From Spirochaetia bacterium (lineage in GTDB: Bacteria > Spirochaetota > Spirochaetia > SZUA-6 > Bin103): DNA of 64,000 nt. Shown here in pieces: positions 1 to 64,000 of the stretch. Position 1 is the first letter of the stretch. Each line of letters starts with the position of its first letter. The position numbers and the translations under genes were made by a program. The stretch lies in contig OZ251575.1 in the NCBI GenBank assembly GCA_965243555.1, positions 864,463 to 928,462 of the forward strand. The letters are read 5' to 3'. Under the pieces are notes generated by a model. It was given only the letters and a program-made list of their open reading frames with translations, had not been told where the DNA came from and did not search any database.

Positions 1-1251
1 CCCATAGATGTTATCCACGTCGCGCTCGGTTTGTTCGGCCAGCATGCGCATCGCGTTGGCGTGCTGCCGATTCCGCAGGTCGCGCTCGTCCTGGGTCAGC
101 CCCTGCGCTTCCGCCGCGCTCTCCGGCAGCGCCGCGCGCTCCGCCCGCAGGAACTCGCGCATCTCGGCGGCGTCGTCGAAGCCCAGAATGCGGGCACCCT
201 GTTCCAGCGCCGCCGCGTTGAGGTTCTGGGCCGCCCACTCGTCCTGCAGAGCGCCGGCAATCTCCACCAACTCGCCCAAGTCCTGGTAGTCGCCGAACGT
301 CGGATCGCGCTTCGCATACCAGTCCGCAAACTTCTCGTCCATCCGGCCAACGACCGCGGTGGCCTCATCGAGCGCGTCATAGGTCCGCCCGAACAACCCC
401 TCGAAGTTCGGATCGTCCTGCCAGGTCTCGCCGTCGTCATCCGAGAACTGGATGCGCCGGCGGCCGTCCGGGCCGGTCACCGTGCGATAGTCCCGGTCCG
501 CCGCTTTATTCAGGTCCTCCGCCTCACGATCCGCGTTGGCAAGGCGCCAATCCGCCTCCTTCTGGCGGTAGACAGCCCACGCCTCGTCGTCCGGCGTCAG
601 CTCCTTCGACGGCGGATTGTCATGGTGGTACTCGCTTGCCCAACTTGTCCCTCGTTTTCCACTCGCGTACAAGGTTCGTGGCGCGTTGCGGTATTTTTCG
701 TCGTATTGACCACGCGCTCTCTCGAACTCCGCGCAGGCCCCCTCCGGATCGCCGCTGCCTCGCGCCGCACTGCAGCGGTGGTAGAGCTGCTCGACGGCCT
801 TCCAGTCGGTATAGCGCTGGCTCTCGGTGGGCGGCTGCGGCCGCGGAGCGGCCTCCGGAGGCGGCTCCGCCGGCGGCTGCTCCGGCGGCGGCTGCTGCGC
901 CGGCGGCGGCTGCTGCGCCGGCGGCGGCGGTTGCTGCTGCCGTTGCGGCGGCGGCGCCGGTTGACTCTGCGGCGGCACCGGGCCGGGCGTGGGCGGCGCG
1001 CTGGTCACCGACTGGTTGCGGCCCATCCCCACGCCCGGAGCAAACGCCAGCGAGGGAGCGGCGCCGGCGCCGCCCCGCGACTGCGGCGGTACCGGCGCGC
1101 CGGCAGCGGGCTGCGGCGGCCCCGAAGGCTGCACCTTCCCGGTGTCCCCTACACGAATCTCCGCCGGCCCGCCGGCGCCGGCCGGGCGCCCGAGCGGATT
1201 GCGCTTACGCCGCTTCTTGAACCCGTCAATGGCCTGCCCCACCGTCGCCAC
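1..1251 (-). CDS. Hypothetical phage-module protein, partial (runs off window start). At least 415 aa, with a Pro/Gln-rich linker and an acidic, Trp-rich C-terminal part.
   Basis: I translated the minus strand from 1251 down to 1 by hand. The same frame continues past the TGA of the upstream gene (1255-1257) with no internal stop over 1250 nt. Third codon positions are G/C-rich. Candidate starts: GTG at 1251 (GGGGG 7 nt upstream) or ATG at 1026. It is absent from the ORF track, probably because it has no stop inside the window. Confidence 0.5.
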   Translation of the reverse strand, partial: MATVGQAIDGFKKRRKRNPLGRPAGAGGPAEIRVGDTGKVQPSGPPQPAAGAPVPPQSRGGAGAAPSLAFAPGVGMGRNQSVTSAPPTPGPVPPQSQPAPPPQRQQQPPPPAQQPPPAQQPPPEQPPAEPPPEAAPRPQPPTESQRYTDWKAVEQLYHRCSAARGSGDPEGACAEFERARGQYDEKYRNAPRTLYASGKRGTSWASEYHHDNPPSKELTPDDEAWAVYRQKEADWRLANADREAEDLNKAADRDYRTVTGPDGRRRIQFSDDDGETWQDDPNFEGLFGRTYDALDEATAVVGRMDEKFADWYAKRDPTFGDYQDLGELVEIAGALQDEWAAQNLNAAALEQGARILGFDDAAEMREFLRAERAALPESAAEAQGLTQDERDLRNRQHANAMRMLAEQTERDVDNIYG

Positions 1252-1254
1252 CGG

Positions 1255-3177
1255 TCAGCCCCCCGGGTGACGCCCGTAGTACTCAACGGTGATCGACAGC
1301 AAGGTCTGGTTCCCGGAATCGACGATCACAGAAACCAACCCCAACGTCGCCGGCACCGACCGGCGCACGATCCCCCTACGCTGCGCCACCTCCTCGGCCC
1401 CGACCACCACCGTCCGGAGCACCACCCCGCCGGCGCGCACGTAGGAGAGCGTCAGGCCCTCAGGCGGCGTCCCCACGGTCACCGTGACCGTCACCCGCGA
1501 TACCCGCTGCCCCGACGGATCACCGCTGCGCGTCGGCAGCCGCACGTACCGGCGCGCCGGCACCATCCCCTCCAGCCGGTAGAGCCGCGACCCCACCACC
1601 ACCACCGGCCGCCGGTCCACGGTCGTCCAGCTCATGGCGACCACTCCCGGCGCGATAAATGGGAACACGCTCACTTTCCAGCCGCCGCCCACGTCCGAGC
1701 GCAAGGACTCCGGGGCGACGACGAACGCCAGACCGTCACCCTCCTCCAGCGCCGCCGGCAGTGCGTCACCCGTAACCTTCACCGCGCCACCATGCGCCAG
1801 CACCAGCAGCAGCTCTTCCTCAATCAGGTGCGTCGCCAGCGTCCCCGATCCGCGCGCCGCATCCACCCAGCGCGCGCAGTGCCGAGTCACCTGCCGCACG
1901 TCGGCGCCGCGCAACATCGAGAGCCGCCCGACCCGGTCGCTGAACACCAGCCACTCGATATCGCTCTCCACGCTCTCCGGCGCGGCAGTGCCGACGGAAT
2001 CGGCGAGCTTCGTGACCCCCCAATTCTCGTCCGAGTTCCCGGTGATAGCGTGAATCGCGTGATCCATCAGCACGGCAAGGAAGCCGGTGTGACTCTTCAG
2101 CGCCACCACACGGTCCCCCCCGTAGGAGAAGTACTCCTGCCGCAGCTCCCACCCGCTGAGGCGGTTATAGGGACCGAATTGCAGACTATCGCCGAACGCC
2201 AGACACACTCGATTGCGGTGCAGCTCCACCAAGTGCGGCGTCTGCCCATACAGCACCAGCCGCAGGTACTGCCGGTGCTCGACCGCCACCGCCTGCAGCT
2301 CCTTCCCCTCATACGCGCCCGCCAGCCGAATAACCGCGCGAATCTGCCCCCTGCCGACAACCGCATCCGCCACGCCGCCGAACCCTTCGGAAGAAGTGCG
2401 CGCCATCGCAGGATCCCAGTCCGCCTCGAACACCAGCTCGGCGCCGGACACCGACCCCACCGCCACCACGTCAGCGTCATCGAACGGCGTCGCGCCGGTC
2501 CTGGCGTCCTCATCGAGGAACCACAGCTTGCCGGCGACGCCGGCCACGTCGTCGAACGTGAGCCGCACTGCCTGGAAGGTCACCGTACTGGCCACCGTCA
2601 CGAACCGCTGCCCGGCTGCCAGCGTCACCTGATCCCCGCTGCCCAGGTCCTCCACATCCGGAGAGACCAAGTCCTTGCGGAAGAGGTTGGCAAGCGCGGT
2701 CACCCCCACCTGATAGTCTACCCCCGGCCGACGCAGCCGCACGTCCAGACTCTCCAAGGTCACGGCGCTGTTATCGTCCAGCACCACCACCGGCCACAGC
2801 CCGGGCGCCGCGCACACCACCACCGTCCCGCTCGGCGTCCACACCCCGCTCACCCGCGCGGCCGCAGCGCCGCCCCACCCCGGAAGCGCGCGCGCAGCGC
2901 TGAGCGCCGACCCGTCCGCCGCCAGGATCGCGTACTCGTAGCCGGCGCCGGCGCCGTGCAGCACGACCACCGAGGTACGATCCGGACGCGGGACCCCGGC
3001 CAACACCCGCTTGCCGCTCGGCACAGCCGCATCGAGCAGTACCCACCCCAGCGCCGGCTCCAGCACCCCGCCGCGGGCGTACACGTTCAACGAGTCTTCC
3101 ATCTCCACCGGCTCCAGCGCCGTTGCGACGCGGCCGTTCACGCCCCCGCTAAAGTCCTGCCGGTAGGAGTACGCCAC
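1255..3177 (-). CDS. Hypothetical phage structural, tail-associated protein (~640 aa).
   Basis: Long minus-strand ORF (track 1255..3246). Its GTG at 3177 overlaps the TAG of the upstream gene (TAGTG), which suggests translational coupling. It lies within the tail-gene block. Confidence 0.5.
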   Translation of the reverse strand: MAYSYRQDFSGGVNGRVATALEPVEMEDSLNVYARGGVLEPALGWVLLDAAVPSGKRVLAGVPRPDRTSVVVLHGAGAGYEYAILAADGSALSAARALPGWGGAAAARVSGVWTPSGTVVVCAAPGLWPVVVLDDNSAVTLESLDVRLRRPGVDYQVGVTALANLFRKDLVSPDVEDLGSGDQVTLAAGQRFVTVASTVTFQAVRLTFDDVAGVAGKLWFLDEDARTGATPFDDADVVAVGSVSGAELVFEADWDPAMARTSSEGFGGVADAVVGRGQIRAVIRLAGAYEGKELQAVAVEHRQYLRLVLYGQTPHLVELHRNRVCLAFGDSLQFGPYNRLSGWELRQEYFSYGGDRVVALKSHTGFLAVLMDHAIHAITGNSDENWGVTKLADSVGTAAPESVESDIEWLVFSDRVGRLSMLRGADVRQVTRHCARWVDAARGSGTLATHLIEEELLLVLAHGGAVKVTGDALPAALEEGDGLAFVVAPESLRSDVGGGWKVSVFPFIAPGVVAMSWTTVDRRPVVVVGSRLYRLEGMVPARRYVRLPTRSGDPSGQRVSRVTVTVTVGTPPEGLTLSYVRAGGVVLRTVVVGAEEVAQRRGIVRRSVPATLGLVSVIVDSGNQTLLSITVEYYGRHPGG

Positions 3178-3926
3178 TAGGCCGCTCCGCCCTGGGGCCA
3201 GGCGAACGTGAAGGTGCGCGCTGCCCGCCGGTTGGTGCTGTTCCACCGCCGCAACGTGTAGGTCACCCGCTGCACCTCGCTGTCGAGCGCGTGGGACAAC
3301 CGCAAGCTGCCGATACGGGTAGCCCGGTTCGTATGGTCATTGTGCGACCGCGAGCTGTCGAAGCTGCTGCTGCCGGCGCCGCTCAGCGACGTGTACCCCC
3401 ACGGCTCCGCAGTCGATTTCCACTCCAAGGTAATCGTCCCGATCACCCCGACCCCCGGAACCGCCTCCTCACTGAAAAGGTCGTGGCCCTCGGCGTCCCG
3501 CCGAGCCCGAAAGTACTCGATGGCCGGGTACGCCCGCACCTCGAACAGGGCGGAGGCAGTCGAGATCTGGTTCTGGTCGTCGGTCACCGTGATCCGGTAC
3601 GTCGCCGACTGGTCCGGCCTGGTAAAGTCGTCTGTTCCCGACTCCCCGCTCACGGCGTGCGTGGTGGTCGTGCCGTCCGCGAGCGTCTGCGTGATGCCTA
3701 TGCTGGCGGCGGTCCCCGTGGGGATGTCCACGTCCCACTGAACCTGCACGTGGGGCGTGGTGCTGAACGCGCTGCGCAGAAGGGTGTTCGGGGTCACGCC
3801 GAACGACCTGATCGCCGGGCCGGCGCCGGCATGGTCCCACACTACGTCCGGGCCGCGGTACCGCTTCGGTACGACGTCGGCTCCTCGGTACCTGATCAGG
3901 GTGTCCGCGCCGCGACGTCTCGCCAT
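3177..3926 (-). CDS. Hypothetical phage protein (249 aa).
   Basis: ORF with its ATG 5 nt after the stop of the large tail protein. Ser/Thr-rich, consistent with a structural protein. Confidence 0.5.
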   Translation of the reverse strand: MARRRGADTLIRYRGADVVPKRYRGPDVVWDHAGAGPAIRSFGVTPNTLLRSAFSTTPHVQVQWDVDIPTGTAASIGITQTLADGTTTTHAVSGESGTDDFTRPDQSATYRITVTDDQNQISTASALFEVRAYPAIEYFRARRDAEGHDLFSEEAVPGVGVIGTITLEWKSTAEPWGYTSLSGAGSSSFDSSRSHNDHTNRATRIGSLRLSHALDSEVQRVTYTLRRWNSTNRRAARTFTFAWPQGGAA

Positions 3927-3930
3927 CGGC

Positions 3931-6900
3931 CTACCCGATCACGTCGTAGTAGGTGTCGGCATCGATCGTGCCAGCGGCCGCGGCCGCATCATACTGCGCT
4001 TGGGTCATACGGATGGCCTGCCGGCTTGCGGGGATCGTGTCGGTATTGCCCTCCTGCGCCCATGAGGTAGCGGGGTCGTCGAGCGTCCACTTCTCGGTAT
4101 CAGCGATCACCGGCACCTTGCCGGCGGCGACCACGGTACCGGCCGCATACCGCAGCCGCTCCGGCACCACCAGCGTGGTGAACGTCCACTTAGCCCCATC
4201 CCAGGTGTAGTCGCCCGGCTCGTACGTCACTGCCCCGATGGTCTGCGCCGCCAGCAAGTTCCCGCGCTCGCCGGTGATCGGCGAGCCCGGGAAGTGTGTC
4301 CAGTCGGGGATACCCTGCATCGCCTTGCGCGCCAAGTCGCGATCGTAGGTCCGCACCCGCTCGGTAGCGTTCACGCCGTTGATCCACCCACCATCTCCGT
4401 ACTGTATGTCGATGCTGTTGGTAAGGTTGCTATCAGATACCCGCTGCGCCCCTACCTGCGCGGTCGTCCAAATAACCGACACGCCAGGTTCTTGTACCGG
4501 AGCTACCTGGAGATCGTCAGATTGATTGCCGTTCACCCAAATCGCGATGGGAAGCCCGTCGCCACTCGTCTGCGGAAGCCGAATGACGTACCGATTCTCT
4601 GATGGCGAACCCGCACGGGTATCGAACTCCAGGCTCGTGATGCCGGGAAGTGGCGCGTTGCTGCGGTAGAGCCCCGGCGTGCCCGGTACCTGCGCGAAGA
4701 CCACGGCGGTGCCCGTCGGCGTCCCTGCCACCTTCTCGCGCACCACCATGCGGAAGTCCACGTCTGCGCTGCCCTCCGCCTCGTTGAAGCCCAAGTCCGG
4801 CTGCGGCGGCGTCCACTGCCGCGGCGTCGTGGTCCCGTCCGCAGCCTTGTCCTGCCATGACAACACGTTTCCGCCGGTATTGATGCTGCCAACGTGCCGC
4901 TCGCGCACGAAGTTCCGAGCGCCCTGCTGCGTCATGACCACCTGCTCGTAGTCTTCCGAGAAACCGAGCCGGTCCGCAACGACCGCGATCGCATCCACGG
5001 AACGAAGATACGCCACGTACAACACGCCATCCGCCTCGGACAGACCGCGCATAGACGAGTTGACCCTCAGCAGGCCCTGCGGCGGCGCCTTTGATGAGTC
5101 ATACACACCAGCGAGACTAAACGGGAAGATCTGCGGCTTGCCTTGTTGGTAGTCGCGGTCGGCCAGATAAAGGTAGCCGTCCCTGTAGTACATGCCGCCC
5201 GCATCCTTGGACTTGGACGCCGCCGCATCGATTACCGCGCGGGACAACGCAGTAAAGCTCAAGTCCCTGTTACCGTCCGCGCCCCACTTCTGCACGCCGT
5301 ACGCAGTGCCCCAAATATAGAAATCCGTCCCATCAGTCGCAAGCGCCTCCGACCCGCCGGTAGCCTGGAACCCCATCGACGGTACCGCCGCCCCGTTGAT
5401 AAAAGCCCCAACCTTTCCGGTACTACCGTTGATCAGGTAAAGGTGGTCTCCCTTCCACGTCAAGCCGCCTGCGTAGTTCGCCCCGATCTCCGCCTCTACT
5501 ACACCCCGAGTAAGAGTGGGGTACTGGTCAGTGTCAGGATCTCCATTCACGAATACACGGACGTCCCTCGTATCTATATCGATAACGGCAACGGTACGAC
5601 CGTCCTTCGCCGCACAACCGGCGAGCTCCGGGACGCGCCCGAAAGCAGCCGTCAGTGCTGTCTCAGATAAGCTATAAGCAGGCGCCGAACGCCACGGGAA
5701 ACTGCCGATCACGAAATTAACGCGTAGCACCACCACGTTTGCCGACGCCAGGAGTCCCTCCTGCTGCGCCGTCAGCCGGCTCGCACTCTTGAACGCCAGG
5801 CCATTCGTGATCACCCTATCGCGTTCCACGGCGATCCTCAGCACAGGAGCAGTCTCCGCGCTAGCTTCGCTGCTCCCTATCCGAATTAGCATGTGGGTAA
5901 TCGTTCCGTGGAAGAGGTTGGCGAGCGTATCCGACACGTCCCCGGGGTTAACCGTGATCTCAAACAGCCCGCGGTCCGCCTGCCCAGCCTCCACGACGCG
6001 CACATACTCGATCCCGCCTTCCTTTCCGTCCGGCAGATCGAACGTCCCGCTGTAGTTGGGCGGGACGTCCCCGGCGTTATAGGACATGCGCACGTAGACC
6101 GGCTGCCCCCGCTCCACCAGGAGGAAGCGCGGCTCGGAGCGCGCGTCAGCAAGGGGTTGCGTATACCGGTGTTCGTTGGACAGGTCGCCGCCCGCCGCCG
6201 CTTCCGGATTGGCCAGACCAATCGCGTACCGGCCTGCGTCGTCCGGCGCGCCAAGCCGAATCCCGGTCCCGGGGGTCGCTACACCACCCGCCCCGATAGC
6301 AGTACGGAACGCCACCTTCTTCGTATCCGTGCCAGCGTCCAGCTTCGCAGGTGTCACCGCGAGCGGCTCCCACGCCTGCCCGTCCGCGGTCTTCGTGAGC
6401 AGCTTCCCGGCATCGTCCGATACGCCCTCAGGAACGAGGCGCGCCGCCGGCGCCAGCGCTTCCACGCGCGCATCGATCTGCTCCTGATCCAGCCCGGCGC
6501 CCGCGAAGGTGAGCGTCACCGTGCTGCCGACCTGCCTCGCGGTGACCCCGTGCCCCTCGAAGTTCAGCTCGGCCACCGTGTTGAGATCCCCGCCTCCCAG
6601 GAGCGTGCCCCCGTCGCGTACGGTGAGACCGGGTAGCGTCAGGTGATAGATGGTGCCGCTGGTGGATGCCAGCGACACCTGCCGGCCGTCGAGCGCAATG
6701 CCGTCGACCTGCACCGCCTTGTCGAGCACCGCGCGGTCCTGCGGCAGCAAGTCAGTGCCGTGACCCACAATCACGTCGAAGGTGATGGTGCGGGCTTGGT
6801 CATCCTCCTCCACGTGGAGGTTCCCCGTGAAGTGCAGTATCTGCTTCAACGCTTGGTAGATGTCCGCCGGCGTCACACCGTTGCTCGGCATCCTTCCTCC

Positions 6901-7593
6901 TCCTCCCGCCACGAGCACCACCCTGCCAAGCTCATACCCACCTCCCACCCCGTATCCCCCCGGCACGGATAACGCCATGCCGGCGGGCTCCTTCGTCGCC
7001 CGCTCCTGGGCATAGCGCGCCACCAAATCTCGATAATCCCGCTGGCGGCGTTCCACCACCGCCTCGTCCCGCTGCATGCGCGCGGCATAGCTCGCCGCGT
7101 AGTACGCCAAGGCCTCGTGATACGCCCCAGACAGCACCGGCTCATCCGTCTCATCCGGCCCAAAGCTGACCGCGTTCTGCGACACCACCAGGTCGACCCT
7201 CCTCCCACCGGGGATCGGAGCATCAAGCCACAGCCGCGGAGGCGTCGCCTGCTCCACCGCGTAGTACGCCGGCGTCCCACCCACTCCACCAAAATCCGGG
7301 TCGCGCAGCACGTCCAGACCAAACCCATTCGTCGTGTCGCCCTCGGCCAGCGGCCGCTGGCGCGCGTCCACGTAGTAGGCCGCCACGATACGGTTCGTGG
7401 CCGCTGGCAGAGCATACGCGCGACCGTCGTCAGAGGCGCCGTGCAGCGTGAGGTCCGTATGTAGCCCGCCCACGTCGCGCGCGAACGCCACGCACGCCTG
7501 CCCCAAGAAAAGGTCCATCATGGCCGTCGTCACGCTGCCGTCGTCCACCTGGGCGAAGGCGTACGCGAACTGCCGCAGCTCACCTCGTGTCAC
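3931..7593 (-). CDS. Large phage tail-fibre or host-specificity-like protein (~1221 aa) with beta-propeller-type repeats.
   Basis: 1281-aa ORF. The probable start is the GTG at 7593, which overlaps the TGA of the upstream gene (GTGA). An internal Met at 7521 is an alternative. It contains repeats of the form YLYL..D / VLYVAYLRSVDAIAVV, as in NHL/YVTN propellers. It shares the motif LSW.K.AADGT.TP..WTP with paralog B1. Confidence 0.55.
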   Translation of the reverse strand: MTRGELRQFAYAFAQVDDGSVTTAMMDLFLGQACVAFARDVGGLHTDLTLHGASDDGRAYALPAATNRIVAAYYVDARQRPLAEGDTTNGFGLDVLRDPDFGGVGGTPAYYAVEQATPPRLWLDAPIPGGRRVDLVVSQNAVSFGPDETDEPVLSGAYHEALAYYAASYAARMQRDEAVVERRQRDYRDLVARYAQERATKEPAGMALSVPGGYGVGGGYELGRVVLVAGGGGRMPSNGVTPADIYQALKQILHFTGNLHVEEDDQARTITFDVIVGHGTDLLPQDRAVLDKAVQVDGIALDGRQVSLASTSGTIYHLTLPGLTVRDGGTLLGGGDLNTVAELNFEGHGVTARQVGSTVTLTFAGAGLDQEQIDARVEALAPAARLVPEGVSDDAGKLLTKTADGQAWEPLAVTPAKLDAGTDTKKVAFRTAIGAGGVATPGTGIRLGAPDDAGRYAIGLANPEAAAGGDLSNEHRYTQPLADARSEPRFLLVERGQPVYVRMSYNAGDVPPNYSGTFDLPDGKEGGIEYVRVVEAGQADRGLFEITVNPGDVSDTLANLFHGTITHMLIRIGSSEASAETAPVLRIAVERDRVITNGLAFKSASRLTAQQEGLLASANVVVLRVNFVIGSFPWRSAPAYSLSETALTAAFGRVPELAGCAAKDGRTVAVIDIDTRDVRVFVNGDPDTDQYPTLTRGVVEAEIGANYAGGLTWKGDHLYLINGSTGKVGAFINGAAVPSMGFQATGGSEALATDGTDFYIWGTAYGVQKWGADGNRDLSFTALSRAVIDAAASKSKDAGGMYYRDGYLYLADRDYQQGKPQIFPFSLAGVYDSSKAPPQGLLRVNSSMRGLSEADGVLYVAYLRSVDAIAVVADRLGFSEDYEQVVMTQQGARNFVRERHVGSINTGGNVLSWQDKAADGTTTPRQWTPPQPDLGFNEAEGSADVDFRMVVREKVAGTPTGTAVVFAQVPGTPGLYRSNAPLPGITSLEFDTRAGSPSENRYVIRLPQTSGDGLPIAIWVNGNQSDDLQVAPVQEPGVSVIWTTAQVGAQRVSDSNLTNSIDIQYGDGGWINGVNATERVRTYDRDLARKAMQGIPDWTHFPGSPITGERGNLLAAQTIGAVTYEPGDYTWDGAKWTFTTLVVPERLRYAAGTVVAAGKVPVIADTEKWTLDDPATSWAQEGNTDTIPASRQAIRMTQAQYDAAAAAGTIDADTYYDVIG

Positions 7594-8540
7594 CCGTAGA
7601 AGACCCGCCCCAGCAGCGCCGCCCGCCGCGTCCTCAGATTCCCGGAGGCCTCCGGGATCGCCACGGCCCGCAGATGCGCCGTGGTCGTCACCGGCCCCAA
7701 TGCGCCGCCAGCAATGTGCCCGATGGCGCCGCCCGAGGGCACGTTCACCGCCGCACCCAGATCCACGTCCACCCACCCCGCGACCTGCACGCTACCGACC
7801 GCGTTGGCGGCAGCGGTCACCGAATAGGTCGGCACGCCATAGACGATCACGCCGCCAGCCACCGCGTCCGCGAGAGCAGGCGCGCCCCCACCGCCGTAAA
7901 CCGCCCTCCAGGTCCCGGTGCGGCCCCGCCGCAACTGGGTAAGCCGACCCCTGGTTAGCCCCAGCGCCGCGTCGACGTCGAGAAACATCCCCCCATAGGA
8001 ATCAGTCAGCAGCGACTGCGACGGCAGCCCGTCAAAATCGCGTATGCGGCCCAGGGAGCGGTACAAGGTCAGCCGCAGATAGTCACCACCGAAAAGGTAC
8101 AGATCCCGGGCGTTTTGCGCCCCGACTTTGGTGTCCGTGATCTCCGCCACGGCCAAGTCAGCGGACGGAAGCCCCGCCGCAAGCGCAGCCGTCAACGCTG
8201 CCCGCGTCCCGCCCCGCACCAGAGCCGAGTCGGTATTCGTGCGAGTCACGGCCGCCGGCAGCGTAACCCCGGAAACGGCGCCATGGATCGCACACGGCAC
8301 CACGTCGTTCTGCTTCCCAGACCCGATGGTCACGCCGAACACACCAAAGCGAGCGCCCGCGCCAAACGTCGCGCTCGCAGCCCACTGCACCTCCCCGCCG
8401 ATCACCTTGTAGGTCAGCTCCACGGCCCGCAACACCGCCGTAGTGCCCGCGTCTTGCAGATGCGCGTGGAGAAAGCACAGGCCGTCCGGCCCCACGAGAG
8501 GCGTCAGCGGCTCCGCACCGCTCGACAGTCCCAGAAACAC
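7590..8540 (-). CDS. Hypothetical phage virion protein (316 aa).
   Basis: Minus-strand ORF lying between the capsid-proximal genes and the tail fibre gene. Gly/Ala/Thr-rich. Confidence 0.5.
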   Translation of the reverse strand: MFLGLSSGAEPLTPLVGPDGLCFLHAHLQDAGTTAVLRAVELTYKVIGGEVQWAASATFGAGARFGVFGVTIGSGKQNDVVPCAIHGAVSGVTLPAAVTRTNTDSALVRGGTRAALTAALAAGLPSADLAVAEITDTKVGAQNARDLYLFGGDYLRLTLYRSLGRIRDFDGLPSQSLLTDSYGGMFLDVDAALGLTRGRLTQLRRGRTGTWRAVYGGGGAPALADAVAGGVIVYGVPTYSVTAAANAVGSVQVAGWVDVDLGAAVNVPSGGAIGHIAGGALGPVTTTAHLRAVAIPEASGNLRTRRAALLGRVFYG

Positions 8541-8551
8541 CCCAGCCCCTC

Positions 8552-9007
8552 CTAGCCGTGCATCGCCGCGCCGCTGAGGAACACGGCATGGGTCTTGCTG
8601 GCCGCGCCAGCACCGGTAACCAAACCCCAGATAAGGCCGTCCGGCGTGGCGGCCGCCGCCGGCTCCACACCGCCAGCCTTCGCCTTGATCACCTTGTTCG
8701 CGGTGGTGTCCATCGAGGCAAGAAAGGTAGCAGCCACCGCGCCGTACAACACCACCCTCACGGCATCCCCCTTCTTACCAGCACCCATCGAAACCGCAGG
8801 AAACTGTCCCTTCGGCGCGGCCGTAATCACGTCGTCCAATTGGAACAGAGGACCGCCGTTCGCATAGCGCACCACGCCGGCGCTGCCGGCCGCGACCGTC
8901 GTACTCGCCGGAAGATCGCCGATCTTGGCGTCGACAAACATGCGCCCGTCCGAATCTTCCTGCCAACCAAATGCCAACGACCCATTCTGGGCAATAATCC
9001 CCGGCAT
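8552..9007 (-). CDS. Hypothetical phage head or head-tail protein (151 aa).
   Basis: The track ORF 8552..9139 is trimmed here to the ATG at 9007, which overlaps the TAA of the capsid gene (TAATG). Gly/Ala-rich. Confidence 0.45.
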   Translation of the reverse strand: MPGIIAQNGSLAFGWQEDSDGRMFVDAKIGDLPASTTVAAGSAGVVRYANGGPLFQLDDVITAAPKGQFPAVSMGAGKKGDAVRVVLYGAVAATFLASMDTTANKVIKAKAGGVEPAAAATPDGLIWGLVTGAGAASKTHAVFLSGAAMHG

Positions 9008-9963
9008 TATTTGAAGGAGTAGGAGTCCACGCCAGATATGTGAAACATCGTGCGCCTCCGGGTTGCGGTCAGCTGACCGGTCCACTCCACCACGCGGACC
9101 AGAGCGCCCGGGAACCCGGCCAGCGTCGCGTCGATCCACTGGCCGGTAGAGATCCCCTCCGCCGACTCATAGCAATCGATCGCGTCCAGGTCCAGCCCCC
9201 ACAGGTTCCCCTCCAGCCCAGCCTCATCGATGAACTGGTCAGCCACAAAATCGACACCCATGAACCGGAACGACGTTAGACCAAGCTCGACAGTTTCCTT
9301 CGACTGCGGGATCTGAAAACGGCCACCTTTATCCACCCAGGTCGCCTCAACCTGGCTATGGTCCACGCTGCTCAGGAAAATATGCGTCGGCTTCTTGTTG
9401 TTGAACTTCGCCCTGTTTATGCAGAAACTCAGCCCGTCGGACGCACCGCTATACATCTTCAGGTGGGCGGTGTTGTATTCCTTCGCCCGGAACTTTTCTT
9501 CGTCTATGCCGCCGAACGCCGACGCGCTCACGATTTCCGAAAGAGAGTGCACCGGACGCCCCTGCAGATCACGCACGTAGATATCACGCCCGATTTTGGT
9601 AGCCTGATCGTCGCGCTGCTCCTCCACCTTACGTGAGACCAGCCTAATCACCGCCTGCTGACCGACATTTTCCACCTTCTCGTCTTTATCGATCATATGC
9701 GGCGTGTCATAATAGGCCCACTCCGTCTTCACGGAGGTCATCGTCCTCCGCCCGCCGAGCACGACCTCCGACCGTGGGTCGCGCGAGCGCGTCGTGCCGA
9801 GCTCCGTGATGTTGATTGGAAACTGCGCAGACGTCCCGCCCGGCTGCATCCGTTTGCGGCGCTGCAGGAGCGCCAACAGCGCGCACTGCCGATATACATT
9901 CTCGGTAAAGCGGCCGTAATATGGCTTGCTCACCGCGTTCGCTTGCTCGATAGTTATTGCCAT
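9007..9963 (-). CDS. Putative major capsid protein (318 aa).
   Basis: It sits immediately downstream of the scaffold-like gene in portal-scaffold-capsid order. Its size and composition fit an HK97-fold coat protein. I found no motif-level confirmation. Confidence 0.5.
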   Translation of the reverse strand: MAITIEQANAVSKPYYGRFTENVYRQCALLALLQRRKRMQPGGTSAQFPINITELGTTRSRDPRSEVVLGGRRTMTSVKTEWAYYDTPHMIDKDEKVENVGQQAVIRLVSRKVEEQRDDQATKIGRDIYVRDLQGRPVHSLSEIVSASAFGGIDEEKFRAKEYNTAHLKMYSGASDGLSFCINRAKFNNKKPTHIFLSSVDHSQVEATWVDKGGRFQIPQSKETVELGLTSFRFMGVDFVADQFIDEAGLEGNLWGLDLDAIDCYESAEGISTGQWIDATLAGFPGALVRVVEWTGQLTATRRRTMFHISGVDSYSFK

Positions 9964-9975
9964 TCAGATTCCTCC

Positions 9976-10896
9976 TTACAAGGCGGCAAGCTGCCGCTCG
10001 CGAATGTCCGCAAACGTGTCGCCCGGCCGCGAAATATCGTCGGAGACGGGCGAACCGCCCCCCCCCGCCGGCAGGAGCGTCGGGCTCCCACCCGGCCGAT
10101 CCGCGACGTTGGGGGAGCCCGCCGCCGCGCTCGACGCCTGCCCCTCGCCATACGCATGCAGCTTCGCCGCGAGTGTAATGACCTCACGCTCCAGGTCAGG
10201 CGCCTCAGCTATCGCACGTAGCGTAGACCGCAGCTCCTGCTCGTTCACGCCGTGCGGGAACGAGCGCTGATCGGCGAGCACCTCCGCAATCAGCCGGTTC
10301 TCCTTCTCGACCGCCTGCCGGGCGCGATAGTCCTCCAGCACCGGCGCAAACTCGCGCATCACCTCCTGCTTCATCGCCTCACGGGCCGCCTGGTCCCGTT
10401 CCGCCACCGCAGACCCAGACGGCGACTGGCCAAGGATCTGGTTGACGTACTGCGCCACGTCGGGCCGCTCCCGCAGCAGCCTGTCCAACTGCTCATACCG
10501 TCCCCGCGACCCAGCCCAGCTTTGCGTCTCCTGCTGATGCTGCCGGACCGCAGCCTCATGCGCGCGCCGCGACTCCTGGAGCCTGGTCATCTGCGACGAG
10601 TAGTCGGCCATCGTCAGCCGCTCGCGCCGGCCGGTCTCAGTCTCCCGGTCAAGGTGCTCCTTCAGCGCCGCAGCGTCCGCAAACGACTGCCCGCCGTAGG
10701 AAAACCACGGCTCGGCGCCCGCGCCACCACCGGCGCCCGCGCCACCACCGGCGCCCGCGCCACCACCGGCGCCCGCGCCACCACCGGCGCCCGCGCCACC
10801 ACCGGCGCCCGCGCCACCACCGGCGCCCGCGCCATCGCCGGCGCCCGCGCCATCACCGGCGCCCGCGCCGCCGGTGCTCTCAGCCCCATCCCACAC
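9976..10896 (-). CDS. Putative scaffolding protein with an N-terminal (GAGAGG)n repeat.
   Basis: 306-aa protein: a Gly-Ala repeat followed by a coiled-coil-like Glu/Arg/Gln-rich body. It lies between the portal and capsid genes. Confidence 0.5.
   Translation of the reverse strand: MWDGAESTGGAGAGDGAGAGDGAGAGGGAGAGGGAGAGGGAGAGGGAGAGGGAGAGGGAGAEPWFSYGGQSFADAAALKEHLDRETETGRRERLTMADYSSQMTRLQESRRAHEAAVRQHQQETQSWAGSRGRYEQLDRLLRERPDVAQYVNQILGQSPSGSAVAERDQAAREAMKQEVMREFAPVLEDYRARQAVEKENRLIAEVLADQRSFPHGVNEQELRSTLRAIAEAPDLEREVITLAAKLHAYGEGQASSAAAGSPNVADRPGGSPTLLPAGGGGSPVSDDISRPGDTFADIRERQLAAL
10714..10875. repeat. Tandem 18-bp repeat (GGCGCCCGCGCCACCACC, ~9 copies, the last two variant) inside the scaffold gene.
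   Basis: Read directly from the sequence. It encodes the GAGAGG repeat. Confidence 0.85.
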
Positions 10897-10907
10897 GTCG
10901 TACCTCC

Positions 10908-11204
10908 TCAGCCATCGAACCTGCGTAGCAGTCCGTCCAGACCGCCGCCCGCCGGCCCTGCGCCCGCGCTCGACCGGCCCGCCCGGCCAAGCGCTCGCTC
11001 AGCCACGGCCCCCGCTCCGGGGCGCAGGTTCGCGCCATTGGCAATGTTCGCCATTTTGTCCATCGGGCTCGCGTTACCCAACTGCGTCCGCGTGAACTTG
11101 TGCAGCTCCTCCAACAGCGGTCGGTTCACGTCGATGCCCATCGTCTCCAACATCCACTCCGCGACCGTCGTCGCCTCGGTCACAGTGGCGGCGGTGCGGC
11201 CCAT
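10908..11204 (-). CDS. Small hypothetical protein (~98 aa) between the portal and scaffold genes.
   Basis: The track ORF 10908..11372 overlaps the portal 3' end. I trimmed it to the internal Met at 11204. Weakly supported. Confidence 0.3.
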   Translation of the reverse strand: MGRTAATVTEATTVAEWMLETMGIDVNRPLLEELHKFTRTQLGNASPMDKMANIANGANLRPGAGAVAERALGRAGRSSAGAGPAGGGLDGLLRRFDG

Positions 11205-11283
11205 TAGCACCTGCCCATCCAATGGGTTGAGCAGGCTGCGATTCGACTCCACCACGTCCGCCGGCGGCGCAGCGGCCGCGGCG

Positions 11284-13131
11284 CTAGGCGGCTGGGAGCG
11301 CCGGTGGTTCGATGCCGGTTTCGGTCCCGAAGGTGGCAGCATCTTGGCCTCCTGGAAGTGCAGCAGCAGCACCCTGCGCCTGCACCAAGTTCATCTGCAT
11401 GCGTTGGATCGTTTCCCGCCAACCCGGCCAGTTCAGGTGCCGCAACGTATCCTCGGCGTCAATAATTCCCATCTGGGCGAGCCTTAGCGCAAGATTCGCC
11501 CTGCTCTGAAGGTCGGTAGGCAGGCTGGATTGGGACTGCACCAATATCTGGAACCGCATGGAAACGCGGTCGGCACCCACCGGCAGCGCCCGCATAAGCC
11601 GATCGAGCGCCGCATCACGAGCACGTTCCCGGTCGGTCTCACCATGCAGGCTCGGCTCCTCCTCACCCTCCTCCTCCTGCGCATCAAATTCCTCGTCAAC
11701 ATAGCGCGAGATAATGCGCCGCGCATCGTCGAGGCGATTGGAGATGGTGCCGTACGTCACCCCGCCGTCGCTATCCTCGTTGGAAAAATACCTGGACTCG
11801 CGGTAGAATTCCATCATCACAGACAAGATCCGATGGAGAACCCGCTTGACGGACAACTCCAGCATCCGCACCCGAAGACGGGTACGAGTGTGCCCAGCTT
11901 CATAAAGCCCAGAAAACTCTTGAGCGGTCTGCCGCTCCCGCTTTGCAGACTGACCACGAATTATATCCGTGACCGAAGTCAAATCCTCGAGAACCGTCTC
12001 AAGAAATTGGATGTACTGGAACTCGGCCTGCAGCGGTGGGCTCGTAGGTACGGGCTCAATGCCAGTGTACCGTAGGTCGTCGCCGCCTTGATTTTTCTTT
12101 ACCCAAAACTGGCCGCCGCGGTGGAAGTCAGACTTCACCTTTTCGGCGTCCACCACCGTCGAATCGATAACATAATTGTTCCTGCAGGTGTTCCGCACCT
12201 TGCCGGCGACGGACTGGAGCACCTCATTGAGCTCGTCGACCAACGGCATTAGGTGCCGGCCTTCTCCCACCCCCCAGATCTCGTGCGACAAGCGATAGTC
12301 GTAGACCAAAACGAACGGAGGCTTGCCATGCCCAAATGGGCTCGGGTAGTCCGCGAGCAAGACCGGCTTGCCCTCCCGCCCCGACCGCGTGAAGGTCACG
12401 AAGCGCCCGTTCGGGTATTTCAGCCGCCGCCTCTTCGGTGCCTCGTCACCATCCTCACCCTTCAGATCATCTTCAACGGTGTCGTCACGAAGCCACAACT
12501 CGTACACCGTCGCCCAGGCGTTGGTGGCCGAGAACGAATCCAGGCTACCCGAGCTACGATCCAAATCCCCGTCATCGTCGTCGGGATCCGGCACGATGTC
12601 CCCAGCCGCCGCCGGATAGCGCCGGCGCAGGTCACCGAGCGTGTGTTTACGCCGCTTGCACACCCAGGCGCATTCATCCAGGTCAGAGTGCCGCCCGCGC
12701 TGAAAAACCAAGTGCATCGGATTTACCACTCCGACTCGCACCTCTTCCTCAGTTTCGTCGTAGTCGATCTGGAGGCACCCCTGCTCCATCAGAAGAGCAT
12801 CCTGGTAGGCGGCCTGAAGCTTGCTACCCATGTCCAGCTCCTCCCAGAGAAACTCCAACGCCCTATTCCACTCCTCGACGATTGGCTGGACCGCCGGGTT
12901 ACGGGCCACCACCGACCAGATCGGCCTGCTGTCTGTCATTAGCGGCGCGAGCTGACTGACCGTAGCGAACAGCTTTCCACAATCGACACGCGAGAGGTGG
13001 TCAGGGGTATCTTCGCCCCACACCTCACCCTCGTACACCCGGCGGTAGCGCTTCCACCGCTCCCGGCGTGTACTATCCTCCTTGTATCGTGCCTCGATGG
13101 TATCCACTGCCCGCGCCAAGTTGATGTCCAC
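11284..13131 (-). CDS. Putative portal protein (615 aa).
   Basis: Large acidic protein. It is the first big gene of the structural operon, diverging from the terminase and lying upstream of the scaffold and capsid genes. The call rests on position and size. Confidence 0.5.
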   Translation of the reverse strand: MDINLARAVDTIEARYKEDSTRRERWKRYRRVYEGEVWGEDTPDHLSRVDCGKLFATVSQLAPLMTDSRPIWSVVARNPAVQPIVEEWNRALEFLWEELDMGSKLQAAYQDALLMEQGCLQIDYDETEEEVRVGVVNPMHLVFQRGRHSDLDECAWVCKRRKHTLGDLRRRYPAAAGDIVPDPDDDDGDLDRSSGSLDSFSATNAWATVYELWLRDDTVEDDLKGEDGDEAPKRRRLKYPNGRFVTFTRSGREGKPVLLADYPSPFGHGKPPFVLVYDYRLSHEIWGVGEGRHLMPLVDELNEVLQSVAGKVRNTCRNNYVIDSTVVDAEKVKSDFHRGGQFWVKKNQGGDDLRYTGIEPVPTSPPLQAEFQYIQFLETVLEDLTSVTDIIRGQSAKRERQTAQEFSGLYEAGHTRTRLRVRMLELSVKRVLHRILSVMMEFYRESRYFSNEDSDGGVTYGTISNRLDDARRIISRYVDEEFDAQEEEGEEEPSLHGETDRERARDAALDRLMRALPVGADRVSMRFQILVQSQSSLPTDLQSRANLALRLAQMGIIDAEDTLRHLNWPGWRETIQRMQMNLVQAQGAAAALPGGQDAATFGTETGIEPPALPAA

Positions 13132-13132
13132 C

Positions 13133-13402
13133 CTAGACCCTCGGCTCCCGCAGAATTAGCCCCTCGCGGTCAAGATAGGTGTCCCGCTCGCGCTGGTTAC
13201 CGAAGTACCGCCCCAGCCCCCCGTCGAAGCCGGCGCGGAAGCGCACCTTGTGGCGCACCGGCGAGAACACCCGCTCCGCCACCCCGCCACAGGAGCCGCA
13301 CTTCCGCCTCAGCAGCTCACCGTCCGTCATGGACACCACGACTTCAGCCACGACCCCACACCTCCCACAACGAAAGTCGTAGCGCACATCCCCATGATAC
13401 AA
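13133..13402 (-). CDS. FmdB-family zinc-ribbon protein (89 aa).
   Basis: Two CxxC pairs (CGRCG ... CGSCGG), typical of FmdB/zinc-ribbon regulatory proteins. Its stop is 2 nt before the portal start. Confidence 0.55.
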   Translation of the reverse strand: MYHGDVRYDFRCGRCGVVAEVVVSMTDGELLRRKCGSCGGVAERVFSPVRHKVRFRAGFDGGLGRYFGNQRERDTYLDREGLILREPRV

Positions 13403-13534
13403 GTGATACAGTCTTCGTCAAAAGCCCAAATAAAGGTACGTACACAGGAATGCCCTGCAGAGCCGCTCAGGCGATAGCGCGCCGCCGCGGCCGGCGGTGC
13501 GCCGTACGTACCAATCGAGGAGTTATCATAGGCC
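13403..13534. promoter_or_regulatory. Divergent intergenic region between the zinc-ribbon/portal operon (minus) and the terminase gene (plus).
   Basis: An AT-richer 132-bp stretch with a direct repeat TGATACA x2. GAGGAG lies 12 nt before the terminase ATG. Confidence 0.3.
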
Positions 13535-15289
13535 ATGCCGCCACAGACGACGTACCTACCGGGCTTGGAGCCAGCCAACAGCACATCGGACGCGGCTCCG
13601 CCCCTGGCCATCTTACGGCCGGGGCTGCTCAGCACAGAGCAGGTGCTCGCGAAGTACCGAGACCTTCGCGGGGGCGCCCAGAGCACACGCGAGACTAAGC
13701 GCCAGCTCGTCCGCTGGCGCGCGACGCACGATCTCTTTTGGTTCGGTGACACCTTCCTCGGCTTGGGCGAATTCGTCGACCCGGTCAACAAGCGGCAGCG
13801 CGTCGATCCGATCCTGCACGGCGACCTGTGCAAGCAGTTGGCCGCGCGTACCTCCATCCTGATCCTCCTCCCGCGCGACCACGGTAAGTCGACCTGGGTC
13901 ACCGTCACGGTCGCCCAAGACCTGTTGGCGAACCCCGACTACGTTCGCACGCTAATAATTTCCGCCAGCGTGACCCTGGCCCGAGCGAGGCTACGCTATT
14001 TGGCCGACCTGCTCACCAGGCCCGCAGTGTTGTACTACTTCGCCGATATCATTCCGGAGCCTGGACGCGGATTCACAAATTGGGACGTTAAAAACGCCTA
14101 CGACCTGACCGTGCGCAAGAGCCCGAACCGCCTCGAGGCGCAGCACCAGGTGATGGTCTGCGGGTACGAAGCGCTGATTACCGGCCACCATTTCGATCAC
14201 ATAATCTGTGATGACGTGGTCGACGAAAAAACCGCCCGGAGCGAAACGAAGCGGCAGCTCGCAGCGGAACGCTTGACAGGCCTCAACGCGCTCAAGGAGC
14301 CCACCGGACGCTTCACGGTGATCGGCACACGATACCATGAGGACGACGTGTATAGCCGCTTGCTCAACTCCACGCTCCTGGAAACACACGTGGTACGGCA
14401 AGCCACCGAGCGCCCCCCGGAGGTCGCTACGGAGCCGGTACCGGACGGTGTCACGGCCGGAGCCCTCGAAGACCCTTGGAGCGCACCGATCTACGCGTTC
14501 TATGACAAGGAAATGCTCAACCTGGCCAAGGAGGCGGCATACGACTTGACGGGCCGCCACGAGTGGTTCTACACGCAGTACTACAACCAAGCGCGCGCAC
14601 CCAGCGAGGCGGTGTTCCCCGACCCGCAGAAGCACACATACGAGGACATACCGGTCAACGTGCTCACGACGTGCGAAGTGTTTATAGCGCTCGACACGGC
14701 CAACACCCAAAACGTCACGTCCGACCTCAACGCCATCGCCGTCGGCTACCGCGAGCCACAAGGGACCGTGTTCATCGAGGACACCGAGGCGCTAAAGGGC
14801 ACCTGGGAGGACGCCGCACGAGCGCTCGTGGGAATGATGCTGAAGCATCCGCCAAGAGGAGTCGCAGTAGAAACGACCTTCGCCGACAACTGGCTGGCGA
14901 TGTTCCGCCGCGTGCTGTCCGACATACTGCGCGACCTCGACTATGACCCGCCGCGCCTCCCGACACCCGAAATAGTGTTGCCGCGGCGTGGGCAGAACAA
15001 GGAGGAACGCATCGACCTCCTATTCGGTTCCGCATTCAGGACCGGCACCGTAGTGGTGCAGCGCGATCAGACCGAGCTGCTCGCCCAGATGGCCAGCTTT
15101 CCGAAGGGGCGCCACGACGACCTCGTGGATGCCACGGCGACCGTCTGCGCCCTCGCCGAGCCGTCCCAGCGCTACGTAACGTACTACGAACGCCCGAAAC
15201 CGCCGCCTAACCGCTTCGAGATGTTCCTGCACCGCAATCGCAAGTCCGGCTACCGGTACGGCGAAAACCTAGCCGGCTACCTGGCTTGA
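13535..15289 (+). CDS. terL: Terminase large subunit (584 aa).
   Basis: Walker A-like LLPRDHGKST, a DExx motif (IICDDVVDE), and a C-terminal nuclease-like region, matching the standard TerL architecture. Confidence 0.7.
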   Translation: MPPQTTYLPGLEPANSTSDAAPPLAILRPGLLSTEQVLAKYRDLRGGAQSTRETKRQLVRWRATHDLFWFGDTFLGLGEFVDPVNKRQRVDPILHGDLCKQLAARTSILILLPRDHGKSTWVTVTVAQDLLANPDYVRTLIISASVTLARARLRYLADLLTRPAVLYYFADIIPEPGRGFTNWDVKNAYDLTVRKSPNRLEAQHQVMVCGYEALITGHHFDHIICDDVVDEKTARSETKRQLAAERLTGLNALKEPTGRFTVIGTRYHEDDVYSRLLNSTLLETHVVRQATERPPEVATEPVPDGVTAGALEDPWSAPIYAFYDKEMLNLAKEAAYDLTGRHEWFYTQYYNQARAPSEAVFPDPQKHTYEDIPVNVLTTCEVFIALDTANTQNVTSDLNAIAVGYREPQGTVFIEDTEALKGTWEDAARALVGMMLKHPPRGVAVETTFADNWLAMFRRVLSDILRDLDYDPPRLPTPEIVLPRRGQNKEERIDLLFGSAFRTGTVVVQRDQTELLAQMASFPKGRHDDLVDATATVCALAEPSQRYVTYYERPKPPPNRFEMFLHRNRKSGYRYGENLAGYLA

Positions 15290-15443
15290 CCGGAGGGCCG
15301 ACGCCCCCTTACCATCGTCGCAGCTTGCGGCTGGCGCAAGCGCAACAGGCGCTGTCGTTAGGCCGGTCGCGCCGCCCGCCGGGATTGAGCCCCCGGCGCG
15401 CGGCATCCAAAAAATTTGGGCGCGTATACTCGCGGATGCTCTC

Positions 15444-15460
15444 CTTACTGTGAAGACACC
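15444..15460 (+). repeat. 17-bp perfect direct repeat CTTACTGTGAAGACACC, copy 1, upstream of the recombinase gene.
   Basis: Exact match to 16896..16912, read directly from the sequence. A 17-mer coincidence is negligible at 64 kb. Confidence 0.8.
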
Positions 15461-15800
15461 CCTACCCCCCCTCCCCCCGGTCGAACCCCCCCGGCACCCG
15501 TAGACGGGCGCACGCTCACCTACTCCACGCGTCCGCGGGCAAGTTGCACACGGATTGCCCGCGCGGCCCGCCGCGCGCCGAGTGAACGAACAGCGGTGGC
15601 TATTCAGCTCCTGCCGGTGCGCGCTGGGGGGGCGCCCTCCGGGGCGACAGCTCGTAGCCGGACCGCACCCCCCGCGCACGGGCGGCCCGGCCCGGCGCGC
15701 TCCCATCCGCACGCCCCTGCATGGTGGCCCGGGCGCGCCGTCATAGCGCCGCGCCGGGTCGCTGCCGGGCGCAAAACCACCCGTTTCGCTTGACCTGTGT

Positions 15801-15830
15801 TATCGCCTATGATTACACTTATAGGCGATG
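15801..15830. promoter_or_regulatory. Inverted repeat TATCGCCTAT-N10-ATAGGCGATg overlapping the recombinase start codon and putative promoter (TTGACC at 15790).
   Basis: The arms match 9/10 bp. A -35-like TTGACC lies 5 bp upstream. Candidate operator or recombinase-binding site. Confidence 0.45.
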
Positions 15831-16817
15831 ATAGACATGCAGCCGGCGGGCCAGCCGCTCGCCGATACCCTGGGCACCGAGCTTGCCGCCAAGGACGTGC
15901 TGCGCATCGAGCAGGCCCTGGATGCAGCGCGCAGCAAGAACACCCGGCGCCAGTACAAGTCAGCTTGGGCGACCTTCGCTTCCTGGGCCAACCTCAACGG
16001 CCACAAGGCGTTGCCGGCGGAAGCGCAAGTCATCGCGGCCTACTTGACCGAGATGGAGAGCAACAGGAAGTCGGCCAGCACCATCGAAGGCGCGCGCGCA
16101 GCCATCGGCGCAGCCCACCGTGACGCAGGGCTCGTTGATCCTACGCAGCATGAAGGCGTCCGCCGGGTGTTGCGCGGCGTCAAGCGCCAAGCGCGCGGTC
16201 GCGGTCGCGGTCAGGCGCAGGGACTCACTGCCGAAGACATAGCGGCTATGCTCGCGACCGCCGACATCCCGCGCCAAACAGGACGCGGCATCGAGTCGAC
16301 CGATCAGGCATCGGCGCGCGGCGCCATCGACAAGGCGATCTGCGGCCTACTCTTCCACGGCGGCCTCCGCCGAAGCGAAGCGGCAGCCCTCACGTGGGGA
16401 GACGTGCTCATTAACGACACCGGCGTGCTGGTCACCGTTCGCACATCGAAGACGAACCAGAAAGGCGACCGCCACGACGTGCGCTTCCTCAAGAACGGGT
16501 GCGCCGCGGCCATGCGTAGCCTGCGCAACCGCCGCGAGTGCGACCTACAGGGCCAACCGGAGGCCGGGGACCTCGTCCTCGGCGGTCTCAACGGTGCCAG
16601 CATCGCAAGGCGCCTCGCCGCCGCCGCGCGCGCCGCGGGGATCGACGGCCGCATCACCGGCCACTCCGGGCGCGTCGGCCTCGCCACCGAGCTCACGCAG
16701 CGCGGCGCCAGCACGACCGAGACGATGCTCGCCGGCGGTTGGACCACGGCGCGGATGGTCGCGCACTACAGCGCGGGCGCGGTCGCCGAGAGGGGCGCGG
16801 TCGCAAAGTATCTCTGA
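15828..16817 (+). CDS. Cre-like tyrosine site-specific recombinase/integrase (329 aa).
   Basis: The C-terminus GHSGRVGLATEL...AGGWTTARMVAHY parallels Cre SGHSARVGAARDM...AGGWTNVNIVMNY (catalytic His, Arg, Trp, Tyr). The N-terminal domain parallels Cre (LPAEAQVIAAYL vs FPAEPEDVRDYL). An alternative start is the ATG at 15837. Confidence 0.8.
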   Translation: MIDMQPAGQPLADTLGTELAAKDVLRIEQALDAARSKNTRRQYKSAWATFASWANLNGHKALPAEAQVIAAYLTEMESNRKSASTIEGARAAIGAAHRDAGLVDPTQHEGVRRVLRGVKRQARGRGRGQAQGLTAEDIAAMLATADIPRQTGRGIESTDQASARGAIDKAICGLLFHGGLRRSEAAALTWGDVLINDTGVLVTVRTSKTNQKGDRHDVRFLKNGCAAAMRSLRNRRECDLQGQPEAGDLVLGGLNGASIARRLAAAARAAGIDGRITGHSGRVGLATELTQRGASTTETMLAGGWTTARMVAHYSAGAVAERGAVAKYL

Positions 16818-16895
16818 ACGAGCGGCGATGGCCATTCAGTCGGCGGCTCCGAGCGCCGCGCGTCCCCCGAAACCTGCCCCGCGCCGGCCGCGCCT

Positions 16896-16912
16896 CTTAC
16901 TGTGAAGACACC
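16896..16912 (+). repeat. 17-bp perfect direct repeat CTTACTGTGAAGACACC, copy 2, 79 bp downstream of the recombinase stop.
   Basis: Exact match to 15444..15460. Confidence 0.8.
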
Positions 16913-16955
16913 TTCCGCGCAAACTCGCAAGTTCTTATTGCGTATACCGTAAGCA

Positions 16956-17426
16956 TTGCATAGCTACGCCGAATCGCAGGCCAAGGAACAGGCCCGGCAC
17001 CTCTGGAAACACCTCGTCGCAATGTTGCGCGCGCACACGCCCACGCACGTAGTCGCCACGCACCTTGAGATCGGCCGGAACAAGATCGAGCAGGTCCAGT
17101 GCGGGTCACTCCGCGCCTACTGGCTCGGCTCCTGGCTGCTGGGCATCCCACCGAGCGAACTATGCCGCGGCGGATGGTACGCACCACGCGGCGTCGACCA
17201 CACACCACCCCCAACGAACGTTGAAACCGCTGCGCTGTGGGAGAGCGCAACCGCGAAGCGGAAAGCACAGATCAGAGCCCAACACCCCGTTCGACTCCGA
17301 CTGACCTACACGCACCGCACCACCCGCCCAAGCTTGATCCGCGTGTGCCGCGTCGGCCCGGCTCTCTGGGGCACCGTCGCCGCCGCCTTTCAAGCCCTCG
17401 AACACGAGCGCCGACAACAACATTGA
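16956..17426 (+). CDS. Hypothetical protein (156 aa).
   Basis: Plus-strand ORF of plausible composition downstream of the recombinase. No recognisable domain. Confidence 0.3.
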   Translation: MHSYAESQAKEQARHLWKHLVAMLRAHTPTHVVATHLEIGRNKIEQVQCGSLRAYWLGSWLLGIPPSELCRGGWYAPRGVDHTPPPTNVETAALWESATAKRKAQIRAQHPVRLRLTYTHRTTRPSLIRVCRVGPALWGTVAAAFQALEHERRQQH

Positions 17427-17486
17427 ATCCGGCGACGGACGCCGGGCGGCCCCATTCGGGGGCGCCCACCAGGCGTCCCGTCCCTT

Positions 17487-17514
17487 GTCCCAATCTCTTT
17501 TGGGAGATTGGGAC
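17487..17514. repeat. Perfect 11-bp-stem hairpin (GTCCCAATCTC-ttttgg-GAGATTGGGAC), followed by TGGGAC direct repeats.
   Basis: Read directly from the sequence. There is no U-tract on either strand. It lies between the 156-aa ORF and the abiEii 3' end. Confidence 0.5.
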
Positions 17515-17660
17515 ACTGGGACATTGGGGAGTTGCAGCTAAGTAGTAGACAGACTATACATTATCGGTAGTCGTGTACGCTGCCGCGGGCGGGCCGTGTG
17601 CGCCGTAACGAGAGCTCCGGCTACCGAATAAACCCGCCCGCCCGCCCGCTGCGCGGGTCC

Positions 17661-18464
17661 TCAGCCGGCAGCGAGCACCGCTACGAGGTTGGAGCGCTGC
17701 AGCAGGTCGGCGTCGGCGGAGCGCTCCAGGAAAGGACGGACGTCGCCGATGAGCTGACCGACGTCAAGCCCCGCGAGTTGTGCGCGAAGGATCGACCGCC
17801 ACTCCCGCGCCCGGTAGCGGCCGACGCCTTCGGTCTGATCCAGGGCGCTCTGCAGCAACGGCAGATTCGGCTCCACCGGCGGGCGCCGCGTTCGGTACCA
17901 CACCAGATCGTACCAATCCCGGCCCTTCCGGTAGCGGCGGGTCAGGAGCGCGTGCAACTTCCCGGCCATCAGCGACGGCAGATCGTAGTGCGCCACCACG
18001 AAGGTCACGCCGCGTGTTACGATCGTGCGTTCGATGTGCGCCCCGGCGGGCGGGCGGGTGTCGATCTCGATCTTGATGGCGAGTTTCTGTTGCGGATGAC
18101 CGGACAGCCCTGTCTCGGCGAGCAGCGAGGAGGTCCGTACCCACGCTACCTGTACGGTCCGGCGGTCATTCCAGCGAACGGTACTGTCGAAACCGGCGAA
18201 GTGGAGGTCGCGCTTCAGCTTCTCCAACCAGACGCGCGGGTGGTATTCCGCCGCCGAGGTGCGACAGAAGTCGAGGTCCTCGGAGAAGCGCGGCAGATCC
18301 TCCAGCAGCCGGAGCGCGGTACCGCCCACAAACGCCACCGACCGTGACGCTTCGCTCTCGTGCAACGACCTCAGGGTGAAAACCTGGAGGTACTCGCGTA
18401 GCGCGTTGAGGCGTTGCGTGGGGTCGGTGTAGCGCTCGGCGGCGGCGAGCGCCTGCTCCTTCAC
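17661..18464 (-). CDS. abiEii: AbiEii/AbiGii-family nucleotidyltransferase toxin (type IV TA), ~267 aa.
   Basis: Family-typical motifs: FVGGTALRL, LPRFSEDLDF, and the C-terminal DWYDLVW. The GTG start at 18464 overlaps the TGA of abiEi (GTGA). Confidence 0.75.
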   Translation of the reverse strand: MKEQALAAAERYTDPTQRLNALREYLQVFTLRSLHESEASRSVAFVGGTALRLLEDLPRFSEDLDFCRTSAAEYHPRVWLEKLKRDLHFAGFDSTVRWNDRRTVQVAWVRTSSLLAETGLSGHPQQKLAIKIEIDTRPPAGAHIERTIVTRGVTFVVAHYDLPSLMAGKLHALLTRRYRKGRDWYDLVWYRTRRPPVEPNLPLLQSALDQTEGVGRYRAREWRSILRAQLAGLDVGQLIGDVRPFLERSADADLLQRSNLVAVLAAG

Positions 18465-19102
18465 AGTTCCTCGCCTTCGTCGTCGTGCAGGGAGCGGCAC
18501 TCCTGCCACACCCGCACGGCATGCCGAATCCGCGGCTTGCCCATACGCCGCGCAAGGGCGGCGAGGCGGCCAAGGTCGAACAGTTCGGTCTGCTGGAATC
18601 GCATCTCCGCCATCCGGTCGACATCCCACGCGCCGGGCGTCAGGTGGAACAGGTCAAGCAGCGCCTTCTCCACCGTGGCGACGATTGCGTCGCTGCCCGC
18701 GACCCGGACGGTGCGGTACCCGAAGAAGAACTCCCGCTTCACGTTGCGGTAGCTGAACGTGCCGAGCCGGTTCGCGAATTCGCGCGGGGTGCGCGTGGTG
18801 ACGCTGGTGTAGACCGGCACGCTTTCGGGAATCACGCCGTAGAAGCTCAGCGCCCACGCGCCGCTCAGGTAGGACGGGGCGTACAACGCGTTGGCCAGCG
18901 CGGCCGGCGCCAGCGGCGCGCGCCGGTAGCGGTCGGCCAGCGTGTAGCGGCCGCGGCGCAGGGCGACCACCTTGCCGGCCCGGCCCCAGCGGTGGAGCTG
19001 GCTCACCACGCTCGCCCGCGGCGCCGCGCTGAGCTGGGTCACCGTCGCCAAGTCGAACCACGGCTCCGCGCCGAGCAGCTCCACGACCGTGTCAAATCTC
19101 AT
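18461..19102 (-). CDS. abiEi: AbiEi-family antitoxin / transcriptional regulator (213 aa).
   Basis: The N-terminal wHTH-like region and C-terminal domain fit AbiEi (COG5340-like). It is immediately upstream of, and overlapping, the AbiEii toxin gene. Confidence 0.7.
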   Translation of the reverse strand: MRFDTVVELLGAEPWFDLATVTQLSAAPRASVVSQLHRWGRAGKVVALRRGRYTLADRYRRAPLAPAALANALYAPSYLSGAWALSFYGVIPESVPVYTSVTTRTPREFANRLGTFSYRNVKREFFFGYRTVRVAGSDAIVATVEKALLDLFHLTPGAWDVDRMAEMRFQQTELFDLGRLAALARRMGKPRIRHAVRVWQECRSLHDDEGEEL

Positions 19103-19208
19103 AGAGACGCGATCCGTTTACGATAATGTACCAAAGTGATGATTATCGTCAACCAGAGCGTGCGTGCCGCTCCTGTCCGCGCCTGCACGTCCCGGCGGCG
19201 GCTTGCGG

Positions 19209-20756
19209 TCAGCCGGCGGCCACCTCGAAGGCGGTCACGTTGCGAGTCGCGCGGCTGAACTCCACCCCGAGCAGGTGGATCGGCTCGCGCCCGTCCCGGT
19301 ACTTGGCGGCGTAGTCGCGCTCCCGCAACTGCGCCAGCGCGGTCCCCTCCCCCGCCTGCTCCGTTACCTTGAACTCGAACAGGTACACCTGCCCGCCGGC
19401 CCGCACCGCCATGTCCAGCCGCCCGACCGCGCTCGAATCCTCCACCACAATGTCATAGCCCAGCGCCGCGAAGTAGGAGTAGAACACGCTCGCGTAGTAG
19501 CCCTCGTAGCGGGCGATGTCGTTGTTGGAGTGCCACTCATACGGGATGCTCGCAAAGAAGGCGTGGAACAGCTCCCGCAGCCCGGCGCAGTCGGCCGCTT
19601 CCAGCAGGCGCGCCAGGCGGAAGCTGTTGGCCATCTGCCGGTCTCCGTCCCGCACCAGATGGCGCAACAGCACGTCGTTCAGGCTCTGCCGCACCTCCCG
19701 GTTCGGGTAGCCCAGCCGGTACACTGCCCTCCCGCCCAGCTCATCTTCCGCCTTGATCGTCAGGTAGCCGGTCTGGAACAGCAGCGCCTGGGTGCCTATG
19801 TGCTCCACGTCGAACGCCGACAGCAGCTCCTCGGTACCGACCATGTCGGCCAGCGACACGGTGGAGACTCGCCGCTCAAACAGCGTGTCGATCAGGAACG
19901 CCGGCGAGCCGGTCTCGAACCAGTGGGGCTTGAACTTGCGGCTGTCGAACAGCAGCAGCAGGTCAAACGGGTTGTACACCTTCTCGTCGCCCAGCCAGCA
20001 GTACCCGTTGTACCACTCGCGGATGCGATCGCGGTCCAGCCCCGGCAGCTCCGGGGCGAATACGGTGTCCAGGTCTTCTTCGGTGTAGCCGCAGATCGCC
20101 GAGTAGCGCGGGTCCAGCGTGAGGTCGGTGAGGTTGTTGAGGTCGGAGAACAGACTCATCTTGGAGAACTTGCTCACCCCGGTCAGGAAGGTAAAGCGCA
20201 CGTGCGCTTCACTGTCCTTGATCACCCCGTACAGACCGCGCAGGAAGGCGCGGTTGGCGCGGGCTACCTCGGGGGTTTCCAGCGCGTCCAGGATCGGCTT
20301 GTCGTACTCGTCCACCAGCACCGCCGCCTGCTGCCCGGTACGCTCGTGCAGGGCTTCCAGCAGGGATGCGAAACGGCCCGGCGCCGTCAGGTAGTCCGCC
20401 TCCACCCCGTTGCGCCGCTCCACGGCCGCGAGCTGCTCCATGACGTTGTCCCGCAACAGTCCCGGCTCCCTGAAACTGCCGCCGCCGAAGCTGAGCCGCA
20501 CCACGGGATGGCGCTGCGACCAGTCATGGCGTCCGTGGACGTGGAGCCCCTCGAACAATGCCTTGCTGCCCTCGAACAGCTCCTTGAGCGTGTCCAGAAA
20601 CAGACTCTTGCCGAACCGCCGCGGCCGCGACAGAAAGTAGTGCGTGCCCCCGTCGAGCAGACGTTCGACGTAGGGCGTCTTGTCCACGTAGTAACAATTC
20701 CGCTTGCGGAGCGTGCGGAAGGTCTGGATGCCGGTGGGCAGCCTGCGCCGGACCAT
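19209..20756 (-). CDS. Paralog A1: AAA-ATPase-like N-terminal domain plus C-terminal PD-(D/E)XK nuclease-like domain (~515 aa).
   Basis: N-terminus MVRRRLPTGIQTFRTLRKRNCYYVDKT..YFLSRPRRFGKS (the predicted-ATPase family signature). The C-terminus has D...FEFK (PD-(D/E)XK). I trimmed the track ORF to the Met homologous to the A2/A3 start. Confidence 0.7.
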   Translation of the reverse strand: MVRRRLPTGIQTFRTLRKRNCYYVDKTPYVERLLDGGTHYFLSRPRRFGKSLFLDTLKELFEGSKALFEGLHVHGRHDWSQRHPVVRLSFGGGSFREPGLLRDNVMEQLAAVERRNGVEADYLTAPGRFASLLEALHERTGQQAAVLVDEYDKPILDALETPEVARANRAFLRGLYGVIKDSEAHVRFTFLTGVSKFSKMSLFSDLNNLTDLTLDPRYSAICGYTEEDLDTVFAPELPGLDRDRIREWYNGYCWLGDEKVYNPFDLLLLFDSRKFKPHWFETGSPAFLIDTLFERRVSTVSLADMVGTEELLSAFDVEHIGTQALLFQTGYLTIKAEDELGGRAVYRLGYPNREVRQSLNDVLLRHLVRDGDRQMANSFRLARLLEAADCAGLRELFHAFFASIPYEWHSNNDIARYEGYYASVFYSYFAALGYDIVVEDSSAVGRLDMAVRAGGQVYLFEFKVTEQAGEGTALAQLRERDYAAKYRDGREPIHLLGVEFSRATRNVTAFEVAAG

Positions 20757-20769
20757 TCGTTCTCTTACC

Positions 20770-22662
20770 TCACACCCACGCCAGCAGCTCAAAGACGGTG
20801 TTGGCAAGCAACGTTTCGCCGTTGCCCACCAGGTAGACGATGTCCTTATCCGTATTAACCGTAGTGCCCGACCATTCCCGTTGTAACACTATCTTGACCC
20901 TGCGAACGGTGGCATCGTTCGTGGCCGACACCAGGTAGACGTTTGCGCCCAACCCGGTAACCCTTTGGTTCCACAGGACAGACGCCGCGAATCCCGTCCA
21001 CGGCAGAACCACTTCGGAGACTACCGCCGCACCGATCTTGACGCGAAACACGAGACCCAACCACGAATTCGGCAGCCGCCGCGGAACGTTCATCTCGCTT
21101 ACCCCACGCGCCGGTGACACCAGGTCGAATCCTGCGGGCGCCGTCCCCTCGATGACCCAGTTGACCGGCGGAAGCGTAGACGCGGAGTACAAGCCGGCGG
21201 CGGGCGACAGCGTCGCTATCAGCGCGCCGACGTGATTCGGCGTCCACGCCGCCGGCGTCTCGGTGCCGTCCGCAGCGACTTTGACCCACGAAAGCGTGCC
21301 GGCGGTCTCGTCCAGGCTCTTGACGTGCTGCTCGCGCGCCTCCGCCTGCAGCCGCGCCTTGCTCATGGTGCGGTAGCCGTACAACGACGCCTCAGGGTAT
21401 GCCGTAACCGCCTTCGACGCCGTAAACGCGGCCACGTAAAACCCGACGTCGCCCAAGTACAGAATCCCAGCAGCAGGGTCGTATGCCGCCCCCGTCAACC
21501 CGCGAAAGCCGGACCGGCCTGCCGTTACCTGCGAACCGGTGAGGGTAAGCCCCGGAACTTCTTTACCGGTGGCTACGTTGTAGGCGTACACCGCGTCTCC
21601 GCTGCCCCCGTAGATCAGCACGTCCCCTACGAACGTCGCAGCGCCGACCCCCTCCGTTCCCGGCAGCTTCACGTGCTTGGTAGCCGTGCCGCTCTTGAAC
21701 ACGCGCGCAAGACCGAACCCGTCAATCACCCACAGATCGTTGTCGTGCCATGCCATACACCACACGCTTCCCAACCTGCCAACGGCCAACTTGGAAACTT
21801 TGATCTCGTCCCCGGCCACCTCCTCGGGCCTTTGCTCAGCCGTTCCGGGGTGCGACAACCTGAACACCTTGATCGGCTTACGGTACCCGTCCGCCGTAAT
21901 CGCGAGCTTTTTGCTGGTGTGGTTGTAGGACAGTCCATGGACCGGAGCAACACCAGTCCCGGTGATGTCCGCGCCGGGAAACCTGCGACCGTTCTTGAAC
22001 GCGAAGACTCTGCCCGAACGAGTACTGCCAACGAGGACCACGCCATTCTCAACGACTTCCAAGGCGCCTGGCTTGATCCTGCCCAACTCAGTCGCATCAA
22101 TGTCCTTGCTGCTATCTCGGTTCCACCCCGTTACCGCGCCATGCGTGAGCCGAAAATTGATCCTCACGTATGCCGGGGCCTCAGTGCTCAGCACAGCAGG
22201 ATCGCCGCCAAGCGCCTCCGCGGTGACGATCGCCAGGGTATCGGTGGTCCCCGTGTCCTTGATCACCTTCTCAATGCTCTTCCTATCCGTCACCGCCGCC
22301 TCCGCAGTGGCGCCCATCTGCAAGATAAGCGCATCGACCGTGCCGGCGGCGAACAGGTTGGCCAGCGTCCGAGAGGCGTCATGCGGCAAAGTCGTCACCT
22401 TGAACTTGCCGGCGTCCCGGTTGCCGCTCGTACCCACGCGCACGTAGGAAAACTGCGCAGTCACCGCCCCGTCCGCGCTAATCGGGAACGTGCCCTGATA
22501 GGTCCGCGTCCGGGCGTTGTGCTCCAGCCGCACTACGTGAGGATCGGACTTCTGAATCGCCTCCAGACGCCACTCTTTGACCGGATCAAGCGCCCGTTGC
22601 GCGAACTTGTCGGCTGCGGCCAATTCACGGCCGGCTTGCGGCCGGGGATTGGTAACCGCCAC
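20770..22662 (-). CDS. Paralog B1: large protein (630 aa) with a beta-propeller-repeat body related to the phage tail protein, plus the conserved B-family C-terminal domain.
   Basis: GTG start per the track. The body shares repeats and the motif LSWVKVAADGTETPAAWTP with the 3931..7593 tail protein (NVLSWQDKAADGTTTPRQWTP). The C-terminal ~110 aa are homologous to B2 and B3. The 5' end sits out of frame behind a leader module. Confidence 0.55.
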   Translation of the reverse strand: MAVTNPRPQAGRELAAADKFAQRALDPVKEWRLEAIQKSDPHVVRLEHNARTRTYQGTFPISADGAVTAQFSYVRVGTSGNRDAGKFKVTTLPHDASRTLANLFAAGTVDALILQMGATAEAAVTDRKSIEKVIKDTGTTDTLAIVTAEALGGDPAVLSTEAPAYVRINFRLTHGAVTGWNRDSSKDIDATELGRIKPGALEVVENGVVLVGSTRSGRVFAFKNGRRFPGADITGTGVAPVHGLSYNHTSKKLAITADGYRKPIKVFRLSHPGTAEQRPEEVAGDEIKVSKLAVGRLGSVWCMAWHDNDLWVIDGFGLARVFKSGTATKHVKLPGTEGVGAATFVGDVLIYGGSGDAVYAYNVATGKEVPGLTLTGSQVTAGRSGFRGLTGAAYDPAAGILYLGDVGFYVAAFTASKAVTAYPEASLYGYRTMSKARLQAEAREQHVKSLDETAGTLSWVKVAADGTETPAAWTPNHVGALIATLSPAAGLYSASTLPPVNWVIEGTAPAGFDLVSPARGVSEMNVPRRLPNSWLGLVFRVKIGAAVVSEVVLPWTGFAASVLWNQRVTGLGANVYLVSATNDATVRRVKIVLQREWSGTTVNTDKDIVYLVGNGETLLANTVFELLAWV

Positions 22663-22820
22663 ACCTTCGGCTCGCCCGTAATCGCTACCGCCTGCGTCTC
22701 CTTCCCGCTCGAAATGATGACGTTCGTAGCCGCAAGCAGTGCCTCATTATGCCGCAGTGCAGCCTCGAACTCGGAGGGCTGTGGGTTCGATTGCCGTCTC
22801 GGCCCCGTAGGTCGCAGCAT
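22533..22820 (-). pseudogene. Leader-module ORF (MLRPTGPRRQSNPQPSEFEAALRHNE...) that runs out of frame into the B1 body.
   Basis: AGGAGG-N8-ATG leader near-identical to the B2 5' end. The reading frame is offset by 1 nt from the B1 frame. This may be a recombination junction, a frameshifted gene, or a site of programmed frameshifting. Confidence 0.35.
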
Positions 22821-22824
22821 CAGC
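22778..22824. repeat. Conserved leader-module core (type I) upstream of B1.
   Basis: About 47 bp (CGATTGCCGTCTCGGCCCCGTAGGTCGCAGCATCAGCTCCACCTCCT) near-identical to 24606..24652. It contains the RBS and start of the leader peptide. Confidence 0.7.
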
Positions 22825-23107
22825 TCCACCTCCTTGCATCTTTGCATCTTTGCGCAGCCGCGCCGTAGCGTGCCAGTTCAGACCCATTCGTATACCTCAA
22901 TGGTTGCTTGGGCCGGAATCTCATTGCCATTACCACGCACGTCAAGCTTGTGTCCGCGCGGTCCGGGTCGGCATCCGGTACCTTCGGCGTGCCCGGAATC
23001 GCTACCGCTACCGACTCCTTCCCGCTCGGAATGGTGACGTTCGCCGCCGCCGTAAGCAGTTGCTCGTCGTACCGTAGCGCCTGCTCGAACTCAGCCCGCC
23101 CTACCAC
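22820..23107 (-). pseudogene. Truncated B3-type 5' gene fragment (VGRAEFEQALRYDEQLL...DPDR, then divergent).
   Basis: It matches the B3 N-terminal ~50 aa and diverges after DPDR. It is preceded by a type II leader carrying ACG in place of the ATG. Confidence 0.4.
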
Positions 23108-23177
23108 TTGGCACTCGCCTCAATCTGCCCCCGCACCGGCGGCTGCGCTATCGGCCGCCGGTGGCGGGGCCGGGGGT

Positions 23178-23224
23178 TGATGGCCGTTTCGGCCCGTAGG
23201 GTCGCAACGTCAGGTCCACCTCCT
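23178..23224. repeat. Conserved leader-module core (type II, with start codon mutated to ACG) upstream of the truncated B fragment.
   Basis: Near-identical to 29628..29677. Confidence 0.7.
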
Positions 23225-24638
23225 ATACCCATGCGCGCAATTCGAAAGTGGTATTGGTCTTGATAGGCGTGTTGTTGCCAATTACAAATAGCGCATCCTT
23301 GCGTGGACGGATGTACTCTCGCTGCAGCGCCAACTTGATGTTGCGCCTCGTCCTGTCATCGGTCGCATTGATGATGTAAACTGATGTACCCAAATGGTCT
23401 TCGACTTCGCTTTGCCAGGCTGATCCTGTCCGGAAAGGCAACCACGGGACGTACACCCTCTCTATTACCTTCACCCCGACCTTCACCACGACGACCAACC
23501 CCAACCAGGATTCCGGAAGCACCCTGGGAACGTTCATCGAACCGAAGACATGCGGCGGGCCGACCCGGTCGAAGCCCGTCGGAATGCCGCTTGAAAACAC
23601 CCAGTCGGCTCCGGGGCGCGCGCTAGCCCCTGGCGTTCCCGCCGGCCACTCTAGTGTTGCTACCAAGGCCCCCACGTGAGTCCTCGGGGCCGCGTCCGTG
23701 GGTGAAAGGGATACGCCAAGGTCCGCGGTGATGCGGAACGTGCGAGACTCCGCTGCTCCCTGGTAGGTCCAGTAGTAGCCGGTGGTGTTGTTGGCGTTGC
23801 GGCCAAGGTAGAAGTGAACTTCGCCGAGCTTGACGTTCGACCGGTACACGCCTACGCCGCCGCCGATCTCCAGCCCCTCCACGGGGTCGCCAACTTCCCA
23901 ACTCGCCACCGCCGCAAGCTCCGAGAGAAAGACAATCTCGGTGATGTCGTGCGTCCTATTATTGTCGGTGGTGAAGCCAATATCGTCGGTCCTGCCGCCG
24001 CCGGTGATCGTCAGGGTCAGCGACACGTACAGCTCTCCGCGGTTGTAGTCGTCCAGGTCCAATGGCGTGCTGAACGGAATCAGCGCGGCACCACTAACTT
24101 GGTTGTCGGAGCTGTCATTCACGTCAAGGGCAGCGATGGTGGCGCGATCTTCCAGCACGGTGAGGCGCGGAACAGGGGGCAGCTTTACCGCCGCGATCTT
24201 CGACGCGTTCGAACGGCGCGCCCACGGTTCAAGGTCAATCGAAGACACCGTGATCGCTACCGAGTAGGTGCCCGCCCGATCCGCGGAGAACAGGAACTGC
24301 GAATCGGTCGACCGCGCCAGCATGCAGAGCGTGCTGCCCATCGAATGCACGACGGCGTTCTTTGAATTCAGCTCCGCGCCGCGCGTAACTACCGGCTTCG
24401 CCAGCAAGGCCGACAGGTCGAACCGCACGGCGCTGACGCCCACCTTCCATATCACCTCACGGTCCGGGTCGGCATCCGGCACCTTCGGACTGTCCGTGAT
24501 CAATGCCGCCTGCGTCTCCGACCCGTTTTGAATGGTCACGCTCTTCGCCGCAGGCCATGGCTCGTTATGCCGTAGCGCCGCCTCGAACTTGGAGGGCTGT
24601 GAGTTCGATTGCCGTCTCGGCCCCGTAGGTCGCAACAT
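23223..24638 (-). CDS. Paralog B2 (~471 aa): fused leader, B-type body, and conserved C-terminal domain.
   Basis: AGGAGG lies 8 nt before the ATG at 24638. The N-terminus is MLRPTGPRRQSNSQPSKFEAALRHNE. The body is homologous to B3. The C-terminus is homologous to B1 and B3 (NVPRVLPESWLGLVV...FELRAWV). Confidence 0.55.
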   Translation of the reverse strand: MLRPTGPRRQSNSQPSKFEAALRHNEPWPAAKSVTIQNGSETQAALITDSPKVPDADPDREVIWKVGVSAVRFDLSALLAKPVVTRGAELNSKNAVVHSMGSTLCMLARSTDSQFLFSADRAGTYSVAITVSSIDLEPWARRSNASKIAAVKLPPVPRLTVLEDRATIAALDVNDSSDNQVSGAALIPFSTPLDLDDYNRGELYVSLTLTITGGGRTDDIGFTTDNNRTHDITEIVFLSELAAVASWEVGDPVEGLEIGGGVGVYRSNVKLGEVHFYLGRNANNTTGYYWTYQGAAESRTFRITADLGVSLSPTDAAPRTHVGALVATLEWPAGTPGASARPGADWVFSSGIPTGFDRVGPPHVFGSMNVPRVLPESWLGLVVVVKVGVKVIERVYVPWLPFRTGSAWQSEVEDHLGTSVYIINATDDRTRRNIKLALQREYIRPRKDALFVIGNNTPIKTNTTFELRAWV

Positions 24639-24652
24639 CAGGTCCACCTCCT
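24606..24652. repeat. Conserved leader-module core (type I) at the B2 5' end.
   Basis: Matches 22778..22824. Confidence 0.7.
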
Positions 24653-24717
24653 TACATCTCTCTGTGCCGATAGTAGCTCACCTCGCCGTCCACCGCCACC
24701 GTGCCACCCACCGCAAT

Positions 24718-26583
24718 CTAGTCGTTGTCCAGGATGGTGACGGTCGCCGTGCACCGCCCCCCGCAGGTTACGTTGGTACTGTGAGGCCGATCATCAGTTG
24801 GGGTCAGGCCGATTTCCTCCAGATCGCGCGTGCTGAGCGGGCCGATGTGCAGCTGGAACGTCTCCGTCTCTTCTTTGACGAGATCGCCGACTATGCGAAA
24901 CTGAATTTCTTGTGAACACCGAGGGTCATCGTCGCCCGGCGCACGACTGCAAGGGGGGTTCCCGGTGAAGTAGCCCCAAACAAAGTCGATGATTCCGCTA
25001 CGTAAATTAATAGGAAAAAGAATCGTGTAGTCGGTGCCAGAGCAGCTTCCCGAAGGGGTGTGCTGCGTCCGGGGTGAGGTGCACGGGGTTGCCGTGCCCG
25101 GCGTAGCCCAGTATTTGAAATACAAGTGCTCGGGGATTGAGGTCACATTAAGGTATATCTTGACCTGTACCCATCCGTTCTCGTAGCCTTCGGTTAAAGT
25201 ATCGTCGCGTTCCGTAAAGGTATAGGTCAGGTCGGCGAACGAGATCGTCGGCGGCGTCTCCTCGGCCGGTGGAGGGACTGGGGCCGGCGGCTCCGCGGTT
25301 GGCGGCGCCGGCTGCTCGGCCGGTGGCGGCGCTGGGGCGGTGGTGAACGACCACACCTTGCCAAAGCCCTCTAACCCGCTTTCGTTCAAGGCATCCACCA
25401 TCCAATAGTAGCGCGTTTCGGGCGCCAGCTCCGCCGACGTGGGGATCCTCAAGAAGGTAGACGTGGTTCGAGTCGACCTGTTCCGCCAAAGGAGCTCACT
25501 TGTGGTGCTCCAGTACACATTGTAGTGGGTAGCGCGGGGCGCGGCGGCCCAACTCAAAAGCGGCCCGGCAACCGTCACGCCGGTCGCCCCGTCGCGCGGC
25601 TGCGGGTTGCTGGCATATCCGGGAGCGCGTATGGTGGTGAACGACCACACGTTGCCGCGGATGGTGCCGGCTTCGGTCTTTACGTCCACCCGCCAGTAAT
25701 AGCGCGTTTCCCACAGCCGAGGCGCCCAGGCGCCAACCTCATAGGAGTTGTTCACGGTATTGAGCGGCCATTCCGTACCCTCAAGGCCGTCCGCGGGGAG
25801 ATCGTTCGTGGTGCCCATGTAGAAGTCGTAGCTGAGAGCGCCGGGCGCGGCGTCCCAACTGAAAGTTACTGCGCCGCGGCTCACGCCGGTCGCCCCGTTG
25901 CGGGGCGACGGGTTCCTGGCAGCTCCGGGAGGGCCGGTTGCGGGCGGCGGAGCACCGTCGCCCGGCGGCGGACTCGGAGCCGGCGGCGTCTCATCGCCCG
26001 GGGCCGGACCTGGGGCGGGCGGCGTTTCATCGTCGCGCGGCGACGGACCCACGGTCGGCGGCGCGGGCCGGCCGGCGGGGATGGTCGGCGCCACGTCGTC
26101 CGGCAGGGTTTCCAGGTCGAAGTCATCCGGCAGGTCGATCACTCGCGCTATGCACTCGTCGTTGGTGTTGACCACGCAGCTCGAGCCGTCGGCGCGGCGG
26201 CTGAGGACGTACAACCGATTACCGCCGGGGTAACGGATCACGATCAGATAGTACTGCGACTGCTGCGCCTGCTCGGTCCGGCCGTCCGGCACCGACAAGC
26301 CGGCCTGCAGCGACTGATTCGCGGGGTCCATGCAGGTGGCCGGCGCGGTGGCGCCGCCCATGTGCAGCTTGTCGGAGACGATCGCGCCGTGGACTCCCGC
26401 GCCGCGGTCGAGCAGCCGAATTGCCGAGTCGTCGCACGAGGCCTGCGGCGCGGCCGGCGCCGGGTTCGCCGCAGTCTCCGGCTCCGGGTCCGGGGTGACC
26501 GCCGCCCCGCAGGCGGCCAGGATTGCGGTCAGCGCGAACAGCGCCGCCCACCGTGTCCACAAGCGTTTCGTTGTCTTTATCAT
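24718..26583 (-). CDS. Paralog L1: secreted lipoprotein (~621 aa) with a Pro-rich linker, FN3-like repeats, and a C-terminal Calx-beta-like domain.
   Basis: Signal peptide plus lipobox (LTAILAAC). YYWRVD...VWSFTT FN3-like motifs occur twice. The C-terminal TVTILDND resembles a Calx-beta end. The first ~230 aa are near-identical to L2. I trimmed the start to MIKTTKRLW. Confidence 0.6.
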   Translation of the reverse strand: MIKTTKRLWTRWAALFALTAILAACGAAVTPDPEPETAANPAPAAPQASCDDSAIRLLDRGAGVHGAIVSDKLHMGGATAPATCMDPANQSLQAGLSVPDGRTEQAQQSQYYLIVIRYPGGNRLYVLSRRADGSSCVVNTNDECIARVIDLPDDFDLETLPDDVAPTIPAGRPAPPTVGPSPRDDETPPAPGPAPGDETPPAPSPPPGDGAPPPATGPPGAARNPSPRNGATGVSRGAVTFSWDAAPGALSYDFYMGTTNDLPADGLEGTEWPLNTVNNSYEVGAWAPRLWETRYYWRVDVKTEAGTIRGNVWSFTTIRAPGYASNPQPRDGATGVTVAGPLLSWAAAPRATHYNVYWSTTSELLWRNRSTRTTSTFLRIPTSAELAPETRYYWMVDALNESGLEGFGKVWSFTTAPAPPPAEQPAPPTAEPPAPVPPPAEETPPTISFADLTYTFTERDDTLTEGYENGWVQVKIYLNVTSIPEHLYFKYWATPGTATPCTSPRTQHTPSGSCSGTDYTILFPINLRSGIIDFVWGYFTGNPPCSRAPGDDDPRCSQEIQFRIVGDLVKEETETFQLHIGPLSTRDLEEIGLTPTDDRPHSTNVTCGGRCTATVTILDND

Positions 26584-26663
26584 CGTCAGTCTCCTCTCGG
26601 AACGGTCGCCAGTGCCCTGGGTATAACCCAGCGAGCGAGCGAATCTCCTGCGCGGCTCTGGTC

Positions 26664-28076
26664 CTAGTCGTCGTCTATGATCGTGAGTTTCGCCCGGCAC
26701 CGGCCGCAGGTCACCGGGAAACCTTTATGAGGGATGACTTCTATGAATACCGTCTCATTTTCTTCCTTTACCCGATCGCCGATAATGACTGGCCCATGAC
26801 TAAACGGCCCGCAGACTCGGTGTGGCGAACCTTCAGGAATATTGCGGCACGGCTCCATCTCATAGTGCGCGGAGAAATCAACCCAGTCGACTCCTTCCGC
26901 CACCCTCATTTGAAGATCGAAGTGCCCGTCGGTCGCCGTGCCCCCGCCCATCTTAAAGAAAATATGGAGGTCCCGGGCCGCCGTGACGGGCGAACTCAAG
27001 GTCACCTCGAAGTCGACATCAAAATACCCGTCGTCGCCTTCGAGAACGCTCTGATCGGCAGAAAGCGATATCGTCGGCTGCGCTGGCGTCTCCTCGGCCG
27101 GTGGAGGGGCTGGAACTGGGGCCGGCGGTGGCGCCGCGGCAGGAGCGGTGGTGAACGACCACACGGCGCCGCGGGTGGTCCCGGCTTCGTTCTTTGCGTC
27201 CACCCGCCAGTAGTAGACCGTTTCGGCATCCAGATCCGCCGAGGCTGAGATCCTCAAGGCCGTGAACGAGGTGTTGATCGGCGTATCCAGGTCGGTGTTC
27301 TCGGCGCCCCAGTACACGTCGTAGCTGAGCGCGCGCGGCGCGGCGGCCCAACTCAAGAGCGGACCGCCAACCGTCACGCCGGTCGCCGCGTCACTCGGCT
27401 GCGGACTGGTGGCAGCTCCGGGAGGCGTGCCGGCTGTGGGCGGCGGCGCACCGTCGCCCGGCGGCGGACTCGGAGCCGGCGGCGTCTCATCACCCGGGGC
27501 CGGACCTGGGGCGGGCGGCGTTTCATCGTCGCCCGGCGACGGACCCACGGTCGGCGGCGCGGGCCGGCCGGCGGGGATGGTCGGCGCTATGTCCTCCGGC
27601 AGGGTTTCGAGGTTGAAGTCATCCGGCAGGTCGGTCACTCGCGCTATGCACTCGTCGTTGGTGTCGACCACGCAGCTCGTGCCGTCGGCGCGGCGGCTGA
27701 GGACGTACAGCCGATTACCGCCGGGGTAGCGGATCACGATCAGATAGTACTGCGACTGCTGCGCCTGCTCGGTCCGGCCGTCCGGCACCGACAAGCCGGC
27801 CAGCAGCGACTGATTCGCGGGGTCCATGCAGGTGGCCGGCGCGGTGGCGCCGCCCATGTGCAGCTTGTCGGAGACGATCGCGCCGTGGACTCCCGCGCCG
27901 CGTTCGAGCACGCTGATCGCCAGGTCGTCGCACGAGGCCTGCCGCGCGGGCGGCTCCAGGTTCGCCGGCGGCTCCAGGTCCGGGGTGACCGCCGCCCCGC
28001 AGGCGGCCAGGATTGCAGTCAGCGCAAGCAACGCCGCCCACCGTGTCCACAACCACAATGCTTTCGTTGTCTTCAT
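26664..28076 (-). CDS. Paralog L2: secreted lipoprotein (470 aa) with an FN3-like repeat and a C-terminal Calx-beta-like domain.
   Basis: Start MKTTKALWLWTRWAALLALTAILAAC (lipobox). C-terminal motif KLTIIDDD. The N-terminal half is near-identical to L1. The C-terminal region is lower in GC. Confidence 0.6.
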   Translation of the reverse strand: MKTTKALWLWTRWAALLALTAILAACGAAVTPDLEPPANLEPPARQASCDDLAISVLERGAGVHGAIVSDKLHMGGATAPATCMDPANQSLLAGLSVPDGRTEQAQQSQYYLIVIRYPGGNRLYVLSRRADGTSCVVDTNDECIARVTDLPDDFNLETLPEDIAPTIPAGRPAPPTVGPSPGDDETPPAPGPAPGDETPPAPSPPPGDGAPPPTAGTPPGAATSPQPSDAATGVTVGGPLLSWAAAPRALSYDVYWGAENTDLDTPINTSFTALRISASADLDAETVYYWRVDAKNEAGTTRGAVWSFTTAPAAAPPPAPVPAPPPAEETPAQPTISLSADQSVLEGDDGYFDVDFEVTLSSPVTAARDLHIFFKMGGGTATDGHFDLQMRVAEGVDWVDFSAHYEMEPCRNIPEGSPHRVCGPFSHGPVIIGDRVKEENETVFIEVIPHKGFPVTCGRCRAKLTIIDDD

Positions 28077-28107
28077 CGTCAGTCTCCTCTCCGCACTAAC
28101 GGGGTTG

Positions 28108-29556
28108 TCATATCCACTGGAGCAGCTCGATGGAGGTGCCGGCCTTGATCTGCTCGGCGTTGCCCACGACCTCGAGGCGGTCCTTCGTCGTACTGGCCCA
28201 CTCGCGTTGCAGCACCAGCTTCACGGTGCGTGCCGTGGAGTCGTCACTTACGAGCAAATGGAATACGTTCGTGCCGAAGGGGGAGGGTCCTATCCGACTG
28301 TCCCAGGCAACGTCTTCGTGGATGGGGACCCAGGGAAGGAATACCTGCGACACCGTATTGGTGGTGCCCACCTTCGTCCGCACTACCACGCCCGCCATGT
28401 TATCCGGCAGCACCCTCGGAACGTTCAACTGCCCGTTGCTGCCTCCGGTCGCTTCGAAATCACGGGGAGCCCCGCTTTGCACCACCCAGGCCGCAGCCGG
28501 GCGCGCATTCGCCGCTAGCGTGCCGGCAGGAATGTCAAGCTTGGCAATCAACGGTCCGACGTGTCCGGTAGACGAAGTAGCCGCGGGCGCGTCAGTCCGC
28601 GAGAACGACACCTCCATCGTGGCGGTCAGTGTCACATCCGACCCGCTCGTCCCGCCACCGGAGTAGCGCAGCAGGTAACCGAGCTCGTTGTTGGCGTTCT
28701 TGGCAAAGTAGAACGACAGCAGACCCAGTTGGTTGAAGCTATCGTGCAGGTACACGCTGGAACCGACCGGCTCCCCGTGAAAGGGCCCACTGCTCACGTA
28801 CGTACCCAGTGCAGATACATCCGATGCCAACACTACTCCGTCGAACGTGTAGGTACGGTCCTCGTTCGTGCCGAAACCGGCCACTAGCACCGAACGATCG
28901 TCGAAGGTAACCGTCATCACCACGTGCAACTCGCCGGTCCGGTGTTCGTCCAGATCGAATGCCGGCGCCAGCGCCCTGAACGAGCCGGTTGACATGCTGT
29001 TGGTGTTATGGATGCGCATCCCGACAGCCCTCCCGGCGTGCAGAATCTGCAGCCCGGTCAGCTTCCGCACGCGCGCGTCGACCTGTGCCTGCGTCAGCCA
29101 CGGCGACGGCAGATTCGCCGCCGCGACCTTCGTCGCGTTCGACCGGCGCGCCCACGGTTCAAGGTCAATCGAGGACACCGCGAGCTCCACCGAGTAGGTG
29201 TCCGCCCGGTCCGCGGAGAACAGGAACTGCGAAGCGGCCGTCTCCGACGCGGCCGTCCGCGCCAGCATGCAGAGCGTGCTGCCCACCGAGAACACGACGG
29301 AGTTGGTTGAATCCAAGACCGTGGTCGTCGTAACTGTCACCGCCGGCTTCGCCCGCAACGCGGACAGGTCGAACCGCACGGTGCTGCCGTCCACCGTCCA
29401 TATCACCTCACGGTCCGGGTCGGCAGCCGGCACCTCCGGCGTGCCCGGAATCGCTACCACTACCGATTCCTTCCCGCTCGCAATGGTAACGGCCGTAGCC
29501 GGGAGCAGTTGCTCGTCGTACCGTAGCGCCCCCTCGAACTCGGCACGCGCTACCAT
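28108..29556 (-). CDS. Paralog B3 (482 aa): B2-like body and conserved C-terminal domain, preceded by a leader uORF.
   Basis: Its ATG lies within AAATGGTAG and overlaps the uORF stop. The N-terminus MVARAEFEGALRYDEQLL is homologous to the B2 segment SKFEAALRHNE. The body (STLCMLAR..SSIDLEPWARRSNA) is homologous to B2. The conserved C-terminus ends ..ELLQWI. Confidence 0.55.
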   Translation of the reverse strand: MVARAEFEGALRYDEQLLPATAVTIASGKESVVVAIPGTPEVPAADPDREVIWTVDGSTVRFDLSALRAKPAVTVTTTTVLDSTNSVVFSVGSTLCMLARTAASETAASQFLFSADRADTYSVELAVSSIDLEPWARRSNATKVAAANLPSPWLTQAQVDARVRKLTGLQILHAGRAVGMRIHNTNSMSTGSFRALAPAFDLDEHRTGELHVVMTVTFDDRSVLVAGFGTNEDRTYTFDGVVLASDVSALGTYVSSGPFHGEPVGSSVYLHDSFNQLGLLSFYFAKNANNELGYLLRYSGGGTSGSDVTLTATMEVSFSRTDAPAATSSTGHVGPLIAKLDIPAGTLAANARPAAAWVVQSGAPRDFEATGGSNGQLNVPRVLPDNMAGVVVRTKVGTTNTVSQVFLPWVPIHEDVAWDSRIGPSPFGTNVFHLLVSDDSTARTVKLVLQREWASTTKDRLEVVGNAEQIKAGTSIELLQWI

Positions 29557-29663
29557 TTGGCACCCGCCTCAATCCGCTCCCGCACCGGCGGCGGCGCTAT
29601 CAGCCGGCCGCGGCGGGGGCTGGGGCCCGATGGCCGTTTCGGCCCCGTAGTAGGTCGCAACAT
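29550..29663 (-). CDS. Leader uORF (37 codons, MLRPTTGPKRPSGPSPRRGRLIAPPPVRERIEAGAKW) upstream of B3, translationally coupled to it.
   Basis: AGGAGG lies 8 nt before the ATG. Its stop TAG overlaps the B3 start (ATGGTAG). It is the same leader as B2, with a ~75-nt insertion. Confidence 0.35.
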   Translation of the reverse strand: MLRPTTGPKRPSGPSPRRGRLIAPPPVRERIEAGAKW

Positions 29664-29677
29664 CAGGTCCGCCTCCT
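29628..29677. repeat. Conserved leader-module core (type II) at the 5' end of the B3 uORF.
   Basis: Matches 23178..23224. Confidence 0.7.
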
Positions 29678-29767
29678 GCATCCGTGCCCGGTCGTCGGAC
29701 AGTGCGAGCTCCAGGATTGGGTGTATCCATGCGCGTGTCAACCCGGCAAGCCCGGCCGGCCGGCGGG

Positions 29768-31315
29768 TCAGGCGTCGTCGGCCTCGAAGGCGGTCAGGGT
29801 GCGCGTCTTGCGGCTGAACTCCACGCCGATCAGGTGGATGGACTTACCGCGGCCCAGGTACTTGGCGGCGTAGCCGCGCTCCCGCAGCTGCGCCAGCGCT
29901 GCCCCCTCCCCCGCCTGTTCCACCACCTTGAACTCGAACAGGTAGACGTGGCCGCCGGTCCGCACCGCCATGTCCAGCCGCCCAACCGCGCTCGACTCCT
30001 CCACCACAATGTCATAGCCCAACGCCGCGAAGTAGGAGTAGAACACGCTGGCGTAGTAGCCCTCGTAGCGCGCGATGTCGTTGTTGACGTGCCACTCATA
30101 CGGGATGCTCGCAAAGAACGCTTGGAAAAGCTCCCGCAGACCGGCGCAGTCGGCCGCTTTCAGCAGGCGCGCCAGGCGGATTCTGTCCGCCGTCTGCGCC
30201 CGGGCGCCCGGCGCCAGGCGGCGCAACAGCACGCGGTTCAGGCTCTGCCGTACTTCCCGGTTCGGATAGCCCAGCCGGTACACCTGCTCCCCGTCCAGGT
30301 CCTCCTCGTCCGTGATCGTCAGATAGCCGGTCTGGAACAGCAGCGCCTCGGTGCCTATCTCCTCCACGTCGAACGCCGACAGCAGCTCACGAGTGCCGAC
30401 CATGTCCTCCAGCGAAACGGTGGAGACCTGCCGCTCGAACAGCGTGTCGACCAGGAACTTCGGCGAGCCGGTCTCGAACCAGTAGGCATCGAACTCGCGG
30501 CTGTCGAACAGCAGCAGCAGGTCAAACGGGTTGTACACCTTCTCATCGCCGCGCCAGCAATAGCCGTTGTACCACTCGCGGATGCGCTCGCGGTCCAGCC
30601 CGGCCAGCTCCGGGGCGAACACCGTGTCCAAGTCTTCCTCGGTGTAGCCACAGATCGCGGAGTAGCGCTGGTCCAGCGTGATGTCGGTGAGGTTATTGAG
30701 CTGCGAGAACAGGTTCACCTTGGAGAACTTGCTTACGCCGGTCAGCAACGCAAACCGTATGCGCGCGTCGCTCGCCTTGATCACCCCGTACACGTTGCGC
30801 AGAATGTCGCGGTTGGCGCTCGCCACGGCCGGCGTGCCCAGCATGTCCAGGATCGGCTTGTCGTATTCGTCCACCAGCACAACCACCCGCCGCCCGCTCC
30901 GTTGGTGCAGCACTTCCAGCAGGTGCGCGAAGCGGCCCGGCACCGTAAGAGCGTCCGTCTCCACCCCGTGGCGCCGTTCCTCGGCCGCGAGCAGGTCCAC
31001 GAGGCTGTCCTCCAACAGGTTCGGCTGCCGGTAGTCGCCGCCGGCAAAGTCCAGCCGCACCACCGGATTGGGCTCGCCCCAGGTCCAACCGGCATGGACG
31101 CGGAGCCCCTCGAACAGCTTCTCGCTGCCTTCGAACAGCTCCTTCATGGTGTCGACGAGTAAGCTCTTCCCGAACCGCCGCGGCCGCGACAGGAAGTAGC
31201 GCGTCCCTTCGGCGACCAGACGTTCGATGAAGGCGGTCTTGTCGACGTAGTAGCAGTTCTCCTCCCGCAGCACGCGGAAACTCTGGATGCCGATCGGCAA
31301 CCGGCGCTTGACCAT
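29768..31315 (-). CDS. Paralog A2: AAA-ATPase-like plus PD-(D/E)XK protein (515 aa).
   Basis: MVKRRLPIGIQSF...YFLSRPRRFGKS. The C-terminal 150 aa are almost identical to A3. Confidence 0.7.
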   Translation of the reverse strand: MVKRRLPIGIQSFRVLREENCYYVDKTAFIERLVAEGTRYFLSRPRRFGKSLLVDTMKELFEGSEKLFEGLRVHAGWTWGEPNPVVRLDFAGGDYRQPNLLEDSLVDLLAAEERRHGVETDALTVPGRFAHLLEVLHQRSGRRVVVLVDEYDKPILDMLGTPAVASANRDILRNVYGVIKASDARIRFALLTGVSKFSKVNLFSQLNNLTDITLDQRYSAICGYTEEDLDTVFAPELAGLDRERIREWYNGYCWRGDEKVYNPFDLLLLFDSREFDAYWFETGSPKFLVDTLFERQVSTVSLEDMVGTRELLSAFDVEEIGTEALLFQTGYLTITDEEDLDGEQVYRLGYPNREVRQSLNRVLLRRLAPGARAQTADRIRLARLLKAADCAGLRELFQAFFASIPYEWHVNNDIARYEGYYASVFYSYFAALGYDIVVEESSAVGRLDMAVRTGGHVYLFEFKVVEQAGEGAALAQLRERGYAAKYLGRGKSIHLIGVEFSRKTRTLTAFEADDA

Positions 31316-31339
31316 CAGCCCATCACACCATCGAACAGG

Positions 31340-32884
31340 TCAGGCGTCCGCCGCCTCGAAGGCGGTCAGGGTGCGCGTCTCGCGGCTGAACTCCACGCCA
31401 ATCAGGTGGATGGACTTACCGCGGCCCCGGTACTTGGCGGCGTAGCCGCGCTCCCGCAGCTGCGCCAGCGCCGCCCCCTCCCCCGCCTGCTCCACCACCT
31501 TGAACTCAAACAGGTAGACGTGGCCGCCGGTGCGCACCGCCATGTCCAGCCGCCCAACCGCGCTCGACTCCTCCACCACAATGTCATAGCCCAGCGCCGC
31601 GAAGTAGGAATAGAACACGCTGGCGTAGTACCCCTCATAACGGGCTATGTCGTTGTTGGTATGCCACTCATACGGGATGCTCGCAAAGAACGCTTGGAAA
31701 AGCTCCTGCAGGCCGGCGCAGTCGGCCGCTTCGAGCAGGCGCTCCAGGTGCGTGCTGTTGGCCATCTGCCGCGCATCGTCCCGCACCAGATGGAGCAGCA
31801 GATGCTCATTCAGGCTCTGCCGCACCTCCCGGTTCGGATAGCCCAGCCGGTACACCGTTCTCCGGCCGCGCTTCACTTCCGTGATCGTCAGGTAGCCGGT
31901 CTGGAACAGCAGCGCCTCGGTGCTTACGTGATCCACGTCGAACGCCGACAGCAGGCGCTCGGTGCCCACCATCTGCTCCAACGATACGGAGGAGACCCGC
32001 CGCTTGAACAGCGTCTCCACCAGAAACGCCGGCGAGCCGGTCTCGAACCAGTGGGCGTCGAACGTGCGGCGGCGCAGCAGCAGTAGCACGTCGAACGGGT
32101 TGTAGACCTTCTCCTGGCCCAGCCAGCTATAGCCGTTGTACCAGGCGCGCACCTCCTCCCGGTCCAGTCCTCCGAGCTCCGGCGCGAACACGGTGTCCAA
32201 GTCGCCTTCCGTGTAGCCGCAGATCGACGAGTAGGCCGGCTCCAGCGTGATGTCGATAAGGTTATTGAGCTGCGAGAACAGGCTCATCTTGGAGAACTTG
32301 CTCACCCCGGTCAGAAACGTGAACCGTACGTGCGCGTCGGAGTCCTTGATCACGCCGTACACGCCGCGCAGGAAGCCGCGGTTGGCGCGGGCCACCGGCG
32401 GCGTCTCCAGCGCATCCAGGATCGGTTTGTCGTATTCGTCCACCAGCACCACGACCCGCCGGCCGGTCCGTTCATGCAGGGCTTCCAGCAGGTGCGCGAA
32501 GCGGCCCGGAACCGTGCGGGAGTGCGCATCCACCCCGTGGCGCCGTTCCATCGCCTCGATCTGCTCCAGGACGTTGTCCGCCACCAAGTACGGCTCGGTG
32601 AAGCTGCCGCCGGCGAAACTCAGCCGCACCACCGGATTGGGCTCGCCCCAGGTCCAGCCGGGGTGGATGCGGAGCCCCTTGAACAGCTTCTCGTTGCCCT
32701 CGAACAGCTCCTTCAGCGTATCCAGGAACAGGCTCTTGCCGAACCGCCGCGGCCGCGACAGGAAGTAGTGCGTACCTTCGTCGACCAAGCGTTCAATGAA
32801 GGCCGTCTTGTCGACGTAGTAGCAGTTCCGCTCCCGGATCCTGCGGAAGCTCTGGATGCCGATCGGCAACCGGCGCTTGACCAT
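31340..32884 (-). CDS. Paralog A3: AAA-ATPase-like plus PD-(D/E)XK protein (514 aa).
   Basis: Same family as A2. The first ~40 nt of the CDS and the ~25 nt upstream are identical to A2. Confidence 0.7.
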   Translation of the reverse strand: MVKRRLPIGIQSFRRIRERNCYYVDKTAFIERLVDEGTHYFLSRPRRFGKSLFLDTLKELFEGNEKLFKGLRIHPGWTWGEPNPVVRLSFAGGSFTEPYLVADNVLEQIEAMERRHGVDAHSRTVPGRFAHLLEALHERTGRRVVVLVDEYDKPILDALETPPVARANRGFLRGVYGVIKDSDAHVRFTFLTGVSKFSKMSLFSQLNNLIDITLEPAYSSICGYTEGDLDTVFAPELGGLDREEVRAWYNGYSWLGQEKVYNPFDVLLLLRRRTFDAHWFETGSPAFLVETLFKRRVSSVSLEQMVGTERLLSAFDVDHVSTEALLFQTGYLTITEVKRGRRTVYRLGYPNREVRQSLNEHLLLHLVRDDARQMANSTHLERLLEAADCAGLQELFQAFFASIPYEWHTNNDIARYEGYYASVFYSYFAALGYDIVVEESSAVGRLDMAVRTGGHVYLFEFKVVEQAGEGAALAQLRERGYAAKYRGRGKSIHLIGVEFSRETRTLTAFEAADA

Positions 32885-32921
32885 CAGCCCATCATACCAC
32901 GGAGGGCCGGCCAGTAGTCCA

Positions 32922-33191
32922 TTATTCGTTGAGGCGCGTCAGGGCCCAGATCAGCGCGAGCGCGCCGAATCCGGCGGCGAACAGGTTGACGCCGTTGAAG
33001 TGCGCCAGCCGTTCGATCACCCCGGCGAGCAACTGATCCGCCACGCCGCCGAGCACGGCGCCGATCAGGCCGACGACGAGCGCGCCCCAGAAGTCGCCGA
33101 GGACGCGCCGCCGCAGGATGAAGCGCCAGAAGATGGCGGCCGCCAGCCCGACGGTTACGTAGGTCAGGCCAACGTCGACGTACCGGAACAC
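32922..33191 (-). CDS. GlsB/YeaQ/YmgE-family stress-response membrane protein (89 aa).
   Basis: Two hydrophobic segments with the G..G...G spacing typical of the transglycosylase-associated YeaQ/YmgE family. Confidence 0.65.
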   Translation of the reverse strand: MFRYVDVGLTYVTVGLAAAIFWRFILRRRVLGDFWGALVVGLIGAVLGGVADQLLAGVIERLAHFNGVNLFAAGFGALALIWALTRLNE

Positions 33192-33201
33192 GCGGGATCG
33201 G

Positions 33202-33873
33202 CTACGGGAGCGTCAGGAAGATCGAGCCAAGGTAGAGCGGTTCGCTATACCGTTCCCGGCCGTCGCCGCCGCGGCCGTAGGAAAGCACGTAGAGTTGCAA
33301 GTAGAACGGCTCCCCGGCGCAGTCGTTCGCGAGTTGCGGCAGCGCCGCCACGTCGGCGTCACCGGCCTGAAACTGATCGCAGGTGAACCGCTCGTACCTG
33401 CCGTCGGTTTGCTCCACGCCGCGCCGTAGCGAGACGGCGCGCTCGCCGCCCGTGGCCACCGGGTCGCCGCCGCCGCTAACCGGAGAAAAGTCCAGGGTGA
33501 TCGTCCCGTGACGTCCGGTGTTCGGTACTTTGATCAGCGGCCGGTCGGCCTGGTCGACCGGGTGCCGCCTGTCCTCGTCGGCCAGCCGCACGAAGCGCCG
33601 GCGCACGGCGGCGAGGCTGCCGAGGTTGCGGTCGGTAAAGGCGCCGGGCGCCGAGAAGCGGTAGTACACCTCGTAGCCGAAGCTCACCACGTCCCCGCCG
33701 ATGGGGCCGGCGGGCTGCGAGAAGGTGAACCGGTGGAGGATGGTACTGGCCGACGGAGCGGTCGGCCGCGGCAGCGGCGCCTGGGGGTTGGCGGGCAGGC
33801 CGCAGCCGCCGACGGCGCCGGTCAGGGCCGCCGCGAGCAGCACGCCGCCGAACCGCCTCCGGAAGTGCCCCAA
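33202..33873 (-). CDS. Putative lipoprotein (~223 aa).
   Basis: A TTG start gives MGHFRRRFGGVLLAAALTGAVGGC (signal peptide and lipobox). The upstream part of the track ORF 33202..34617 is Arg-rich shadow and is discarded. Confidence 0.45.
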   Translation of the reverse strand: MGHFRRRFGGVLLAAALTGAVGGCGLPANPQAPLPRPTAPSASTILHRFTFSQPAGPIGGDVVSFGYEVYYRFSAPGAFTDRNLGSLAAVRRRFVRLADEDRRHPVDQADRPLIKVPNTGRHGTITLDFSPVSGGGDPVATGGERAVSLRRGVEQTDGRYERFTCDQFQAGDADVAALPQLANDCAGEPFYLQLYVLSYGRGGDGRERYSEPLYLGSIFLTLP

Positions 33874-33881
33874 GAAAACCC

Positions 33882-34586
33882 CTACTCCGCCGGCAGCCGG
33901 CCCTCGGTCTCCAGGGTGATGAGGCGGTTGCGCGCCGCCGCGGCCCAGCGGCTGCCGCCGTGCTCGTCGGTCAGGCGGTCGTAGCCGGCCGCCGCCGCGG
34001 CGTGGTCGCCGCGCTGTTCGGCCAGGCGCGCAATCGAGAACAGGGCGCGCGGCGCCAGAGTGGCGCCCTCCCACTGCTCCACCAACCGCTGCAGGTACTC
34101 GGCCGCGGCCTCCGGCTGCCCCGCCTCCTCCTGCGCCACCGCGGCGTTGTAGATGCTCAGCGGCGCCAGATAGCTCTCCGGCCAGCGCGCCGCGACTTCT
34201 TCCCAGTCGGCCGCCGCGGCGTCCCACTCCCGCAACTCGAACTGGTATTGGGCGCGCACGTACAGCGCCCGCTGCGCCGCGTAGCGCCGCGGGAACTGCC
34301 GCAGGATCTGTTCCACGTCGCCGAGCAGGGCGTCGCCGAGGTTGCTCTTGCGGGTGCCCTCCGGCTCCGCCTGCCAGGTCTCGAACTGCTCCTGCAGGCG
34401 CTCGGCGCGCAACGCCGAGCTCGCCGCCACGCTGCGCTCCCGCTCCGCCCACGCCAGCCAGATGATCAGCGCCGCCAGCACCGCGCCGGCAACCACCAGC
34501 AACGGCACCCGGTAGCGCTCGACGACCGCCGAGATTACGGCCGCGGCGCCCGCCGTCCCGCTCGGGGCATTCGCTGCGCGGCTCAT
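33882..34586 (-). CDS. Membrane-anchored tetratricopeptide-like protein (234 aa).
   Basis: A single N-terminal transmembrane helix followed by TPR-like helical repeats. Its ATG overlaps the rpsA stop (TGATG). Confidence 0.55.
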   Translation of the reverse strand: MSRAANAPSGTAGAAAVISAVVERYRVPLLVVAGAVLAALIIWLAWAERERSVAASSALRAERLQEQFETWQAEPEGTRKSNLGDALLGDVEQILRQFPRRYAAQRALYVRAQYQFELREWDAAAADWEEVAARWPESYLAPLSIYNAAVAQEEAGQPEAAAEYLQRLVEQWEGATLAPRALFSIARLAEQRGDHAAAAAGYDRLTDEHGGSRWAAAARNRLITLETEGRLPAE

Positions 34587-36289
34587 CAGTTGGAGGAGCG
34601 GTCGCGCAGAAACTCACCCAGGGACACCCGGTCCGACTGATCGTCGTCGTGGATGTACTTCACCAGCTCCTGGCGCTCCTCGCGGCGCTGCAACTCGCGC
34701 AACGACAGCGACAGGCGCTGCTTCTCGGCGCTGATCTCGGTGACCACGGCCTTGACCTGGGCGCCCGGCTCCAGCTCCGCGCGCGCCTTGTCGACGCTGC
34801 CGCCGCCGGGGTCGGCAAGCTGGTTGTTGGCGATGAGCCCCTCGATGCCGCCCTGCACGCGCACGAACACCCCGAAGTCGGTCTTGCTGGTTACCTCCCC
34901 CTCGATCACGCTGCCGCGCCGGAAGGCGCGCGTCAGCGCCACCCACGGATCGTCGGAGAGCTGCTTCAGGCCGAGCCGGATGCGGCGCGCCTTCTTGTCC
35001 AGGTCCACCACCGCGACCTCCAGCTCCTGCTCGGTGCGCACCACCGAGGCGGGGTTGCGCACCTTCTTGGTCCACGACATGTCGTCGACGTGCAGCAGGC
35101 CGTCGATCCCCTCCTCCAGTTGCACGAAGGCGCCGTAGCTGGTGATGTTGCGCACGATGCCCTTTACCACCTTGCCGGGCGGGTAGCGCTCCTCGGCGCT
35201 GTCCCAGGGGTTGGGCAGCACGTGCTTGAGGCCCAGCGACAGCTTGCCGCGCTCCAGGTCGTAGGCCAGGATCTTCACCCGCACCTCGTCGCCGTTGCCG
35301 AGGATCTCACGCGGATGGCCGATTTTCTTGACCCACGACATGTCGGAGATGTGCAACAACCCCTCGATGCCGGCCTCGATTTCGATGAACGCGCCGAAGT
35401 CGGTAATCTTGGTCACCTTGCCGGTGACCTGATCCTCGAGCGCGTAGCGTTCCTCGAACGTCGTCCACGGGTCGGGCGTGAAGTGCTTGAGGCTGAGATT
35501 GACCTTCTGCGAGTCGCGGTCGATGCGGATCACCTTGACGTTGACCTCTTCGCCGATCACCACCGCGTCCTTGGGCGACGCCACGTGGCCCCAGCGCATG
35601 TCGTTGACGTGCAGCAGGCCGTCGAAGCCGCCGAGGTCGACGAACGCGCCGAACGAGGTGAAGGTCTTGACCGTGCCGCGGTACACGTCGCCGATCGCCG
35701 CGGTCTCGTAGAACTGGTCGCGCTTCTTCTTGGCCTCGCGCTCCAGCCACGCCTTGCGGTTCAGGACGATGTTCACCTTGCCGCGGTTGTAGAGCTGCTC
35801 CACGAAGAACCGCGTGTCCAGGCCCACGTAGGCGTCTTCGTCGCGCACGCGCATCACGTCCACCTTGGAAAAGGGCACGAAGGCGCGCAGCGCGGCGCCG
35901 AGGTCCACCTCGTAGCCGCCCTTGATCTTGCGGGTGATGCGGCCGGCCACCGGATCGCCGGTCTCGCCGGACTCCTTGAGGGCGCGCCAGATCACCTGCT
36001 CGTCGGCCTTGCGCTTGGACACCACCACCTCGCCGTGGCGGCCCTCCTTGCGCAGCAGCACCACGTTGACCTCGTCGTCCACGTGCGGCGGCTCGCCGAA
36101 CTCGTCAATCGGGATCCGGCCCTCCGACTTGAGACCTACGTCGACAAATACCATTTCGGGGCCAACCTCGATAACGCGGCCGGTGATCAGCTGACCCTCT
36201 TCCACCCGGTCGAGCCGGGTGATGTATTGCTCTTGAAGCTGAGATTCAAAGGACTGGGGCGGAGACACGCCCATTTCCGAGTCGCTCAT
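34586..36289 (-). CDS. rpsA: 30S ribosomal protein S1.
   Basis: Multiple S1 domains (GxV.G.V..I..FGAFV repeated). I trimmed the start to MSDSEMGV... Confidence 0.9.
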   Translation of the reverse strand: MSDSEMGVSPPQSFESQLQEQYITRLDRVEEGQLITGRVIEVGPEMVFVDVGLKSEGRIPIDEFGEPPHVDDEVNVVLLRKEGRHGEVVVSKRKADEQVIWRALKESGETGDPVAGRITRKIKGGYEVDLGAALRAFVPFSKVDVMRVRDEDAYVGLDTRFFVEQLYNRGKVNIVLNRKAWLEREAKKKRDQFYETAAIGDVYRGTVKTFTSFGAFVDLGGFDGLLHVNDMRWGHVASPKDAVVIGEEVNVKVIRIDRDSQKVNLSLKHFTPDPWTTFEERYALEDQVTGKVTKITDFGAFIEIEAGIEGLLHISDMSWVKKIGHPREILGNGDEVRVKILAYDLERGKLSLGLKHVLPNPWDSAEERYPPGKVVKGIVRNITSYGAFVQLEEGIDGLLHVDDMSWTKKVRNPASVVRTEQELEVAVVDLDKKARRIRLGLKQLSDDPWVALTRAFRRGSVIEGEVTSKTDFGVFVRVQGGIEGLIANNQLADPGGGSVDKARAELEPGAQVKAVVTEISAEKQRLSLSLRELQRREERQELVKYIHDDDQSDRVSLGEFLRDRSSN

Positions 36290-36302
36290 AATGCGAACAG
36301 GA

Positions 36303-37001
36303 TTACTCCGGGAGGAAATTGCTGGGGACAAGGCAACAAAGGTTCGCACAAACTTCGGCAACCGTCAAGCGCGAGGTGTCAATCCGCCTGGCGTCCGCCG
36401 CGGGGCGCAGCGCGCCCACCGGTTTGCGCCGGTCGCGGCGGTCGCGGTCGGCGAGCGACGCCGCCACCTGCGCCACGCGCGCCGGCCCGGCGCGCGGCCC
36501 GGGAACGGCCTCCGCGGCGCCGCGCTGGCGGGCGCGGCGCGCCGCGCGCACCTCCGGCGCGGCGTCCAGAAACACCTTGAGCACCGCGCCGGGAAACACC
36601 TCGGTGCCGACGTCGCGGCCTTCCATCACCCACCGGCCGCGCCCGGCGGTCGCCCGCAGCACGCGGTTTACCGCCGCCCGCACGCCGGGAATGGCGGATA
36701 CCTGCGCCACGCGGCGGTCCACCGCGGCGACGTGCAGCCCCGCGCTCAGGTCGCGGCCGTTGGCGCGCACCGCGCTGCCGGCCACCTCCCAGCGCACTGA
36801 CCGCACCAGGGCAACCACCTCCGCTGCCGGCGCCTCCGCGCCCAGGCGCTCCAGCACCAGCCGGGTGACGCCGCGGTACAGCGCGCCGGAACTGATCCAC
36901 GGCACGCCGAGGCGCCGCGCCAGGCACGCCGCGGCGGTGGTCTTGCCGCAGCCGGAGGGTCCGTCGATGGCGATTACCGGCACCGGCGATTCAGAAACCA
37001 T
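36303..37001 (-). CDS. cmk: Cytidylate kinase.
   Basis: P-loop IAIDGPSGCGKTT. The classic cmk-rpsA adjacency. Confidence 0.85.
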   Translation of the reverse strand: MVSESPVPVIAIDGPSGCGKTTAAACLARRLGVPWISSGALYRGVTRLVLERLGAEAPAAEVVALVRSVRWEVAGSAVRANGRDLSAGLHVAAVDRRVAQVSAIPGVRAAVNRVLRATAGRGRWVMEGRDVGTEVFPGAVLKVFLDAAPEVRAARRARQRGAAEAVPGPRAGPARVAQVAASLADRDRRDRRKPVGALRPAADARRIDTSRLTVAEVCANLCCLVPSNFLPE

Positions 37002-37741
37002 GCCACCTCGCGCGCGGTCAACGGCCGCCAGCCGCCGGGCGCCAGGCCGCGCAACGTCACCGGCCCCACCCGTACCCGGGTGAGGCGCAGCACCTGCAGG
37101 CCGGCGCTGCCCAGCACGCGGCGAATCTCGCGGTTGCGGCCCTCGGTCAGGGTCAGCGTCACGCGCGCGCCGGGCTCCAGCCGGTAGCCGGCCAGCCGGT
37201 AGGTGACGCCGCCGATGCGGCAGCCGGCGCGGTATTCCTCCAGTACCGCCGCCGGCACGCGGCGGTCGGTGACCACGTCGTACTCCTTCTCCACCCCGAA
37301 GCGCGGGTGGGTGGCGCGCACCGCGAGCTCACCCTGGTTGGTAAACAGGATCAATCCCGCGGAGTCCAGGTCCAGCCGCCCGGCGTGGAACAGGCGCCCC
37401 GCGCCGGCCGGCAACAGGGAGCGGGCCAGCGGCCGCCGGCCGGGGTCGCGGTTCGAGCACAGGTAGCCGGGCGGCTTGTGCAGCGCCAGCGAGCAGGGCG
37501 CCGCGGCCGCGGTGACCTCCCGGCCGTCGACCGTCACCCGGTCGCCGGCCCCTACCCTGCTCCCCTGCGCCACCACCGGCTCACCGTTCACCGTCACCCG
37601 CCCGGCGGCGATCAGGCGCTCGCCGGCGCGCCGCGACGCCACTCCCGCGCGCGCCAGGAACACCTGCAGCCGGGCGCCCCGGTTGCGTTCCGCGCCGCCC
37701 CCGCCGGCGCCGCTTGCGCCGCCCGCCGCGGCGTCACTCAT
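36974..37741 (-). CDS. rluB: rRNA pseudouridine synthase of the RluB/RsuA family, with an N-terminal S4 domain.
   Basis: RLQVFLARAGVASRR (S4 domain) and HAGRLDLDSAGLIL (catalytic Asp motif). The scpA-scpB-rluB context supports the assignment. Confidence 0.75.
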   Translation of the reverse strand: MSDAAAGGASGAGGGGAERNRGARLQVFLARAGVASRRAGERLIAAGRVTVNGEPVVAQGSRVGAGDRVTVDGREVTAAAAPCSLALHKPPGYLCSNRDPGRRPLARSLLPAGAGRLFHAGRLDLDSAGLILFTNQGELAVRATHPRFGVEKEYDVVTDRRVPAAVLEEYRAGCRIGGVTYRLAGYRLEPGARVTLTLTEGRNREIRRVLGSAGLQVLRLTRVRVGPVTLRGLAPGGWRPLTAREVAWFLNRRCR

Positions 37742-38402
37742 CGGCGGCCCGGAACCGGGCGCGGTCGGCGTCGGTCAGCTTCGGCAGGTCGGCAATTGAG
37801 GTCAGCCCGAACACCCGCAGAAACTCCGCCGAGGTGCCGTACTGGATTGGCCGCCCCGGCGCCTCCTTGCGCCCCACCTCGCGTATCAGGTCGCGCTCGC
37901 CGAGCATGCGGATCATGGCGTCCGGCGACACCCCGCGAATCGTCTCGATTTCGCTGCGGGTGACCGGCTGCGAGTAGGCGATGATCGCCAGGGTCTCGAG
38001 CGCCGCGCGCGACATCCGGCCCTGCGACAGGCGCCCGTAGTGGGGCCGCAGCCACGGCCACAGCTCCGGTTTCGGCACCAGCGCGTAGCCGCCGGCCACC
38101 TCCAGCACCTGCACGCCATGACCGCGCCCGGCAAAGCGCCGCCGCACCTCGGCCACCGCCTCCTGCGCCGCGGCTACCGCCAGCCCGGTGAGCCGCGCCA
38201 ACCGTTCCGCGCTCTGCGGCTCCGGCTCCAGGAACAGAATCGCCTCCACCAGGCGGCTTTGCTCCTCCGCCCCGCCCGGCGCCGCCGCGCCCGCCGCCGG
38301 CTGCGGCGCGGCGGCGCCGCCGGCGGTGGGCGCCGCTACGGGTTCCGGCGCGCGGCCCCCGTTGGCGGCGGCGCGCTCCGCCGCGCTCCCGGCGGCGCTC
38401 AC
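37734..38402 (-). CDS. scpB: Segregation and condensation protein B.
   Basis: ScpB-typical wHTH motifs IEAILFL and PVTRSEIE.IRGV. Downstream of scpA. Confidence 0.85.
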   Translation of the reverse strand: MSAAGSAAERAAANGGRAPEPVAAPTAGGAAAPQPAAGAAAPGGAEEQSRLVEAILFLEPEPQSAERLARLTGLAVAAAQEAVAEVRRRFAGRGHGVQVLEVAGGYALVPKPELWPWLRPHYGRLSQGRMSRAALETLAIIAYSQPVTRSEIETIRGVSPDAMIRMLGERDLIREVGRKEAPGRPIQYGTSAEFLRVFGLTSIADLPKLTDADRARFRAADE

Positions 38403-39310
38403 TCGTTGCCCGCCGCGCCGCCCGCGCCGCCGGCGCCGGCCGCCGGCCGCCCGCGCCGCACGGTAATCGCCGCGAACGGCTGGCGCTGCACCACCACGAT
38501 CGCCTGCGCCTTGGCCAGCTCCAGCACGGCCCAGAACGCGCAGATGATCTCAATGGCGGAACCGCCGCGCACCAGTTCCGAGAATGCAAACGCCGCGCTC
38601 CGCGCCAGCCGCTCGTGCACCAGGGCCACCTTCTCCTTGACGGTAAACTCCTCGTACAGGCTGGTGAACCGTTCGCCGCCGATCGCCGCCACGATCTCCC
38701 GGAACGCCGCCAGCAGTTCATCCGGGGAAAGCCGCACCTCCTCCGGCTCATGGTTCACTACCGACTCCGGCAGCAGCCGCGGCGCGGAGCGGGTAATGAT
38801 CCAGTGCGCCTGCCGTTGCTGCTCGGCCAACGCCTCGCTCAGACGCTTGAAGCGCTGATACTCCAGCAGTTGCTCGACCAGCTCCCGGCGCGGGTCCTCG
38901 TACGGCTCGTCGGAATCGTACGGCAGCGGCAGCAGCATGCGCGACTTGATCTGCAGCAGGGTGGCGGCCATCACCCGGAAGCGGGTCAGGTCTTCGAGGC
39001 GCTGCTGCGCCGGGGCGCCTCCCGCCGGCTCCGCGGCGCCGCGCTGCCGGCCGGCGGCCGCCAAGTGGTGCAGGTACTGATCGGTGATGGTGGCAATCGG
39101 AATGTCGTAGACGTTCACTTCGGCGCGTTGGATGAGCTGCAGCAGCAGGTCGAGCGGCCCCTCGAAGTCCCCGAGGTGAAAGCTCACCTCCGTGCCGCCG
39201 CCGTTCGCGCCGCCCGCGGAGCCTGCGCCGCCGCCCGCCGCGGCCGGCGCCCCGAACGGAAGTTCCGGGGCGGCGCGGCCGTTGCCCTGATCGTGCGGCG
39301 CTGCCGGCAT
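38399..39310 (-). CDS. scpA: Segregation and condensation protein A.
   Basis: FEGPLDLLLQLI..EVNVYDIPIA.ITDQY, the ScpA N-terminal signature. Confidence 0.8.
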   Translation of the reverse strand: MPAAPHDQGNGRAAPELPFGAPAAAGGGAGSAGGANGGGTEVSFHLGDFEGPLDLLLQLIQRAEVNVYDIPIATITDQYLHHLAAAGRQRGAAEPAGGAPAQQRLEDLTRFRVMAATLLQIKSRMLLPLPYDSDEPYEDPRRELVEQLLEYQRFKRLSEALAEQQRQAHWIITRSAPRLLPESVVNHEPEEVRLSPDELLAAFREIVAAIGGERFTSLYEEFTVKEKVALVHERLARSAAFAFSELVRGGSAIEIICAFWAVLELAKAQAIVVVQRQPFAAITVRRGRPAAGAGGAGGAAGNE

Positions 39311-39331
39311 CCGCGGGCGCTCGAGCGCTCT

Positions 39332-40417
<1,086 letters not shown>

Positions 40418-40507
40418 CAGATTCCTCCTGGGGCTGCCACCGAACCGGCGTGCCGGTCACGTGCGGTTGCAGCCCGACTGTGATGGCAATGACAACGGCG
40501 CGGCGTT

Positions 40508-40560
40508 GCCGGTGCTTCTAAAATAGTGAAAATAGTTTCGGCGCGGCGGGCCGCGGCCTC
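40508..40560 (-). terminator. Putative intrinsic terminator downstream of rpe. On the minus strand it reads as a GC hairpin followed by a U-rich tail.
   Basis: Minus strand: GGCGCcga-GGCCGCGGCC-cgccGCGCC, followed by GAAACUAUUUUCACUAUUUU. Confidence 0.35.
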
Positions 40561-40634
40561 GGCGCCGCATGATAGGCCGGCCCCCCGCGCGCGGTCAATG
40601 CGGGCGCTCACTCACTCACCCAACGCGGCGCGCG

Positions 40635-41345
40635 TCAGCCCTCCCCGGCGCCGGCGAGCGCGCGCAGCGCGGCGCCCGGCTGCGCGGCGCCGTAGAAGGC
40701 GGTGCCGGCCACCAGTACGTCGGCGCCGGCGCGCCGCGCCCGCGCCGCGGTCGCCGCGTTGATGCCGCCGTCGACCTGGATCAGGAACGAGGCCGCGGCG
40801 GCCTGCCGCAGGGCCGCCACCGCGCCCACCTTCTCCAGGCAGCGGGGAATGAGCCGCTGGCCGCCGTATCCGGGATTCACCGTCATCACCAGCACCAGGT
40901 CCGGGAGGTCGAGCACCTCGCCGAGCAGCGCCGCCGGCGTGGCCGGCACCAGCGCCACCCCGGCGCCAACCCCCGCCGCACGGATTTCCTGCAGGGTACG
41001 GTGCACGTGCGTGGCCGCCTCCAGGTGGAAAGTGATGAGGTCGGCGCCCGCCTCCGCGAACGCCGCCACGTGGCGCTCCGGGTGGCAGGTCATCAGGTGG
41101 ACGTCGAGCAGCAGGTCGGTGCGGCGGCGGAGGGCAGCCACGGTCTGCGCGCCAAAGGAAATGGGCGGCACGAACACGCCGTCCATCACGTCGAGGTGCA
41201 GCCAGCGCGCCCCGGCCTCGGCTGCGCGGGCCGCGGCGGCGGCCAGGTCGGCGCCGTCCGCGGCCAGAATGGAGGGCGCCACCACCGGGAGCGGCGGCCG
41301 ACCGGCGGGCGGCAGGAAGGGGCGCAGGCGCTCGGCGCGGCTCAT
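40635..41345 (-). CDS. rpe: Ribulose-phosphate 3-epimerase.
   Basis: PSILAAD..L, HLDVMDG.FVP, and VMTVNPGYGGQ motifs. I trimmed the start to MSRAER... Confidence 0.85.
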   Translation of the reverse strand: MSRAERLRPFLPPAGRPPLPVVAPSILAADGADLAAAAARAAEAGARWLHLDVMDGVFVPPISFGAQTVAALRRRTDLLLDVHLMTCHPERHVAAFAEAGADLITFHLEAATHVHRTLQEIRAAGVGAGVALVPATPAALLGEVLDLPDLVLVMTVNPGYGGQRLIPRCLEKVGAVAALRQAAAASFLIQVDGGINAATAARARRAGADVLVAGTAFYGAAQPGAALRALAGAGEG

Positions 41346-41443
41346 GGCGGCGCCATGGTAGCGGGGTTGGCGCGGCCCGGACAACCCGCGTTGACCGGCC
41401 GCGCCCGCGCGGTGTAGGCTGCCGCCGATAGCGCAAACCCCAC

Positions 41444-42469
41444 ATGACCGACCAGCAGCTCACGTTCGACGAGAACGACATCGCGCACTTGGTCAACGGT
41501 GCGTACGACCGGTTGCGAGACGGAGAATATGGGGAGGCCGCCGCGTTGCTGGAGCGCGCCCTCGAACTCGACCCGGAGTACGAGGGAGTGAGCGTTACGC
41601 TCAAGTGCGTGCGCTTCTGGGAAGAGCGCCGGCAGCGGCTGGAGGAAATCGAGTCGAGCGCCGACCGGGCGGTGTATCTGCTGGAGCAGTGGACTTCGTT
41701 CCGCGGCTTTGCGGCGCGCATTGGGGAACTGCCGGAGCGATGCTACCAGGACGTCAAGCACCACGTGCACGCCAGCGCCGTCGCCTGGCTGCTGCAGACC
41801 TCCGCCGCGGACCTGCCGCCGGCCGCGGCTGCCGCGCATTATCTGCGGCCAAGCGCGCAGACCCGGCGGCTGCTGCTCATTGGCCACTCCTTCAAGGCGA
41901 TGGGCGACTTCGCCAACGCCGTCCGCTGCCTGGAGCAGGCGCGCGGCGCGGAGGCCGGCTGGGCGCCGCTGCTGGCCGAGCTCGCCGACTGCTACTCACT
42001 GATCGAAGAGACCCGCGCCGCCAAGATCTTCTTTCGCGAGGCCTTTTTCCTGGGGGCCGCGGAGATCCCGGTGGAGGAGCTGGAGTCGCCCATGATCCGG
42101 CGCCTGGTGAGCGCCGTGAAGGATGCCGGAGTGACCCGCGGCGTGCGCGAGTGGGTGCCGGTCTACGGCGTCCTGTTGGGGGCGTTCAGCATCACGCGCG
42201 AACTCACCGCCCTGGAATACGGGAAGCTGCGGCAGTCGATCTTCGAGCTGGAGCAGGGGCTCGGCGTCAAGGCCACGCCGGACGGGCTCACGGTGGCGGC
42301 CGCGCCGCCGGAGGACGCGCAGGCCGCCCTGATACCGCGTTTGATCTACCGCTACTTCTGGTTGATCGAACACTACCGGGCCGCCGGTGAGGACGCCGCC
42401 AAGGTGGAAGAAGTATTGCGCCGCGTCAAGGTGCTCGACGCGGGCGTGCATCAACGCTACGTCAGTTAG
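41444..42469 (+). CDS. Hypothetical helical protein (341 aa).
   Basis: Clean plus-strand ORF. A possible sigma70-like promoter (TTGACC-N18-TAGGCT) lies upstream. No recognisable domain. Confidence 0.5.
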   Translation: MTDQQLTFDENDIAHLVNGAYDRLRDGEYGEAAALLERALELDPEYEGVSVTLKCVRFWEERRQRLEEIESSADRAVYLLEQWTSFRGFAARIGELPERCYQDVKHHVHASAVAWLLQTSAADLPPAAAAAHYLRPSAQTRRLLLIGHSFKAMGDFANAVRCLEQARGAEAGWAPLLAELADCYSLIEETRAAKIFFREAFFLGAAEIPVEELESPMIRRLVSAVKDAGVTRGVREWVPVYGVLLGAFSITRELTALEYGKLRQSIFELEQGLGVKATPDGLTVAAAPPEDAQAALIPRLIYRYFWLIEHYRAAGEDAAKVEEVLRRVKVLDAGVHQRYVS

Positions 42470-42489
42470 TATACTATTGGAGTAACACC

Positions 42490-45252
42490 ATGCCGGAAAC
42501 GAAGCCAGACACCATGCCCGACACGAAGCCGGATACCATGCCGGATACCCTCGCCAGCCGAATCGGGGAGATGATCAACGAGGAAAAGTGGACGCGTACC
42601 GACCTGTCCGAGTACTCGATATCGAATTTCCATACGTTCGACGAGACGCTCAAGCAGATCTTCGCCGAAGAGATACCGGACGAAGCCCAGGAGATCTGCG
42701 AGGAGCATCTGCAGACCTCCCGCGACAGCGTGATCGGTCTGTACCTGGCCGGCATCATCGCGCTCAGGAAGCGCATCGTCGACGACTCCAATCTGGTCGT
42801 GCTGACCAACATGTTCGTCGACAGCGAGAAGTGGAACATCGTCGAGTATCTGTGTCAACAGATTCTGGAGTATGGCGAGAACAAGTTTGCGCTGCGCACG
42901 CTGGCCGACACCTACGCCCGGAAGAACGATCAGGAGAACCAGTATGAAATACTGGAGCGCCTCATCAAGGTAGACTACGAAGAAGCCGACACGGTGCGCC
43001 GGCTGGCTGAAAAGCGGGAGCAGGACGGCGACCTCGACGGCGCCCTCGCCTACTACAAGAAGGCGCTGCACCGCTACATCAACCGGCGCCAGTTCTCGCA
43101 CGTGCGGCAGATGTGGGAAAAGGTCATTGAGTTCGAGTCGGAAGACCTGGAGGGCCTGATGCAAATCGAAAGCAAGGTGGTGCGGACGCTGGGCGGGGAC
43201 CGCGCCATCACCCTGCTGGAGATGCTCTACCCCTACTACCGGGAACAGGACAACTGGACCGCTTCGGCCGACATATTGAAACGGATCCTCAATCACGACC
43301 CCAAGAAAAACGGCGCGCGCGCCGAGTTGGTGGACGTGTACACCAACCGTTACGCCGGCCACAGCCATCTGCAGGAGTACCTCAAGCTCTCCAACCTGAA
43401 TCAGTCGTGGCGCAACGTGCAGGACGCCATTGCCGACTTCGAGAAGCACATCAGCTTTGACGAAGGCAACTACGTGTTCCATCGCACCTGGGGATTGGGG
43501 CGGATCAAGGAAATCAAGGACGACCTCTTCACCATCGACTTTCTGAAGAAGCGTGGTCACCAGATGTCGCTGAAAATGGCGGTGAACGCGCTCCACATTC
43601 TCGACGGCGAGCACATCTGGGTGCTGCGCGCCACGGTGCCGCGCGACAAGCTCAAGGCGCGGGTCAAGGCGGAACCGGAGTGGGCGCTGCGCGTCGTGAT
43701 AAAGAGCTTCGACAACGCCGCGGACATGAAGCGGGTCAAGGCCGAGCTGGTGCCGCGCATCCTCACGCCCGCGGAGTGGACCCGGTGGAGCACCGACGCG
43801 CGCCGCATCCTCAAGACCAACGCCTGGTTCGGGACCGTGAGCGGCAAGCTCGATCACTACACGGTGCGGGAGCGGGAGATTACCTTCGAGGAGAAGACCT
43901 ACAACACCTTCCGCACCGACAAGAGTTTCTTCAACCGGGTGCAGACCCTGCACGAGTTTCTGGACCACACCGAGGGTGAGTCGGAGTACCTCGGCGAGAT
44001 GTTCGAGTACTTCGTCGGATTCTTGCGGGCGCCGTCGGCGCAGGCCGAGAACAACCTCGCCAGTTTTCTGATCGTGGAGAAGCTGATCGCCGCGCATCCG
44101 CATCTGAATCCCGGCGTACCCGTTCAATTTCGCGAGCTGTTCTCGCAGGTGGAGGACCTCGAGGAGGTGTTCGGCGCGCTCGACGGAGCCGGGCTCGCCA
44201 AGGAGTTCCTGGCCCACGTGCGCGCCGACATCGGGGCCTGGCCGCACGTCTACGCCCGCATCTTCCTGTTCTATCCGGCGCGTCAGATTCTCGACGAGCT
44301 CACGACCAACGAGCAGACCGACGTGGTGGCCGAGCTGATCGCCGACATCGTCGACGACTACCGCGACTACCGTTTGCCGTTCGTGTGGATGGTGCGCAAC
44401 GACAACGGCGCCGGCTGGCTGCGCGAGCACGGCGTCAAGGACGAGAAGATCATGATCGGCATGATTCATCTGCTCGATCTGACCTACCGCGACATCGGCA
44501 ACCGGCGCGACGTTCCGGCGAACCGCAAGCTGAACCGCCAGATCTCCGACTATCTGTTCAAGGAAGGCAATCTCAACGACTACATTGGCGCCATTGACTC
44601 GGCAAGCGAGGAGTCCATTGACCGCATCTACACGCTGGTGGCGGACGTCAAGGAGCTCGATCCTTCGGTCAAGCTGAACGTGCGCCAGCACATCAAGGAG
44701 AAGTTTCCGGCGTACCGGTTCGACGACGAGGCGGTCCGGGACAGCGTGCGCAGCGGCCTGCTGGTCACCCGCTTCGGCTACGAAAACCGGCAGCGCGAAT
44801 TGCGCCAGATTCTGGAAGATGAGATACCGGAAAACTCCAAGGAAATTGGAATCGCGCTGCAGAAGGGAGATCTGCGCGAGAACGCCGAATACAAGGCCGC
44901 GTTGGAGAAGCAGGAGCAACTCAAGAATGCCGTTTCCCGGCTGCAGGAGGATCTGCAGAACGCGCAGATCTTCGACCTGGCGGAGGCCAACGACTCGGTG
45001 ATTTCGTTCGGTACCGAAGTGCGGCTCACCAACGTCGACAGCAATACCAGCGAGCGCTACGTGATCCTCGGGCCGTGGGAGTCGGACCCGGAGCACAACG
45101 TCATCTCCTATCTGTCGCCGCTCGGCGCCAAGCTGTGGCAGCACCGCGCCAACGACGAGCTGCAGTTCACGATCAACGACAAGGACTTTCACTACCGCAT
45201 CGAGCGCATCGACAAGGTAACCGAGGAGCGCTTGCCGGGGCGCTCCGGCTAA
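42490..45252 (+). CDS. Giant GreA/GreB-family protein (920 aa): a ~770-aa N-terminal extension plus a C-terminal GreA coiled-coil and FKBP-like domain.
   Basis: The C-terminus is GDLRENAEYKAA...(coiled coil)...ERYVILGPWESDPEHNVISYLSPLG (Gre signature). The N-terminus begins with the MP(E/D)TKPDT x3 repeats. Confidence 0.7.
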   Translation: MPETKPDTMPDTKPDTMPDTLASRIGEMINEEKWTRTDLSEYSISNFHTFDETLKQIFAEEIPDEAQEICEEHLQTSRDSVIGLYLAGIIALRKRIVDDSNLVVLTNMFVDSEKWNIVEYLCQQILEYGENKFALRTLADTYARKNDQENQYEILERLIKVDYEEADTVRRLAEKREQDGDLDGALAYYKKALHRYINRRQFSHVRQMWEKVIEFESEDLEGLMQIESKVVRTLGGDRAITLLEMLYPYYREQDNWTASADILKRILNHDPKKNGARAELVDVYTNRYAGHSHLQEYLKLSNLNQSWRNVQDAIADFEKHISFDEGNYVFHRTWGLGRIKEIKDDLFTIDFLKKRGHQMSLKMAVNALHILDGEHIWVLRATVPRDKLKARVKAEPEWALRVVIKSFDNAADMKRVKAELVPRILTPAEWTRWSTDARRILKTNAWFGTVSGKLDHYTVREREITFEEKTYNTFRTDKSFFNRVQTLHEFLDHTEGESEYLGEMFEYFVGFLRAPSAQAENNLASFLIVEKLIAAHPHLNPGVPVQFRELFSQVEDLEEVFGALDGAGLAKEFLAHVRADIGAWPHVYARIFLFYPARQILDELTTNEQTDVVAELIADIVDDYRDYRLPFVWMVRNDNGAGWLREHGVKDEKIMIGMIHLLDLTYRDIGNRRDVPANRKLNRQISDYLFKEGNLNDYIGAIDSASEESIDRIYTLVADVKELDPSVKLNVRQHIKEKFPAYRFDDEAVRDSVRSGLLVTRFGYENRQRELRQILEDEIPENSKEIGIALQKGDLRENAEYKAALEKQEQLKNAVSRLQEDLQNAQIFDLAEANDSVISFGTEVRLTNVDSNTSERYVILGPWESDPEHNVISYLSPLGAKLWQHRANDELQFTINDKDFHYRIERIDKVTEERLPGRSG

Positions 45253-45302
45253 GCCGTTCCGGCCGCCAAGGCGAGGGCCGCTCCGGGGCGGGGCCGCTCC
45301 GC

Positions 45303-46880
45303 TCAGCGCCGCCACCAGGCCAGCTTGAGCGGCCGGTAGAGGGCCAGAACCGCGGCCCCCGCGGCGCCGCCCAGGGCGGCGGTTAACACCGCGTTGCGCC
45401 AGGTGCTGCCGGGCTGCCACCAAGTTCCGGTGGCCGCGGCCGCCGCCCACAGCAGCAGCGCCAACGCCGCGTTTGCGGCCAGCGTGCGCGCGGCGTGCGG
45501 CAGCAGGCGGCTGCTCCGCAACTCCGGCAGCCGCCGCCGCGCGACCACCAGCAGCAGCGCCGCGCCGGCGGAAAAGGCCACCGAGTTGGCCACCGCCAGG
45601 CCCGCCACCCGTAGCGGCGTTTCCTTCAACAGCAGGGCCAGCGGGACGTCGATGGCGGCGATCAGCAGAGCGCCAAGAAACGGCGTGCGGTAGTCGCCGG
45701 CGGCGAAGAAGTAGCGTTGCGCGAAGGTGAACGCCCCGGCGCTGACCAGCCCGGCGGCGTAGCCGGCCAGCACCCCGGCGGCCAGGGCGGTGCCGGCGGG
45801 CGTGAAGGTCATGCGTTCCAGGGCCACGCGAATCACCGCCTCGCCGAAGAACAGGTAGAACAGGGCCGGGGGCAGCAGCAGATCGGTGATCATCATCAAA
45901 CCGTCGCCAAAGCTGCGCGCCAGCGCCGCGCTCTCGCCGGCCGCGGCGTAGCGGCTCATGCGCGGAAAGTGAGCGGTAACGACCGACACCGAGAAGATGC
46001 CGAAGGGAAGCTGCCAGAACACCAACGCGTTGGCGAGCGCCGAGGTGCTGCCATCCTCCAGCCCGGAGGCGAAGATGATCGATACCTGCTGGATGACGGC
46101 GAACACCGAGGCCGACGCCACCACCGGAATCCACTGCCGCACGATGCGCCGCACGCGCGGGTCGCCGCGCCACCGGAAGTCGGGCCGCAGATCGTAGCCG
46201 CGCCGCAGGAACGCCGGGAGCTGGCCCACTACCCCGCCGACGCCGCCGGCCAGGATGCCGACGCCCGCCGCCGTCAGCCCCCAGTGGCGGTGCAACAGCG
46301 CGATGGCGAGGATCACGTTGACCGAAAACAGCAGCGGCGCCAGCGCCGGCGTCACGAACACGTCGTGGCAGTTGAGCGCGGCCATCAGCACCGAGCTGAT
46401 GCTGACCAGCAACAGATAGGGAAACACCAGCCGGAACAACTCCGCCGCCAGCTCCATCTTCCACGGCTCCGGGAACTCCAGCACCGCGCCCACCACCGGC
46501 TGCGCCAGCACCACGGCGGCCACCACCACGATGCTCACCGCGGCCACCAGCAGGGTCAGCAGGCGGCGTACCAGGGAGCGCGGGTCGCCCGCCTGCGCCG
46601 CCTCCTGCCCCGCCTCCTGCCGCTGCACCGCGCGCGCCAGTTCCGGGATCAGCGCCGAGGAGAGCGCGCCCTCGGCCAGCAGCTTGCGCAGGTTGTTGGG
46701 GATCATGAACACCGCGTTGAGCACGTCGGCGGCGCCGGTAGCGCCGAACACCGCGCCGATCACGGCCACGCGGACGAAGCCGAGCAGCCGCGACAGACTG
46801 GTGCAGATCGCCAGCGCCAGCACCGCGCGGCGCGGGCCGGCCTCGCCACCGGCGCCGCTAGCCTGCGGGGGCTGCGGCAC
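45303..46880 (-). CDS. murJ: Lipid II flippase MurJ.
   Basis: A ~14-transmembrane protein with the MurJ N-terminal motif RLLGFVR...FGA..DA..AVFMIPN.LR.LLAEGALS.A.IP. Confidence 0.85.
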   Translation of the reverse strand: MPQPPQASGAGGEAGPRRAVLALAICTSLSRLLGFVRVAVIGAVFGATGAADVLNAVFMIPNNLRKLLAEGALSSALIPELARAVQRQEAGQEAAQAGDPRSLVRRLLTLLVAAVSIVVVAAVVLAQPVVGAVLEFPEPWKMELAAELFRLVFPYLLLVSISSVLMAALNCHDVFVTPALAPLLFSVNVILAIALLHRHWGLTAAGVGILAGGVGGVVGQLPAFLRRGYDLRPDFRWRGDPRVRRIVRQWIPVVASASVFAVIQQVSIIFASGLEDGSTSALANALVFWQLPFGIFSVSVVTAHFPRMSRYAAAGESAALARSFGDGLMMITDLLLPPALFYLFFGEAVIRVALERMTFTPAGTALAAGVLAGYAAGLVSAGAFTFAQRYFFAAGDYRTPFLGALLIAAIDVPLALLLKETPLRVAGLAVANSVAFSAGAALLLVVARRRLPELRSSRLLPHAARTLAANAALALLLWAAAAATGTWWQPGSTWRNAVLTAALGGAAGAAVLALYRPLKLAWWRR

Positions 46881-48006
46881 CGGCGCCCTCGAGATAGTCG
46901 CTCAGGAAGCGGCGGCGAAAGGCGGCAAAGGCGCCGCGGTCAATGGCGGAGCGGACCTCCTCCAGCAGCCGCGCCATAAAGGCGAGGTTGTGATAGGTAG
47001 TGAGCACCGGGGCCATGATCTCGCGCTGGTTGAACAGGTGGCGCAGGTAGCCGCGGCTGAAGCGAGCGCACACTTTGCAGCCGCAGGCGGGATCCACCGG
47101 CTCGTCGCTGGCGCCGGCCGCGGCGGCGCGCAGGTTCAGCGGCCCGTTGCGGGTAAGGGCGCGCGCGTTGCGCGCCACCCGGGTGGGATACACGCAGTCG
47201 AACATGTCGGCGCCGGCCGCGGCCGCCTCCACCGCGTAGTCGGGGCTGCCCACGCCCATCACGTAGCGCGGCCGGTCCGCCGGCAGCAGCTCCAGCGAGA
47301 GGGTGAGAAACTCCAGGAACTGGCTGCGGCTCTCGCCCACGGAGAGGCCGCCGACGGCGTAACCGGGCAGCTCCAGGCCGCGCAGTTGCTCCGCGGAGCG
47401 GGCGCGCAGGTCGCGGTGAAAGTGGCCCTGCACGATGCCGAACAGCGCCCCCACCCGCCCGCCGGCGCGCCGTTCGGCTTCCCAGGCGCGCTTGCTCGCG
47501 GCCGCCCAGCGGCAGGTCAGCTCCACCGCCCGCTCCGCCTCGCCGCGCCCGGCCGCGGCCGCGCTGCACACGTCCAGCGGCATCAGCACGTCGCTGCCGA
47601 ACGCAACCTGGCTGGCGACGACGCTCGCCGGCGTAAAGGAGAGCGCGCTGCCGTCCAGGTGCGAGCGGAATCGGACTCCATCCTCGTCCAGGCGGCGCAG
47701 GGTTGCCAGCGAGAACACCTGGAAGCCGCCGGAGTCGGTGAGCAGGTTGCCCTCCCAGCCCATGAAGCGATGCAGGCCGCCGGCTTGGCGGATGCGCTCC
47801 GCGCCGGGCCGCACCATCAGGTGGTAGGTGTTGCTCAGCAGCACGCGGAAGCCCAGGTCCGCCAGATCCTCCGGCCACGCCGCCTTGACCGAAGCGCTGG
47901 TTGCCACCGGCATGAACAACGGGGTAGCGGCCGGCCCGCGCCCGGTGACCAGGCGCCCGCGGCGCGCGGCGCTGCCGCGGTCCTGGCGCTCGACGACGAA
48001 CTCCAC
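46858..48006 (-). CDS. tgt: Queuine tRNA-ribosyltransferase.
   Basis: ARRGRL.T..G...TP.FMPV.T, DSGGFQ, and the zinc site CxCxxC...H. Confidence 0.9.
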   Translation of the reverse strand: MEFVVERQDRGSAARRGRLVTGRGPAATPLFMPVATSASVKAAWPEDLADLGFRVLLSNTYHLMVRPGAERIRQAGGLHRFMGWEGNLLTDSGGFQVFSLATLRRLDEDGVRFRSHLDGSALSFTPASVVASQVAFGSDVLMPLDVCSAAAAGRGEAERAVELTCRWAAASKRAWEAERRAGGRVGALFGIVQGHFHRDLRARSAEQLRGLELPGYAVGGLSVGESRSQFLEFLTLSLELLPADRPRYVMGVGSPDYAVEAAAAGADMFDCVYPTRVARNARALTRNGPLNLRAAAAGASDEPVDPACGCKVCARFSRGYLRHLFNQREIMAPVLTTYHNLAFMARLLEEVRSAIDRGAFAAFRRRFLSDYLEGAGAAAPAG

Positions 48007-48017
48007 GCCGCTCCCCG

Positions 48018-49118
48018 TCAGGTGCGCGCCACTTGCAGCAGCGTCACGCCGGCCAGCAGGAACAGCAGCAGCGCGCCGAACGCCCCCGCCTCCGGCGACA
48101 GCACGCCGAGCTGGGCCAGGATGCCGCCCACTAGGCGCAGCACGTAGAACACCACGGCGATGGCCAACGCCAGCAGCATGCTCATCAGCACGATGTTGCG
48201 GCGCATCAGGCCGCCCACCGCGGCGGCGATCAGCGTTACCGCCAGCGGGGTGGCGGCGAAGCTGAGCTTGCCGTAGGATTCGGTCAGCGCGGCGCGGTAG
48301 TCGCGCCCGGCGCGGCGCAGGGTCTCCACCCAGGCCAGCGCGTCGCGGTAGCGCATCTCGTTCACCTCCCGGTTGCCGCGGCGGAACGCCGCCGGCCCCT
48401 CGGCGAACGCGGCTGCCGAGTAGCTCTCCCGGTGCTCCTCCTCCATCGCCGCCGGACCGTTGCCGTGGCCGTTGCCGGCGCCGCCGCTCCGGGAAAACCG
48501 CCGCACGTTCTCGAACCGCCAGCGGTCCTCCTCCCAGCGCGCCCGCTCGGCGTCCAGCCGCATCGCCACCCCGCCGTCCGGGGCGCGTTGGATCACCAGC
48601 ACGTCGGTGAGCTCGGCGCGTTCGTCGTCGTAGCTGCCGGCATGGTACACCACGCTACGGTCGGCGCTGGTAATGGTCACGTTGAAGTTGTCCAGCGGCA
48701 GACTGAGGTCCAGCGCGGTGCGGTGCAGCCGGTTCTTGAGGCGCAGGGTGTCGATCGCCACCGCGTCCTCGAACAGAAACAGGGCGCCGCTCAGCAGCGC
48801 GCCGAGCAGCGCCAGCGGCGCCACCAGCCGGCGCAGGCTCACGCCGGAGCCGAAGATGGCGATCAGCTCGTTGCGCGCGTAGCAGGTGCCCATGGTATGG
48901 GCGACCGCGAACAGCAGCGCGACCGGCACCGCGAAGATGACGCAGGTGGGCAGGTACAGCAGCGCGATGCGCGCAATCGTCCCCGGGGCCACGCCGGCGG
49001 ACAGGTAGCGGTACAGGTTGGGCGTCAGGTCGGCCAGCTCCAGAATCAGGACGAAGAACAGCACCGCGATGGCGAACACCGGCAGCAGCGAGCTCAGGAT
49101 CATGCGCTGTAGCCGCAT
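48018..49118 (-). CDS. lptG: LptF/LptG-family LPS export permease (probable LptG).
   Basis: YjgP/YjgQ-family topology. I trimmed the track ORF to MRLQRMILSS. The upstream Arg-rich part is shadow. Confidence 0.7.
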   Translation of the reverse strand: MRLQRMILSSLLPVFAIAVLFFVLILELADLTPNLYRYLSAGVAPGTIARIALLYLPTCVIFAVPVALLFAVAHTMGTCYARNELIAIFGSGVSLRRLVAPLALLGALLSGALFLFEDAVAIDTLRLKNRLHRTALDLSLPLDNFNVTITSADRSVVYHAGSYDDERAELTDVLVIQRAPDGGVAMRLDAERARWEEDRWRFENVRRFSRSGGAGNGHGNGPAAMEEEHRESYSAAAFAEGPAAFRRGNREVNEMRYRDALAWVETLRRAGRDYRAALTESYGKLSFAATPLAVTLIAAAVGGLMRRNIVLMSMLLALAIAVVFYVLRLVGGILAQLGVLSPEAGAFGALLLFLLAGVTLLQVART

Positions 49119-50395
49119 CGCCACCGCCACGTCAGGTAGAGCGCGCCCGACAGCGCCAGCACCGCCAGGTTGGGGGCCCAGATCGCCAGGGCCGGAGCGA
49201 ACTGATGGCGCAGCCCGCCGCCGTGGGCCGACACCAGCAGCGACCAGTATCCCGCCGCCACCACCATTCCCACCAGCAGGCCGTAGGCGCGGCCGCTGCG
49301 CGGCGCCAGGAACGCCGCGGGCACGGCGAACAGCGAAAAGATCAGGCACGCCGCCGGCATCGCCAGCTTCTTGTGGAACTCGAACAGGTGGTTGCGCAGC
49401 TCGGCGTCCGGCTCCGGCGCGGCCGCCGCGGCCAGGGCGCGGTGCTCGTCCGCGAGCCGCTGCCGCTCCTGCCGGAGCAGCGCGTCGCGTTGGTCCGGCG
49501 GCGCCTCCGCCACCCGCCCGGCGGCGGCGCCGACCGCGTGCAGCAGGGCATGCGCGGTCACCGCGTCTTGCTCCCGCCGGCGTTGTTGCCGCTGCTCGCG
49601 CCGCAACGTGATGGCGCGCCACACGTCGATCGAGCTCTGCGCGGCCGGCCCGATTTCCACCAGCGCCTCGACGATCTCCGGGAGCACGATGTTGTACTCC
49701 ATGCCGGCGGCGCGGGCGTATTCGAAGTCGCCCCGGTCGGCGCCGATCAGATGGGTAAACACGGCGCCGAGCTGCAGCGAGATCACCCCCGCCTGCAAGC
49801 CGCTCTCGCGCAGGCCCACCGTGCCCGCGGTAATCACGCGCTGGCGGCCGGAGTCGGCGCGATCGATAATCGTCACCTCTTCCAGCGCGCCGCCGCGCAG
49901 GCCGCCGGTTACGATGGAGCTGTCCTCGAAGTGGGTTACCGTGTTCGGCTCCAGCTCCAGCCCCGGATTGTGATTCAGGATGCGGCGGTAGACGCGGTTG
50001 AACTCGATGGTGCCGGCCGGCAGCAGCACGTCGTTGGTGGCGAACGACAGCCCCGAAAACAGCACCCCCAGGAACACCAGCGGCGCCATTCCCCCCAACA
50101 GGCGGATCCCGGCGGCCTGCAGGGCAACCAGTTCCCGGTCGGCGCGCAGCCGCCCCAGCGCCATGAGCGCGCCGAGCAGCGTGGCGAAGGGCAGCGCCAG
50201 GTGGATGATCTGCGGCAGCGAGTAGAGTACCAGCAACCCCACGTCGCCGATCGGCACCTGCCGGGCCATGATGTCGGAGGCGGTTACCAGCAGCACGTTG
50301 ATGAAGAAGATGGAAAAGAAGAACAGGAACGAAACCAGAACCGAAATCAGGAACTCGCGCGCCACGTAGCGCGTCAGCAGGCCGCTACGGTACAT
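49100..50395 (-). CDS. lptF: LptF/LptG-family LPS export permease (probable LptF).
   Basis: Start MYRSGLLTRYVAREFL (typical LptF). Six transmembrane helices and a periplasmic domain. Confidence 0.7.
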   Translation of the reverse strand: MYRSGLLTRYVAREFLISVLVSFLFFFSIFFINVLLVTASDIMARQVPIGDVGLLVLYSLPQIIHLALPFATLLGALMALGRLRADRELVALQAAGIRLLGGMAPLVFLGVLFSGLSFATNDVLLPAGTIEFNRVYRRILNHNPGLELEPNTVTHFEDSSIVTGGLRGGALEEVTIIDRADSGRQRVITAGTVGLRESGLQAGVISLQLGAVFTHLIGADRGDFEYARAAGMEYNIVLPEIVEALVEIGPAAQSSIDVWRAITLRREQRQQRRREQDAVTAHALLHAVGAAAGRVAEAPPDQRDALLRQERQRLADEHRALAAAAAPEPDAELRNHLFEFHKKLAMPAACLIFSLFAVPAAFLAPRSGRAYGLLVGMVVAAGYWSLLVSAHGGGLRHQFAPALAIWAPNLAVLALSGALYLTWRWRCGYSA

Positions 50396-50446
50396 CCTCT
50401 ACCCCGCTTGGTCCGCCGCCGGCCGCCGGCGCCTGCCCGCGGCCCG

Positions 50447-51721
50447 CTACCAGTCGAACGGCACGCGGCGCAGGTCGTCCACGTTTCCGGTACCGTAGGC
50501 GAGCAGATTGAAGCCGCCCGGCTGCAGCAGGCGGGCGCTCAGCGCGGCCACCTCGCGGGCGCTTACCGAGCGCAGCAGCCGCGCCGCCCGGTCCATCTCG
50601 AGCACCCGTCCGAACATCTGATACTGCCCCGCCAGCCGCTTCATGCGGGTTTCCATGTCCTCTTTGGCAAACACCATGCTGCCGGTGACGTGGCTGATCG
50701 CCGCGTCCACCTCGGCCTCGGAGAGCGGCTCGTCGGCCAGGCGCCGCAACTCCCGATTCAACGCCTGCAGCAGTCTCGCGGCCAGCTCCGGCATCGCGTT
50801 GGCGTAGATTCCCCAACCCCAGACGTCGGAGTAGTGACTGCGAAACGATTCCACGGTGTAGCACAATCCCTGATCTTCGCGCAGGTGCTGGAACAGGCGC
50901 GAGCTCATCGACTCGCCGAACGCCGTGGACAGCACCACCAGCGCGAGATAGGCCGCCGGGTCGGCGGCCGGCTCGAAGGTGGTGCCAAGGTACACCTGGG
51001 TCTGCTGATGGTGGCCGGCGGCGTAGTCGCGCGCGGCATGGCGCCGCGGCCGCTCCCGCGCCGGCGCCGCCTCCGCCGCGTTCCCGTCCCCGGCCCCGGC
51101 AGCCGGCAGCCGCTCGCTCAGGGTGCGCGCCAGCGCGTCGGCGTCCAGCGCGCCGGCGGCCGCCACCGTCAGGTGGCGGGGATGGCAACGGCTGCGGTAG
51201 AAGGCGGCGAGGGCCTGCCGCTCGATGCGCTCCACCTCCGCCACCACGCCGGCGACGCGCGCCGCCAGCGGATGGGAGCGCCACAGGCCCTCCACGAACA
51301 GTTGGTACGCCTGCTCGTCCGGGGCGTCCTCGGCGGCGCGGATCTCGTTGCTCACCACCACTTTTTCCTTAGCGATCTCCGCCTCGGCCAGCGCCGCCGA
51401 GGTCACCATGTCGCACAGAATATCCAGCGCCAGCGGCGCGTGGTCCGCCGGCAGGGTGCAGTAGAAGCAGGTGGTCTCCTTGTCGGTAAAGGCGTTGATC
51501 GACCCCCCGACGCGGTCCACCTGCAAGGCAATGTCCAACGCGGAACGCCGCGCCGTGCCCTTGAACAGCATGTGTTCCAGGAAGTGGGCGTAGCCGCGCT
51601 GGTGGGAAAGTTCGTCGCGCGAGCCGGTCGGGTACCAGAACCCGAGCGAACAGGTTGCGGTAGTGGTGACCGGCTCGCAAAGCAGGGTGACGCCGTTGGC
51701 GAGCGTCCCCTGCTCGATCAA
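50447..51721 (-). CDS. M16-family zinc peptidase (insulinase-like).
   Basis: The inverted zinc-binding motif HFLEH..F.GT. The classic position upstream of pnp. Confidence 0.8.
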   Translation of the reverse strand: MIEQGTLANGVTLLCEPVTTTATCSLGFWYPTGSRDELSHQRGYAHFLEHMLFKGTARRSALDIALQVDRVGGSINAFTDKETTCFYCTLPADHAPLALDILCDMVTSAALAEAEIAKEKVVVSNEIRAAEDAPDEQAYQLFVEGLWRSHPLAARVAGVVAEVERIERQALAAFYRSRCHPRHLTVAAAGALDADALARTLSERLPAAGAGDGNAAEAAPARERPRRHAARDYAAGHHQQTQVYLGTTFEPAADPAAYLALVVLSTAFGESMSSRLFQHLREDQGLCYTVESFRSHYSDVWGWGIYANAMPELAARLLQALNRELRRLADEPLSEAEVDAAISHVTGSMVFAKEDMETRMKRLAGQYQMFGRVLEMDRAARLLRSVSAREVAALSARLLQPGGFNLLAYGTGNVDDLRRVPFDW

Positions 51722-54081
51722 CCGTCGCTCCGGCGATAGCCCGAATCGGAGCGCCCGCGGTCGCGGTCACGATCGCGGTCCCGGTCGAAGCGGCCGCGCC
51801 GCGGCGGGCGCCCGCGGTCGCGGTCGCGATCCCGGTCCCGGTCGGGGCGCCGGTCGCGGCCCCAATCACCGTCGCGGCGCCCGCCGTCCCGCCGCCCGCC
51901 GTCGCGGCGGCCACCGTCACGCGGGCGCCCGCCGTCGCGGCGCCCGGCCAGCGCCGGGCGCGAGTCGGCGAAGCGCCCCACCGGCAGCTCGTCGCTGTCG
52001 AACGCCTCGGCGTTGGCCAGGTTGGAGCGTCCGAGACGGTCGATCTCGATCAGCCGCACGCGCACTTCCTGACCGATCTCCAGCACGTCGGACACCGAGT
52101 CCACGTGCTCGCGGGAAATCTTGGAGATGTGCAGCAGCCCCTCCTTGCCGGGCAGGAACTCCACGAACGCGCCGAAGTCCATGATGCGCTTTACCGTGCC
52201 GTCGTAGTCCTTGCCGATTTCCGGTTCCTCGACCGCGGCCTTGACCAGCTCCAGCGCCTTCTCGGCGGCCTGCTTGCGCCGCGCGAAGATCGTGATCGTG
52301 CCGTCGCGGCCCACGTTCACGTCCGCCCCGCTCTGCTCGGTAATCGCGCGGATGTTGGCGCCGCCGGTGCCGATCAACGCGCCGATCTTGTCCTCGGGAA
52401 TGGTGGTGGTCAGGATCTGCGGAGCGTGGTCGGAGACGTCGCGCCGCGGCTCCTTGATGGTGGCGGCCATGATCTCCAGAATCTTGAGGCGTCCGGCCTT
52501 GGCCTTCTCCAGCGCCTGCTGCAGCACGGCGCGATCTACCCCGGCCACCTTGATGTCCATCTGAAACGCGGTGATGCCGTTTTCGGTGCCGGCGACCTTG
52601 AAGTCCATGTCGCCGAGGTGATCCTCTTCGCCGAGGATGTCGCTGAGCACCACGTGGCGCTCGCCGTCGGTGACCAACCCCATCGCAATGCCGGCCACCG
52701 ACTTCTTGATCGGCACTCCGGCGTTGAGCAGGCTCAGGGTGCCGCCGCATACCGAGGCCATGGAGGAGGAGCCGTTGGACTCCAGGATCTCCGAAACCAG
52801 GCGGATCGTGTAGGGAAACTCCTCCTTGGAGGGAATCATCCCCTCCAGCGCCCGCTCGGCCAAGTGGCCGTGGCCCACCTCGCGCCGCCCGGTGCCGAGG
52901 CGCCCGGTCTCCCCCACCGAGAACGGCGGAAAGTTGTAGTGCAGCATGAAGCCCTTGCGGGTGTCGTGATCGGTTTCCAGCGCGTCCAGGACGCGCAGCT
53001 CGTCGCTCTCGCTGCCCAGGGTGGAGAGTGCCAGCGCCTGGGTCTCGCCGCGCGTGAACAGCGCGGAGCCGTGGGAGCGCGGCAGCACGTCCACTTCGCA
53101 GGTGATGGGCCGAATGTCGTCCGGCCCGCGCCCGTCGGTGCGTACCTGCCGCGACAGGATCGACTCCCGCACCACGTGGGTCTCCAGGTCTTCCAGCAGG
53201 GCGCGCGCCCGCCCCCGCTCGTCCTCCGCGACGCGCTCCGCGAACTGCTCCAGAGCGGCGGCGGCGACCTCCTTGATGGCGTTGGAGCGCTCGAACTTGC
53301 CCTTGACGAAGCACGCCTCCTGCATCTTCGGCAGCGCCCACTGCCACAGCTCATCGTGCACGGCGAGCGGCGCCGGCGCCGCCGGCAACGGCAGCTTGGC
53401 GCCGCGCCCGGCGGCGGCCGCAAGCTGCTGCTGCAGCGCGCACAGCTCCTTGATGCGCTCGTGCGCCAGGGTCACCGCCTCCACCATGCGCTCCTCGCCG
53501 GCCTCGGCGGCGCCGCCTTCGACCATGGTGATTCCGGTAGCGGTGCCCGCCACCACGATTTCCAGAGTCGCCTCGGCGCGCTGCTCGTAGGTGGGATTGA
53601 CCACCAGCTCGCCGGCCACTTCGGCGACGCGCACCGCGCCGACCGGCCCGTCGAACGGTATGTCGGAGATGGTCACCGCGGCGGACGCCGCCACCATCGC
53701 CACCACGTCGGGCGGGTTCTCCTGGTCGGCGGAAATTACCGTGGGCACCACCTGGATGTCGCGCTTGAACGCCTTGCTGAACAGCGGCCGCAACGGCCGG
53801 TCAATGAGCCGCGACACCAGAATCTCGCGATCCTTGGGGCGGCCTTCCCGTTTGAAGATCGACCCCGGAATCTTGCCGGCCGCGTACGCCTTCTCGTTGT
53901 ACTCCACCTGCAGCGGTACGTAGTCGAGGCCGTCAATGGTGTTTTCCGAACAGCACACCGTGGCCAGAACGGCCGACCCGCCATACTCGGCGTATACCGC
54001 GCCGTTGGCCTGCCGCGCCAGGCGGCCGGTCTCGAGAATCAATTCCTGGCTGCCGAGGCGGCAGCTTACTCGTTGTAACAT
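51718..54081 (-). CDS. pnp: Polyribonucleotide nucleotidyltransferase (PNPase), with an unusual RD/RG-rich C-terminal extension of ~90 aa.
   Basis: Two RNase PH domains, KH and S1 domains. The tail reads [44 protein letters not shown]... Confidence 0.95.
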   Translation of the reverse strand: MLQRVSCRLGSQELILETGRLARQANGAVYAEYGGSAVLATVCCSENTIDGLDYVPLQVEYNEKAYAAGKIPGSIFKREGRPKDREILVSRLIDRPLRPLFSKAFKRDIQVVPTVISADQENPPDVVAMVAASAAVTISDIPFDGPVGAVRVAEVAGELVVNPTYEQRAEATLEIVVAGTATGITMVEGGAAEAGEERMVEAVTLAHERIKELCALQQQLAAAAGRGAKLPLPAAPAPLAVHDELWQWALPKMQEACFVKGKFERSNAIKEVAAAALEQFAERVAEDERGRARALLEDLETHVVRESILSRQVRTDGRGPDDIRPITCEVDVLPRSHGSALFTRGETQALALSTLGSESDELRVLDALETDHDTRKGFMLHYNFPPFSVGETGRLGTGRREVGHGHLAERALEGMIPSKEEFPYTIRLVSEILESNGSSSMASVCGGTLSLLNAGVPIKKSVAGIAMGLVTDGERHVVLSDILGEEDHLGDMDFKVAGTENGITAFQMDIKVAGVDRAVLQQALEKAKAGRLKILEIMAATIKEPRRDVSDHAPQILTTTIPEDKIGALIGTGGANIRAITEQSGADVNVGRDGTITIFARRKQAAEKALELVKAAVEEPEIGKDYDGTVKRIMDFGAFVEFLPGKEGLLHISKISREHVDSVSDVLEIGQEVRVRLIEIDRLGRSNLANAEAFDSDELPVGRFADSRPALAGRRDGGRPRDGGRRDGGRRDGGRRDGDWGRDRRPDRDRDRDRDRGRPPRRGRFDRDRDRDRDRGRSDSGYRRSDG

Positions 54082-54102
54082 GTAGTTCGTTCCTTGTTTT
54101 GG

Positions 54103-54384
54103 TTAGCGGCGCAGGCCGAGGGCGGCCAGAGTCGCGCGGTAGCGCTCCAGGTCGCTGTTGCGCAGGTAGCGCAGAAGCCGGCGGCGCTTGCCTACCATCT
54201 TCAGCAGGCCGCGGCGGGAGGCGTGGTCCTTGCGGTGCTCGCGAAAGTGCTCGGTCAACTGTTGAATGCGCCGCGTGAGCAGCGCAATCTGTACTTCGGT
54301 GCGTCCGGTATCGCGTCCGGAACCGTCGTCATCGGAACCAAACTCGCCGATGATCGCGGTTACTTGCTTTGGGTCGAGAGCCAA
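54103..54384 (-). CDS. rpsO: 30S ribosomal protein S15.
   Basis: Size and motifs ([19 protein letters not shown]...H.KD..SRRGLL) match S15. Confidence 0.9.
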
Positions 54385-55313
54385 TGTTCCTTACTTCTCC
54401 TGTATCGTGGGATGTCGCGGCGCGTCTCGAGCTGCCGGTGAAACCGCAGGACTTCGGGAGCGCATGGCAGGTTGGCCGGCCACGCGCAACGCACGCCGTC
54501 GGCCGCTACCTCGACCTCGGCCGCTACCGTGCCGCCGCCGGCTACCACCGCCGACGCGGCGTAGGTTCCCGGCGGCGGAAGAATCTGTTCCAACGGCCCC
54601 GCGGCGACGTACGCCGCGGCGCCGTTTGCCGTTGCGCGGCAGGTTGAGCCCGCCCGGCGGCCAGCCTCGCGGCGAATCGTGCCCACTCTGCGGATCGTGC
54701 CCGCGGTGCCCGCCCCCCGAAGATCAACCTCGAACGGCAAGCCCATCATTTCGTGGGCCGCGGCGAAGTCTCCTGCCCGCACCGCCGCCCGAATCCTGGT
54801 GCTGCTGACGGCCGCGCTGCCGTTTTCCGTACCGCCTCCGGCCATCACCGGCGGCACTACCGCAACCGGCACTCCGGCCGGAGACAACAGCCGCCGCAGC
54901 TCAACCACGTCGGTGTCGCGCCCGCGGCCGCAACGAAAATCCACACCGACCACCAACTTGCGGAGCTCCGTGACGCGCAGCAGCGCGGCGATGAACTCCC
55001 TGCCTGATAGTCTACTGAATTGTACGGAAAAGTCAATCAGTATCAGATCGGTCACGCCCAGCGCCGCGAACCGCTCGCGCCGCTGGCGCAGCGTGGTCAG
55101 CGTCCCCGGATGCTCCCCGGCCAGCACCGCGCGCGGGTGTTGGCGAAAGGTCAGCACCGCGCGGCGAACCCCCGCCGCGGCGCCCGCGGCCAGCCGCCGC
55201 AGAATCTCACGGTGACCGCGGTGCACCCCGTCGAAGGTACCGATCGCCAGCCGCACCGGGCCGCGCAGCGCCTCGCGCCCGGCGGTCAGGCCGTGCCAGG
55301 TGGTGACCACCAT
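54360..55313 (-). CDS. ribF: Bifunctional riboflavin kinase / FMN adenylyltransferase.
   Basis: [12 protein letters not shown] and the downstream kinase domain. Its 3' end overlaps the rpsO start by ~25 nt. Confidence 0.85.
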
Positions 55314-55340
55314 CAGCCGGCCCCCGGCCGCGCGCGCGCC

Positions 55341-56222
55341 TCAGGCGTCGGCAAACACGCCGGCATAGCTCCAGCCCTCCGCGTTCCAACGCAGCACCGC
55401 CAGCAGGCGCTCATCTTCGTCGAACGCCGCGTAATAGTCGGCGCCCGGCGCCGGCGGCGCGGTGAACAGGGCGGCGCTGAGCGCCTGCCCGCGCAGCAGG
55501 CGATGGCGGAACCGCGCCTGCACCCGCAACGCGCTCACCCCCGGAAGGCGCTTCAGGAACGCGGCCGGCGGCAGCACGTGATGCGGGCGAAACTGCTCGG
55601 GAGAGACCGCCTCGCCGCTGCCGAACGGCCCGATTGCGGTGCGCTGCAGGCGCACCACGTAGGCGCAGGAGCCGGCCGCGGCGCCCAGGTCGCGCGCCCA
55701 GGAGCGCACGTAGGTGCCCGCGCTCACGCTCAGCGCCGCGGTCAGGTCGGGCGGCTGCCAATGCAACAGGTCCGCCGCGGTCACCGTCACCTCGCGTAGC
55801 GGCAGCTCCGGTTGCTCGCCGCGCCGCGCCAGCGCGTAGGCCCGCCGCCCCCCCACCTGCACCGCCGAGTAGGCCGGCGGGCGCTGGCGAATTTTCCCAA
55901 GCAGGGCGGGCAGCGCGGCTCGAATGCGTTCCAACTCCGGCACCGGCGCCTCGCGCACTACCCGCCCCTCCGGATCCAGCGTGTCGGTTTCGACGCCGAA
56001 CCGAATCACCGCCAGATAACGCTTCGGCAGGCCGCTCAGAAGCGGCGCCAGCCGGGTGGCGCGCCCGGCCAGCACCCCCAGCAGGCCGGTGGCGAAGGGG
56101 TCCAGGGTGCCGGCGTGGCCGGCCCGCCGCGTAGCGAGCGCTCGCTTTACCGGCGCCAGACACTGAAAACTGGAGATCCCCGCCGGCTTGTCCAACAACA
56201 CCAGGCCGCCGCTGGCTGACAT
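55341..56222 (-). CDS. truB: tRNA pseudouridine(55) synthase TruB.
   Basis: LLDKPAGISSF and GHAGTLDP (catalytic Asp). Confidence 0.85.
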   Translation of the reverse strand: MSASGGLVLLDKPAGISSFQCLAPVKRALATRRAGHAGTLDPFATGLLGVLAGRATRLAPLLSGLPKRYLAVIRFGVETDTLDPEGRVVREAPVPELERIRAALPALLGKIRQRPPAYSAVQVGGRRAYALARRGEQPELPLREVTVTAADLLHWQPPDLTAALSVSAGTYVRSWARDLGAAAGSCAYVVRLQRTAIGPFGSGEAVSPEQFRPHHVLPPAAFLKRLPGVSALRVQARFRHRLLRGQALSAALFTAPPAPGADYYAAFDEDERLLAVLRWNAEGWSYAGVFADA

Positions 56223-56237
56223 CGCGTTCCCGGAACG

Positions 56238-56585
56238 TCAGCGCCCGACGTCCTTGAGCTGCTGGGTAACGCGAAACCCATCCAGAATCGAGGTGTCGGC
56301 GATAAAGCGCAGCTTTGGCGTGTGGCGCATCCGCAACTGGCGCCCGATGCGGGCCTGCAGGAAACCGGCGGCGTGGTTGAGGGCGTCCACGGTGGCGGCA
56401 AGCACCTGTTGGTCGCCGTAGTACGAGACGTAGACCCGAGCCGAAGTCAGGTCCTTGGCCACGCGCACCCCGGCAACGGTCACCAGCGACTCGACCCTGG
56501 GGTCCTTCAGGGTGTTGCTGCTGATCAGGCGGCTTATCTCGGCGCCGAGAAAGCTCTCAACCCTTCTGAGCCGCAGCTCCGACAT
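56238..56585 (-). CDS. rbfA: Ribosome-binding factor A.
   Basis: 115-aa KH-like protein in the infB-rbfA-truB context. Confidence 0.85.
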   Translation of the reverse strand: MSELRLRRVESFLGAEISRLISSNTLKDPRVESLVTVAGVRVAKDLTSARVYVSYYGDQQVLAATVDALNHAAGFLQARIGRQLRMRHTPKLRFIADTSILDGFRVTQQLKDVGR

Positions 56586-59511
56586 GTTGTGGGCGCCGTT
56601 CCCGCGCCGGCTGGCCGGTGCCGTTGGTAAGCGGCTCGCCCAGCTTCTTGGCCACCGTGCGCTGTTCGATTACGTCGATGGTGTCGCTCACCTTGACGTC
56701 GTTGAAGCCTTCGATGCGAATGCCGCACTCGAAGCCCGACTCCACTTCGCGCACGTCGTCCTTGAAGCGCCGCAGGGTGACGATGCGCCCGCGATAGACC
56801 GGGCGCCCGTCGCGAATGACCTGCGCCAGCGCGCCGCGCCGCACCGTGCCCGACTGCACGTAGCTGCCGGCGATGGTGCCGACCCGGGAGATACGGAACA
56901 GCTCGCGCACCTCGACGCTGCCCACCGTGTCCTCCACCACGTCGGGCGTCAGCAGCCCCTCCATGGCGGAGCGCACGTCGTCTATCACCTCGTAGATGAT
57001 GTCGTACTTGCGGATTTCGACCTTTTCCTGGTCGGCCAGCGCCTGGGCGTTGGGCGTGGGCCGGATGTGAAAGCCGATGATGATGGCGTTCGACGCCGAC
57101 GCCAGCGCCACGTCGTCCTTGTTCACCGCGCCGGCCGCGGAGTGGATGACGCTGAGCTTGATTTCGGAGGTGCTGAGCCGCTCCAGGGCGCTCCGCAGCG
57201 CCTCCACCGAGCCGTAGACGTCGCCCTTGATGATCAGCTTGAGGTCCTTGGTCTCGCCTTCGCTGATCTGCTGGTAGAGGTTGTCCAGGGTGACCTTGGT
57301 GACGTTCTGCGCCTCTTCCGCCTTCTTCAACTCCTGGCGCTTGGCGCCGACCTGACGCGCGGTCTTTTCGTTCTCGGTGGCCTGAAACGGATCCCCCGCC
57401 TCCGGCAGCCCGGCGATGCCGACGATCTGGATCGGCTGCGCCGGGGTCGCCTCGGTCACCCGCTCGCCGCGGTCGGTAAACATGGCGCGCACCTTGCCGG
57501 AGTAGACGCCGCCCACGAAGGAGTCGCCGGTGCGCAAGGTGCCCTTCTGGATCATCACGGTGGCGACGATGCCGCGCCCGAGGTCCACCGCCGACTCCAC
57601 GACCCGGCCCACCGCGCGCGCCTGGTAGTTGGCCTTGAGCTCCAGCAACTCGGCCTGCAGCAGGATGCTGTCCAGCAGGTCGCCGATGCCGTCGCCGGTG
57701 AGCGCCGAAATCTCGTTGAACAGGGTGGAGCCGCCCCATGCGTCCGAGATCAGCTCGTGGCCCGACAGTTGCTGCCGCACGCGGTCGGGATTGGCGTCCG
57801 GCAGGTCCATCTTGTTGATCGCCACGATGATCGGGACGCCGGCCGCCTTGGCGTGGTTGATCGCCTCCACGGTCTGCGGCATCAGGCCGTCGTCCGCGGC
57901 CACCACCAGCACCACGATGTCGGTGAGCTGCGCCCCCCGGGCGCGCATCTCGGTAAACGCCGCGTGGCCGGGGGTGTCGAGAAAGGCGACGCGGCCGCGC
58001 GGCGTGTCCACCGAGTAGGCGCCGATGTGCTGGGTAATCCCGCCCGCCTCCCCGGCCACCACGTTGGCCTGGCGAATGGCGTCGAGCAACTGAGTCTTGC
58101 CGTGGTCGACGTGGCCCATGATGGTGACGATGGGAGGCCGCGGCCGCATCGCTTCCGGCGTGTCCGCGTCCTCCTCTATCACGGTTTCGTCGAACAGGGA
58201 GACCACGTTGACCTTGGAGCCATACTCCTCGGCCAGCAGGGTCGCGGTATCGGAGTCGATCTGCTGATTGATGGTCACCATGGTGCCCATCGACATCAGC
58301 TTGGCGATCAGGTCGGAGGCCTTGAGGTTCAACTTGCGGGCCAGCTCCGAAACCGTGATCACCTCCAGAATGTCGATTTCCTTCGGCACCGGGTTGGCCA
58401 CCGGCACCGGCTTCTTGCGGGCGCGGGAGAGCTTTTCCTCGTGCTCCTCCGGGCCGACGTGGTAACCGAGGCTGGTGCGGCGCTTCGGCCTGGTGCGGAA
58501 GATGCGCTTGCCGCCGGGGCGGCCGTCGGAAATCGGCGGCGCCGGCGCCCCGCCCCCGCTGCGCGGCAGGCCGAACCGGCTCGGGCCGGCGCCGCGCCCG
58601 GCGCCGGCCGGGGGCCGCCCGCGCGGCGGCGCGGCGCCGCGCGAAGCGGCGGCCGCCGGGCGTCCGCCCGCGCCGCGTTCCGCCGGCCCGCGCATACCGC
58701 CGCCGCCGCGCCCCGGCGGCAGGCGCCCGCGCCCCCCCGGCGCGCGCGCTGCCGGCCGCCGCCAGTTGCCGCGTTCGCGAATCTCGGGCAGCGGCTGATC
58801 GCTGTCGCGGGCGCGGGAAATTGGCCGCAACGGCGCTTCCGCGGCCCGAATGCGGTCGGCGGAAGAAGTGAGCCGGCGGCCGGCGCCGGGCCGGGCCGGG
58901 CCGCCGTCACGCGGCCGGCCGCCGGGCCGCGCCAGCCGCTGGCCGTCCCGGCGCGGGGGCGGGCCGGAGCCTCCCCGCCCCGCTCCCGGCCGCCGCGGCG
59001 GGCGCTCGGAGCGCGGCCGCTCGCGGTTCGCGGGCTCGGGGCGCGGGCGCGGCGGCGCCCCGCCGGTGCGGTCGCCGGCGGCAGGCCGTTGCGGGGCAGC
59101 CGCCGGCGGGGCCTGGGCGGCAGCGGCCGCGGGCTGCGCGGGCGGAGGCGGAGGCGGCGCCGCCTCCGGCTCGCGGCCACCGGCGGCGCCGGCAACGGCC
59201 GCGGGCCGAGACTCAGGCTCCGACGCCGCCGGTGCCGGAGGCGGGGTTGCGCCGGAGTCCTGCTTGGCGGGGTCTTGCCGGGCGGCCGCCGGGGGTGGCT
59301 TGAGCACCACCTTGCGGCGCTGCTTCTTGACGACGACGATGCGGCGCCGCGCCTTGTCGGCGCCGACTCCGTCGCCGCCGGCGGACTCCGCGGGCGCCGC
59401 GGGCGCGGCCTTGGGAGGCTCCGGCTTGCGCTTGATAAGCGTGGCCTTGGGCCGTTGCCGCTCGTCGGAGTCCTGCCGCTCGGGGTTGGAAACGGTTTTG
59501 TCGTCGCTCAT
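56557..59511 (-). CDS. infB: Translation initiation factor IF-2, with a long low-complexity Pro/Ala/Arg-rich N-terminal region.
   Basis: G-domain motifs [17 protein letters not shown], followed by the downstream beta-barrels. Confidence 0.95.
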
Positions 59512-59561
59512 TCTCTAGCTCGCAGTATCCGGGCGGCGCCGGTGCCTGTCAATCGACCGGT

Positions 59562-61238
59562 TCACGCCGACTCCTCGTCCTCTTCCACTACTTCGACGTT
59601 TTCCTCAATGATCCGCAGCAGCGTCGTTACGTCCTCGGAGGAGAGCCCTTCCACCGCGCCAAGCTGCGCTTCGGTCATGGACACCACTTCCACCACGTCG
59701 TCCAACCCGGCCGCCTTCAGCGCCGCGGCGATCCCTGCCGGCAGCCCCGGCAGCTCACTCGCAAGCACCACCTCCGCCGGCTCCTCGCCGGCCTCACCTG
59801 CCGCGGGCGCTTCTTGCGGGGCCGCGGGCGCTTCCGGCTCTGCCGGCGCGACCGGCGGCGCGGCGGCGACCGGCGGCAGCGCGGCCGCTACCGGCGCTTC
59901 CTCAACCTCCGGCTCCGGCGCGGGGTCGGCGGGAGGCGGCTCCTCCTCCACGATCTCCACGTTTTCCTCGATCAGCTTCCGCAGGCCGCCGACATCCTGC
60001 TCCGACAGATCCGGCAGCGCCCGGAGCTGCTCCGCGCTCATCGCCACCAGGGTCTCCAGCAGCTCGACGCCGGCGGCCTTGAGCGCCGCCGTCACCCGCG
60101 GTGCGATGCCCGGCAGTTGCGCCACCTCGGTAATCTCTTCCTGCGCGCCGCCGAACAACGCCTCCGCGGCGCTGCGCGAGTCGGCCCGCTCCATCTCGTT
60201 CACCTGCGCGCGGGTGCGCACGTCGATGCTCCAGTCGGTGAGGCGGTTGGCCAGCCGCACGTTCAACCCCTGCTTGCCGATCGCCAGCGAAAACTGACTC
60301 TCCGGCACCACCGCCAGCGCCTGCCGCTTGGCTTCGTCCAGCACGATCACCTGCTCCACCTCGGCCGGCTTCAGCGCCTCGGTAATGAACGAGCGCACGT
60401 CCGGGTCATAGCGCAGCACGTCGATCTTCTCCCCTTCCAGCTCGCGCACCACGGTCTGAATGCGCACGCCGCGCATGCCGACGCAGGCGCCCACCGGATC
60501 CACGTCGTCGCGGGTCGAGTAGACCGACATCTTGGTGCGGTAGCCCGGTTCCCGCACCATCTTGTGAATCTCGATGGTGCGGTCGTAGATTTCCGGCACC
60601 TCCAGCTCGAAGATCTTCTTGACGAACTCGGTGTGGGTGCGGGTGAGGATGATCTGCAGGCCGAGATCGGACTTCTCCACCTCGTAGATCATGGCGCGCA
60701 CGCGGTCGTTGGGGCGGTAGATCTCGCGCGGTGACTGATAGCGGCGCGGCAGGATTCCCTCGGTGCGGCCCAGATCGACGAAGATGGTGGCGTTCCGCTC
60801 GCGCTGGTAGTAGCCGACGATCAGCTCGCCCTCGCGGTCCTTGAACTCGGAGTAGAGCGTGTCCTTCTGAATCTCGCGGAGCGACTGGCGCGCCTTCTGC
60901 TTGGCGGTCTGGATCGACACCCGGTCGAAGTCGCGCGGGTTGATCTCGATCAGCAGCTCGTCCCCCAGTTCGGCGTCGTCGTTGTAGGTCAACGCGTCGG
61001 TCAGGGTGATCTCCAGCGCCTGGTCTTCGACTTCCTGGTCCGGCACGATCTTCTTCTGCGCGAAGATGGAGACCGAGGTGGCGTCTTCCGCAAAGCGCAC
61101 CACGGCATTGTCCACGGTCCCGTACTTCCGCTTGTAGGCCGCCAGCAGCGTGTCCTCGATGGTGGACATCACCAGCTCCTCCGAGATGCCGCGTTCCTGG
61201 ATTATCTGGCGGATTGCAAGCGCCATTTCGCTCGACAT
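59562..61238 (-). CDS. nusA: Transcription termination/antitermination factor NusA, with a duplicated C-terminal acidic repeat domain.
   Basis: S1 and KH domains, plus two repeats of ~60 aa of the form LPG..A...AALKAAG...E.V.MS.EQL. Confidence 0.9.
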   Translation of the reverse strand: MSSEMALAIRQIIQERGISEELVMSTIEDTLLAAYKRKYGTVDNAVVRFAEDATSVSIFAQKKIVPDQEVEDQALEITLTDALTYNDDAELGDELLIEINPRDFDRVSIQTAKQKARQSLREIQKDTLYSEFKDREGELIVGYYQRERNATIFVDLGRTEGILPRRYQSPREIYRPNDRVRAMIYEVEKSDLGLQIILTRTHTEFVKKIFELEVPEIYDRTIEIHKMVREPGYRTKMSVYSTRDDVDPVGACVGMRGVRIQTVVRELEGEKIDVLRYDPDVRSFITEALKPAEVEQVIVLDEAKRQALAVVPESQFSLAIGKQGLNVRLANRLTDWSIDVRTRAQVNEMERADSRSAAEALFGGAQEEITEVAQLPGIAPRVTAALKAAGVELLETLVAMSAEQLRALPDLSEQDVGGLRKLIEENVEIVEEEPPPADPAPEPEVEEAPVAAALPPVAAAPPVAPAEPEAPAAPQEAPAAGEAGEEPAEVVLASELPGLPAGIAAALKAAGLDDVVEVVSMTEAQLGAVEGLSSEDVTTLLRIIEENVEVVEEDEESA

Positions 61239-61243
61239 TGTAA

Positions 61244-61720
61244 CTACGCTCCCCCTCCTTCGGCGCCGGTAAGCTGCGCGCGCCGAATACTCGCTATCGG
61301 CATGGTCGCGGCGGCGCCGGCAATACGCAACGTAACGCGGTCACCGGCCGCGCGTTCGATAACGGCGTGCTCCCACTCGGTCGAGTCGCCGCGCAGCACG
61401 CGCACCCCCTTGCCGGCAAAGATGGCGTACTCGTGCGGCTGCCGCAACGTACGCTCAATGCCGGGCGAACAAACCTCCAACGCGAGCCCGCTCAGGTCGG
61501 CGCCGCCGGGGTCCTCGATGAACGGCAGATTGAACTGAATCCCGCGCGTGAGGCGCTCCAGGGCGGCCGTGTCCATGCCGGACTCGCGGTACACGACGAC
61601 CCGCAGGCGCCGCGCGCGCCGGCTGCGCTGGAGCCCCAGCTCGACGCACTCAAAACCCTCGGCCCGGATCAGAGGTTCCAGCGCCTCCGCAAGATGCTGC
61701 TCGGTAACGTCCCGCGCCAA
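61244..61720 (-). CDS. rimP: Ribosome maturation factor RimP.
   Basis: 158-aa protein immediately upstream of nusA. Confidence 0.85.
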   Translation of the reverse strand: MARDVTEQHLAEALEPLIRAEGFECVELGLQRSRRARRLRVVVYRESGMDTAALERLTRGIQFNLPFIEDPGGADLSGLALEVCSPGIERTLRQPHEYAIFAGKGVRVLRGDSTEWEHAVIERAAGDRVTLRIAGAAATMPIASIRRAQLTGAEGGGA

Positions 61721-61804
61721 AGTTCTCCGCTAACGTAGCCATCGCGGCGCCCGGTTGTCAACCGTTGCGAGGCAACACGTCGCTGCGAGTCCGAACGAGC
61801 CGGG

Positions 61805-62522
61805 TCAATCCCGCACCAGGGTCAGCACGCGGACCTCAGGCGTGCCGGCGGCGGTGAGCAACGCGGCGCACTCGTGGGCGGTGGCGCCGGTGGTGAATAC
61901 GTCGTCGAGCAGCACCACCGGGCGCGGTTCCGGCTGCAGCAGGCGGATGCGGCCCTGCAGGTTGCCGGCGCGGGACGCGGAGTCCAACCCCTTCTGCTGG
62001 CGCCCGCCGCGCCGGCGCAGCAGGCGGCGCACCGGCAGCCGGTGAACGCGCTGCAGGCGGCGCGCGAGCAGGTCGACGGTGTCGTACCCGTAGTGGAGGA
62101 TACGTTGCGGGCGCGCCGGCACCGGCACCACCGCGGCTGCGCCGTAGCCGGCGGCGAGGCGCACCGCCAGCAGCTCGGCGAACAGGTCCGCGAGCCCGGT
62201 GCAGCCGGCGAACTTGAACTCCTGCAGCAGCTCCTGCGGCAGCCCGCGGTAGTCGAACAGTGCCTCGTGCGAGTGGAACGCCAGCTCCCGGTCGCGGCAC
62301 AGCAGGCAGGGAGTCTCCTGCTCCGGCAGCACCTCCGCTCCGCAACGGGGACAGTAGCCGGCCGCCGGGCGCAGCGCCGCGCGCACCGCCCGGCGGCAGC
62401 AGCGGCACAACGGGAGCTGCCCGCTGCCAACCGCCAGCCCGGCGCCGCAGCCGGCGCAGCGCGGCGGAAACAGCAGGTCCAGCGCCGCGGTGGCGGCGCG
62501 CCGCGCCGGGCCGGCGGTCACG
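61805..62522 (-). CDS. comF: ComF-family protein (phosphoribosyltransferase-like).
   Basis: A zinc-finger CxxC x2 N-terminus and a C-terminal PRTase motif VLLDDVFTTGAT. I trimmed the track ORF to the GTG at 62522, which overlaps the mutS stop. The Arg/Gly-rich upstream part is discarded. Confidence 0.6.
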
Positions 62523-64000
62523 GCCCGCTCCCCCGCAGCTCGCCCTGCCAGCGCGCCAGCAGCTCCAGCGCCTGCAGCGGCGTGGTGGCCTCCACGTCCA
62601 CCGCCGCCACCGCCCGGCCCACCAGCTCGTAGGCCGAAAACAGATCCTGCTGGCGGTAGCTTGCCGCCGCCGCGGGCTCCGGCGCCGCCGCGGGCGCGGC
62701 CGGCGGCGCGGCGCCCGCCCCCGCGCCCGGCTCCATCTGCTGCAGCAGCTCCCGGGCGCGCGCCACCACCGCCTGCGGCACCCCGGCCAGGGCGGCGACG
62801 TGCACGCCGTAGGAGCGGTCCGCGGCCCCGGCGGCGACGCGCTTCAAGAACACCACCTCCTGGTCTTCCTCGACCACCTGCATGGCGAAGTTGGCGGCGC
62901 CGGGATGGCGGAGCTGGGCCAGTTCCCGCAGGTGGGTGGCGAACAGGGTCTGCGCGCGCACCTCCTCGAGCAGGTACTCGCACGTCGCCCAGGCGATGGC
63001 GCGCCCATCCTCGGTGCTGGTGCCGCGGCCGATCTCGTCCAGAATCACCAGGCTGTGCGCGGTGGCGGCGCGCAGGATGCGCGCGGTCTCGTTCATCTCC
63101 ACCAGGAAGGTGGACTCGCCGCGCGCCAGGTTGTCGCTGGCGCCGACCCGGCAGAAGATCCCGTCCACCACGCCGACGCGGGCGGAGGCGGCGGGCACGA
63201 ACGATCCGAGCTGCGCCATCAGCACGATCAGCGCGGTCTGCCGCAGGTAGGTGGACTTGCCCGCCATGTTGGGGCCGGTGAGCACCACGAAGCGGGTGCC
63301 GTCCGGCTCCAGCGCCAGATCGTTGGGCACGAACGCGCCCGCCGGCAACGTCGCCTCCACCACCGGGTGGCGCCCCTCCCGGATCACGATGCCGGCGCCC
63401 GGCGGCCCGAGCTGCGGGCGGGTATAGCCGCCGGCGGTGGCCGCCAGCGCCAGGCTCTGCGCCAGGTCGACGCCGGCCAGCGCGCGCCCCAGGGCCAGCA
63501 CCGCCGGCACCTGACCGGCCACCTGCGCGCGCACCGCCAGGAACGCGGCGCGCTCCAGCTCGCGCAGGCGCTCGCCGGCGACCGCGATGTCGTGGTCAAG
63601 TTGGCGCAGCCGGTCGGTGGTGAAGCGCTCGGCGCCGACCAGCGACTGGCGCCGCACGAAGTGGCCGGGCACGCGCCCCGCCTGCGCGCTGCGCACCTCC
63701 AGATACCACCCCAGCACGCGGTTGTAGCGCAGCTTGAGGCCGGGGATACCCGCGGCCGCCCGCTCCTCCTCCAGGTAGGAGTGCAGCAGCGTTTCCGCGT
63801 CCTGCGCGGCGCTTCGCAGTCGGTCCAATTCCTCGTCATGACCCGGTCGCATGATGCCCCCCTCGGTAATGGACAACGGGGGTTCGTCCACCAACGCTTC
63901 TTCGATCAGCGCCGCCACCGGTTCGGCGGCGGCCGCCACGTCCGGGAGCGGGCCGGCGAGACCGCCGTCCGCGCGCTCCGCGGCGTCCGGGTGAGCGCTC
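62518..64000 (-). CDS. mutS: DNA mismatch repair protein MutS, C-terminal ~490 aa. The N-terminus lies beyond the window end.
   Basis: Walker A GPNMAGKST, TFLVEMNET, and DEIGRGTSTEDG. The ORF is open to position 64000. Confidence 0.9.
   Translation of the reverse strand, partial: SAHPDAAERADGGLAGPLPDVAAAAEPVAALIEEALVDEPPLSITEGGIMRPGHDEELDRLRSAAQDAETLLHSYLEEERAAAGIPGLKLRYNRVLGWYLEVRSAQAGRVPGHFVRRQSLVGAERFTTDRLRQLDHDIAVAGERLRELERAAFLAVRAQVAGQVPAVLALGRALAGVDLAQSLALAATAGGYTRPQLGPPGAGIVIREGRHPVVEATLPAGAFVPNDLALEPDGTRFVVLTGPNMAGKSTYLRQTALIVLMAQLGSFVPAASARVGVVDGIFCRVGASDNLARGESTFLVEMNETARILRAATAHSLVILDEIGRGTSTEDGRAIAWATCEYLLEEVRAQTLFATHLRELAQLRHPGAANFAMQVVEEDQEVVFLKRVAAGAADRSYGVHVAALAGVPQAVVARARELLQQMEPGAGAGAAPPAAPAAAPEPAAAASYRQQDLFSAYELVGRAVAAVDVEATTPLQALELLARWQGELRGSGP

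Follow-up and report, generated by a model that had tools for sequence, protein, structure and literature searches.

Two identical, directly oriented 17-mers enclose a Cre-like tyrosine recombinase gene in the window, by which we mean the whole 64-kb stretch of DNA analyzed here. Comparison with related phages indicates that these repeats are probably not the crossover sites of that recombinase. The reading that we favor, though tentatively when it is taken as a whole statement, is that they are conserved cis-acting signals of a phage lineage, with a regulatory role, and that they flank an exchangeable recombinase module. The 17-mers are conserved along with the syntenic backbone in which they lie, the recombinases that they enclose in different phages are not homologous, the bracketed content has an evolutionary history of its own, and a palindrome near the gene is a family-wide feature of the recombinase of the window. 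What the 17-mer does biochemically, and on which DNA the recombinase acts, we infer.

The 17-mer pair in the window

The 17-mer CTTACTGTGAAGACACC is found on the forward strand at positions 15444-15460 (copy 1) and 16896-16912 (copy 2). An exact scan bore out the arrangement described in the first-pass annotation, namely exactly two copies in direct orientation, with starts 1452 nt apart, copy 1 beginning 384 nt upstream of the recombinase ATG at 15828 and copy 2 beginning 79 nt after the last base of its stop codon at 16817. No further copy was detected in the 64-kb window at up to three mismatches, nor at four or five, and similarity between the two copies stretches weakly leftward of the 17-mer (28 nt at 82%). 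Exact 17-mer repeats as such are common in this window of 68% GC: about ten occur once the paralog regions are set aside, and at least one pair was present in 266 of 400 windows simulated under a Markov-1 model. Nearly all of these chance repeats are at least 80% GC, and CTTACTGTGAAGACACC is 47% GC. An exact pair of 55% GC or less arose in four of the 400 simulations, and one with its members also within 3 kb of each other in none (0/400); the repeat is real and non-random. Equally, the window proved to be devoid of tRNA genes, as had been stated.

Searches for known elements at the repeats were largely negative. There were no Rfam matches, and folding at the two 17-mers, whether of attC-like or terminator-like form, was not significant (z-scores of -1.7 and +0.2), leaving no significant hairpin for the attC-type comparison that had been suggested. 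Stem-loop folding in the 70-79 nt upstream of seven sites was likewise no better than in shuffled sequences (z-scores of -1.6 to +1.5). A sigma-70 consensus scan gave no promoter at the 17-mers and placed promoters only directly upstream of the recombinases; a bare -10-like hexamer, TACTGT, is present inside the 17-mer. At copy 1 the left flank and the 17-mer together make up an imperfect dyad, GTGCTCTC-CTTACTGT-GAAGACAC. Neither degenerate 17-mer copies nor hybrid half-lox sites were found at the island borders, and one 14/17 half-site match at the start of the terminase gene is at chance level. Beyond the window, a scan of genome representatives yielded 12 loci, fewer than expected by chance; none of them carries a recombinase or the ORFan described below (0/12), and four belong to one repeat family at the contig ends of a single Acidobacteriota MAG. 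A scan of viral contigs gave no match.

Conservation of the 17-mers in related phages

Leftward of the bracket, the final backbone gene is that of the terminase large subunit (13535-15289, forward strand; PHROG 38, E 1e-59), which also gave a T7-type nuclease domain match under the curated cut-off. It is transcribed divergently from the portal protein gene (11284-13131, reverse strand; Pfam SU10_portal and P22_portal), a layout that recurs in the contigs L016-L020, L103 and L104. The terminase shares 65% identity with its counterparts in L016 and L020/L103, and no more than 27% with those of cultured phages. Two relatives, L103 and L104, are metagenomic phage contigs that share the portal and terminase backbone of the window at about 68% nucleotide identity, the terminase gene itself being 68% identical to both. 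Among viral contigs, no relatives were recovered when the terminase, the recombinase or an alignment of the ORFan served as the query.

The identical 17-mer is present twice, in direct orientation, in both L103 (at 5512 and 7434) and L104 (at 5423 and 7025), and once in L020, whose contig stops 56 nt beyond copy 1. In all three it lies downstream of the homologous terminase, with copy 1 at the position equivalent to that in the window; thus, every backbone relative that reaches the region has it (3/3). Identity of 17 out of 17 bases at every site, despite a backbone identity of only about 68%, implies selection on the 17-mer, the comparison resting on three independent genomes.

Copy 1 is embedded in a conserved non-coding element (15410-15495, forward strand) consisting of the pattern GG.CGCG.ATA.TCG...TGCTCTC, the 17-mer, CC and a C-rich tract. 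This element is 78-84% identical to L103 5478-5562 and L104 5389-5470, as against about 68% for the adjoining terminase, and contains an invariant 26-nt core, TGCTCTCCTTACTGTGAAGACACCCC. In the relatives, conservation extends for roughly 35 nt to either side of copy 1, which argues against the proposal that copy 1 is a hybrid att junction. Right of copy 1 there are poly-C and poly-G tracts for which long-range pairing is suggested by three sequences only.

Copy 2 precedes a lineage-specific ORFan (16956-17426, forward strand) with a coding-like GC3 pattern, which is present in the window, L103 and L104. The ORFan of the window is 46% identical to that at L103 7492-8025 (E 3e-37), and the family is represented by only two clusters among 1.84 billion proteins. 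It has no matches in Pfam, PHROG or PDB, searches that also lent no support to a role as a helix-turn-helix regulator, and a single-sequence structure model reached a pLDDT of 42, which makes it unusable. Since this extremely rare ORFan is homologous in all three genomes, the bracket must lie inside the phage backbone. As the DNA to the right of copy 2 is still phage, the repeats are not junctions between a phage and a separate element, contrary to the suggestion that they are attL/attR sites between a phage module on the left and another element on the right. In L103 and L104 the homologous ORFan follows copy 2 at a distance of 34-43 nt, and the flanks of copy 2 are not conserved between the window and these two contigs. 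The likely -10 element of the ORFan is also spaced differently from copy 2, at 30 nt in the window versus 19 nt in L103 and L104.

The content of the bracket differs from its surroundings. In L103 and L104 the enclosed gene encodes a XerD-like recombinase, which has no significant similarity to that of the window (E 0.32 between the window and L103 proteins); the best solved-structure match is XerD for the L103 recombinase and Cre for that of the window. Between L103 and L104 the backbone is 69-73% identical and the integrase block 92.8%, and this block of high identity ends at a degenerate extra copy of the 17-mer. Both contigs have this third, degenerate copy, along with a duplicated left flank, around one more small gene. 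Copy 2, like the degenerate copy of L103, lies 34-49 nt upstream of a gene start and is co-oriented with the gene. The duplicated stretch is shortest in the window, at 17 nt, and measures 20 nt in L104 and about 54 nt in L103. Gene content also differs beside both copies, with a 245-aa gene missing from the window and small ORFs that are variable. Hence the 17-mer is found at the boundaries of replacements, insertions and deletions between related phages, as seen in the recombinase swap, the end of the 93% block, the flank duplication at the small gene and the 245-aa gene. No empty site, with one 17-mer and no recombinase, occurs in the small sample of three relatives that reach the region, and the density of the 17-mer is two copies per 8-17 kb of phage DNA. 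The idea of a self-mobilizing cassette thus survives in part: the module is exchangeable, given an unrelated recombinase in the same bracket and identities of 93% versus about 70%, but the 17-mers do not appear to be its own sites. The flanked arrangement recurs, without polymorphism at the junctions, in all relatives that reach the region, an outcome that the first-pass annotation had named as refuting its proposal.

The Cre-like recombinase and its palindrome

The recombinase gene (15828-16817, forward strand) encodes 329 aa from the ATG at 15828, with Pfam Phage_integrase and SAM_1 domains; in the public protein record the start codon is the ATG at 15837, which gives 326 aa. Cre is its sole significant solved-structure match (phmmer E 4e-16; XerD 0.31), with the alignment comprising an N-terminal stretch (residues 34-136/199) and a C-terminal one (residues 248-328). 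Its catalytic residues, R179, K205, H276-x-x-R279, W302 and Y311, have Cre-like spacing, with 23 residues from the HxxR to W and a further 9 to Y, and the motifs GHSGRVG, GGW and HY align with Cre. The corresponding residues of Cre are R173, K201, H289, R292, W315 and Y324 (PMC10250229). The set in the window protein is invariant or nearly so in 44 family members. Hence, of the earlier description as Cre-like or integron-like, the first half stands, on both the Cre match and the catalytic residues; the second does not, as the integron-integrase model TIGR02249 scored 18 bits against a cut-off of 265. Homologues number 1331, the best non-self one being 69% identical, and cultured phages gave no match.

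The 17-mer does not accompany this family. It is absent from all of some 85 loci (431 kb) whose recombinases are related to the Cre-like enzyme, and allowing up to four mismatches in those 431 kb added nothing beyond two chance-level matches. Among about 20 such loci examined for flanking direct repeats, none has one longer than 13 nt, and two family-bearing contigs of about 1.4 kb (L021 and L022), checked as possible circles, have no terminal overlap. Thus, the 17-mers follow the phage backbone (3/3) and not the recombinase family (0/~85), and the proposal that they are crossover, core or lox-type sites of this recombinase is not supported.

A different sequence is a better candidate for the cognate site. 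Targets of Cre-type enzymes are reported to be palindromes near the gene (PMC10250229), and a lox/dif-like palindrome, ATCGCCTATGA-TTACAC-TTATAGGCGAT, is located at 15802-15829 on the forward strand, or alternatively as a 13-8-13 site at 15800-15833. It is AT-rich, with arms complementary at 10 of 11 positions around a 6-bp spacer, and is unique in the window (0.00 expected by chance); the z-score of its DNA hairpin is -2.8. Several of the closer relatives also have an AT-rich palindrome of the lox-like kind directly before the gene. Position and architecture are homologous at five family loci (L022, L024, L026, L032 and L039), at four (L031, L036, L039 and L042) the gene is preceded by perfect palindromes of 11 bp, and the arms have diverged between family members. 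At one further locus (L014) an inverted-repeat boundary falls exactly at the center of the lox-like site. The palindrome overlaps a sigma-70-like recombinase promoter detected by consensus scan (TTGACC-N18-TACACT, 15790-15819, forward strand), and the layout of -35, palindrome and -10 is likewise seen in other family members. We therefore regard the palindrome at 15802-15829 as a candidate for the own site of the Cre-like family.

Competing explanations and known systems

In the explanation that we tentatively prefer, the 17-mer would be a strictly conserved, asymmetric cis-acting signal of an uncultured, podovirus-like phage or prophage lineage. Copy 1 follows the terminase operon, in a conserved element of about 90 nt succeeded by the C-rich tract, and copy 2 precedes the ORFan, the two delimiting a slot that appears always to hold a tyrosine recombinase module. 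This module is exchangeable, being of the Cre type here, with its own sigma-70-like promoter and a 28-34-bp palindrome, and of the XerD type, with a different promoter, in two relatives. The 17-mer might be recognized by a DNA- or RNA-binding factor of the phage or host. It could serve that factor as an operator, a roadblock or an activator site, or be a TACTGT-type -10 promoter core with a start near its 3' end, and it would head, or insulate, small transcription units that follow one another. Its invariance would also make it the mark at which module replacements and small insertions end. The Cre-like enzyme, for its part, may act on the palindrome at 15802-15829, in cyclization, multimer resolution or integration, and probably also in autoregulation. 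Several observations weigh against a regulatory role: two copies per 8-17 kb are fewer than expected of a genome-wide operator of the stoperator kind, the promoter scan is blank at the 17-mers and their hairpins are no better than shuffled ones, the spacing between copy 2 and the ORFan -10 element differs, and the dyad geometry at copy 1 is also compatible with a recombinase core site.

That the 17-mers are instead att-type recombination sites, each an overlap plus one binding arm, and the module an excisable and re-insertable cassette, strikes us as unlikely. The catalyst would be either resident recombinases adapted to one core, or a third enzyme such as the host Xer or another phage protein, and the product a circle of 1.45-1.9 kb with the recombinase. 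For the window, the predicted circle junction is ...GCCGCGCCT-CTTACTGTGAAGACACC-CCTACCCC and the predicted deletion junction ...GATGCTCTC-CTTACTGTGAAGACACC-TTCCGCGC. Such sites would account for direct repeats placed tightly around a recombinase in three genomes, for bracket content with a separate evolutionary history and for the imperfect dyad at copy 1; moreover, the third copy and duplicated left flank in L103 and L104 resemble a tandem cassette array, and for both replacements the right breakpoint is at the left edge of a 17-mer. However, one core would then need to serve Cre-type and XerD-type enzymes without significant similarity, and the candidate site of the Cre-like family is another one, a palindrome. 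Furthermore, the left breakpoint of the Cre/Xer replacement is not at copy 1 but at least 35-50 nt inside the bracket, because the window and its relatives share the C-rich tract that follows copy 1. No second arm is conserved at copy 2, attC-like hairpins and empty sites were not seen, and flanking repeats are absent from about 20 other family loci.

Slightly less probable still is the possibility that the 17-mers are only short conserved linkers whose homology lets general or phage-encoded homologous recombination exchange modules, in the way proposed for the PeSL motifs of T4-type phages and the boundary sequences of lambdoid phages, with rare recombination between copies giving mini-circles. 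For PeSLs, both shuffling and the formation of mini-circles have been documented (PMC2839356, PMC4122927). The clustering of module replacement and indels at the 17-mers agrees with this, and the unequal duplicated stretches fit a homologous crossover better than a site-specific one. Yet it leaves unexplained why all 17 bases are invariant across about 30% divergence while the flanks of copy 2 vary freely, and the strong sigma-70 promoter and stem-loop that define PeSLs were not found at the 17-mers. Seventeen nucleotides are also short for efficient homologous exchange. We consider it improbable, too, that the 17-mers, possibly together with the ORFan, form an undescribed cassette system exchanging entire Cre- or Xer-type modules through precise recombination at a shared core; this would be a form of recombinase-mediated cassette exchange occurring in nature, independently of the recombinase carried.

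It is very unlikely that the 17-mers are packaging or genome-end signals, that is, terminase recognition or cleavage sites bounding a direct terminal repeat. Their position immediately downstream of the terminase gene, the presence of two identical co-oriented sites 1.4-1.9 kb apart and the sub-threshold T7-type nuclease match would suit such signals, but L103 and L104 have a third degenerate copy inside the bracket, bracket length and content vary, and no contig ends at either site, L020 ending 56 nt past copy 1. Coincidence, for which the frequency of exact 17-mers in a GC-rich window might speak, is negligible given the simulations of low-GC pairs within 3 kb and the recurrence of the pair in two independent, diverged genomes.

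What emerges is a natural case of a fixed phage slot, delimited by an invariant 17-base signal, in which a member of another tyrosine recombinase subfamily has taken the place of the enzyme for integration or resolution. As a regulator site, the 17-mer would define a new regulatory element in an uncultured phage lineage; as a recombination site, it would give phages a new route for trading integrases and hence integration specificity. The Cre-like family, with more than 1300 homologues and promoter-proximal palindromes that vary in sequence between members, several of them perfect, may also offer new pairs of Cre-type recombinases and targets for genome engineering.

Several known systems bear comparison. 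The attL/attR cores bracket integrated elements, and the CTX/RS1/TLC elements form tandem arrays at dif. Shared with these are short identical direct repeats around a tyrosine recombinase and an array-like third degenerate copy, but here conserved phage backbone lies on both sides of copy 1 and includes the gene that follows copy 2, the recombinases within the repeats are unrelated to each other, and there is neither an empty site nor a dif-like or full dyad architecture. The stoperators of cluster A mycobacteriophages such as L5 are 13 bp long, number about 20-30 per genome and have a known cognate repressor; in the same phages the integration cassette is a swappable slot, holding either an integrase or parABS. 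Like stoperators, the 17-mers are asymmetric, perfectly conserved, intergenic, co-oriented with transcription and common to related phages, but only two copies, of 17 nt, are visible here.

In phage P1, cre adjoins the packaging genes, and the window similarly has a phage-borne recombinase next to packaging genes. With Cre/loxP of P1, Dre/rox and Vika/vox, the recombinase shares a two-domain structure and the R-K-H-R-W-Y set with Cre-like spacing (PMC10250229), and it has, as in the Cre/loxP type, a palindromic site (11-6-11 or 13-8-13) within tens of bases of the gene. It differs in being distant from Cre (phmmer E 4e-16 over two aligned stretches), in having a candidate site with imperfect arms (10/11) that overlaps its own promoter and start codon, and in that the element is chromosomal and not a plasmid prophage. 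Finally, the PeSLs of T4-type phages are about 50-70 nt long, combine a strong sigma-70 promoter with a stem-loop and number about 50 per genome (PMC2839356, PMC4122927). The 17-mers differ from PeSL cassettes in their 17-nt invariant core without a consensus promoter or significant hairpin, their two to three copies and the recombinase that they flank. They resemble them as short, conserved, direct intergenic motifs that flank variable genes and form the boundaries of insertion, deletion and replacement, with gene-carrying mini-circles possible in principle (PMC2839356, PMC4122927).

The 17-mer pair and its phage surroundings

The window contains two copies, and no more, of the 17-mer CTTACTGTGAAGACACC: copy 1 at 15444-15460 and copy 2 at 16896-16912. 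The two share the + strand and are spaced by 1452 nt, and scans of the window with up to 3 and with 4-5 mismatches recovered no additional copy. Leftward extension of the repeat is weak (28 nt at 82%), and the copies enclose a single convincing gene, for a tyrosine recombinase, that starts at 15828 (or 15837) and ends at 16817. The GC content of the window is 68%; 10 exact 17-mer repeats are found outside its paralog regions, and at least one exact pair arose in 266 of 400 Markov-1 simulated windows. Nearly all chance-type exact 17-mers have a GC content of at least 80%, as against 47% for the bracketing one. Pairs with a GC content of at most 55% were seen in 4 of the 400 simulations, and in none when they were also to lie within 3 kb; the repeat is therefore real, beyond chance expectation. 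The first-pass report of two exact direct copies around the recombinase is thereby confirmed, and comparison with related phages strengthens it.

To the left of the bracket, on the - strand, are phage structural genes, including that for the major head protein. The portal gene (11284-13131, -) and the terminase gene (13535-15289, +) are divergent, and this layout characterizes a phage lineage without a cultured relative (window 1-17426, the related loci L016-L020 and the contigs L103 and L104). No deposited phage has a terminase more than 27% identical, the nearest being podoviruses of Lentibacter and Celeribacter. One of the - strand structural genes (9976-10896) contains a perfect tandem repeat of 18-nt period at 10713-10830 (CGGCGCCCGCGCCACCAC, ~6.5 copies). 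Right of copy 2 lies a lineage-specific ORF (ORFan, 16956-17426) with a coding-like GC3 pattern, followed by an AbiEii/AbiEi toxin-antitoxin pair, paralogous AAA-ATPase/PDDEXK_9 genes and, from ~34.6 kb, host genes such as rpsA. In this pair (region 17661-19102) the AbiEii toxin gene is directly right of the ORFan, and the gene upstream of it, which overlaps it and takes the AbiEi position, has no Pfam match; the pair may be phage cargo or may mark the phage-host border. Three AAA-ATPase_like/PDDEXK_9 paralogs (19209-20807, 29768-31315 and 31340-32884) are interspersed with other recently duplicated genes, including exact repeats of up to 100 nt, 1496 nt apart, at ~26.0-28.0 kb, and GC3 across 19209-32884 is below that of the host genes to the right. 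No early genes of the phage lie within the 64 kb. The window likewise contains no Rfam matches and, as the first-pass annotation stated, no tRNA gene.

Conservation of the motif and exchange of its content

The terminase has few relatives (13 matches, best 65% identity). The distant ones, L017-L019, have the portal(-)/terminase(+) layout in common with the window; no recombinase follows their terminase, and none of their post-terminase genes is present in the window. A BLAST search with non-coding DNA matched window 15410-15495, that is copy 1 with ~35 nt on each side, at 78% identity to the terminal stretch of the contig L020, which comes from a phage with 65% terminase identity and in which the 17-mer is perfect. 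Through the 245-aa gene following the terminase in L020 we retrieved two metagenomic phage contigs, L103 (8562 nt) and L104 (7177 nt), both of which carry two exact, directly oriented copies of the 17-mer (L103 5512 and 7434; L104 5423 and 7025). Their backbone is ~68% identical in nucleotides to that of the window; nevertheless the 17-mer is conserved at 17 of 17 positions at all seven sites. Copy 1 has an invariant 26-nt core within a conserved element of ~90 nt ending in a C-rich tract, and at copy 2 conservation between the window and the two contigs is limited to the 17-mer and at most 3 nt. The same ORFan lies downstream of copy 2 in all three genomes (window 16956-17426 versus L103 7492-8025: 46% identity, E 3e-37), with the conserved motifs CRVGPxLWG and ALEHERR; its protein accounts for just two representative clusters in 1.84 billion proteins and matches nothing in Pfam, PHROGs or PDB. 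On these comparisons the 17-mers belong to the phage backbone. The earlier suggestion that they form the border between a phage on the left and a different element on the right is contradicted by the ORFan after copy 2, which is a conserved phage gene.

In L103 and L104 the bracketed tyrosine recombinase (314 aa) is from another subfamily. Its best solved-structure match is XerD (8e-16, with no Cre match), it gives an E of 0.32 against the window enzyme in pairwise BLASTP, and it has its own promoter (TTGCAA/TTGAAA-N18-TATTAT). In one and the same slot two enzymes, Cre-type in the window and Xer-type in the two contigs, replace each other. Between L103 and L104 the backbone is 69-73% identical and the integrase block (L103 5991-7078) 92.8%, this block ending just before a degenerate third copy of the 17-mer (CTTAaCTGTGAAG, L103 7081-7093). 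The stretch preceding the degenerate copy is repeated before copy 2 (~54 nt in L103, ~17 nt in L104), and these duplicated stretches enclose a small diverged gene. The right breakpoints of both replacement events fall at the left edge of a 17-mer. The left breakpoint of the Cre/Xer replacement is not at copy 1: since the C-rich tract is common to both arrangements, it lies 35-50 nt or more to the right of that copy. The 245-aa gene left of copy 1 is missing from the window, and a small zinc-finger-like ORF present in L103 is missing from L104. The content of the bracket is exchangeable.

Several further features were observed around these sites. The C-rich tract (window 15461-15495) directly follows copy 1, and a G-run (15622-15632) lies ~170 nt downstream, both being present also in L103 and L104; a consensus fold of these three sequences pairs the two, which could, from three sequences only, form a structured leader, an sRNA or a Rho-utilisation region. 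The motif GCGTATAC is found at 15421-15428, 16 nt before copy 1, and at 16941-16948, 28 nt after copy 2; the 12-mer TTGCGTATACCG is also at 6157-6168; and the related phage locus L019 has an iteron-like cluster of GTATAC-containing repeats (CTGTATACC) at 15975-16050. Four contigs (L005, L009, L011 and L012) of the Acidobacteriota MAG SMAG_U10362 also have the 17-mer, in each case 8 nt from the contig end, within a ~200-nt repeat family with REP-like hairpins and with no recombinase or ORFan nearby; we treat these as a chance match amplified by the repeat.

The Cre-like enzyme and its candidate site

The window recombinase (+ strand) is a two-domain protein (Pfam Phage_integrase 56 bits, SAM_1 24 bits). 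In a search of solved structures Cre alone is significant, over N-terminal and C-terminal stretches (E 4e-16; XerD 0.31), and an alignment of 44 relatives shows conserved R179, K205, H276, R279, W302 and Y311, spaced as R173, K201, H289, R292, W315 and Y324 of Cre (PMC10250229). The label Cre-like is therefore justified, while the alternative label, integron-like, is not, since TIGR02249 scores only 18 bits against a cut-off of 265. The family comprises 1331 matches (best non-self 69% identity). Its members are seen on a small circular element (L013), on a ParA-encoding plasmid-like contig (L014), in chromosomes (L015) and in numerous metagenomic contigs.

A lox-like palindrome, ATCGCCTATGA-TTACAC-TTATAGGCGAT (15802-15829; arms 10/11 complementary), lies immediately upstream of the recombinase gene. 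It is alternatively readable as 13-8-13 (15800-15833), is found once in the window against a chance expectation of 0.00 and is overlapped by the recombinase promoter TTGACC-N18-TACACT. Relatives such as L022 (AACCATAA-TTACAG-TTATGGGTG), L024, L026 and L032/L040 have the same layout with a TTRCAN centre and diverged arms. Four others (L031, L036, L039 and L042) have a perfect palindrome upstream of their gene, with 11-bp arms and a spacer of 6-8 bp, for example AATAAGCGATA-N8-TATCGCTTATT and ATGTCCGATAA-N7-TTATCGGACAT, and are candidate new Cre-type recombinase/target pairs. In L014 (5680-7320, ParA nearby), ~305-bp inverted repeats flank a Cre-like gene (6001-7020; 65% identity). The left repeat has its inner edge precisely at the midpoint (TACAG|TTAT) of the lox-like site that overlaps the promoter, resembling the footprint of a crossover there, and the right repeat begins at 7015, within the last two codons. 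This arrangement could be a footprint of inversion or recombination. Cre-type enzymes are reported to have palindromic targets no farther than 1 kb from their gene (PMC10250229), and the palindrome beside the gene is a candidate for the family's own site, distinct from the 17-mer. No flanking direct repeat longer than 13 nt was found in ~20 family loci with adequate flanks, and the 17-mer is absent from ~85 family loci (431 kb), save two chance-level matches with 4 mismatches. A 14/17 inverted match to the lox-like arm and centre is present at the terminase start codon (13520-13536; ~0.3 expected by chance).

Readings of the motif and comparison with known systems

The proposal that the 17-mers are crossover or core sites of the bracketed recombinase, making a minimal self-mobilising cassette, does not fit the family's own candidate palindrome, the place of the 17-mers in the phage backbone and the exchangeable content. 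They are probably not the Cre-like enzyme's own sites, and the mechanism first put forward is largely unsupported. What remains, with the bracket seen in three independent genomes, is an asymmetric 17-nt signal that the phage lineage strictly conserves and that delimits an exchangeable recombinase slot. We tentatively favour protein or RNA recognition in gene expression: the 17-mer could serve as operator or roadblock, bind an activator or form the core of a promoter. It contains TACTGT, a TANNNT-type -10 hexamer, and copy 2 and the degenerate copy are 34-49 nt upstream of gene starts. Against such a regulatory role count the lack of a consensus sigma-70 promoter at the 17-mers, their variable distance to the ORFan's likely -10 element, the only two or three visible copies and the non-significant hairpins upstream of them. 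Copy 1 also has an imperfect dyad, GTGCTCTC-CTTACTGT-GAAGACAC, that would suit a recombinase core site too. For these reasons genuine att-type sites, acted upon by some other enzyme, stay a live rival, though a rather unlikely one. That the 17-mers are purely linker homology seems improbable, and a packaging signal highly improbable.

We classify the finding as an exchange of modules at conserved boundary motifs of phages, in this case flanking a recombinase slot. By its testable features the bracket is a member of neither the integron class nor the classical attL/attR class. Functionally it comes closest to conserved motifs between genes where modules of phages are shuffled, the best documented being the PeSLs of T4-type phages, which also yield mini-circles (PMC2839356, PMC4122927). 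PeSLs are defined by a strong promoter and a stem-loop; at the 17-mers the scan gave no consensus sigma-70 promoter, and the folds upstream of them gave no significant hairpin. Cluster A mycobacteriophages combine stoperators with a swappable integration cassette; the bracket resembles this arrangement, with far fewer copies and without a known regulator. The window enzyme and its candidate palindrome, in turn, appear to extend the Cre-type recombinase/target class (PMC10250229) by a new member.

Follow-up and report, generated by a model that had tools for sequence, protein, structure and literature searches.

The stretch of DNA analysed here, which we call the window, is 64,000 nucleotides long, and between positions 19209 and 32884 it carries repeated genes of three types, A, B and L. 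The question that this locus raises is whether these genes form one system, a programmed source of variation, a set of decaying duplicates, or a mosaic with some other history. All lie on the minus strand, and in gene direction the order is A1-A2-(uORF)-B1-L1-L2-B2-(fragments)-B3-A3. The original prediction of a co-oriented paralogue array is borne out in strand and order, and the array consists of eight long ORFs, a uORF and fragments. Our preferred reading, which we consider fairly probable, is that the array is an accessory region at a prophage end that varies tail fibres and lipoproteins, and that it represents a pile-up of three independently expanding families diversified by ordinary recombination.

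Comparison with relatives shows that the array lies within a larger insertion. Four related contigs (83–90% nucleotide identity) are collinear from recA to a gene for an 89-aa protein (32922–33191, minus strand), the last syntenic core gene, and then continue into URO-D and tsaD. Homology with all four ends at the stop codon of the 89-aa gene, placing the right junction of the strain-specific insertion at 32922–32926, and the start codon of A1 lies 37 nt past that stop. Window positions 1–32925, with prophage, integrase, AbiE and array, are an insertion after this gene, and the related contigs hold the empty site. The element is at least 33 kb long and is absent from the related strains at this site; besides the array it comprises an AbiE pair, a tyrosine recombinase and a podovirus-like prophage. 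The phage portal, major head protein, large terminase and SU10-like adaptor are found at 3.9–15.3 kb, the adaptor being a prophage tail protein of 1281 aa (3931–7776, minus strand) in which an SU10-like adaptor domain (Pfam SU10_adaptor, 6.3e-7) precedes a long C-terminal extension. A tyrosine recombinase of the Phage_integrase family (15828–16817) is separated from the array by an AbiEi/AbiEii pair (17661–19102, minus strand; PADLOC AbiEi 3.7e-44, AbiEii 7.8e-65; Pfam AbiEii), which sits directly downstream of A3 as context, outside the paralogue array. The flanks are as claimed, with AbiEi/AbiEii, the recombinase and genes for a phage head to one side of the array, and rpsA, cmk, scpAB and recA to the other. 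By appearance the host is spirochaete-like, and it is probably associated with a sponge.

A1 (31340–32884, minus strand, 514 aa) encodes a predicted ATPase-nuclease with AAA-ATPase_like and PDDEXK_9 domains. It is followed in tandem, after a 24-nt spacer, by A2 (29768–31315, minus strand, 515 aa), and a third copy, A3 (19209–20756, minus strand, 515 aa from the conserved Met), starts 13 nt past B3 and ends the array. All three cover the profiles PF09820 (E-values of 3.5e-59 to 1.4e-62) and PF08011 (1.3e-20 to 3.9e-22) in full, A1 with values of 1.4e-62 and 3.9e-22, and all three translations contain SRPRRFGKSL, VLVDEYDKP and RLDMAV...YLFEFKV. In the translation of A1 we read a variant Walker A motif (RPRRFGKS), a Walker B motif (DEYD) and a nuclease motif (D..EFK). 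A variant Walker A, a Walker B and a PD-(D/E)XK motif have been described for the DUF1703 family (PMC1913061), and by profile and motif A is assigned to this known family (PF09820 plus PF08011).

The sequence of L1 (26664–28076, minus strand, 470 aa) is that of a lipoprotein, with a signal peptide and lipobox (LAAC), a conserved Cys-containing N-module, Pro-rich linkers and a variable C-terminal part. The lipobox, MKTTKALWLWTRWAALLALTAILAAC|G as read by eye, is shared by its paralogue L2 (24718–26586, minus strand, 622 aa counted from the conserved Met). The proposed FN3 and Calx-beta character of L holds for its homologues, in which FN3, Ig and Calx-beta domains are clear, but L1 and L2 themselves stay below threshold, L2 with weak Ig_Rha78A_N and Fn3-like matches. 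The L family of lipoproteins is specific to the lineage and has more than 149 members; it is present elsewhere in the genome too (at least five copies in the source genome), and also occurs without A or B, adjoining core genes. We propose that the L genes encode surface lipoproteins in which a conserved N-terminal module would be combined with swapped adhesin-like C-termini, often directly downstream of a B gene.

The B proteins are a rare, undescribed family. B1 (28108–29556, minus strand, 482 aa) has an N-terminal handle (residues ~20–127), a helical neck and two β-sandwich (jelly-roll) domains, and B2 (23223–24638, minus strand, 471 aa from ATG), the second intact free-standing fibre-like protein, resembles it closely in the handle only. 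B2 is identical to P0014, which is encoded on a 4.97-Mb NCBI contig. B3 (20770–22662, minus strand, 630 aa from GTG) is built from a β-sandwich, a five-bladed β-propeller and a B-type C-terminal module, and is a 5′-truncated derivative of a gene type of 802–835 aa that is intact, with its N-terminal handle, in metagenomes. The description of B as a propeller protein thus fits B3, not B1 or B2, which bear jelly-roll domains instead. Genes of the B3 type end either in the B C-terminal module or in a short tail (...MTQAQYDA...YVIVG). The general layout would be a conserved handle of ~140 aa that ends in an invariant SSIDLEPWARRSNA junction, followed by exchangeable bodies (jelly-roll or five-bladed propeller) and C-terminal modules. 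Ahead of the B genes are a ribosome-binding-site-like AGGAGG and a promoter-like element. In the leader of B1, translations and leader alignment identify a uORF of 37 codons (29550–29663, minus strand) that begins after AGGAGG and whose stop overlaps the B1 start codon (ATGGTAG); this layout recurs upstream of B on a metagenome contig, L090, and in B2-type genes the leader corresponding to the uORF is fused in frame with the B coding sequence.

How the members diverged is recorded in the distribution of identity along the genes. L1 and L2 are 90–99% identical in nucleotides over the 5′ ~700 nt, with 95–99% at nt 300–700 as had been anticipated, and less than 50% identical at the 3′ end, and their dS rises from 0.06 through 0.50 to 2.0 from module to module. 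B1 and B2 have a dS of 0.28 in the N-domain versus 1.23 in the remainder. The near-identity predicted for the B leader and last ~330 nt was not found, the 5′ modules of B1 and B2 being 75–91% identical and the B 3′ ends 50–62% in DNA and 40–45% in protein. For A, the predicted near-identity of the 3′ end applies to A1 and A2 (85% overall, 96–97% across the last ~350 nt) but not to A3, whose 3′ end is only 85–92% identical to theirs; A2 and A3 instead peak at 90–92% at nt 700–900. Overall, the A copies share 76–78% of their amino acids and 83–85% of their nucleotides. A1, A2 and A3 can be grouped in three ways, which are backed by 138, 109 and 107 sites, and these sites are spread heterogeneously along the gene (chi-square of 94, reached in 0 of 5000 permutations). 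The sharp steps in dS at module boundaries indicate that the paralogues exchange by ordinary recombination and, together with the distribution of the A grouping sites, that exchange and not selection explains the pattern.

Ordinary old duplicates that decay with no ongoing exchange, their conserved modules held by stronger purifying selection, would account for a truncated B3, for another B copy reduced to a stub and for the high divergence of most of B and of the 3′ half of L. We regard this explanation as very unlikely because in the shared modules synonymous divergence itself is 4- to 30-fold lower, the B handle has a dN/dS of ~0.9, which does not indicate strong purifying selection, A has no single tree, and close relatives differ in arrangement; the A-site test and the dS steps already largely refute it. 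The original prediction had held that simple decay could not yield the pattern, a view with which the drop in dS and the A groupings agree, and had named uniform divergence with a fixed arrangement as the mark of old duplication. Neither is seen, since divergence is stepwise and relatives either do not have the locus at this site or have A, B and L in another order and place.

Fragments lie between B2 and B3 (22663–23222). The remnant of a third B-type gene (22867–23222, minus strand), recognized by its match to an intact metagenome gene, joins a leader and ~50 N-terminal codons to the last ~21 codons (DVRGNGNEIPAQATIEVYEWV, then stop). It arose from a P0013-like gene of 626 aa by internal deletion, and its N- and C-terminal parts are 87.5% and 94% identical in nucleotides to the intact gene on contigs L006 and L007. 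Next to it, a leader and ~55 codons of a B2-like N-terminus (22663–22841, minus strand) are out of frame with the downstream B3 body. Out-of-frame leader and N-terminal pieces between members had been predicted, and translations and leader alignment bear them out. When the B genes of the window are compared with those of metagenomes, the points at which nucleotide homology breaks off cluster at codons ~141–162. We propose that homologous recombination, gene conversion and unequal or illegitimate recombination at conserved modules would give rise to the diversity, with chimeric genes, duplications and deletion remnants as products.

Partial, out-of-frame 5′ copies between members could also be the stock of a programmed system, whether gene conversion of the pilE/pilS type, shuffling by a tyrosine recombinase or mutagenesis by a diversity-generating retroelement. 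The distance from the tyrosine recombinase to the array, which has no sites matching this enzyme, is 2.4 kb, and the conserved 5′ modules are possible exchange sites. The inverted repeats of the array, however, amount to three weak pairs (75–78%, 32–36 nt), none of them at a module border; no short repeat marking the borders was found either. Because the genes are co-oriented and inverted recombination sites are absent, the array is unlike the Mu G segment or a shufflon (Mu Gin/G, P1 Cin/C, R64). A pilE/pilS arrangement, in which one expressed locus draws on silent partial copies, is rejected as well: each of B1, B2, L1, L2 and A1–A3 is full-length and has a start codon of its own, promoter-like elements are present at B, and the fragments derive by deletion from genes that relatives carry intact. 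A diversity-generating retroelement is opposed by the absence of a template/variable repeat pair in 18–34 kb and of a reverse-transcriptase domain among the ORFs scanned (all but some small ones of the window). Programmed variation of any of these kinds is highly improbable, and the likeness to pilE/pilS, the Mu G segment and shufflons that was first suggested does not survive. The locus is a real recombination hot spot at which no dedicated gene-switching machinery was found.

The predicted link of B to a tail protein emerges stronger than first proposed, resting on sequence similarity to adaptor proteins. A B-family profile search returned 510 clusters among 1.84 billion representatives, many of them long proteins in which the B handle starts near residue 250. 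One of these proteins, P0198, has a Pfam SU10_adaptor domain and then B modules; in another, P0199, a region 43% identical to the window adaptor is followed by a full B module. Residues 62–438 of the window adaptor align with both proteins (43% identity to P0199, 36% to P0198), and both run on into B modules. These alignments show that B is homologous to adaptor-fibre fusions, and by this homology B would correspond to the fibre part of SU10-like adaptor-fibre fusions, made as a free-standing protein. The B profile itself finds no match in the window adaptor, to which the B3 body alone is similar (32% identity over 178 aa), and the C-terminal extension of that adaptor has segments in common with B3. 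Homologues of the adaptor elsewhere bear a complete B module in place of this B3-like extension. A distant B homologue, P0017, lies in a head module, with a capsid/protease pair on one side and a portal-like gene on the other, and no B relatives were found in IMG/VR or among GTDB species representatives. We propose that the B genes encode free-standing phage tail-fibre or receptor-binding modules, each with its own promoter-like element and ribosome-binding site, which related phages carry covalently fused behind an SU10-like adaptor, and that the B proteins could serve as alternative receptor-binding fibres for the adjacent or a related phage particle. As the B genes lie 4–14 kb beyond integrase and AbiE, outside the prophage structural module, their membership of the adjacent phage particle is putative. 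It also counts against a fibre that, in structure, the B3 propeller is best matched by proteins not from phages. L may act as a prophage-borne surface lipoprotein, for example in receptor masking or exclusion, although L homologues amid core genes in a relative without B indicate that a relation to phage is not required.

The arrangements found in relatives bear on whether the families belong together. On other metagenome contigs A, B and L occur in at least five arrangements: A-121aa-B3type-core genes (L003), AAA_15-A-744aa-B-L (L006), A-B3type-129aa-B-L-L (L091), A-L-B3type-L (L092) and, within an ATP synthase operon, atpG-B(frameshifted)-L-atpD (L090). The A2/B1 junction (29746/29745) is the L006 arrangement without its 744-aa gene, and A2 is 90% identical to the A gene of that contig. 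With these differing arrangements and the stepwise divergence, the suggestion of a hypervariable locus whose members swap modules is confirmed. Only the B-L adjacency and, within this one lineage, the position of A upstream of B or L recur.

An L gene directly follows a B gene in the window, L006, L090 and L091, four independent contexts of which one is the ATP synthase operon, and this might mean that B-L pairs are domesticated phage-derived surface modules for adhesion or for interaction with an animal host or kin cells, unrelated to the present phage particle, the array being one of several chromosomal sites at which such pairs build up. Chromosomal, multi-copy L genes with adhesin-type domains and the lectin-like and TNF-like jelly-roll folds of B fit such a role. 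Against this, B has no signal peptide and carries a frameshift in its copy at the atp operon; elsewhere B modules are joined to adaptor domains of phages or located in phage head modules, and the window array belongs to a prophage-bearing insertion. We consider domestication unlikely, if still worth keeping in mind.

Beyond the lineage, A follows a course of its own. Relatives at 67–79% amino acid identity were found in at least 570 places in MAGs of many phyla, several of these MAGs being probably sponge-associated. Similarity between A loci of different genomes ends at the limits of the coding sequence, and 15 loci hold tandem copies. In other genomes, 80 A loci were compared and neither B nor L stands beside A at any of them; nor is any neighbour of A conserved, its 113 neighbouring proteins falling into 144 Pfam families. 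A single A+B+L system is not supported, on these grounds and because L also occurs alone. Such a system might be imagined as a novel form of defence or exclusion beside AbiE, with A as effector, B as sensor or decoy and L at the envelope. ATPase plus nuclease is a typical defence architecture, the array abuts AbiE, A precedes B or L in the window, L003, L006, L091 and L092, an AAA_15/AAA_21 ATPase adjoins A in L006, and dN/dS reaches 1.1–1.5 in short patches of A. The PADLOC-DB 2.0 models that match the neighbouring AbiEi and AbiEii strongly nonetheless match no A, B or L protein, a B-L pair stands without A inside the atp operon, and copy numbers are unequal and members truncated, all of which makes a joint defence system improbable. 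We propose instead that the A genes, as DUF1703 ATPase-nucleases, pass between phyla as bare ORFs and are prone to tandem runs, and that A could be a selfish or defence-type passenger whose repeated copies double as homology for rearrangement. That A precedes B or L both in the window and in four metagenome arrangements of this lineage is not predicted by a pure-passenger model and counts against our preferred reading of a pile-up.

A more speculative scheme, to which we give little credence, would treat B-L as portable cassettes that pair a receptor-binding fibre with its cognate surface lipoprotein. DUF1703 would seed their reshuffling and their movement from locus to locus and genome to genome, including insertion into essential operons, either actively as an ATPase-nuclease or passively as dispersed high-identity repeats. 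If this were true, the function of DUF1703 would be that of a self-propagating recombination-hot-spot gene, and the cassettes would exhibit a new kind of mobility without transposase or integrase.

Several known systems share features with the array. Temperate phages have mosaic fibre loci (lambda stf/tfa, the fibres of P2, Mu and P1, T-even gp37/38). By analogy, B resembles these loci in its conserved N-terminal part, which in the phages attaches to the virion, and its exchangeable distal receptor-binding domains, in recombination at conserved junctions, and in having paralogues and remnants adjoining and moron-type genes interspersed near a prophage end. Unlike these loci, the B genes lie outside the structural operon, past integrase and AbiE, and also away from phage genes, as at the atp operon; they are free-standing versions of a module fused to an adaptor in relatives, and the array has neither an invertible segment nor a tail-fibre assembly chaperone gene. 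The receptor-binding protein of phage phi11, like B3, uses a five-bladed propeller fold. The SU10-type adaptor domain (Pfam PF24175) is present in the 1281-aa prophage protein and in P0198, and B modules stand behind it in P0198 and P0199, but B1, B2 and B3 have no adaptor domain, and the adaptor extension in the window is B3-like rather than B1- or B2-like.

For the B-L pair, phage T5 provides an analogy only, its receptor-binding protein gene pb5 adjoining llp, which encodes a receptor-blocking lipoprotein. L is 450–700 aa long with adhesin-like domains, compared with ~60 aa for a lipoprotein of the llp type, and has chromosomal paralogues without B; a functional link between B and L is putative. 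The cp32 prophages of Borrelia carry recombining families of lipoprotein paralogues, erp and mlp. These may be likened to L as prophage-associated, multi-copy surface lipoprotein genes of a spirochaete lineage diversified by recombination, but there is no sequence relationship, and L is chromosomal and linked to fibre-like genes, with no plasmid context.

Recombining DUF1703 expansions were reported earlier in two host-associated bacteria, Cardinium cCpun and a midge Rickettsia (PMC6387759). Like A, those genes are multi-copy, horizontally acquired and subject to intragenic recombination between paralogues, and they have the two-domain architecture and Walker A variant of the family (PMC6387759; family defined in PMC1913061). 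The A copies are closer to one another (76–78% amino acid identity, against an average of 39% in cCpun) and, unlike the earlier expansions, stand in tandem or flank cargo genes and have close relatives across many phyla with similarity limited to the coding sequence.

Third-position GC picks out eight long ORFs between 19.2 and 32.9 kb, all on the minus strand, and the GC content of this array is ∼62–66% compared with 70–75% in the adjoining core genes. Three of the ORFs, A1 (31340–32884), A2 (29768–31315), and A3 (19209–20756), match Pfam PF09820 (AAA-ATPase_like) and PF08011 (PDDEXK_9) and belong to the DUF1703 family; the variant Walker A (RPRRFGKS), DEYD, and PD-(D/E)XK motifs are intact in each. 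The others form two paralogue groups, the tail-fibre-like genes B1 (28108–29556), B2 (23223–24638), and B3 (20770–22662) and the lipoprotein genes L1 (26664–28076) and L2 (24718–26586). None of these five has a significant match in Pfam, PHROGs, PADLOC, or NCBIfam (for L, none above curated thresholds), and searches of solved structures by sequence with B1, B3, A1, L1, L2, and the 1281-residue adaptor protein, a prophage tail protein (3931–7776, minus strand), gave nothing useful. Read in gene direction, the order of the genes is that of the original prediction. The interval between B2 and B3 holds two stubs, each consisting of a leader (the 5′ region of a B gene) and an N-terminal part of B type, and one of them is joined to the final 21 codons of a gene of this type.

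Identity within the families is uneven along the genes. A1 and A2 are 85% identical in nucleotide sequence over the whole gene and 96–97% identical in the last 350 nt, and A2 and A3 reach 90–92% at nt 700–900. Identity between L1 and L2 is 95–99% at nt 300–700 and below 50% at the 3′ end, and that between B1 and B2 is 75–91% in the first ∼480 nt and then ∼45–60%. B3 has only its last ∼155–175 residues in common with B1 and B2, at 40–45% amino acid identity. The proposal that each family contains a near-identical module thus holds for L and for A1/A2 but not for the modules of B, whose 3′ end is just homologous.

Synonymous divergence changes in steps at the module borders. For B1/B2, dS is 0.28 in the N-terminal 160 codons versus 1.23 in the remainder; for L1/L2, it is 0.06 at codons 60–230, 0.50 at codons 320–480, and 2.0 at codons 480–634. 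The three possible groupings of the A triplet are backed by 138, 109, and 107 sites, and these sites are clustered along the gene (chi-square of 94, with none of 5000 permutations as high). The handle, the conserved N-terminal part shared by B proteins, has a dN/dS of ∼0.9, indicating that its conservation at the DNA level reflects recent common ancestry through recombination or conversion rather than purifying selection. A reading of the array as a set of old duplicates is rejected; the original prediction, too, held that decay of such duplicates would not give this pattern. In the A1/A2 and A2/A3 comparisons, dN/dS is 1.1–1.5 at codons 80–120 and 360–400 (in A1, about 32525–32644 and 31685–31804) versus 0.1–0.5 elsewhere, a noisy estimate from small windows. 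These patches may represent diversifying selection on specificity regions.

In host-associated bacteria, DUF1703 genes have been described as expanded, horizontally acquired, recombining paralogues whose function is unknown (PMC6387759). In GTDB species representatives, a scan returned at least 570 stretches at 67–79% amino acid identity to A1, and the MAGs bearing relatives of A are labelled Spirochaetia, Latescibacterota, Vicinamibacterales, Binatia, Gammaproteobacteria, Gemmatimonadetes, and others. Because MAG series names among them, such as SB0661, belong to sponge metagenomes, the habitat is probably sponge-associated. Relatives of B or L were found at none of the 80 A loci fetched from other genomes (L008–L087), and no recurrent partner of A emerged; the 113 flanking proteins are spread over 144 Pfam families, a census that rules out A as the fixed partner of some gene. 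Across 2278 pairs of these loci, nucleotide similarity is bounded within ∼15 nt of the start and stop codons. Given the absence of B, L, or any recurrent partner and the limitation of similarity to the coding sequence, A is a stand-alone, promiscuous gene and not part of an A-B-L system. Median nucleotide identity among close relatives is 74% in MAGs of many phyla, and 15 loci have two to four co-located copies or fragments. The A gene seems to be dispersed as an ORF on its own, lacking both terminal repeats and a conserved neighbour. Two facts are thereby added for DUF1703: cross-phylum similarity that ends at the borders of the coding sequence and short patches with dN/dS above 1.

Comparison with four contigs from relatives places the array within an insertion. 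In these contigs, the TPR protein is 78–88% identical and the DNA 83–90% identical to the window, and the GreA-fusion gene, recA, scpAB, rluB, cmk, rpsA, the TPR gene, a 223-aa gene, and an 89-aa gene are collinear with it; URO-D and tsaD come after the 89-aa gene. Homology to the window ends with the 89-aa gene, at its stop codon (32926), and A1 starts 37 nt further on. Therefore, window 1–32925 is an insertion of at least 32.9 kb, the left end of which lies beyond the window. It contains genes for a portal, a major head protein, a large terminase, the adaptor protein, a tyrosine recombinase, and AbiE, together with the array. When the right junction was searched for an att-like repeat, the only matches were the 5′ ends common to A1 and A2. 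The portal gene lies on the minus strand and the large-terminase gene on the plus strand (11284–15289), an unusual divergent layout, and the integrase gene (15828–16817) sits in the middle of the insertion and not at an end; for these reasons, the insertion may be two elements in tandem. Elsewhere in the window, 42490–45252 encodes a 920-aa protein with C-terminal GreA/GreB domains and a GC content of 0.61, lower than that of the sequence around it. This protein is conserved in relatives, and their precomputed annotation assigns it HTH_GRAD and GRAD_C (L095).

Other arrangements are found in metagenome contigs of the same lineage: A, a 121-aa gene, a B3-type gene (822 aa), and core genes in L003; AAA_15, A, a 744-aa gene, B (626 aa), and L in L006; A, B3 type, a 129-aa gene, B, L, and L in L091; A, L, B3 type, and an inverted L in L092; and atpG, a frameshifted B, L, and atpD in L090. 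One of the stubs between B2 and B3 is what a deletion has left of the 626-aa gene in L006, with nucleotide identity of 94% at the C-terminal end and 87.5% in the N-terminal part. B3 of the window is an 802–835-aa type shortened at its 5′ end, and the A2/B1 junction (29746/29745) equals L006 minus its 744-aa gene, a B variant in which the leader is directly joined to the SIDLEPWARRSNA motif. Homology breakpoints cluster at B codons ∼141–162.

The L proteins have a lipobox (LAAC) and a conserved Cys-containing N-module, followed in homologues by varying C-terminal domains (fn3, Ig, Calx-beta, discoidin). The family has more than 149 members. The source genome encodes at least five of them, and a 4.6-Mb "Spirochaetia bacterium" MAG encodes four; in this MAG, an AAA_14/DUF4143 gene lies between two L genes directly past the ATP synthase operon, with no B. 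An AAA_14 + DUF4143 ATPase recurs near L or B in relatives (L088, 8635–9789; L089, 17614–18816; L001, 6986–8140; L003, 9295–10449) and is absent from the window array. In L090 (4875–8316; PANK22-1_SAMN12290282 scaffold_2686), the frameshifted B and L are inserted in operon orientation between atpG and atpD, in an ATP synthase operon that is intact in other respects; the related MAG of L088 has atpG-atpD without the insertion and L genes directly past atpC.

The B family is rare: only 45 members were found among 5.8 billion clusters. Nearly all of these proteins belong to a single ENA metagenome series, and one, encoded on a 4.97-Mb NCBI contig, equals B2. Their alignment shows the handle of ∼140 residues with an invariant SSIDLEPWARRSNA at its end, followed by variable parts. 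A B-family profile matched 510 clusters among 1.84 billion representatives, many of them proteins of 700–2100 aa with the handle from about residue 250 or with B modules at the C terminus. Residues 1–170 of B3 are 32% identical to part of the adaptor protein, which begins with an SU10-like adaptor domain. Homologue P0198 has a Pfam SU10_adaptor domain and then B modules, P0199 has a start region 43% identical to the window adaptor and then a complete B module, and the gene for P0017 lies between a capsid/protease pair and a portal-like gene. On these similarities, fusions, and gene context, B is a free-standing version of the fibre part that adaptor-fibre fusion proteins contain. No Pfam or PHROG family was found in B1–B3 and nine long homologues except SU10_adaptor in P0198, and there was no match in a scan of GTDB representatives with the B alignment or in scans of IMG/VR with B, portal, and A. 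A BFVD fold search with B1 gave only low-TM jelly-roll capsid matches, which were set aside. In some B3-type proteins (P0032, P0033, and P0041–P0044), a short tail, ...PIVKMTQAQYDA..AANTI...LYVIVG, replaces the 150-residue C-terminal module of B (alignment A4, columns 860–892); this tail may resemble a motif that many phage fibre proteins have at their ends.

No Rfam family was detected in the array or the whole window, and the conserved B leader is no known RNA; it reads as a putative ribosome-binding site plus an N-terminal peptide or upstream ORF. B1-type leaders contain an upstream ORF of 37–44 codons that begins MLRP and overlaps the B start (window 29550–29663; L090, ∼4910–5040), through its stop codon in the window (ATGGTAG) and a few codons past the start in L090. 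The same codons are fused in frame in B2-type genes. This suggests translational coupling that arose by a 71-nt insertion. In addition, the B genes are preceded by a ribosome-binding site and an element resembling TTGACA-N17-TAnnCT. Scans for terminators and promoters gave counts at or under shuffle expectation.

No evidence points to a dedicated switch. The original prediction likened the array to pilE/pilS, the Mu G-segment, and shufflons, but it lacks their defining features: all members are co-oriented, there are no inverted repeats in the array, and the intact genes each have their own start. A diversity-generating retroelement does not fit either, as no TR/VR-type repeat was found and no reverse transcriptase was present among the ORFs scanned. 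An integron is rejected, since the cassettes are large, the integrase is convergent rather than divergent, and attC-like repeats are lacking. The simplest account is that the conserved modules of three multi-copy families undergo gene conversion, general homologous recombination, and recombination of the unequal or illegitimate kind. These families have built up at the accessory end of an integrated element that carries a phage. The recA gene lies 6.5 kb from the array. We infer that the B proteins may be alternative receptor-binding fibres, that the L proteins may be phage-borne surface lipoproteins, and that A may be a passenger of the selfish or defence type, with its repeats providing extra homology.

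Overall, the locus shows how, at the border of a prophage island, a symbiont lineage keeps a reservoir of phage-fibre bodies and lipoprotein heads that can be interchanged. With several alternative states already on record in metagenome contigs of the same lineage, host-range or surface variation can be tested with long reads in an uncultured, probably sponge-associated bacterium. Current ideas are not overturned: there are separate precedents for mosaic fibres, for moron lipoproteins, and for recombining DUF1703 paralogues. The novelty is modest: an undescribed fibre-module family that is both adaptor-fused and free-standing, that pairs repeatedly with a lipoprotein family, and that is present at non-phage sites, together with new facts on the behaviour of DUF1703. 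The closest known systems are the mosaic tail-fibre loci of temperate phages, the SU10-type adaptor, and DUF1703 expansions; the T5 pb5/llp pair and the lipoprotein families of Borrelia cp32 resemble the locus by analogy only.

Follow-up and report, generated by a model that had tools for sequence, protein, structure and literature searches.

The leader that lies out of frame in front of gene B1 is very probably the scar of a deletion that removed an N-terminal domain, as judged from sequence comparison. B1 is most likely a recently disabled copy, poorly translated or not translated at all, and most likely belongs to a gene family in which deletions and the exchange of modules cause turnover and several copies are decaying. 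The complete statement, that B1 derives by deletion from a modular gene and that, as we infer, its body is no longer expressed efficiently, is considered probable, with less assurance than the deletion itself. The gene lies in a 64,000-nucleotide stretch of Spirochaetia DNA, hereafter the window, and all features of the leader/B1 arrangement were read from its minus strand (Table 1).

An illegitimate deletion very probably fused the leader at its last codon (GTG, the Val in ...PKV) with the middle module M at the codon for its first Val (GTG of VAVTNP...), with loss of the N-domain and linker and possibly of a whole neighbouring gene as well; it may have measured 0.3-0.4 kb, within one gene, or roughly 1.3 kb, with fusion of two adjacent genes. 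The leader occupies the place of P0028 in the syntenic contig L013. The strong Shine-Dalgarno sequence and ATG of the leader would now drive an ORF of 95 codons, which enters M in the wrong frame because the missing stretch is 3n+1 nt long, and stops at 22533. The body of 630 codons, composed of M and the C-terminal module C1, is intact, with neither its normal translation start nor its N-terminal domain, and the sole remaining start is a GTG that arose at the junction and lacks a usable Shine-Dalgarno sequence.

Table 1 Features of the B1 locus and of its paralogues in the window
Feature	Position	Strand	Remarks
Shine-Dalgarno AAGGAGG	22829..22835	-	8 nt 5' of the leader ATG; kept in 4/4 leader copies
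Leader ORF	22533..22820	-	95 codons + stop; ATG at 22820, TAG at 22535-22533
Leader-homologous segment	22662..22834	-	matches other leaders of the family; homology stops at 22662
Junction GTGTG, deletion breakpoint	22660..22664	-	from blastn HSP ends and alignments
B1 body	20770..22662	-	630 codons, GTG at 22662 to stop at 20770; no internal stop
TAA TGA stops in the B1 frame	22744..22749	-	28-29 codons 5' of the GTG; TGA at 22746-22744
8-nt tandem duplication GCAAAGAT x2	22838..22853	-	just 5' of the B1 Shine-Dalgarno; absent from syntenic contig L013
Ghost gene, 5' part	22954..23223	-	type II leader up to ...PKVPDADPDR; orthologue of P0056 5' end in L013
Ghost gene, 3' part	22878..22952	-	last ~18 codons + stop of the same paralogue (GNGNEIPAQATIEVYEWV*)
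B2, intact paralogue	23223..24647	-	type I leader, N-domain, short middle region and C1 in one frame
B3, intact paralogue	28108..29676	-	type II 5' region with ~70-nt insert; main ORF ATG overlaps TGGTAG

The leader, the junction and the B1 body

A preliminary description of this DNA had reported a type I leader with a ribosome binding site that runs into the B1 body in a shifted frame, and this arrangement was confirmed. Codons 1-53 of the leader ORF correspond to the type I leader of the family and codons 54-95 to the B1 body read out of frame; the translation is MLRPTGPRRQSNPQPSEFEAALRHNEALLAATNVIISSGKETQAVAITGEPKV, then WRLPIPGRK..., up to the TAG, and the out-of-frame tail includes the peptide WRLPIPGR. 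Four copies of the leader were found in the window, starting near 22833, 23223, 24651 and 29676, with none expected by chance. The B1 leader segment is 82 % identical to the leader of B2, 92 % identical to that of P0010 in L008 and 86 % identical to that of P0004 in L001.

The leader ORF crosses the GTG at 22662 in a frame one nucleotide ahead of the B1 ORF, and passage from the leader frame to the B1 frame is a -1 (equivalently +2) shift. At the junction one G is common to the last Val codon of the leader (22664-22662) and the first Val codon of the body (22662-22660). The assembly reads GGTGTGG, where an in-frame fusion would read GGTGGTGG or GGTGG (22660-22666). The body consists of M, i.e. 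a linker, a beta-sandwich and a beta-propeller, and of C1.

Both a TAA and a TGA are present in the B1 frame upstream of the body, as had been described, although at a distance of 28 codons and not of about 32. The GTG at 22662 is the only start after the TGA at 22746, with no ATG, GTG or TTG in between. It was correctly noted that this GTG lacks a properly spaced Shine-Dalgarno sequence, with GAAGG only 2 nt before it, and no other in-frame start in the first 45 codons of B1 is preceded by one. A scan of 20500-25000 for sigma-70-like promoters gave none, such a scan being uninformative for this taxon. The idea that the leader DNA is a known RNA was rejected after the entire window had been scanned against Rfam and for tRNAs with no hit, as was that of a tRNA-like attachment site (GGTTCGATT on the plus strand), in which a T-arm cannot pair and for which ARAGORN gave a negative result.

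The breakpoint compared with related loci

Homology to the leaders of related loci (L001 9986-10159, L008 2127-2304, L009 150-324) stops at position 22662 of the window, and homology to their bodies (L002 from 144, L001 from 10511, L008 from 2704, L009 from 643) begins at the same base. Relative to the intact genes, the stretch missing from B1 is 352 nt (L001), 400 nt (L008) or 319 nt (L009), in each case 3n+1, and the leader ORF, which is not in frame with the body, terminates at 22533. An intact, longer orthologue in syntenic position is carried by L002, which is 91.2 % identical over 2103 nt to window 22662-20561, extends into the same downstream gene, an AAA-ATPase, and encodes upstream of its position 144, in frame, the N-domain and linker (...SSIDIEPWARRSSAATMLAAGAGINVTDAPDGRKR followed by VAVTNP).

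In the orthologue and in each full-length relative, leader and body are separated by ~105-135 extra codons, i.e. the N-domain and linker. All nine other relatives with a middle module and a full-length leader in the called N-terminus have leader, N-domain and M in one frame. A single ORF running through leader, N-domain, linker and M was found by alignment in P0004-P0012 and from their sequences in P0013-P0015 and P0017-P0019. Upstream, positions 931-2653 of L013 correspond to window 24677-22954 and positions 3781-4060 to window 22952-22662; collinearity of the contig with the window ends at the junction. The junction itself was found in no other sequence: a metagenome search with the pattern GCCGAAGGTN{0,6}GGCGGTTACCAA gave four chance matches, all in unrelated genes.

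A chimera or pseudogene created by recombination between leader and body, the first of the two explanations offered originally, is thus supported by the single-base breakpoint, by the extra N-domain and linker in the orthologue and all full-length relatives, and by the constant 3n+1 gap. The comparison with orthologous loci that had been suggested as a check likewise favours a chimera, since the related loci hold leader, N-domain and body in one frame.

B1 does not stand alone in its damage. The two halves of a ghost gene, carried intact by L013 as the orthologue P0056, are joined out of frame after a deletion of 1127 nt (3n+2) about 100 nt upstream of the B1 leader, and homology at both deletion junctions is 0-1 nt. 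Broken copies also occur in related genomes, with several frameshifts and deletions in L001 16437-18935 and one frameshift in L012. B1 resembles the remnants left in tandem arrays by illegitimate deletions with 0-1 nt microhomology: a single base is shared at a sharp breakpoint, an intact longer orthologue exists, the length lost is not a multiple of three, and other broken copies are found nearby and in related genomes.

Unlike such remnants, B1 retains a perfect body ORF of 630 codons and its dN/dS is not raised, which suggests that it is either very young or not fully dead. Compared with the orthologue, dN/dS was 0.49 for M and 0.42 for C1, against a family background of 0.6-0.8, and 18 synonymous and 22 non-synonymous changes are specific to B1. 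No further lesion and no relaxed selection were detected in the body. With no stops and no excess over background, long-term decay is not apparent, and the body may remain in use; an intact body with no extra relaxation would be expected if the lesion is recent, if the assembly has a one-base error or if the GTG start is still in use.

Alternative readings of the frame break

It is possible, though unlikely, that B1 arose by the same deletion and still works, a protein of M and C1 being made from the GTG at 22662 and the leader ORF being only an upstream overlapping ORF. The intact ORF and the dN/dS of the B1 lineage are in line with this, and the public annotation has precisely this protein of 630 aa (P0001), which would begin (f)MAVTNPR... 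and has MAVTNPRPQAGR as predicted N-terminal peptide. Natural relatives without the N-domain exist, in which a very short leader is fused straight and in frame to M (MMRPTEPG to DKFAQ... in P0016 of L011, MTRPTDPS to EIFAQ... in L012); the N-domain is dispensable in some members, and a protein without it is not necessarily useless. However, a recent lesion would equally leave an intact ORF, the start lacks a properly spaced Shine-Dalgarno sequence as described above, and ribosomes coming from the leader would cross the GTG in the other frame and stop 43 codons further on, which should occlude initiation.

Less likely still is that the assembly or its consensus went wrong at the junction, by a missing G in GTGGTGG or an extra GT, with a leader-M-C1 fusion of 682-683 aa as the real gene. 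The correction would be needed exactly at the junction, and adding one G (PKVVAVTNP) or removing GT (PKVAVTNP) would each give a clean fusion. The body looks functional, and the source is probably an assembly from an uncultured organism, the consensus of which can carry indels; its MurJ is matched most closely, at 81 % or less, by 'MAG: Spirochaetia bacterium' chromosomes. Yet no homopolymer is present at the site (no run exceeds GG, and none of at least 5 nt occurs within 250 nt), B2, B3 and the 630-codon body are free of frameshifts, and the adjoining 1127-nt scar, which is unquestionably real, demonstrates that the locus truly decays. The loss of the N-domain would stand even with the frame restored. 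The fusion product would span ...AVAITGEPK/VAVTNPRPQAGR, a predicted tryptic peptide.

We consider it very improbable that B1 is phase-variable or a cassette, either silent and reactivated by slipped-strand loss of one GT or serving as recombination donor to expressed paralogues. The mosaic nature of the family, its high dN/dS and the presence of several tandem paralogues in direct orientation would fit such a role. However, the frame breaks of contingency loci typically have at least 5 repeat units or a homopolymer of at least 7 nt, and GTGTG amounts to 2.5 units only, well short of a tract able to switch. Neither a recombinase nor invertible repeats nor dedicated sites for recombination were seen at the junctions, both of which have the near-absent homology given above, and the silent-cassette idea has no direct evidence in its favour. 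Very improbable, too, is a related proposal in which the leader acts as an expression gate, with a low-rate +2 hop of Val-tRNA or the loss of GT throttling or switching B1 as an extra receptor-binding module; if true, it would place B1 in a phage-derived surface-protein repertoire of an uncultured Spirochaetia-like bacterium, diversified by module shuffling.

The second of the original explanations, a ribosomal frameshift that recreates a B2-like N-terminus, found no support. No slippery heptamer of the form X XXY YYZ occurs in the whole 95-codon leader ORF, only isolated GGGG, TTTC, CCCC and AAAG tetramers, and no homopolymer of at least 5 nt in 22400-22900. The 133 nt from the junction fold with -48.6 kcal/mol, compared to -49.2 +/- 4.6 kcal/mol for shuffled sequences (z = 0.12); of the slippery heptamers and downstream RNA structure that were to be looked for, these regions thus have no heptamer and no structure above background. 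Even a perfect frameshift would not give a B2-like protein, as B1 is without the N-domain found after the leader of B2.

B1 shares with programmed -1 sites (dnaX, IS3-family transposases, the phage tail chaperone G/GT) two overlapping ORFs, the downstream one in the -1 frame without a good start, but it differs from them in having no slippery heptamer, stimulatory structure or conservation; in L002 and all full-length relatives the region is a single in-frame ORF. With translational hopping (T4 gene 60; tRNA re-pairing) it shares identical take-off and landing codons, GUG and GUG at an offset of 2 nt, yet it lacks the stop after take-off, the take-off hairpin, the coding gap and the conservation of T4 gene 60 bypassing. 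In E. coli, forward hopping of tRNAs between identical codons is known to occur at a low level. Our search for literature on frameshifting at GUGUG gave nothing relevant. Any hop at this site would be incidental and rare.

Recoding that yields some leader-M-C1 fusion, by re-pairing of peptidyl-tRNA-Val from GUG (22664-22662) to GUG (22662-22660) or by a -1 shift in the 71-codon overlap, can be given hardly any credence: GUGUG does offer a perfect re-pairing codon two bases on (PKV-AVTNP) and a weak Shine-Dalgarno-like GAAGG abuts the site, but the next codon, UGG, is neither a stop nor a known hungry codon, no conservation exists because only this genome has the junction, and the deletion already explains the site. 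Nothing indicates programmed frameshifting at B1.

The B family and its phage-related modules

With the deletion as preferred reading, an apparent candidate for recoding would turn out to be a scar, a finding of little significance in itself, and the annotation would be corrected, the 630-aa product being the distal two-thirds of a modular protein and not a complete gene. The interest of the B family is independent of the frameshift question. It comprises ~70 proteins, is lineage-restricted and unannotated, and has the architecture leader (~53 aa), N-domain (a beta-sandwich of ~95 aa), linker, optional M (beta-sandwich and beta-propeller) and C-terminal module. B2 was taken as the standard for the normal sequence after the leader. 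Modules are swapped among paralogues, and lipoprotein genes (P0003, P0009, P0016) take part in the exchange as well, and dN/dS is high throughout the family.

The family is a fast-shuffling, phage-tail-fibre-like one. As in mosaic genes for phage tail fibres and receptor-binding proteins, a conserved N-terminus (leader and N-domain) is combined with swapped middle and C-terminal modules, and the domains are beta-sandwiches and beta-propellers. M and a second C-terminal module, C2, are homologous to a phage structural-module protein in the window: a protein of 1281 aa (3931-7776) near a portal gene, which has an N-terminal SU10_adaptor domain (E = 6e-7), aligns with M (E = 6e-22) and with C2 (E = 7e-24).

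Unlike tail-fibre genes, however, B1-B3 are not part of the prophage-like block; they lie past the integrase, with AbiE / AAA-ATPase genes on one side and rpsA on the other, and the relatives of the B genes are flanked by housekeeping genes. Searches with P0010 and B2 (tblastn) against 50,697 phage records gave no match, neither Pfam nor PHROG scans assigned B1, B2 or B3 to a family, and a GTDB scan with the family profile gave no relatives among the species representatives. In P0003 a lipoprotein signal replaces the leader. The family, being modular and related to a prophage adaptor-fibre fusion, exchanging modules with lipoproteins and evolving with frequent deletions and a high dN/dS, is perhaps worth studying as a possible repertoire of surface or receptor-binding proteins.

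The ~70-nt insert of the type II 5' region, with a TAG in a hairpin loop, was considered as a bypass of the T4 gene 60 type and rejected, as hairpin and upstream frame are not conserved among the copies and the main ORF has a conserved start of its own. For the model of B2 (pLDDT 73) Foldseek matched only generic jelly rolls (E > 0.001). The AF2 model of B1 matched a WD40-like beta-propeller (E about 1e-9), a fold that is not diagnostic of a fibre or spike, and the junction is predicted to fall in a disordered linker (B1 residues 1-40, pLDDT about 30), a position that would fit an unselected breakpoint.

The junction at the start of B1

The junction at the 5' end of B1, one of three fibre-like genes of a single family in the window (B1 to B3), is a real but ordinary deletion scar, in which the distal part of a modular gene is read in another frame than the conserved translation-start leader before it. 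All relevant features of the locus are on the minus strand. The leader ORF opens with MLRPTGPRRQSNPQPSEFEAALRHNEALLAATNVIISSGKETQAVAITGEPKV and continues with WRLPIPGRKPAVNW... up to its TAG, and the B1 ORF is read in a frame shifted by -1 (or +2) from it. The preliminary description had reported this out-of-frame leader, a stretch of the B1 frame free of ATG, GTG and TTG between the upstream stops and GTG 22662, and a GTG without a properly spaced Shine-Dalgarno sequence, GAAGG being just 2 nt ahead of it; the ORF and frame reading bears out all three. The TAA and TGA stops are also present, although 28 and not about 32 codons upstream.

The breakpoint was mapped by blastn of window positions 22900-22300 against four related loci. 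Leader homology stops at 22662 (matching L001 9986-10159, L008 2127-2304 and L009 150-324) and body homology starts at the same base (L002 144, L001 10511, L008 2704 and L009 643). The two overlap by one G, which belongs both to the leader Val codon GTG (22664-22662) and to the body Val codon GTG (22662-22660). Compared to intact genes the missing stretch is 352, 400 or 319 nt, in each case 3n+1, and the frames of leader and body therefore disagree. A join at the microhomology GGTG would give in-frame PKVAVTNP and a blunt join of GTG to GTG would give PKVVAVTNP; the actual junction is two bases longer than the former and one base shorter than the latter.

Two contigs are syntenic with the locus. 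L002 matches window 22662-20561 with 91.2 % identity over 2103 nt. The match extends beyond the B1 stop into the AAA-ATPase-like gene that follows in both, so that L002 carries the B1 orthologue in syntenic position; before its position 144 it encodes, in frame, the last part of the N-domain and then the linker. L013 931-2653 corresponds to window 24677-22954 (93.5 %; B2, the spacer and the type II leader of P0056), L013 2654-3780 is missing from the window, and L013 3781-4060 corresponds to window 22952-22662 (87.6 %; the 3' end of P0056, a spacer and the P0028 leader to PKV), where collinearity stops. Thus the B1 leader occupies the position of the P0028 leader, and the B1 body is orthologous to P0002. 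The deletion spans the interval between the end of a leader and the start of the middle module M; either a single gene lost 0.3-0.4 kb, or about 1.3 kb was lost across two neighbouring genes, alternatives which the non-overlapping contigs L013 and L002 do not distinguish. An 8-nt tandem duplication, GCAAAGAT GCAAAGAT, at 22838-22853 (minus strand), directly upstream of the B1 Shine-Dalgarno sequence, is absent from L013.

In the ghost gene, a deletion remnant, a type II leader extends to PDADPDR; four odd bases follow and then, in a different frame, the final ~18 codons (GNGNEIPAQATIEVYEWV*) of the same paralogue. Set against the intact P0056 in L013, 1127 nt (3n+2) are missing, and the ghost-gene junction has no real homology. 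L001 16437-18935 (minus strand) contains three ORFs, broken by frameshifts and internal deletions, next to the intact P0004, and L012 (1-340) has a frameshift at a C-run (C6-7). Given the ghost gene and these disrupted copies, decay by deletion is common in the B family.

Features of the B1 locus, of the type II leader and of the prophage-like block
Feature	Position	Strand	Remark
Shine-Dalgarno AAGGAGG	22835-22829	-	eight bases, then leader ATG at 22820
Leader ORF	ATG 22820 to TAG 22535-22533	-	95 codons
B1 ORF	GTG 22662 to 20770	-	630 codons
Stops TAA TGA, B1 frame	22749-22744	-	28-29 codons upstream of GTG 22662
Ghost gene	23223 to 22878	-	between B2 and B1
Type II 5' region, window	29556-29676, 23107-23223	-	
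Type II 5' region, related loci	L001 14674-14830; L007 203-330; L013 2381-2510		
1281-aa protein, SU10-type adaptor domain	3931-7776	-	fused to regions homologous to M and C2
Portal, P22/SU10-type	11284-13131	-	
Terminase-like gene	13535-15289	+	
Integrase, tyrosine	15828-16817	+	

The state of B1 and the case for recoding

Of the explanations offered earlier, a recent chimera or pseudogene proved right, with the deletion junction at 22662, and we conclude that the lesion arose recently. B1 may be dead, may be expressed weakly from GTG 22662, or may truly be in frame if the consensus has a one-base error. The 630 codons contain no stop, dN/dS against L002 (0.49 for M and 0.42 for the C-terminal module C1) is within or below the generally high family background (0.59-0.83), with 18 synonymous and 22 non-synonymous substitutions specific to B1, and the N-domain is not obligatory, as two relatives carry a short leader directly on M. 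However, GTG 22662 has no usable Shine-Dalgarno sequence, no in-frame start preceded by one occurs in the first 45 codons, and ribosomes from the strong leader start would cross GTG 22662 out of frame, all of which disfavours expression of the body. Pairwise dN/dS of M is high family-wide (0.5-0.8; window 20770-22662 against L002, L001 and L008), which suggests relaxed or diversifying selection on B-family proteins generally.

Programmed frameshifting, which had been proposed to recreate a B2-like N-terminus, is unsupported: an X XXY YYZ heptamer is lacking in the leader ORF, homopolymers of at least 5 nt are absent from 22400-22900, shuffled sequence folds as well as the 133 nt that begin at the junction (z = 0.12), and the shifted product would not be B2-like because it would still be without the N-domain. 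The junction was not seen in the related loci, where P0004-P0012 and others read through leader, N-domain, linker and M in a single frame. A collection-wide search for the junction pattern with 0-6 middle bases gave only four matches, all in unrelated genes, and no other proteins clustered with B1 above 85 % identity. At GUGUG a tRNA-Val could re-pair two bases on with an identical codon, giving PKV-AVTNP; a literature search found no documentation of this phenomenon, and nothing suggests that the site is more than a breakpoint accident.

Modules and leaders of the B family

The surrounding gene family is a more interesting object than the junction itself. Two database searches gave about 70 relatives, all unannotated and without a Pfam domain, which originate from one group of ENA metagenomes and the source genome. 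From their sequences and an alignment we defined a leader L (up to ...PKV), an N-domain (PDADPDREVIW...SSIDLEPWARRSN), a variable linker (...AGAGINVTDAPDGRKR), an optional M of about 470 aa (VAVTNPRP...YRTMSKARLQAE) and a C-terminal module, which is C1 (...FELLAWV), C2 (...MTQAQYDA...ILYVIVG) or a third type (...IEVYEWV). L, N-domain, linker and M are in one frame in P0004-P0012 (alignment) and in P0013-P0015 and P0017-P0019 (sequences); read in this way, VAVTNP is an internal sequence of the family and not a start. In the AF2 model of B1 the first 40 residues are disordered, which places the junction in a linker, and a confident region including a WD40-like beta-propeller and a low-confidence C1 follow. 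The B2 model has its first 25 residues disordered, the N-domain as a confident beta-sandwich and two more beta-sandwich domains.

A natural alternative architecture occurs in L011 (450-520; MMRPTEPG followed by DKFAQ...) and L012 (1-60; MTRPTDPS followed by EIFAQ...), where M[MT]RPT[ED]P[GS], a very short leader, passes in frame straight into ...[KI]FAQ... of M, without L-core or N-domain. Between B2 and B3 lie two lipoprotein paralogues that have Pro-rich linkers and Fn3-like domains (window 24718-26700 and 26664-28076, minus strand; compare L008 5425-7449). The relative P0003 is a chimera of the N-terminus of such a lipoprotein with the second half of M and C1, and thus the lipoprotein and B families exchange modules.

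The leader is present in four window copies, starting near 22833 (B1), 23223, 24651 (B2) and 29676 (B3), where none would be expected by chance. Type I leaders (B1 and B2) are joined in frame to EFEAALR..., and that of B2 passes in frame into PDADPDREVIW..., the N-domain. Compared to type I, the type II leaders (near 23223 and 29676) have a ~70-nt insert between the conserved 5' end and the main ORF, which begins MV[AG]RAEFE... at an ATG or GTG, the start always overlapping TGGTAG. The insert may be a 5'-UTR element, a coupling uORF or a small insertion. The type II 5' region is strongly conserved at the DNA level, its upstream reading frame varies between copies because of C-run indels, and the ghost-gene copy forms a perfect 10-bp hairpin (CACCGGCGGC/GCCGCCGGTG).

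Phage-like relatives and neighbourhood

The left part of the window is a prophage-like block. Its 1281-aa adaptor-domain protein aligns with M (E = 6e-22) and C2 (E = 7e-24) of the B family, and shares with P0042 a ~95-residue segment (E = 1e-13) upstream of the L-core and N-domain of P0042. Judged by this homology, the B family and phage fibre or receptor-binding modules are related. However, the B genes are located outside the prophage block, and 50,697 phage records yielded no match; their relatives have housekeeping genes as neighbours, and one has a lipoprotein signal in place of the leader. We therefore term them phage-fibre-like and not tail fibres.

The source, probably an uncultured bacterium, has 68 % GC, and the best matches to its MurJ (81 %) come from assemblies labelled "MAG: Spirochaetia bacterium". 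Paralogues with AAA-ATPase_like and PDDEXK_9 domains flank the B locus (window 19209-20807, 29768-31315 and 31340-32884, minus strand), tandem or flanking and 78-90 % identical to each other in nucleotide sequence, and L001 has four of them in succession (1800-8060) next to its related locus. In the interval that separates the integrase from the B locus, the gene of an AbiEii toxin (nucleotidyltransferase) overlaps a putative AbiEi-like antitoxin gene (window 17661-19102, minus strand).
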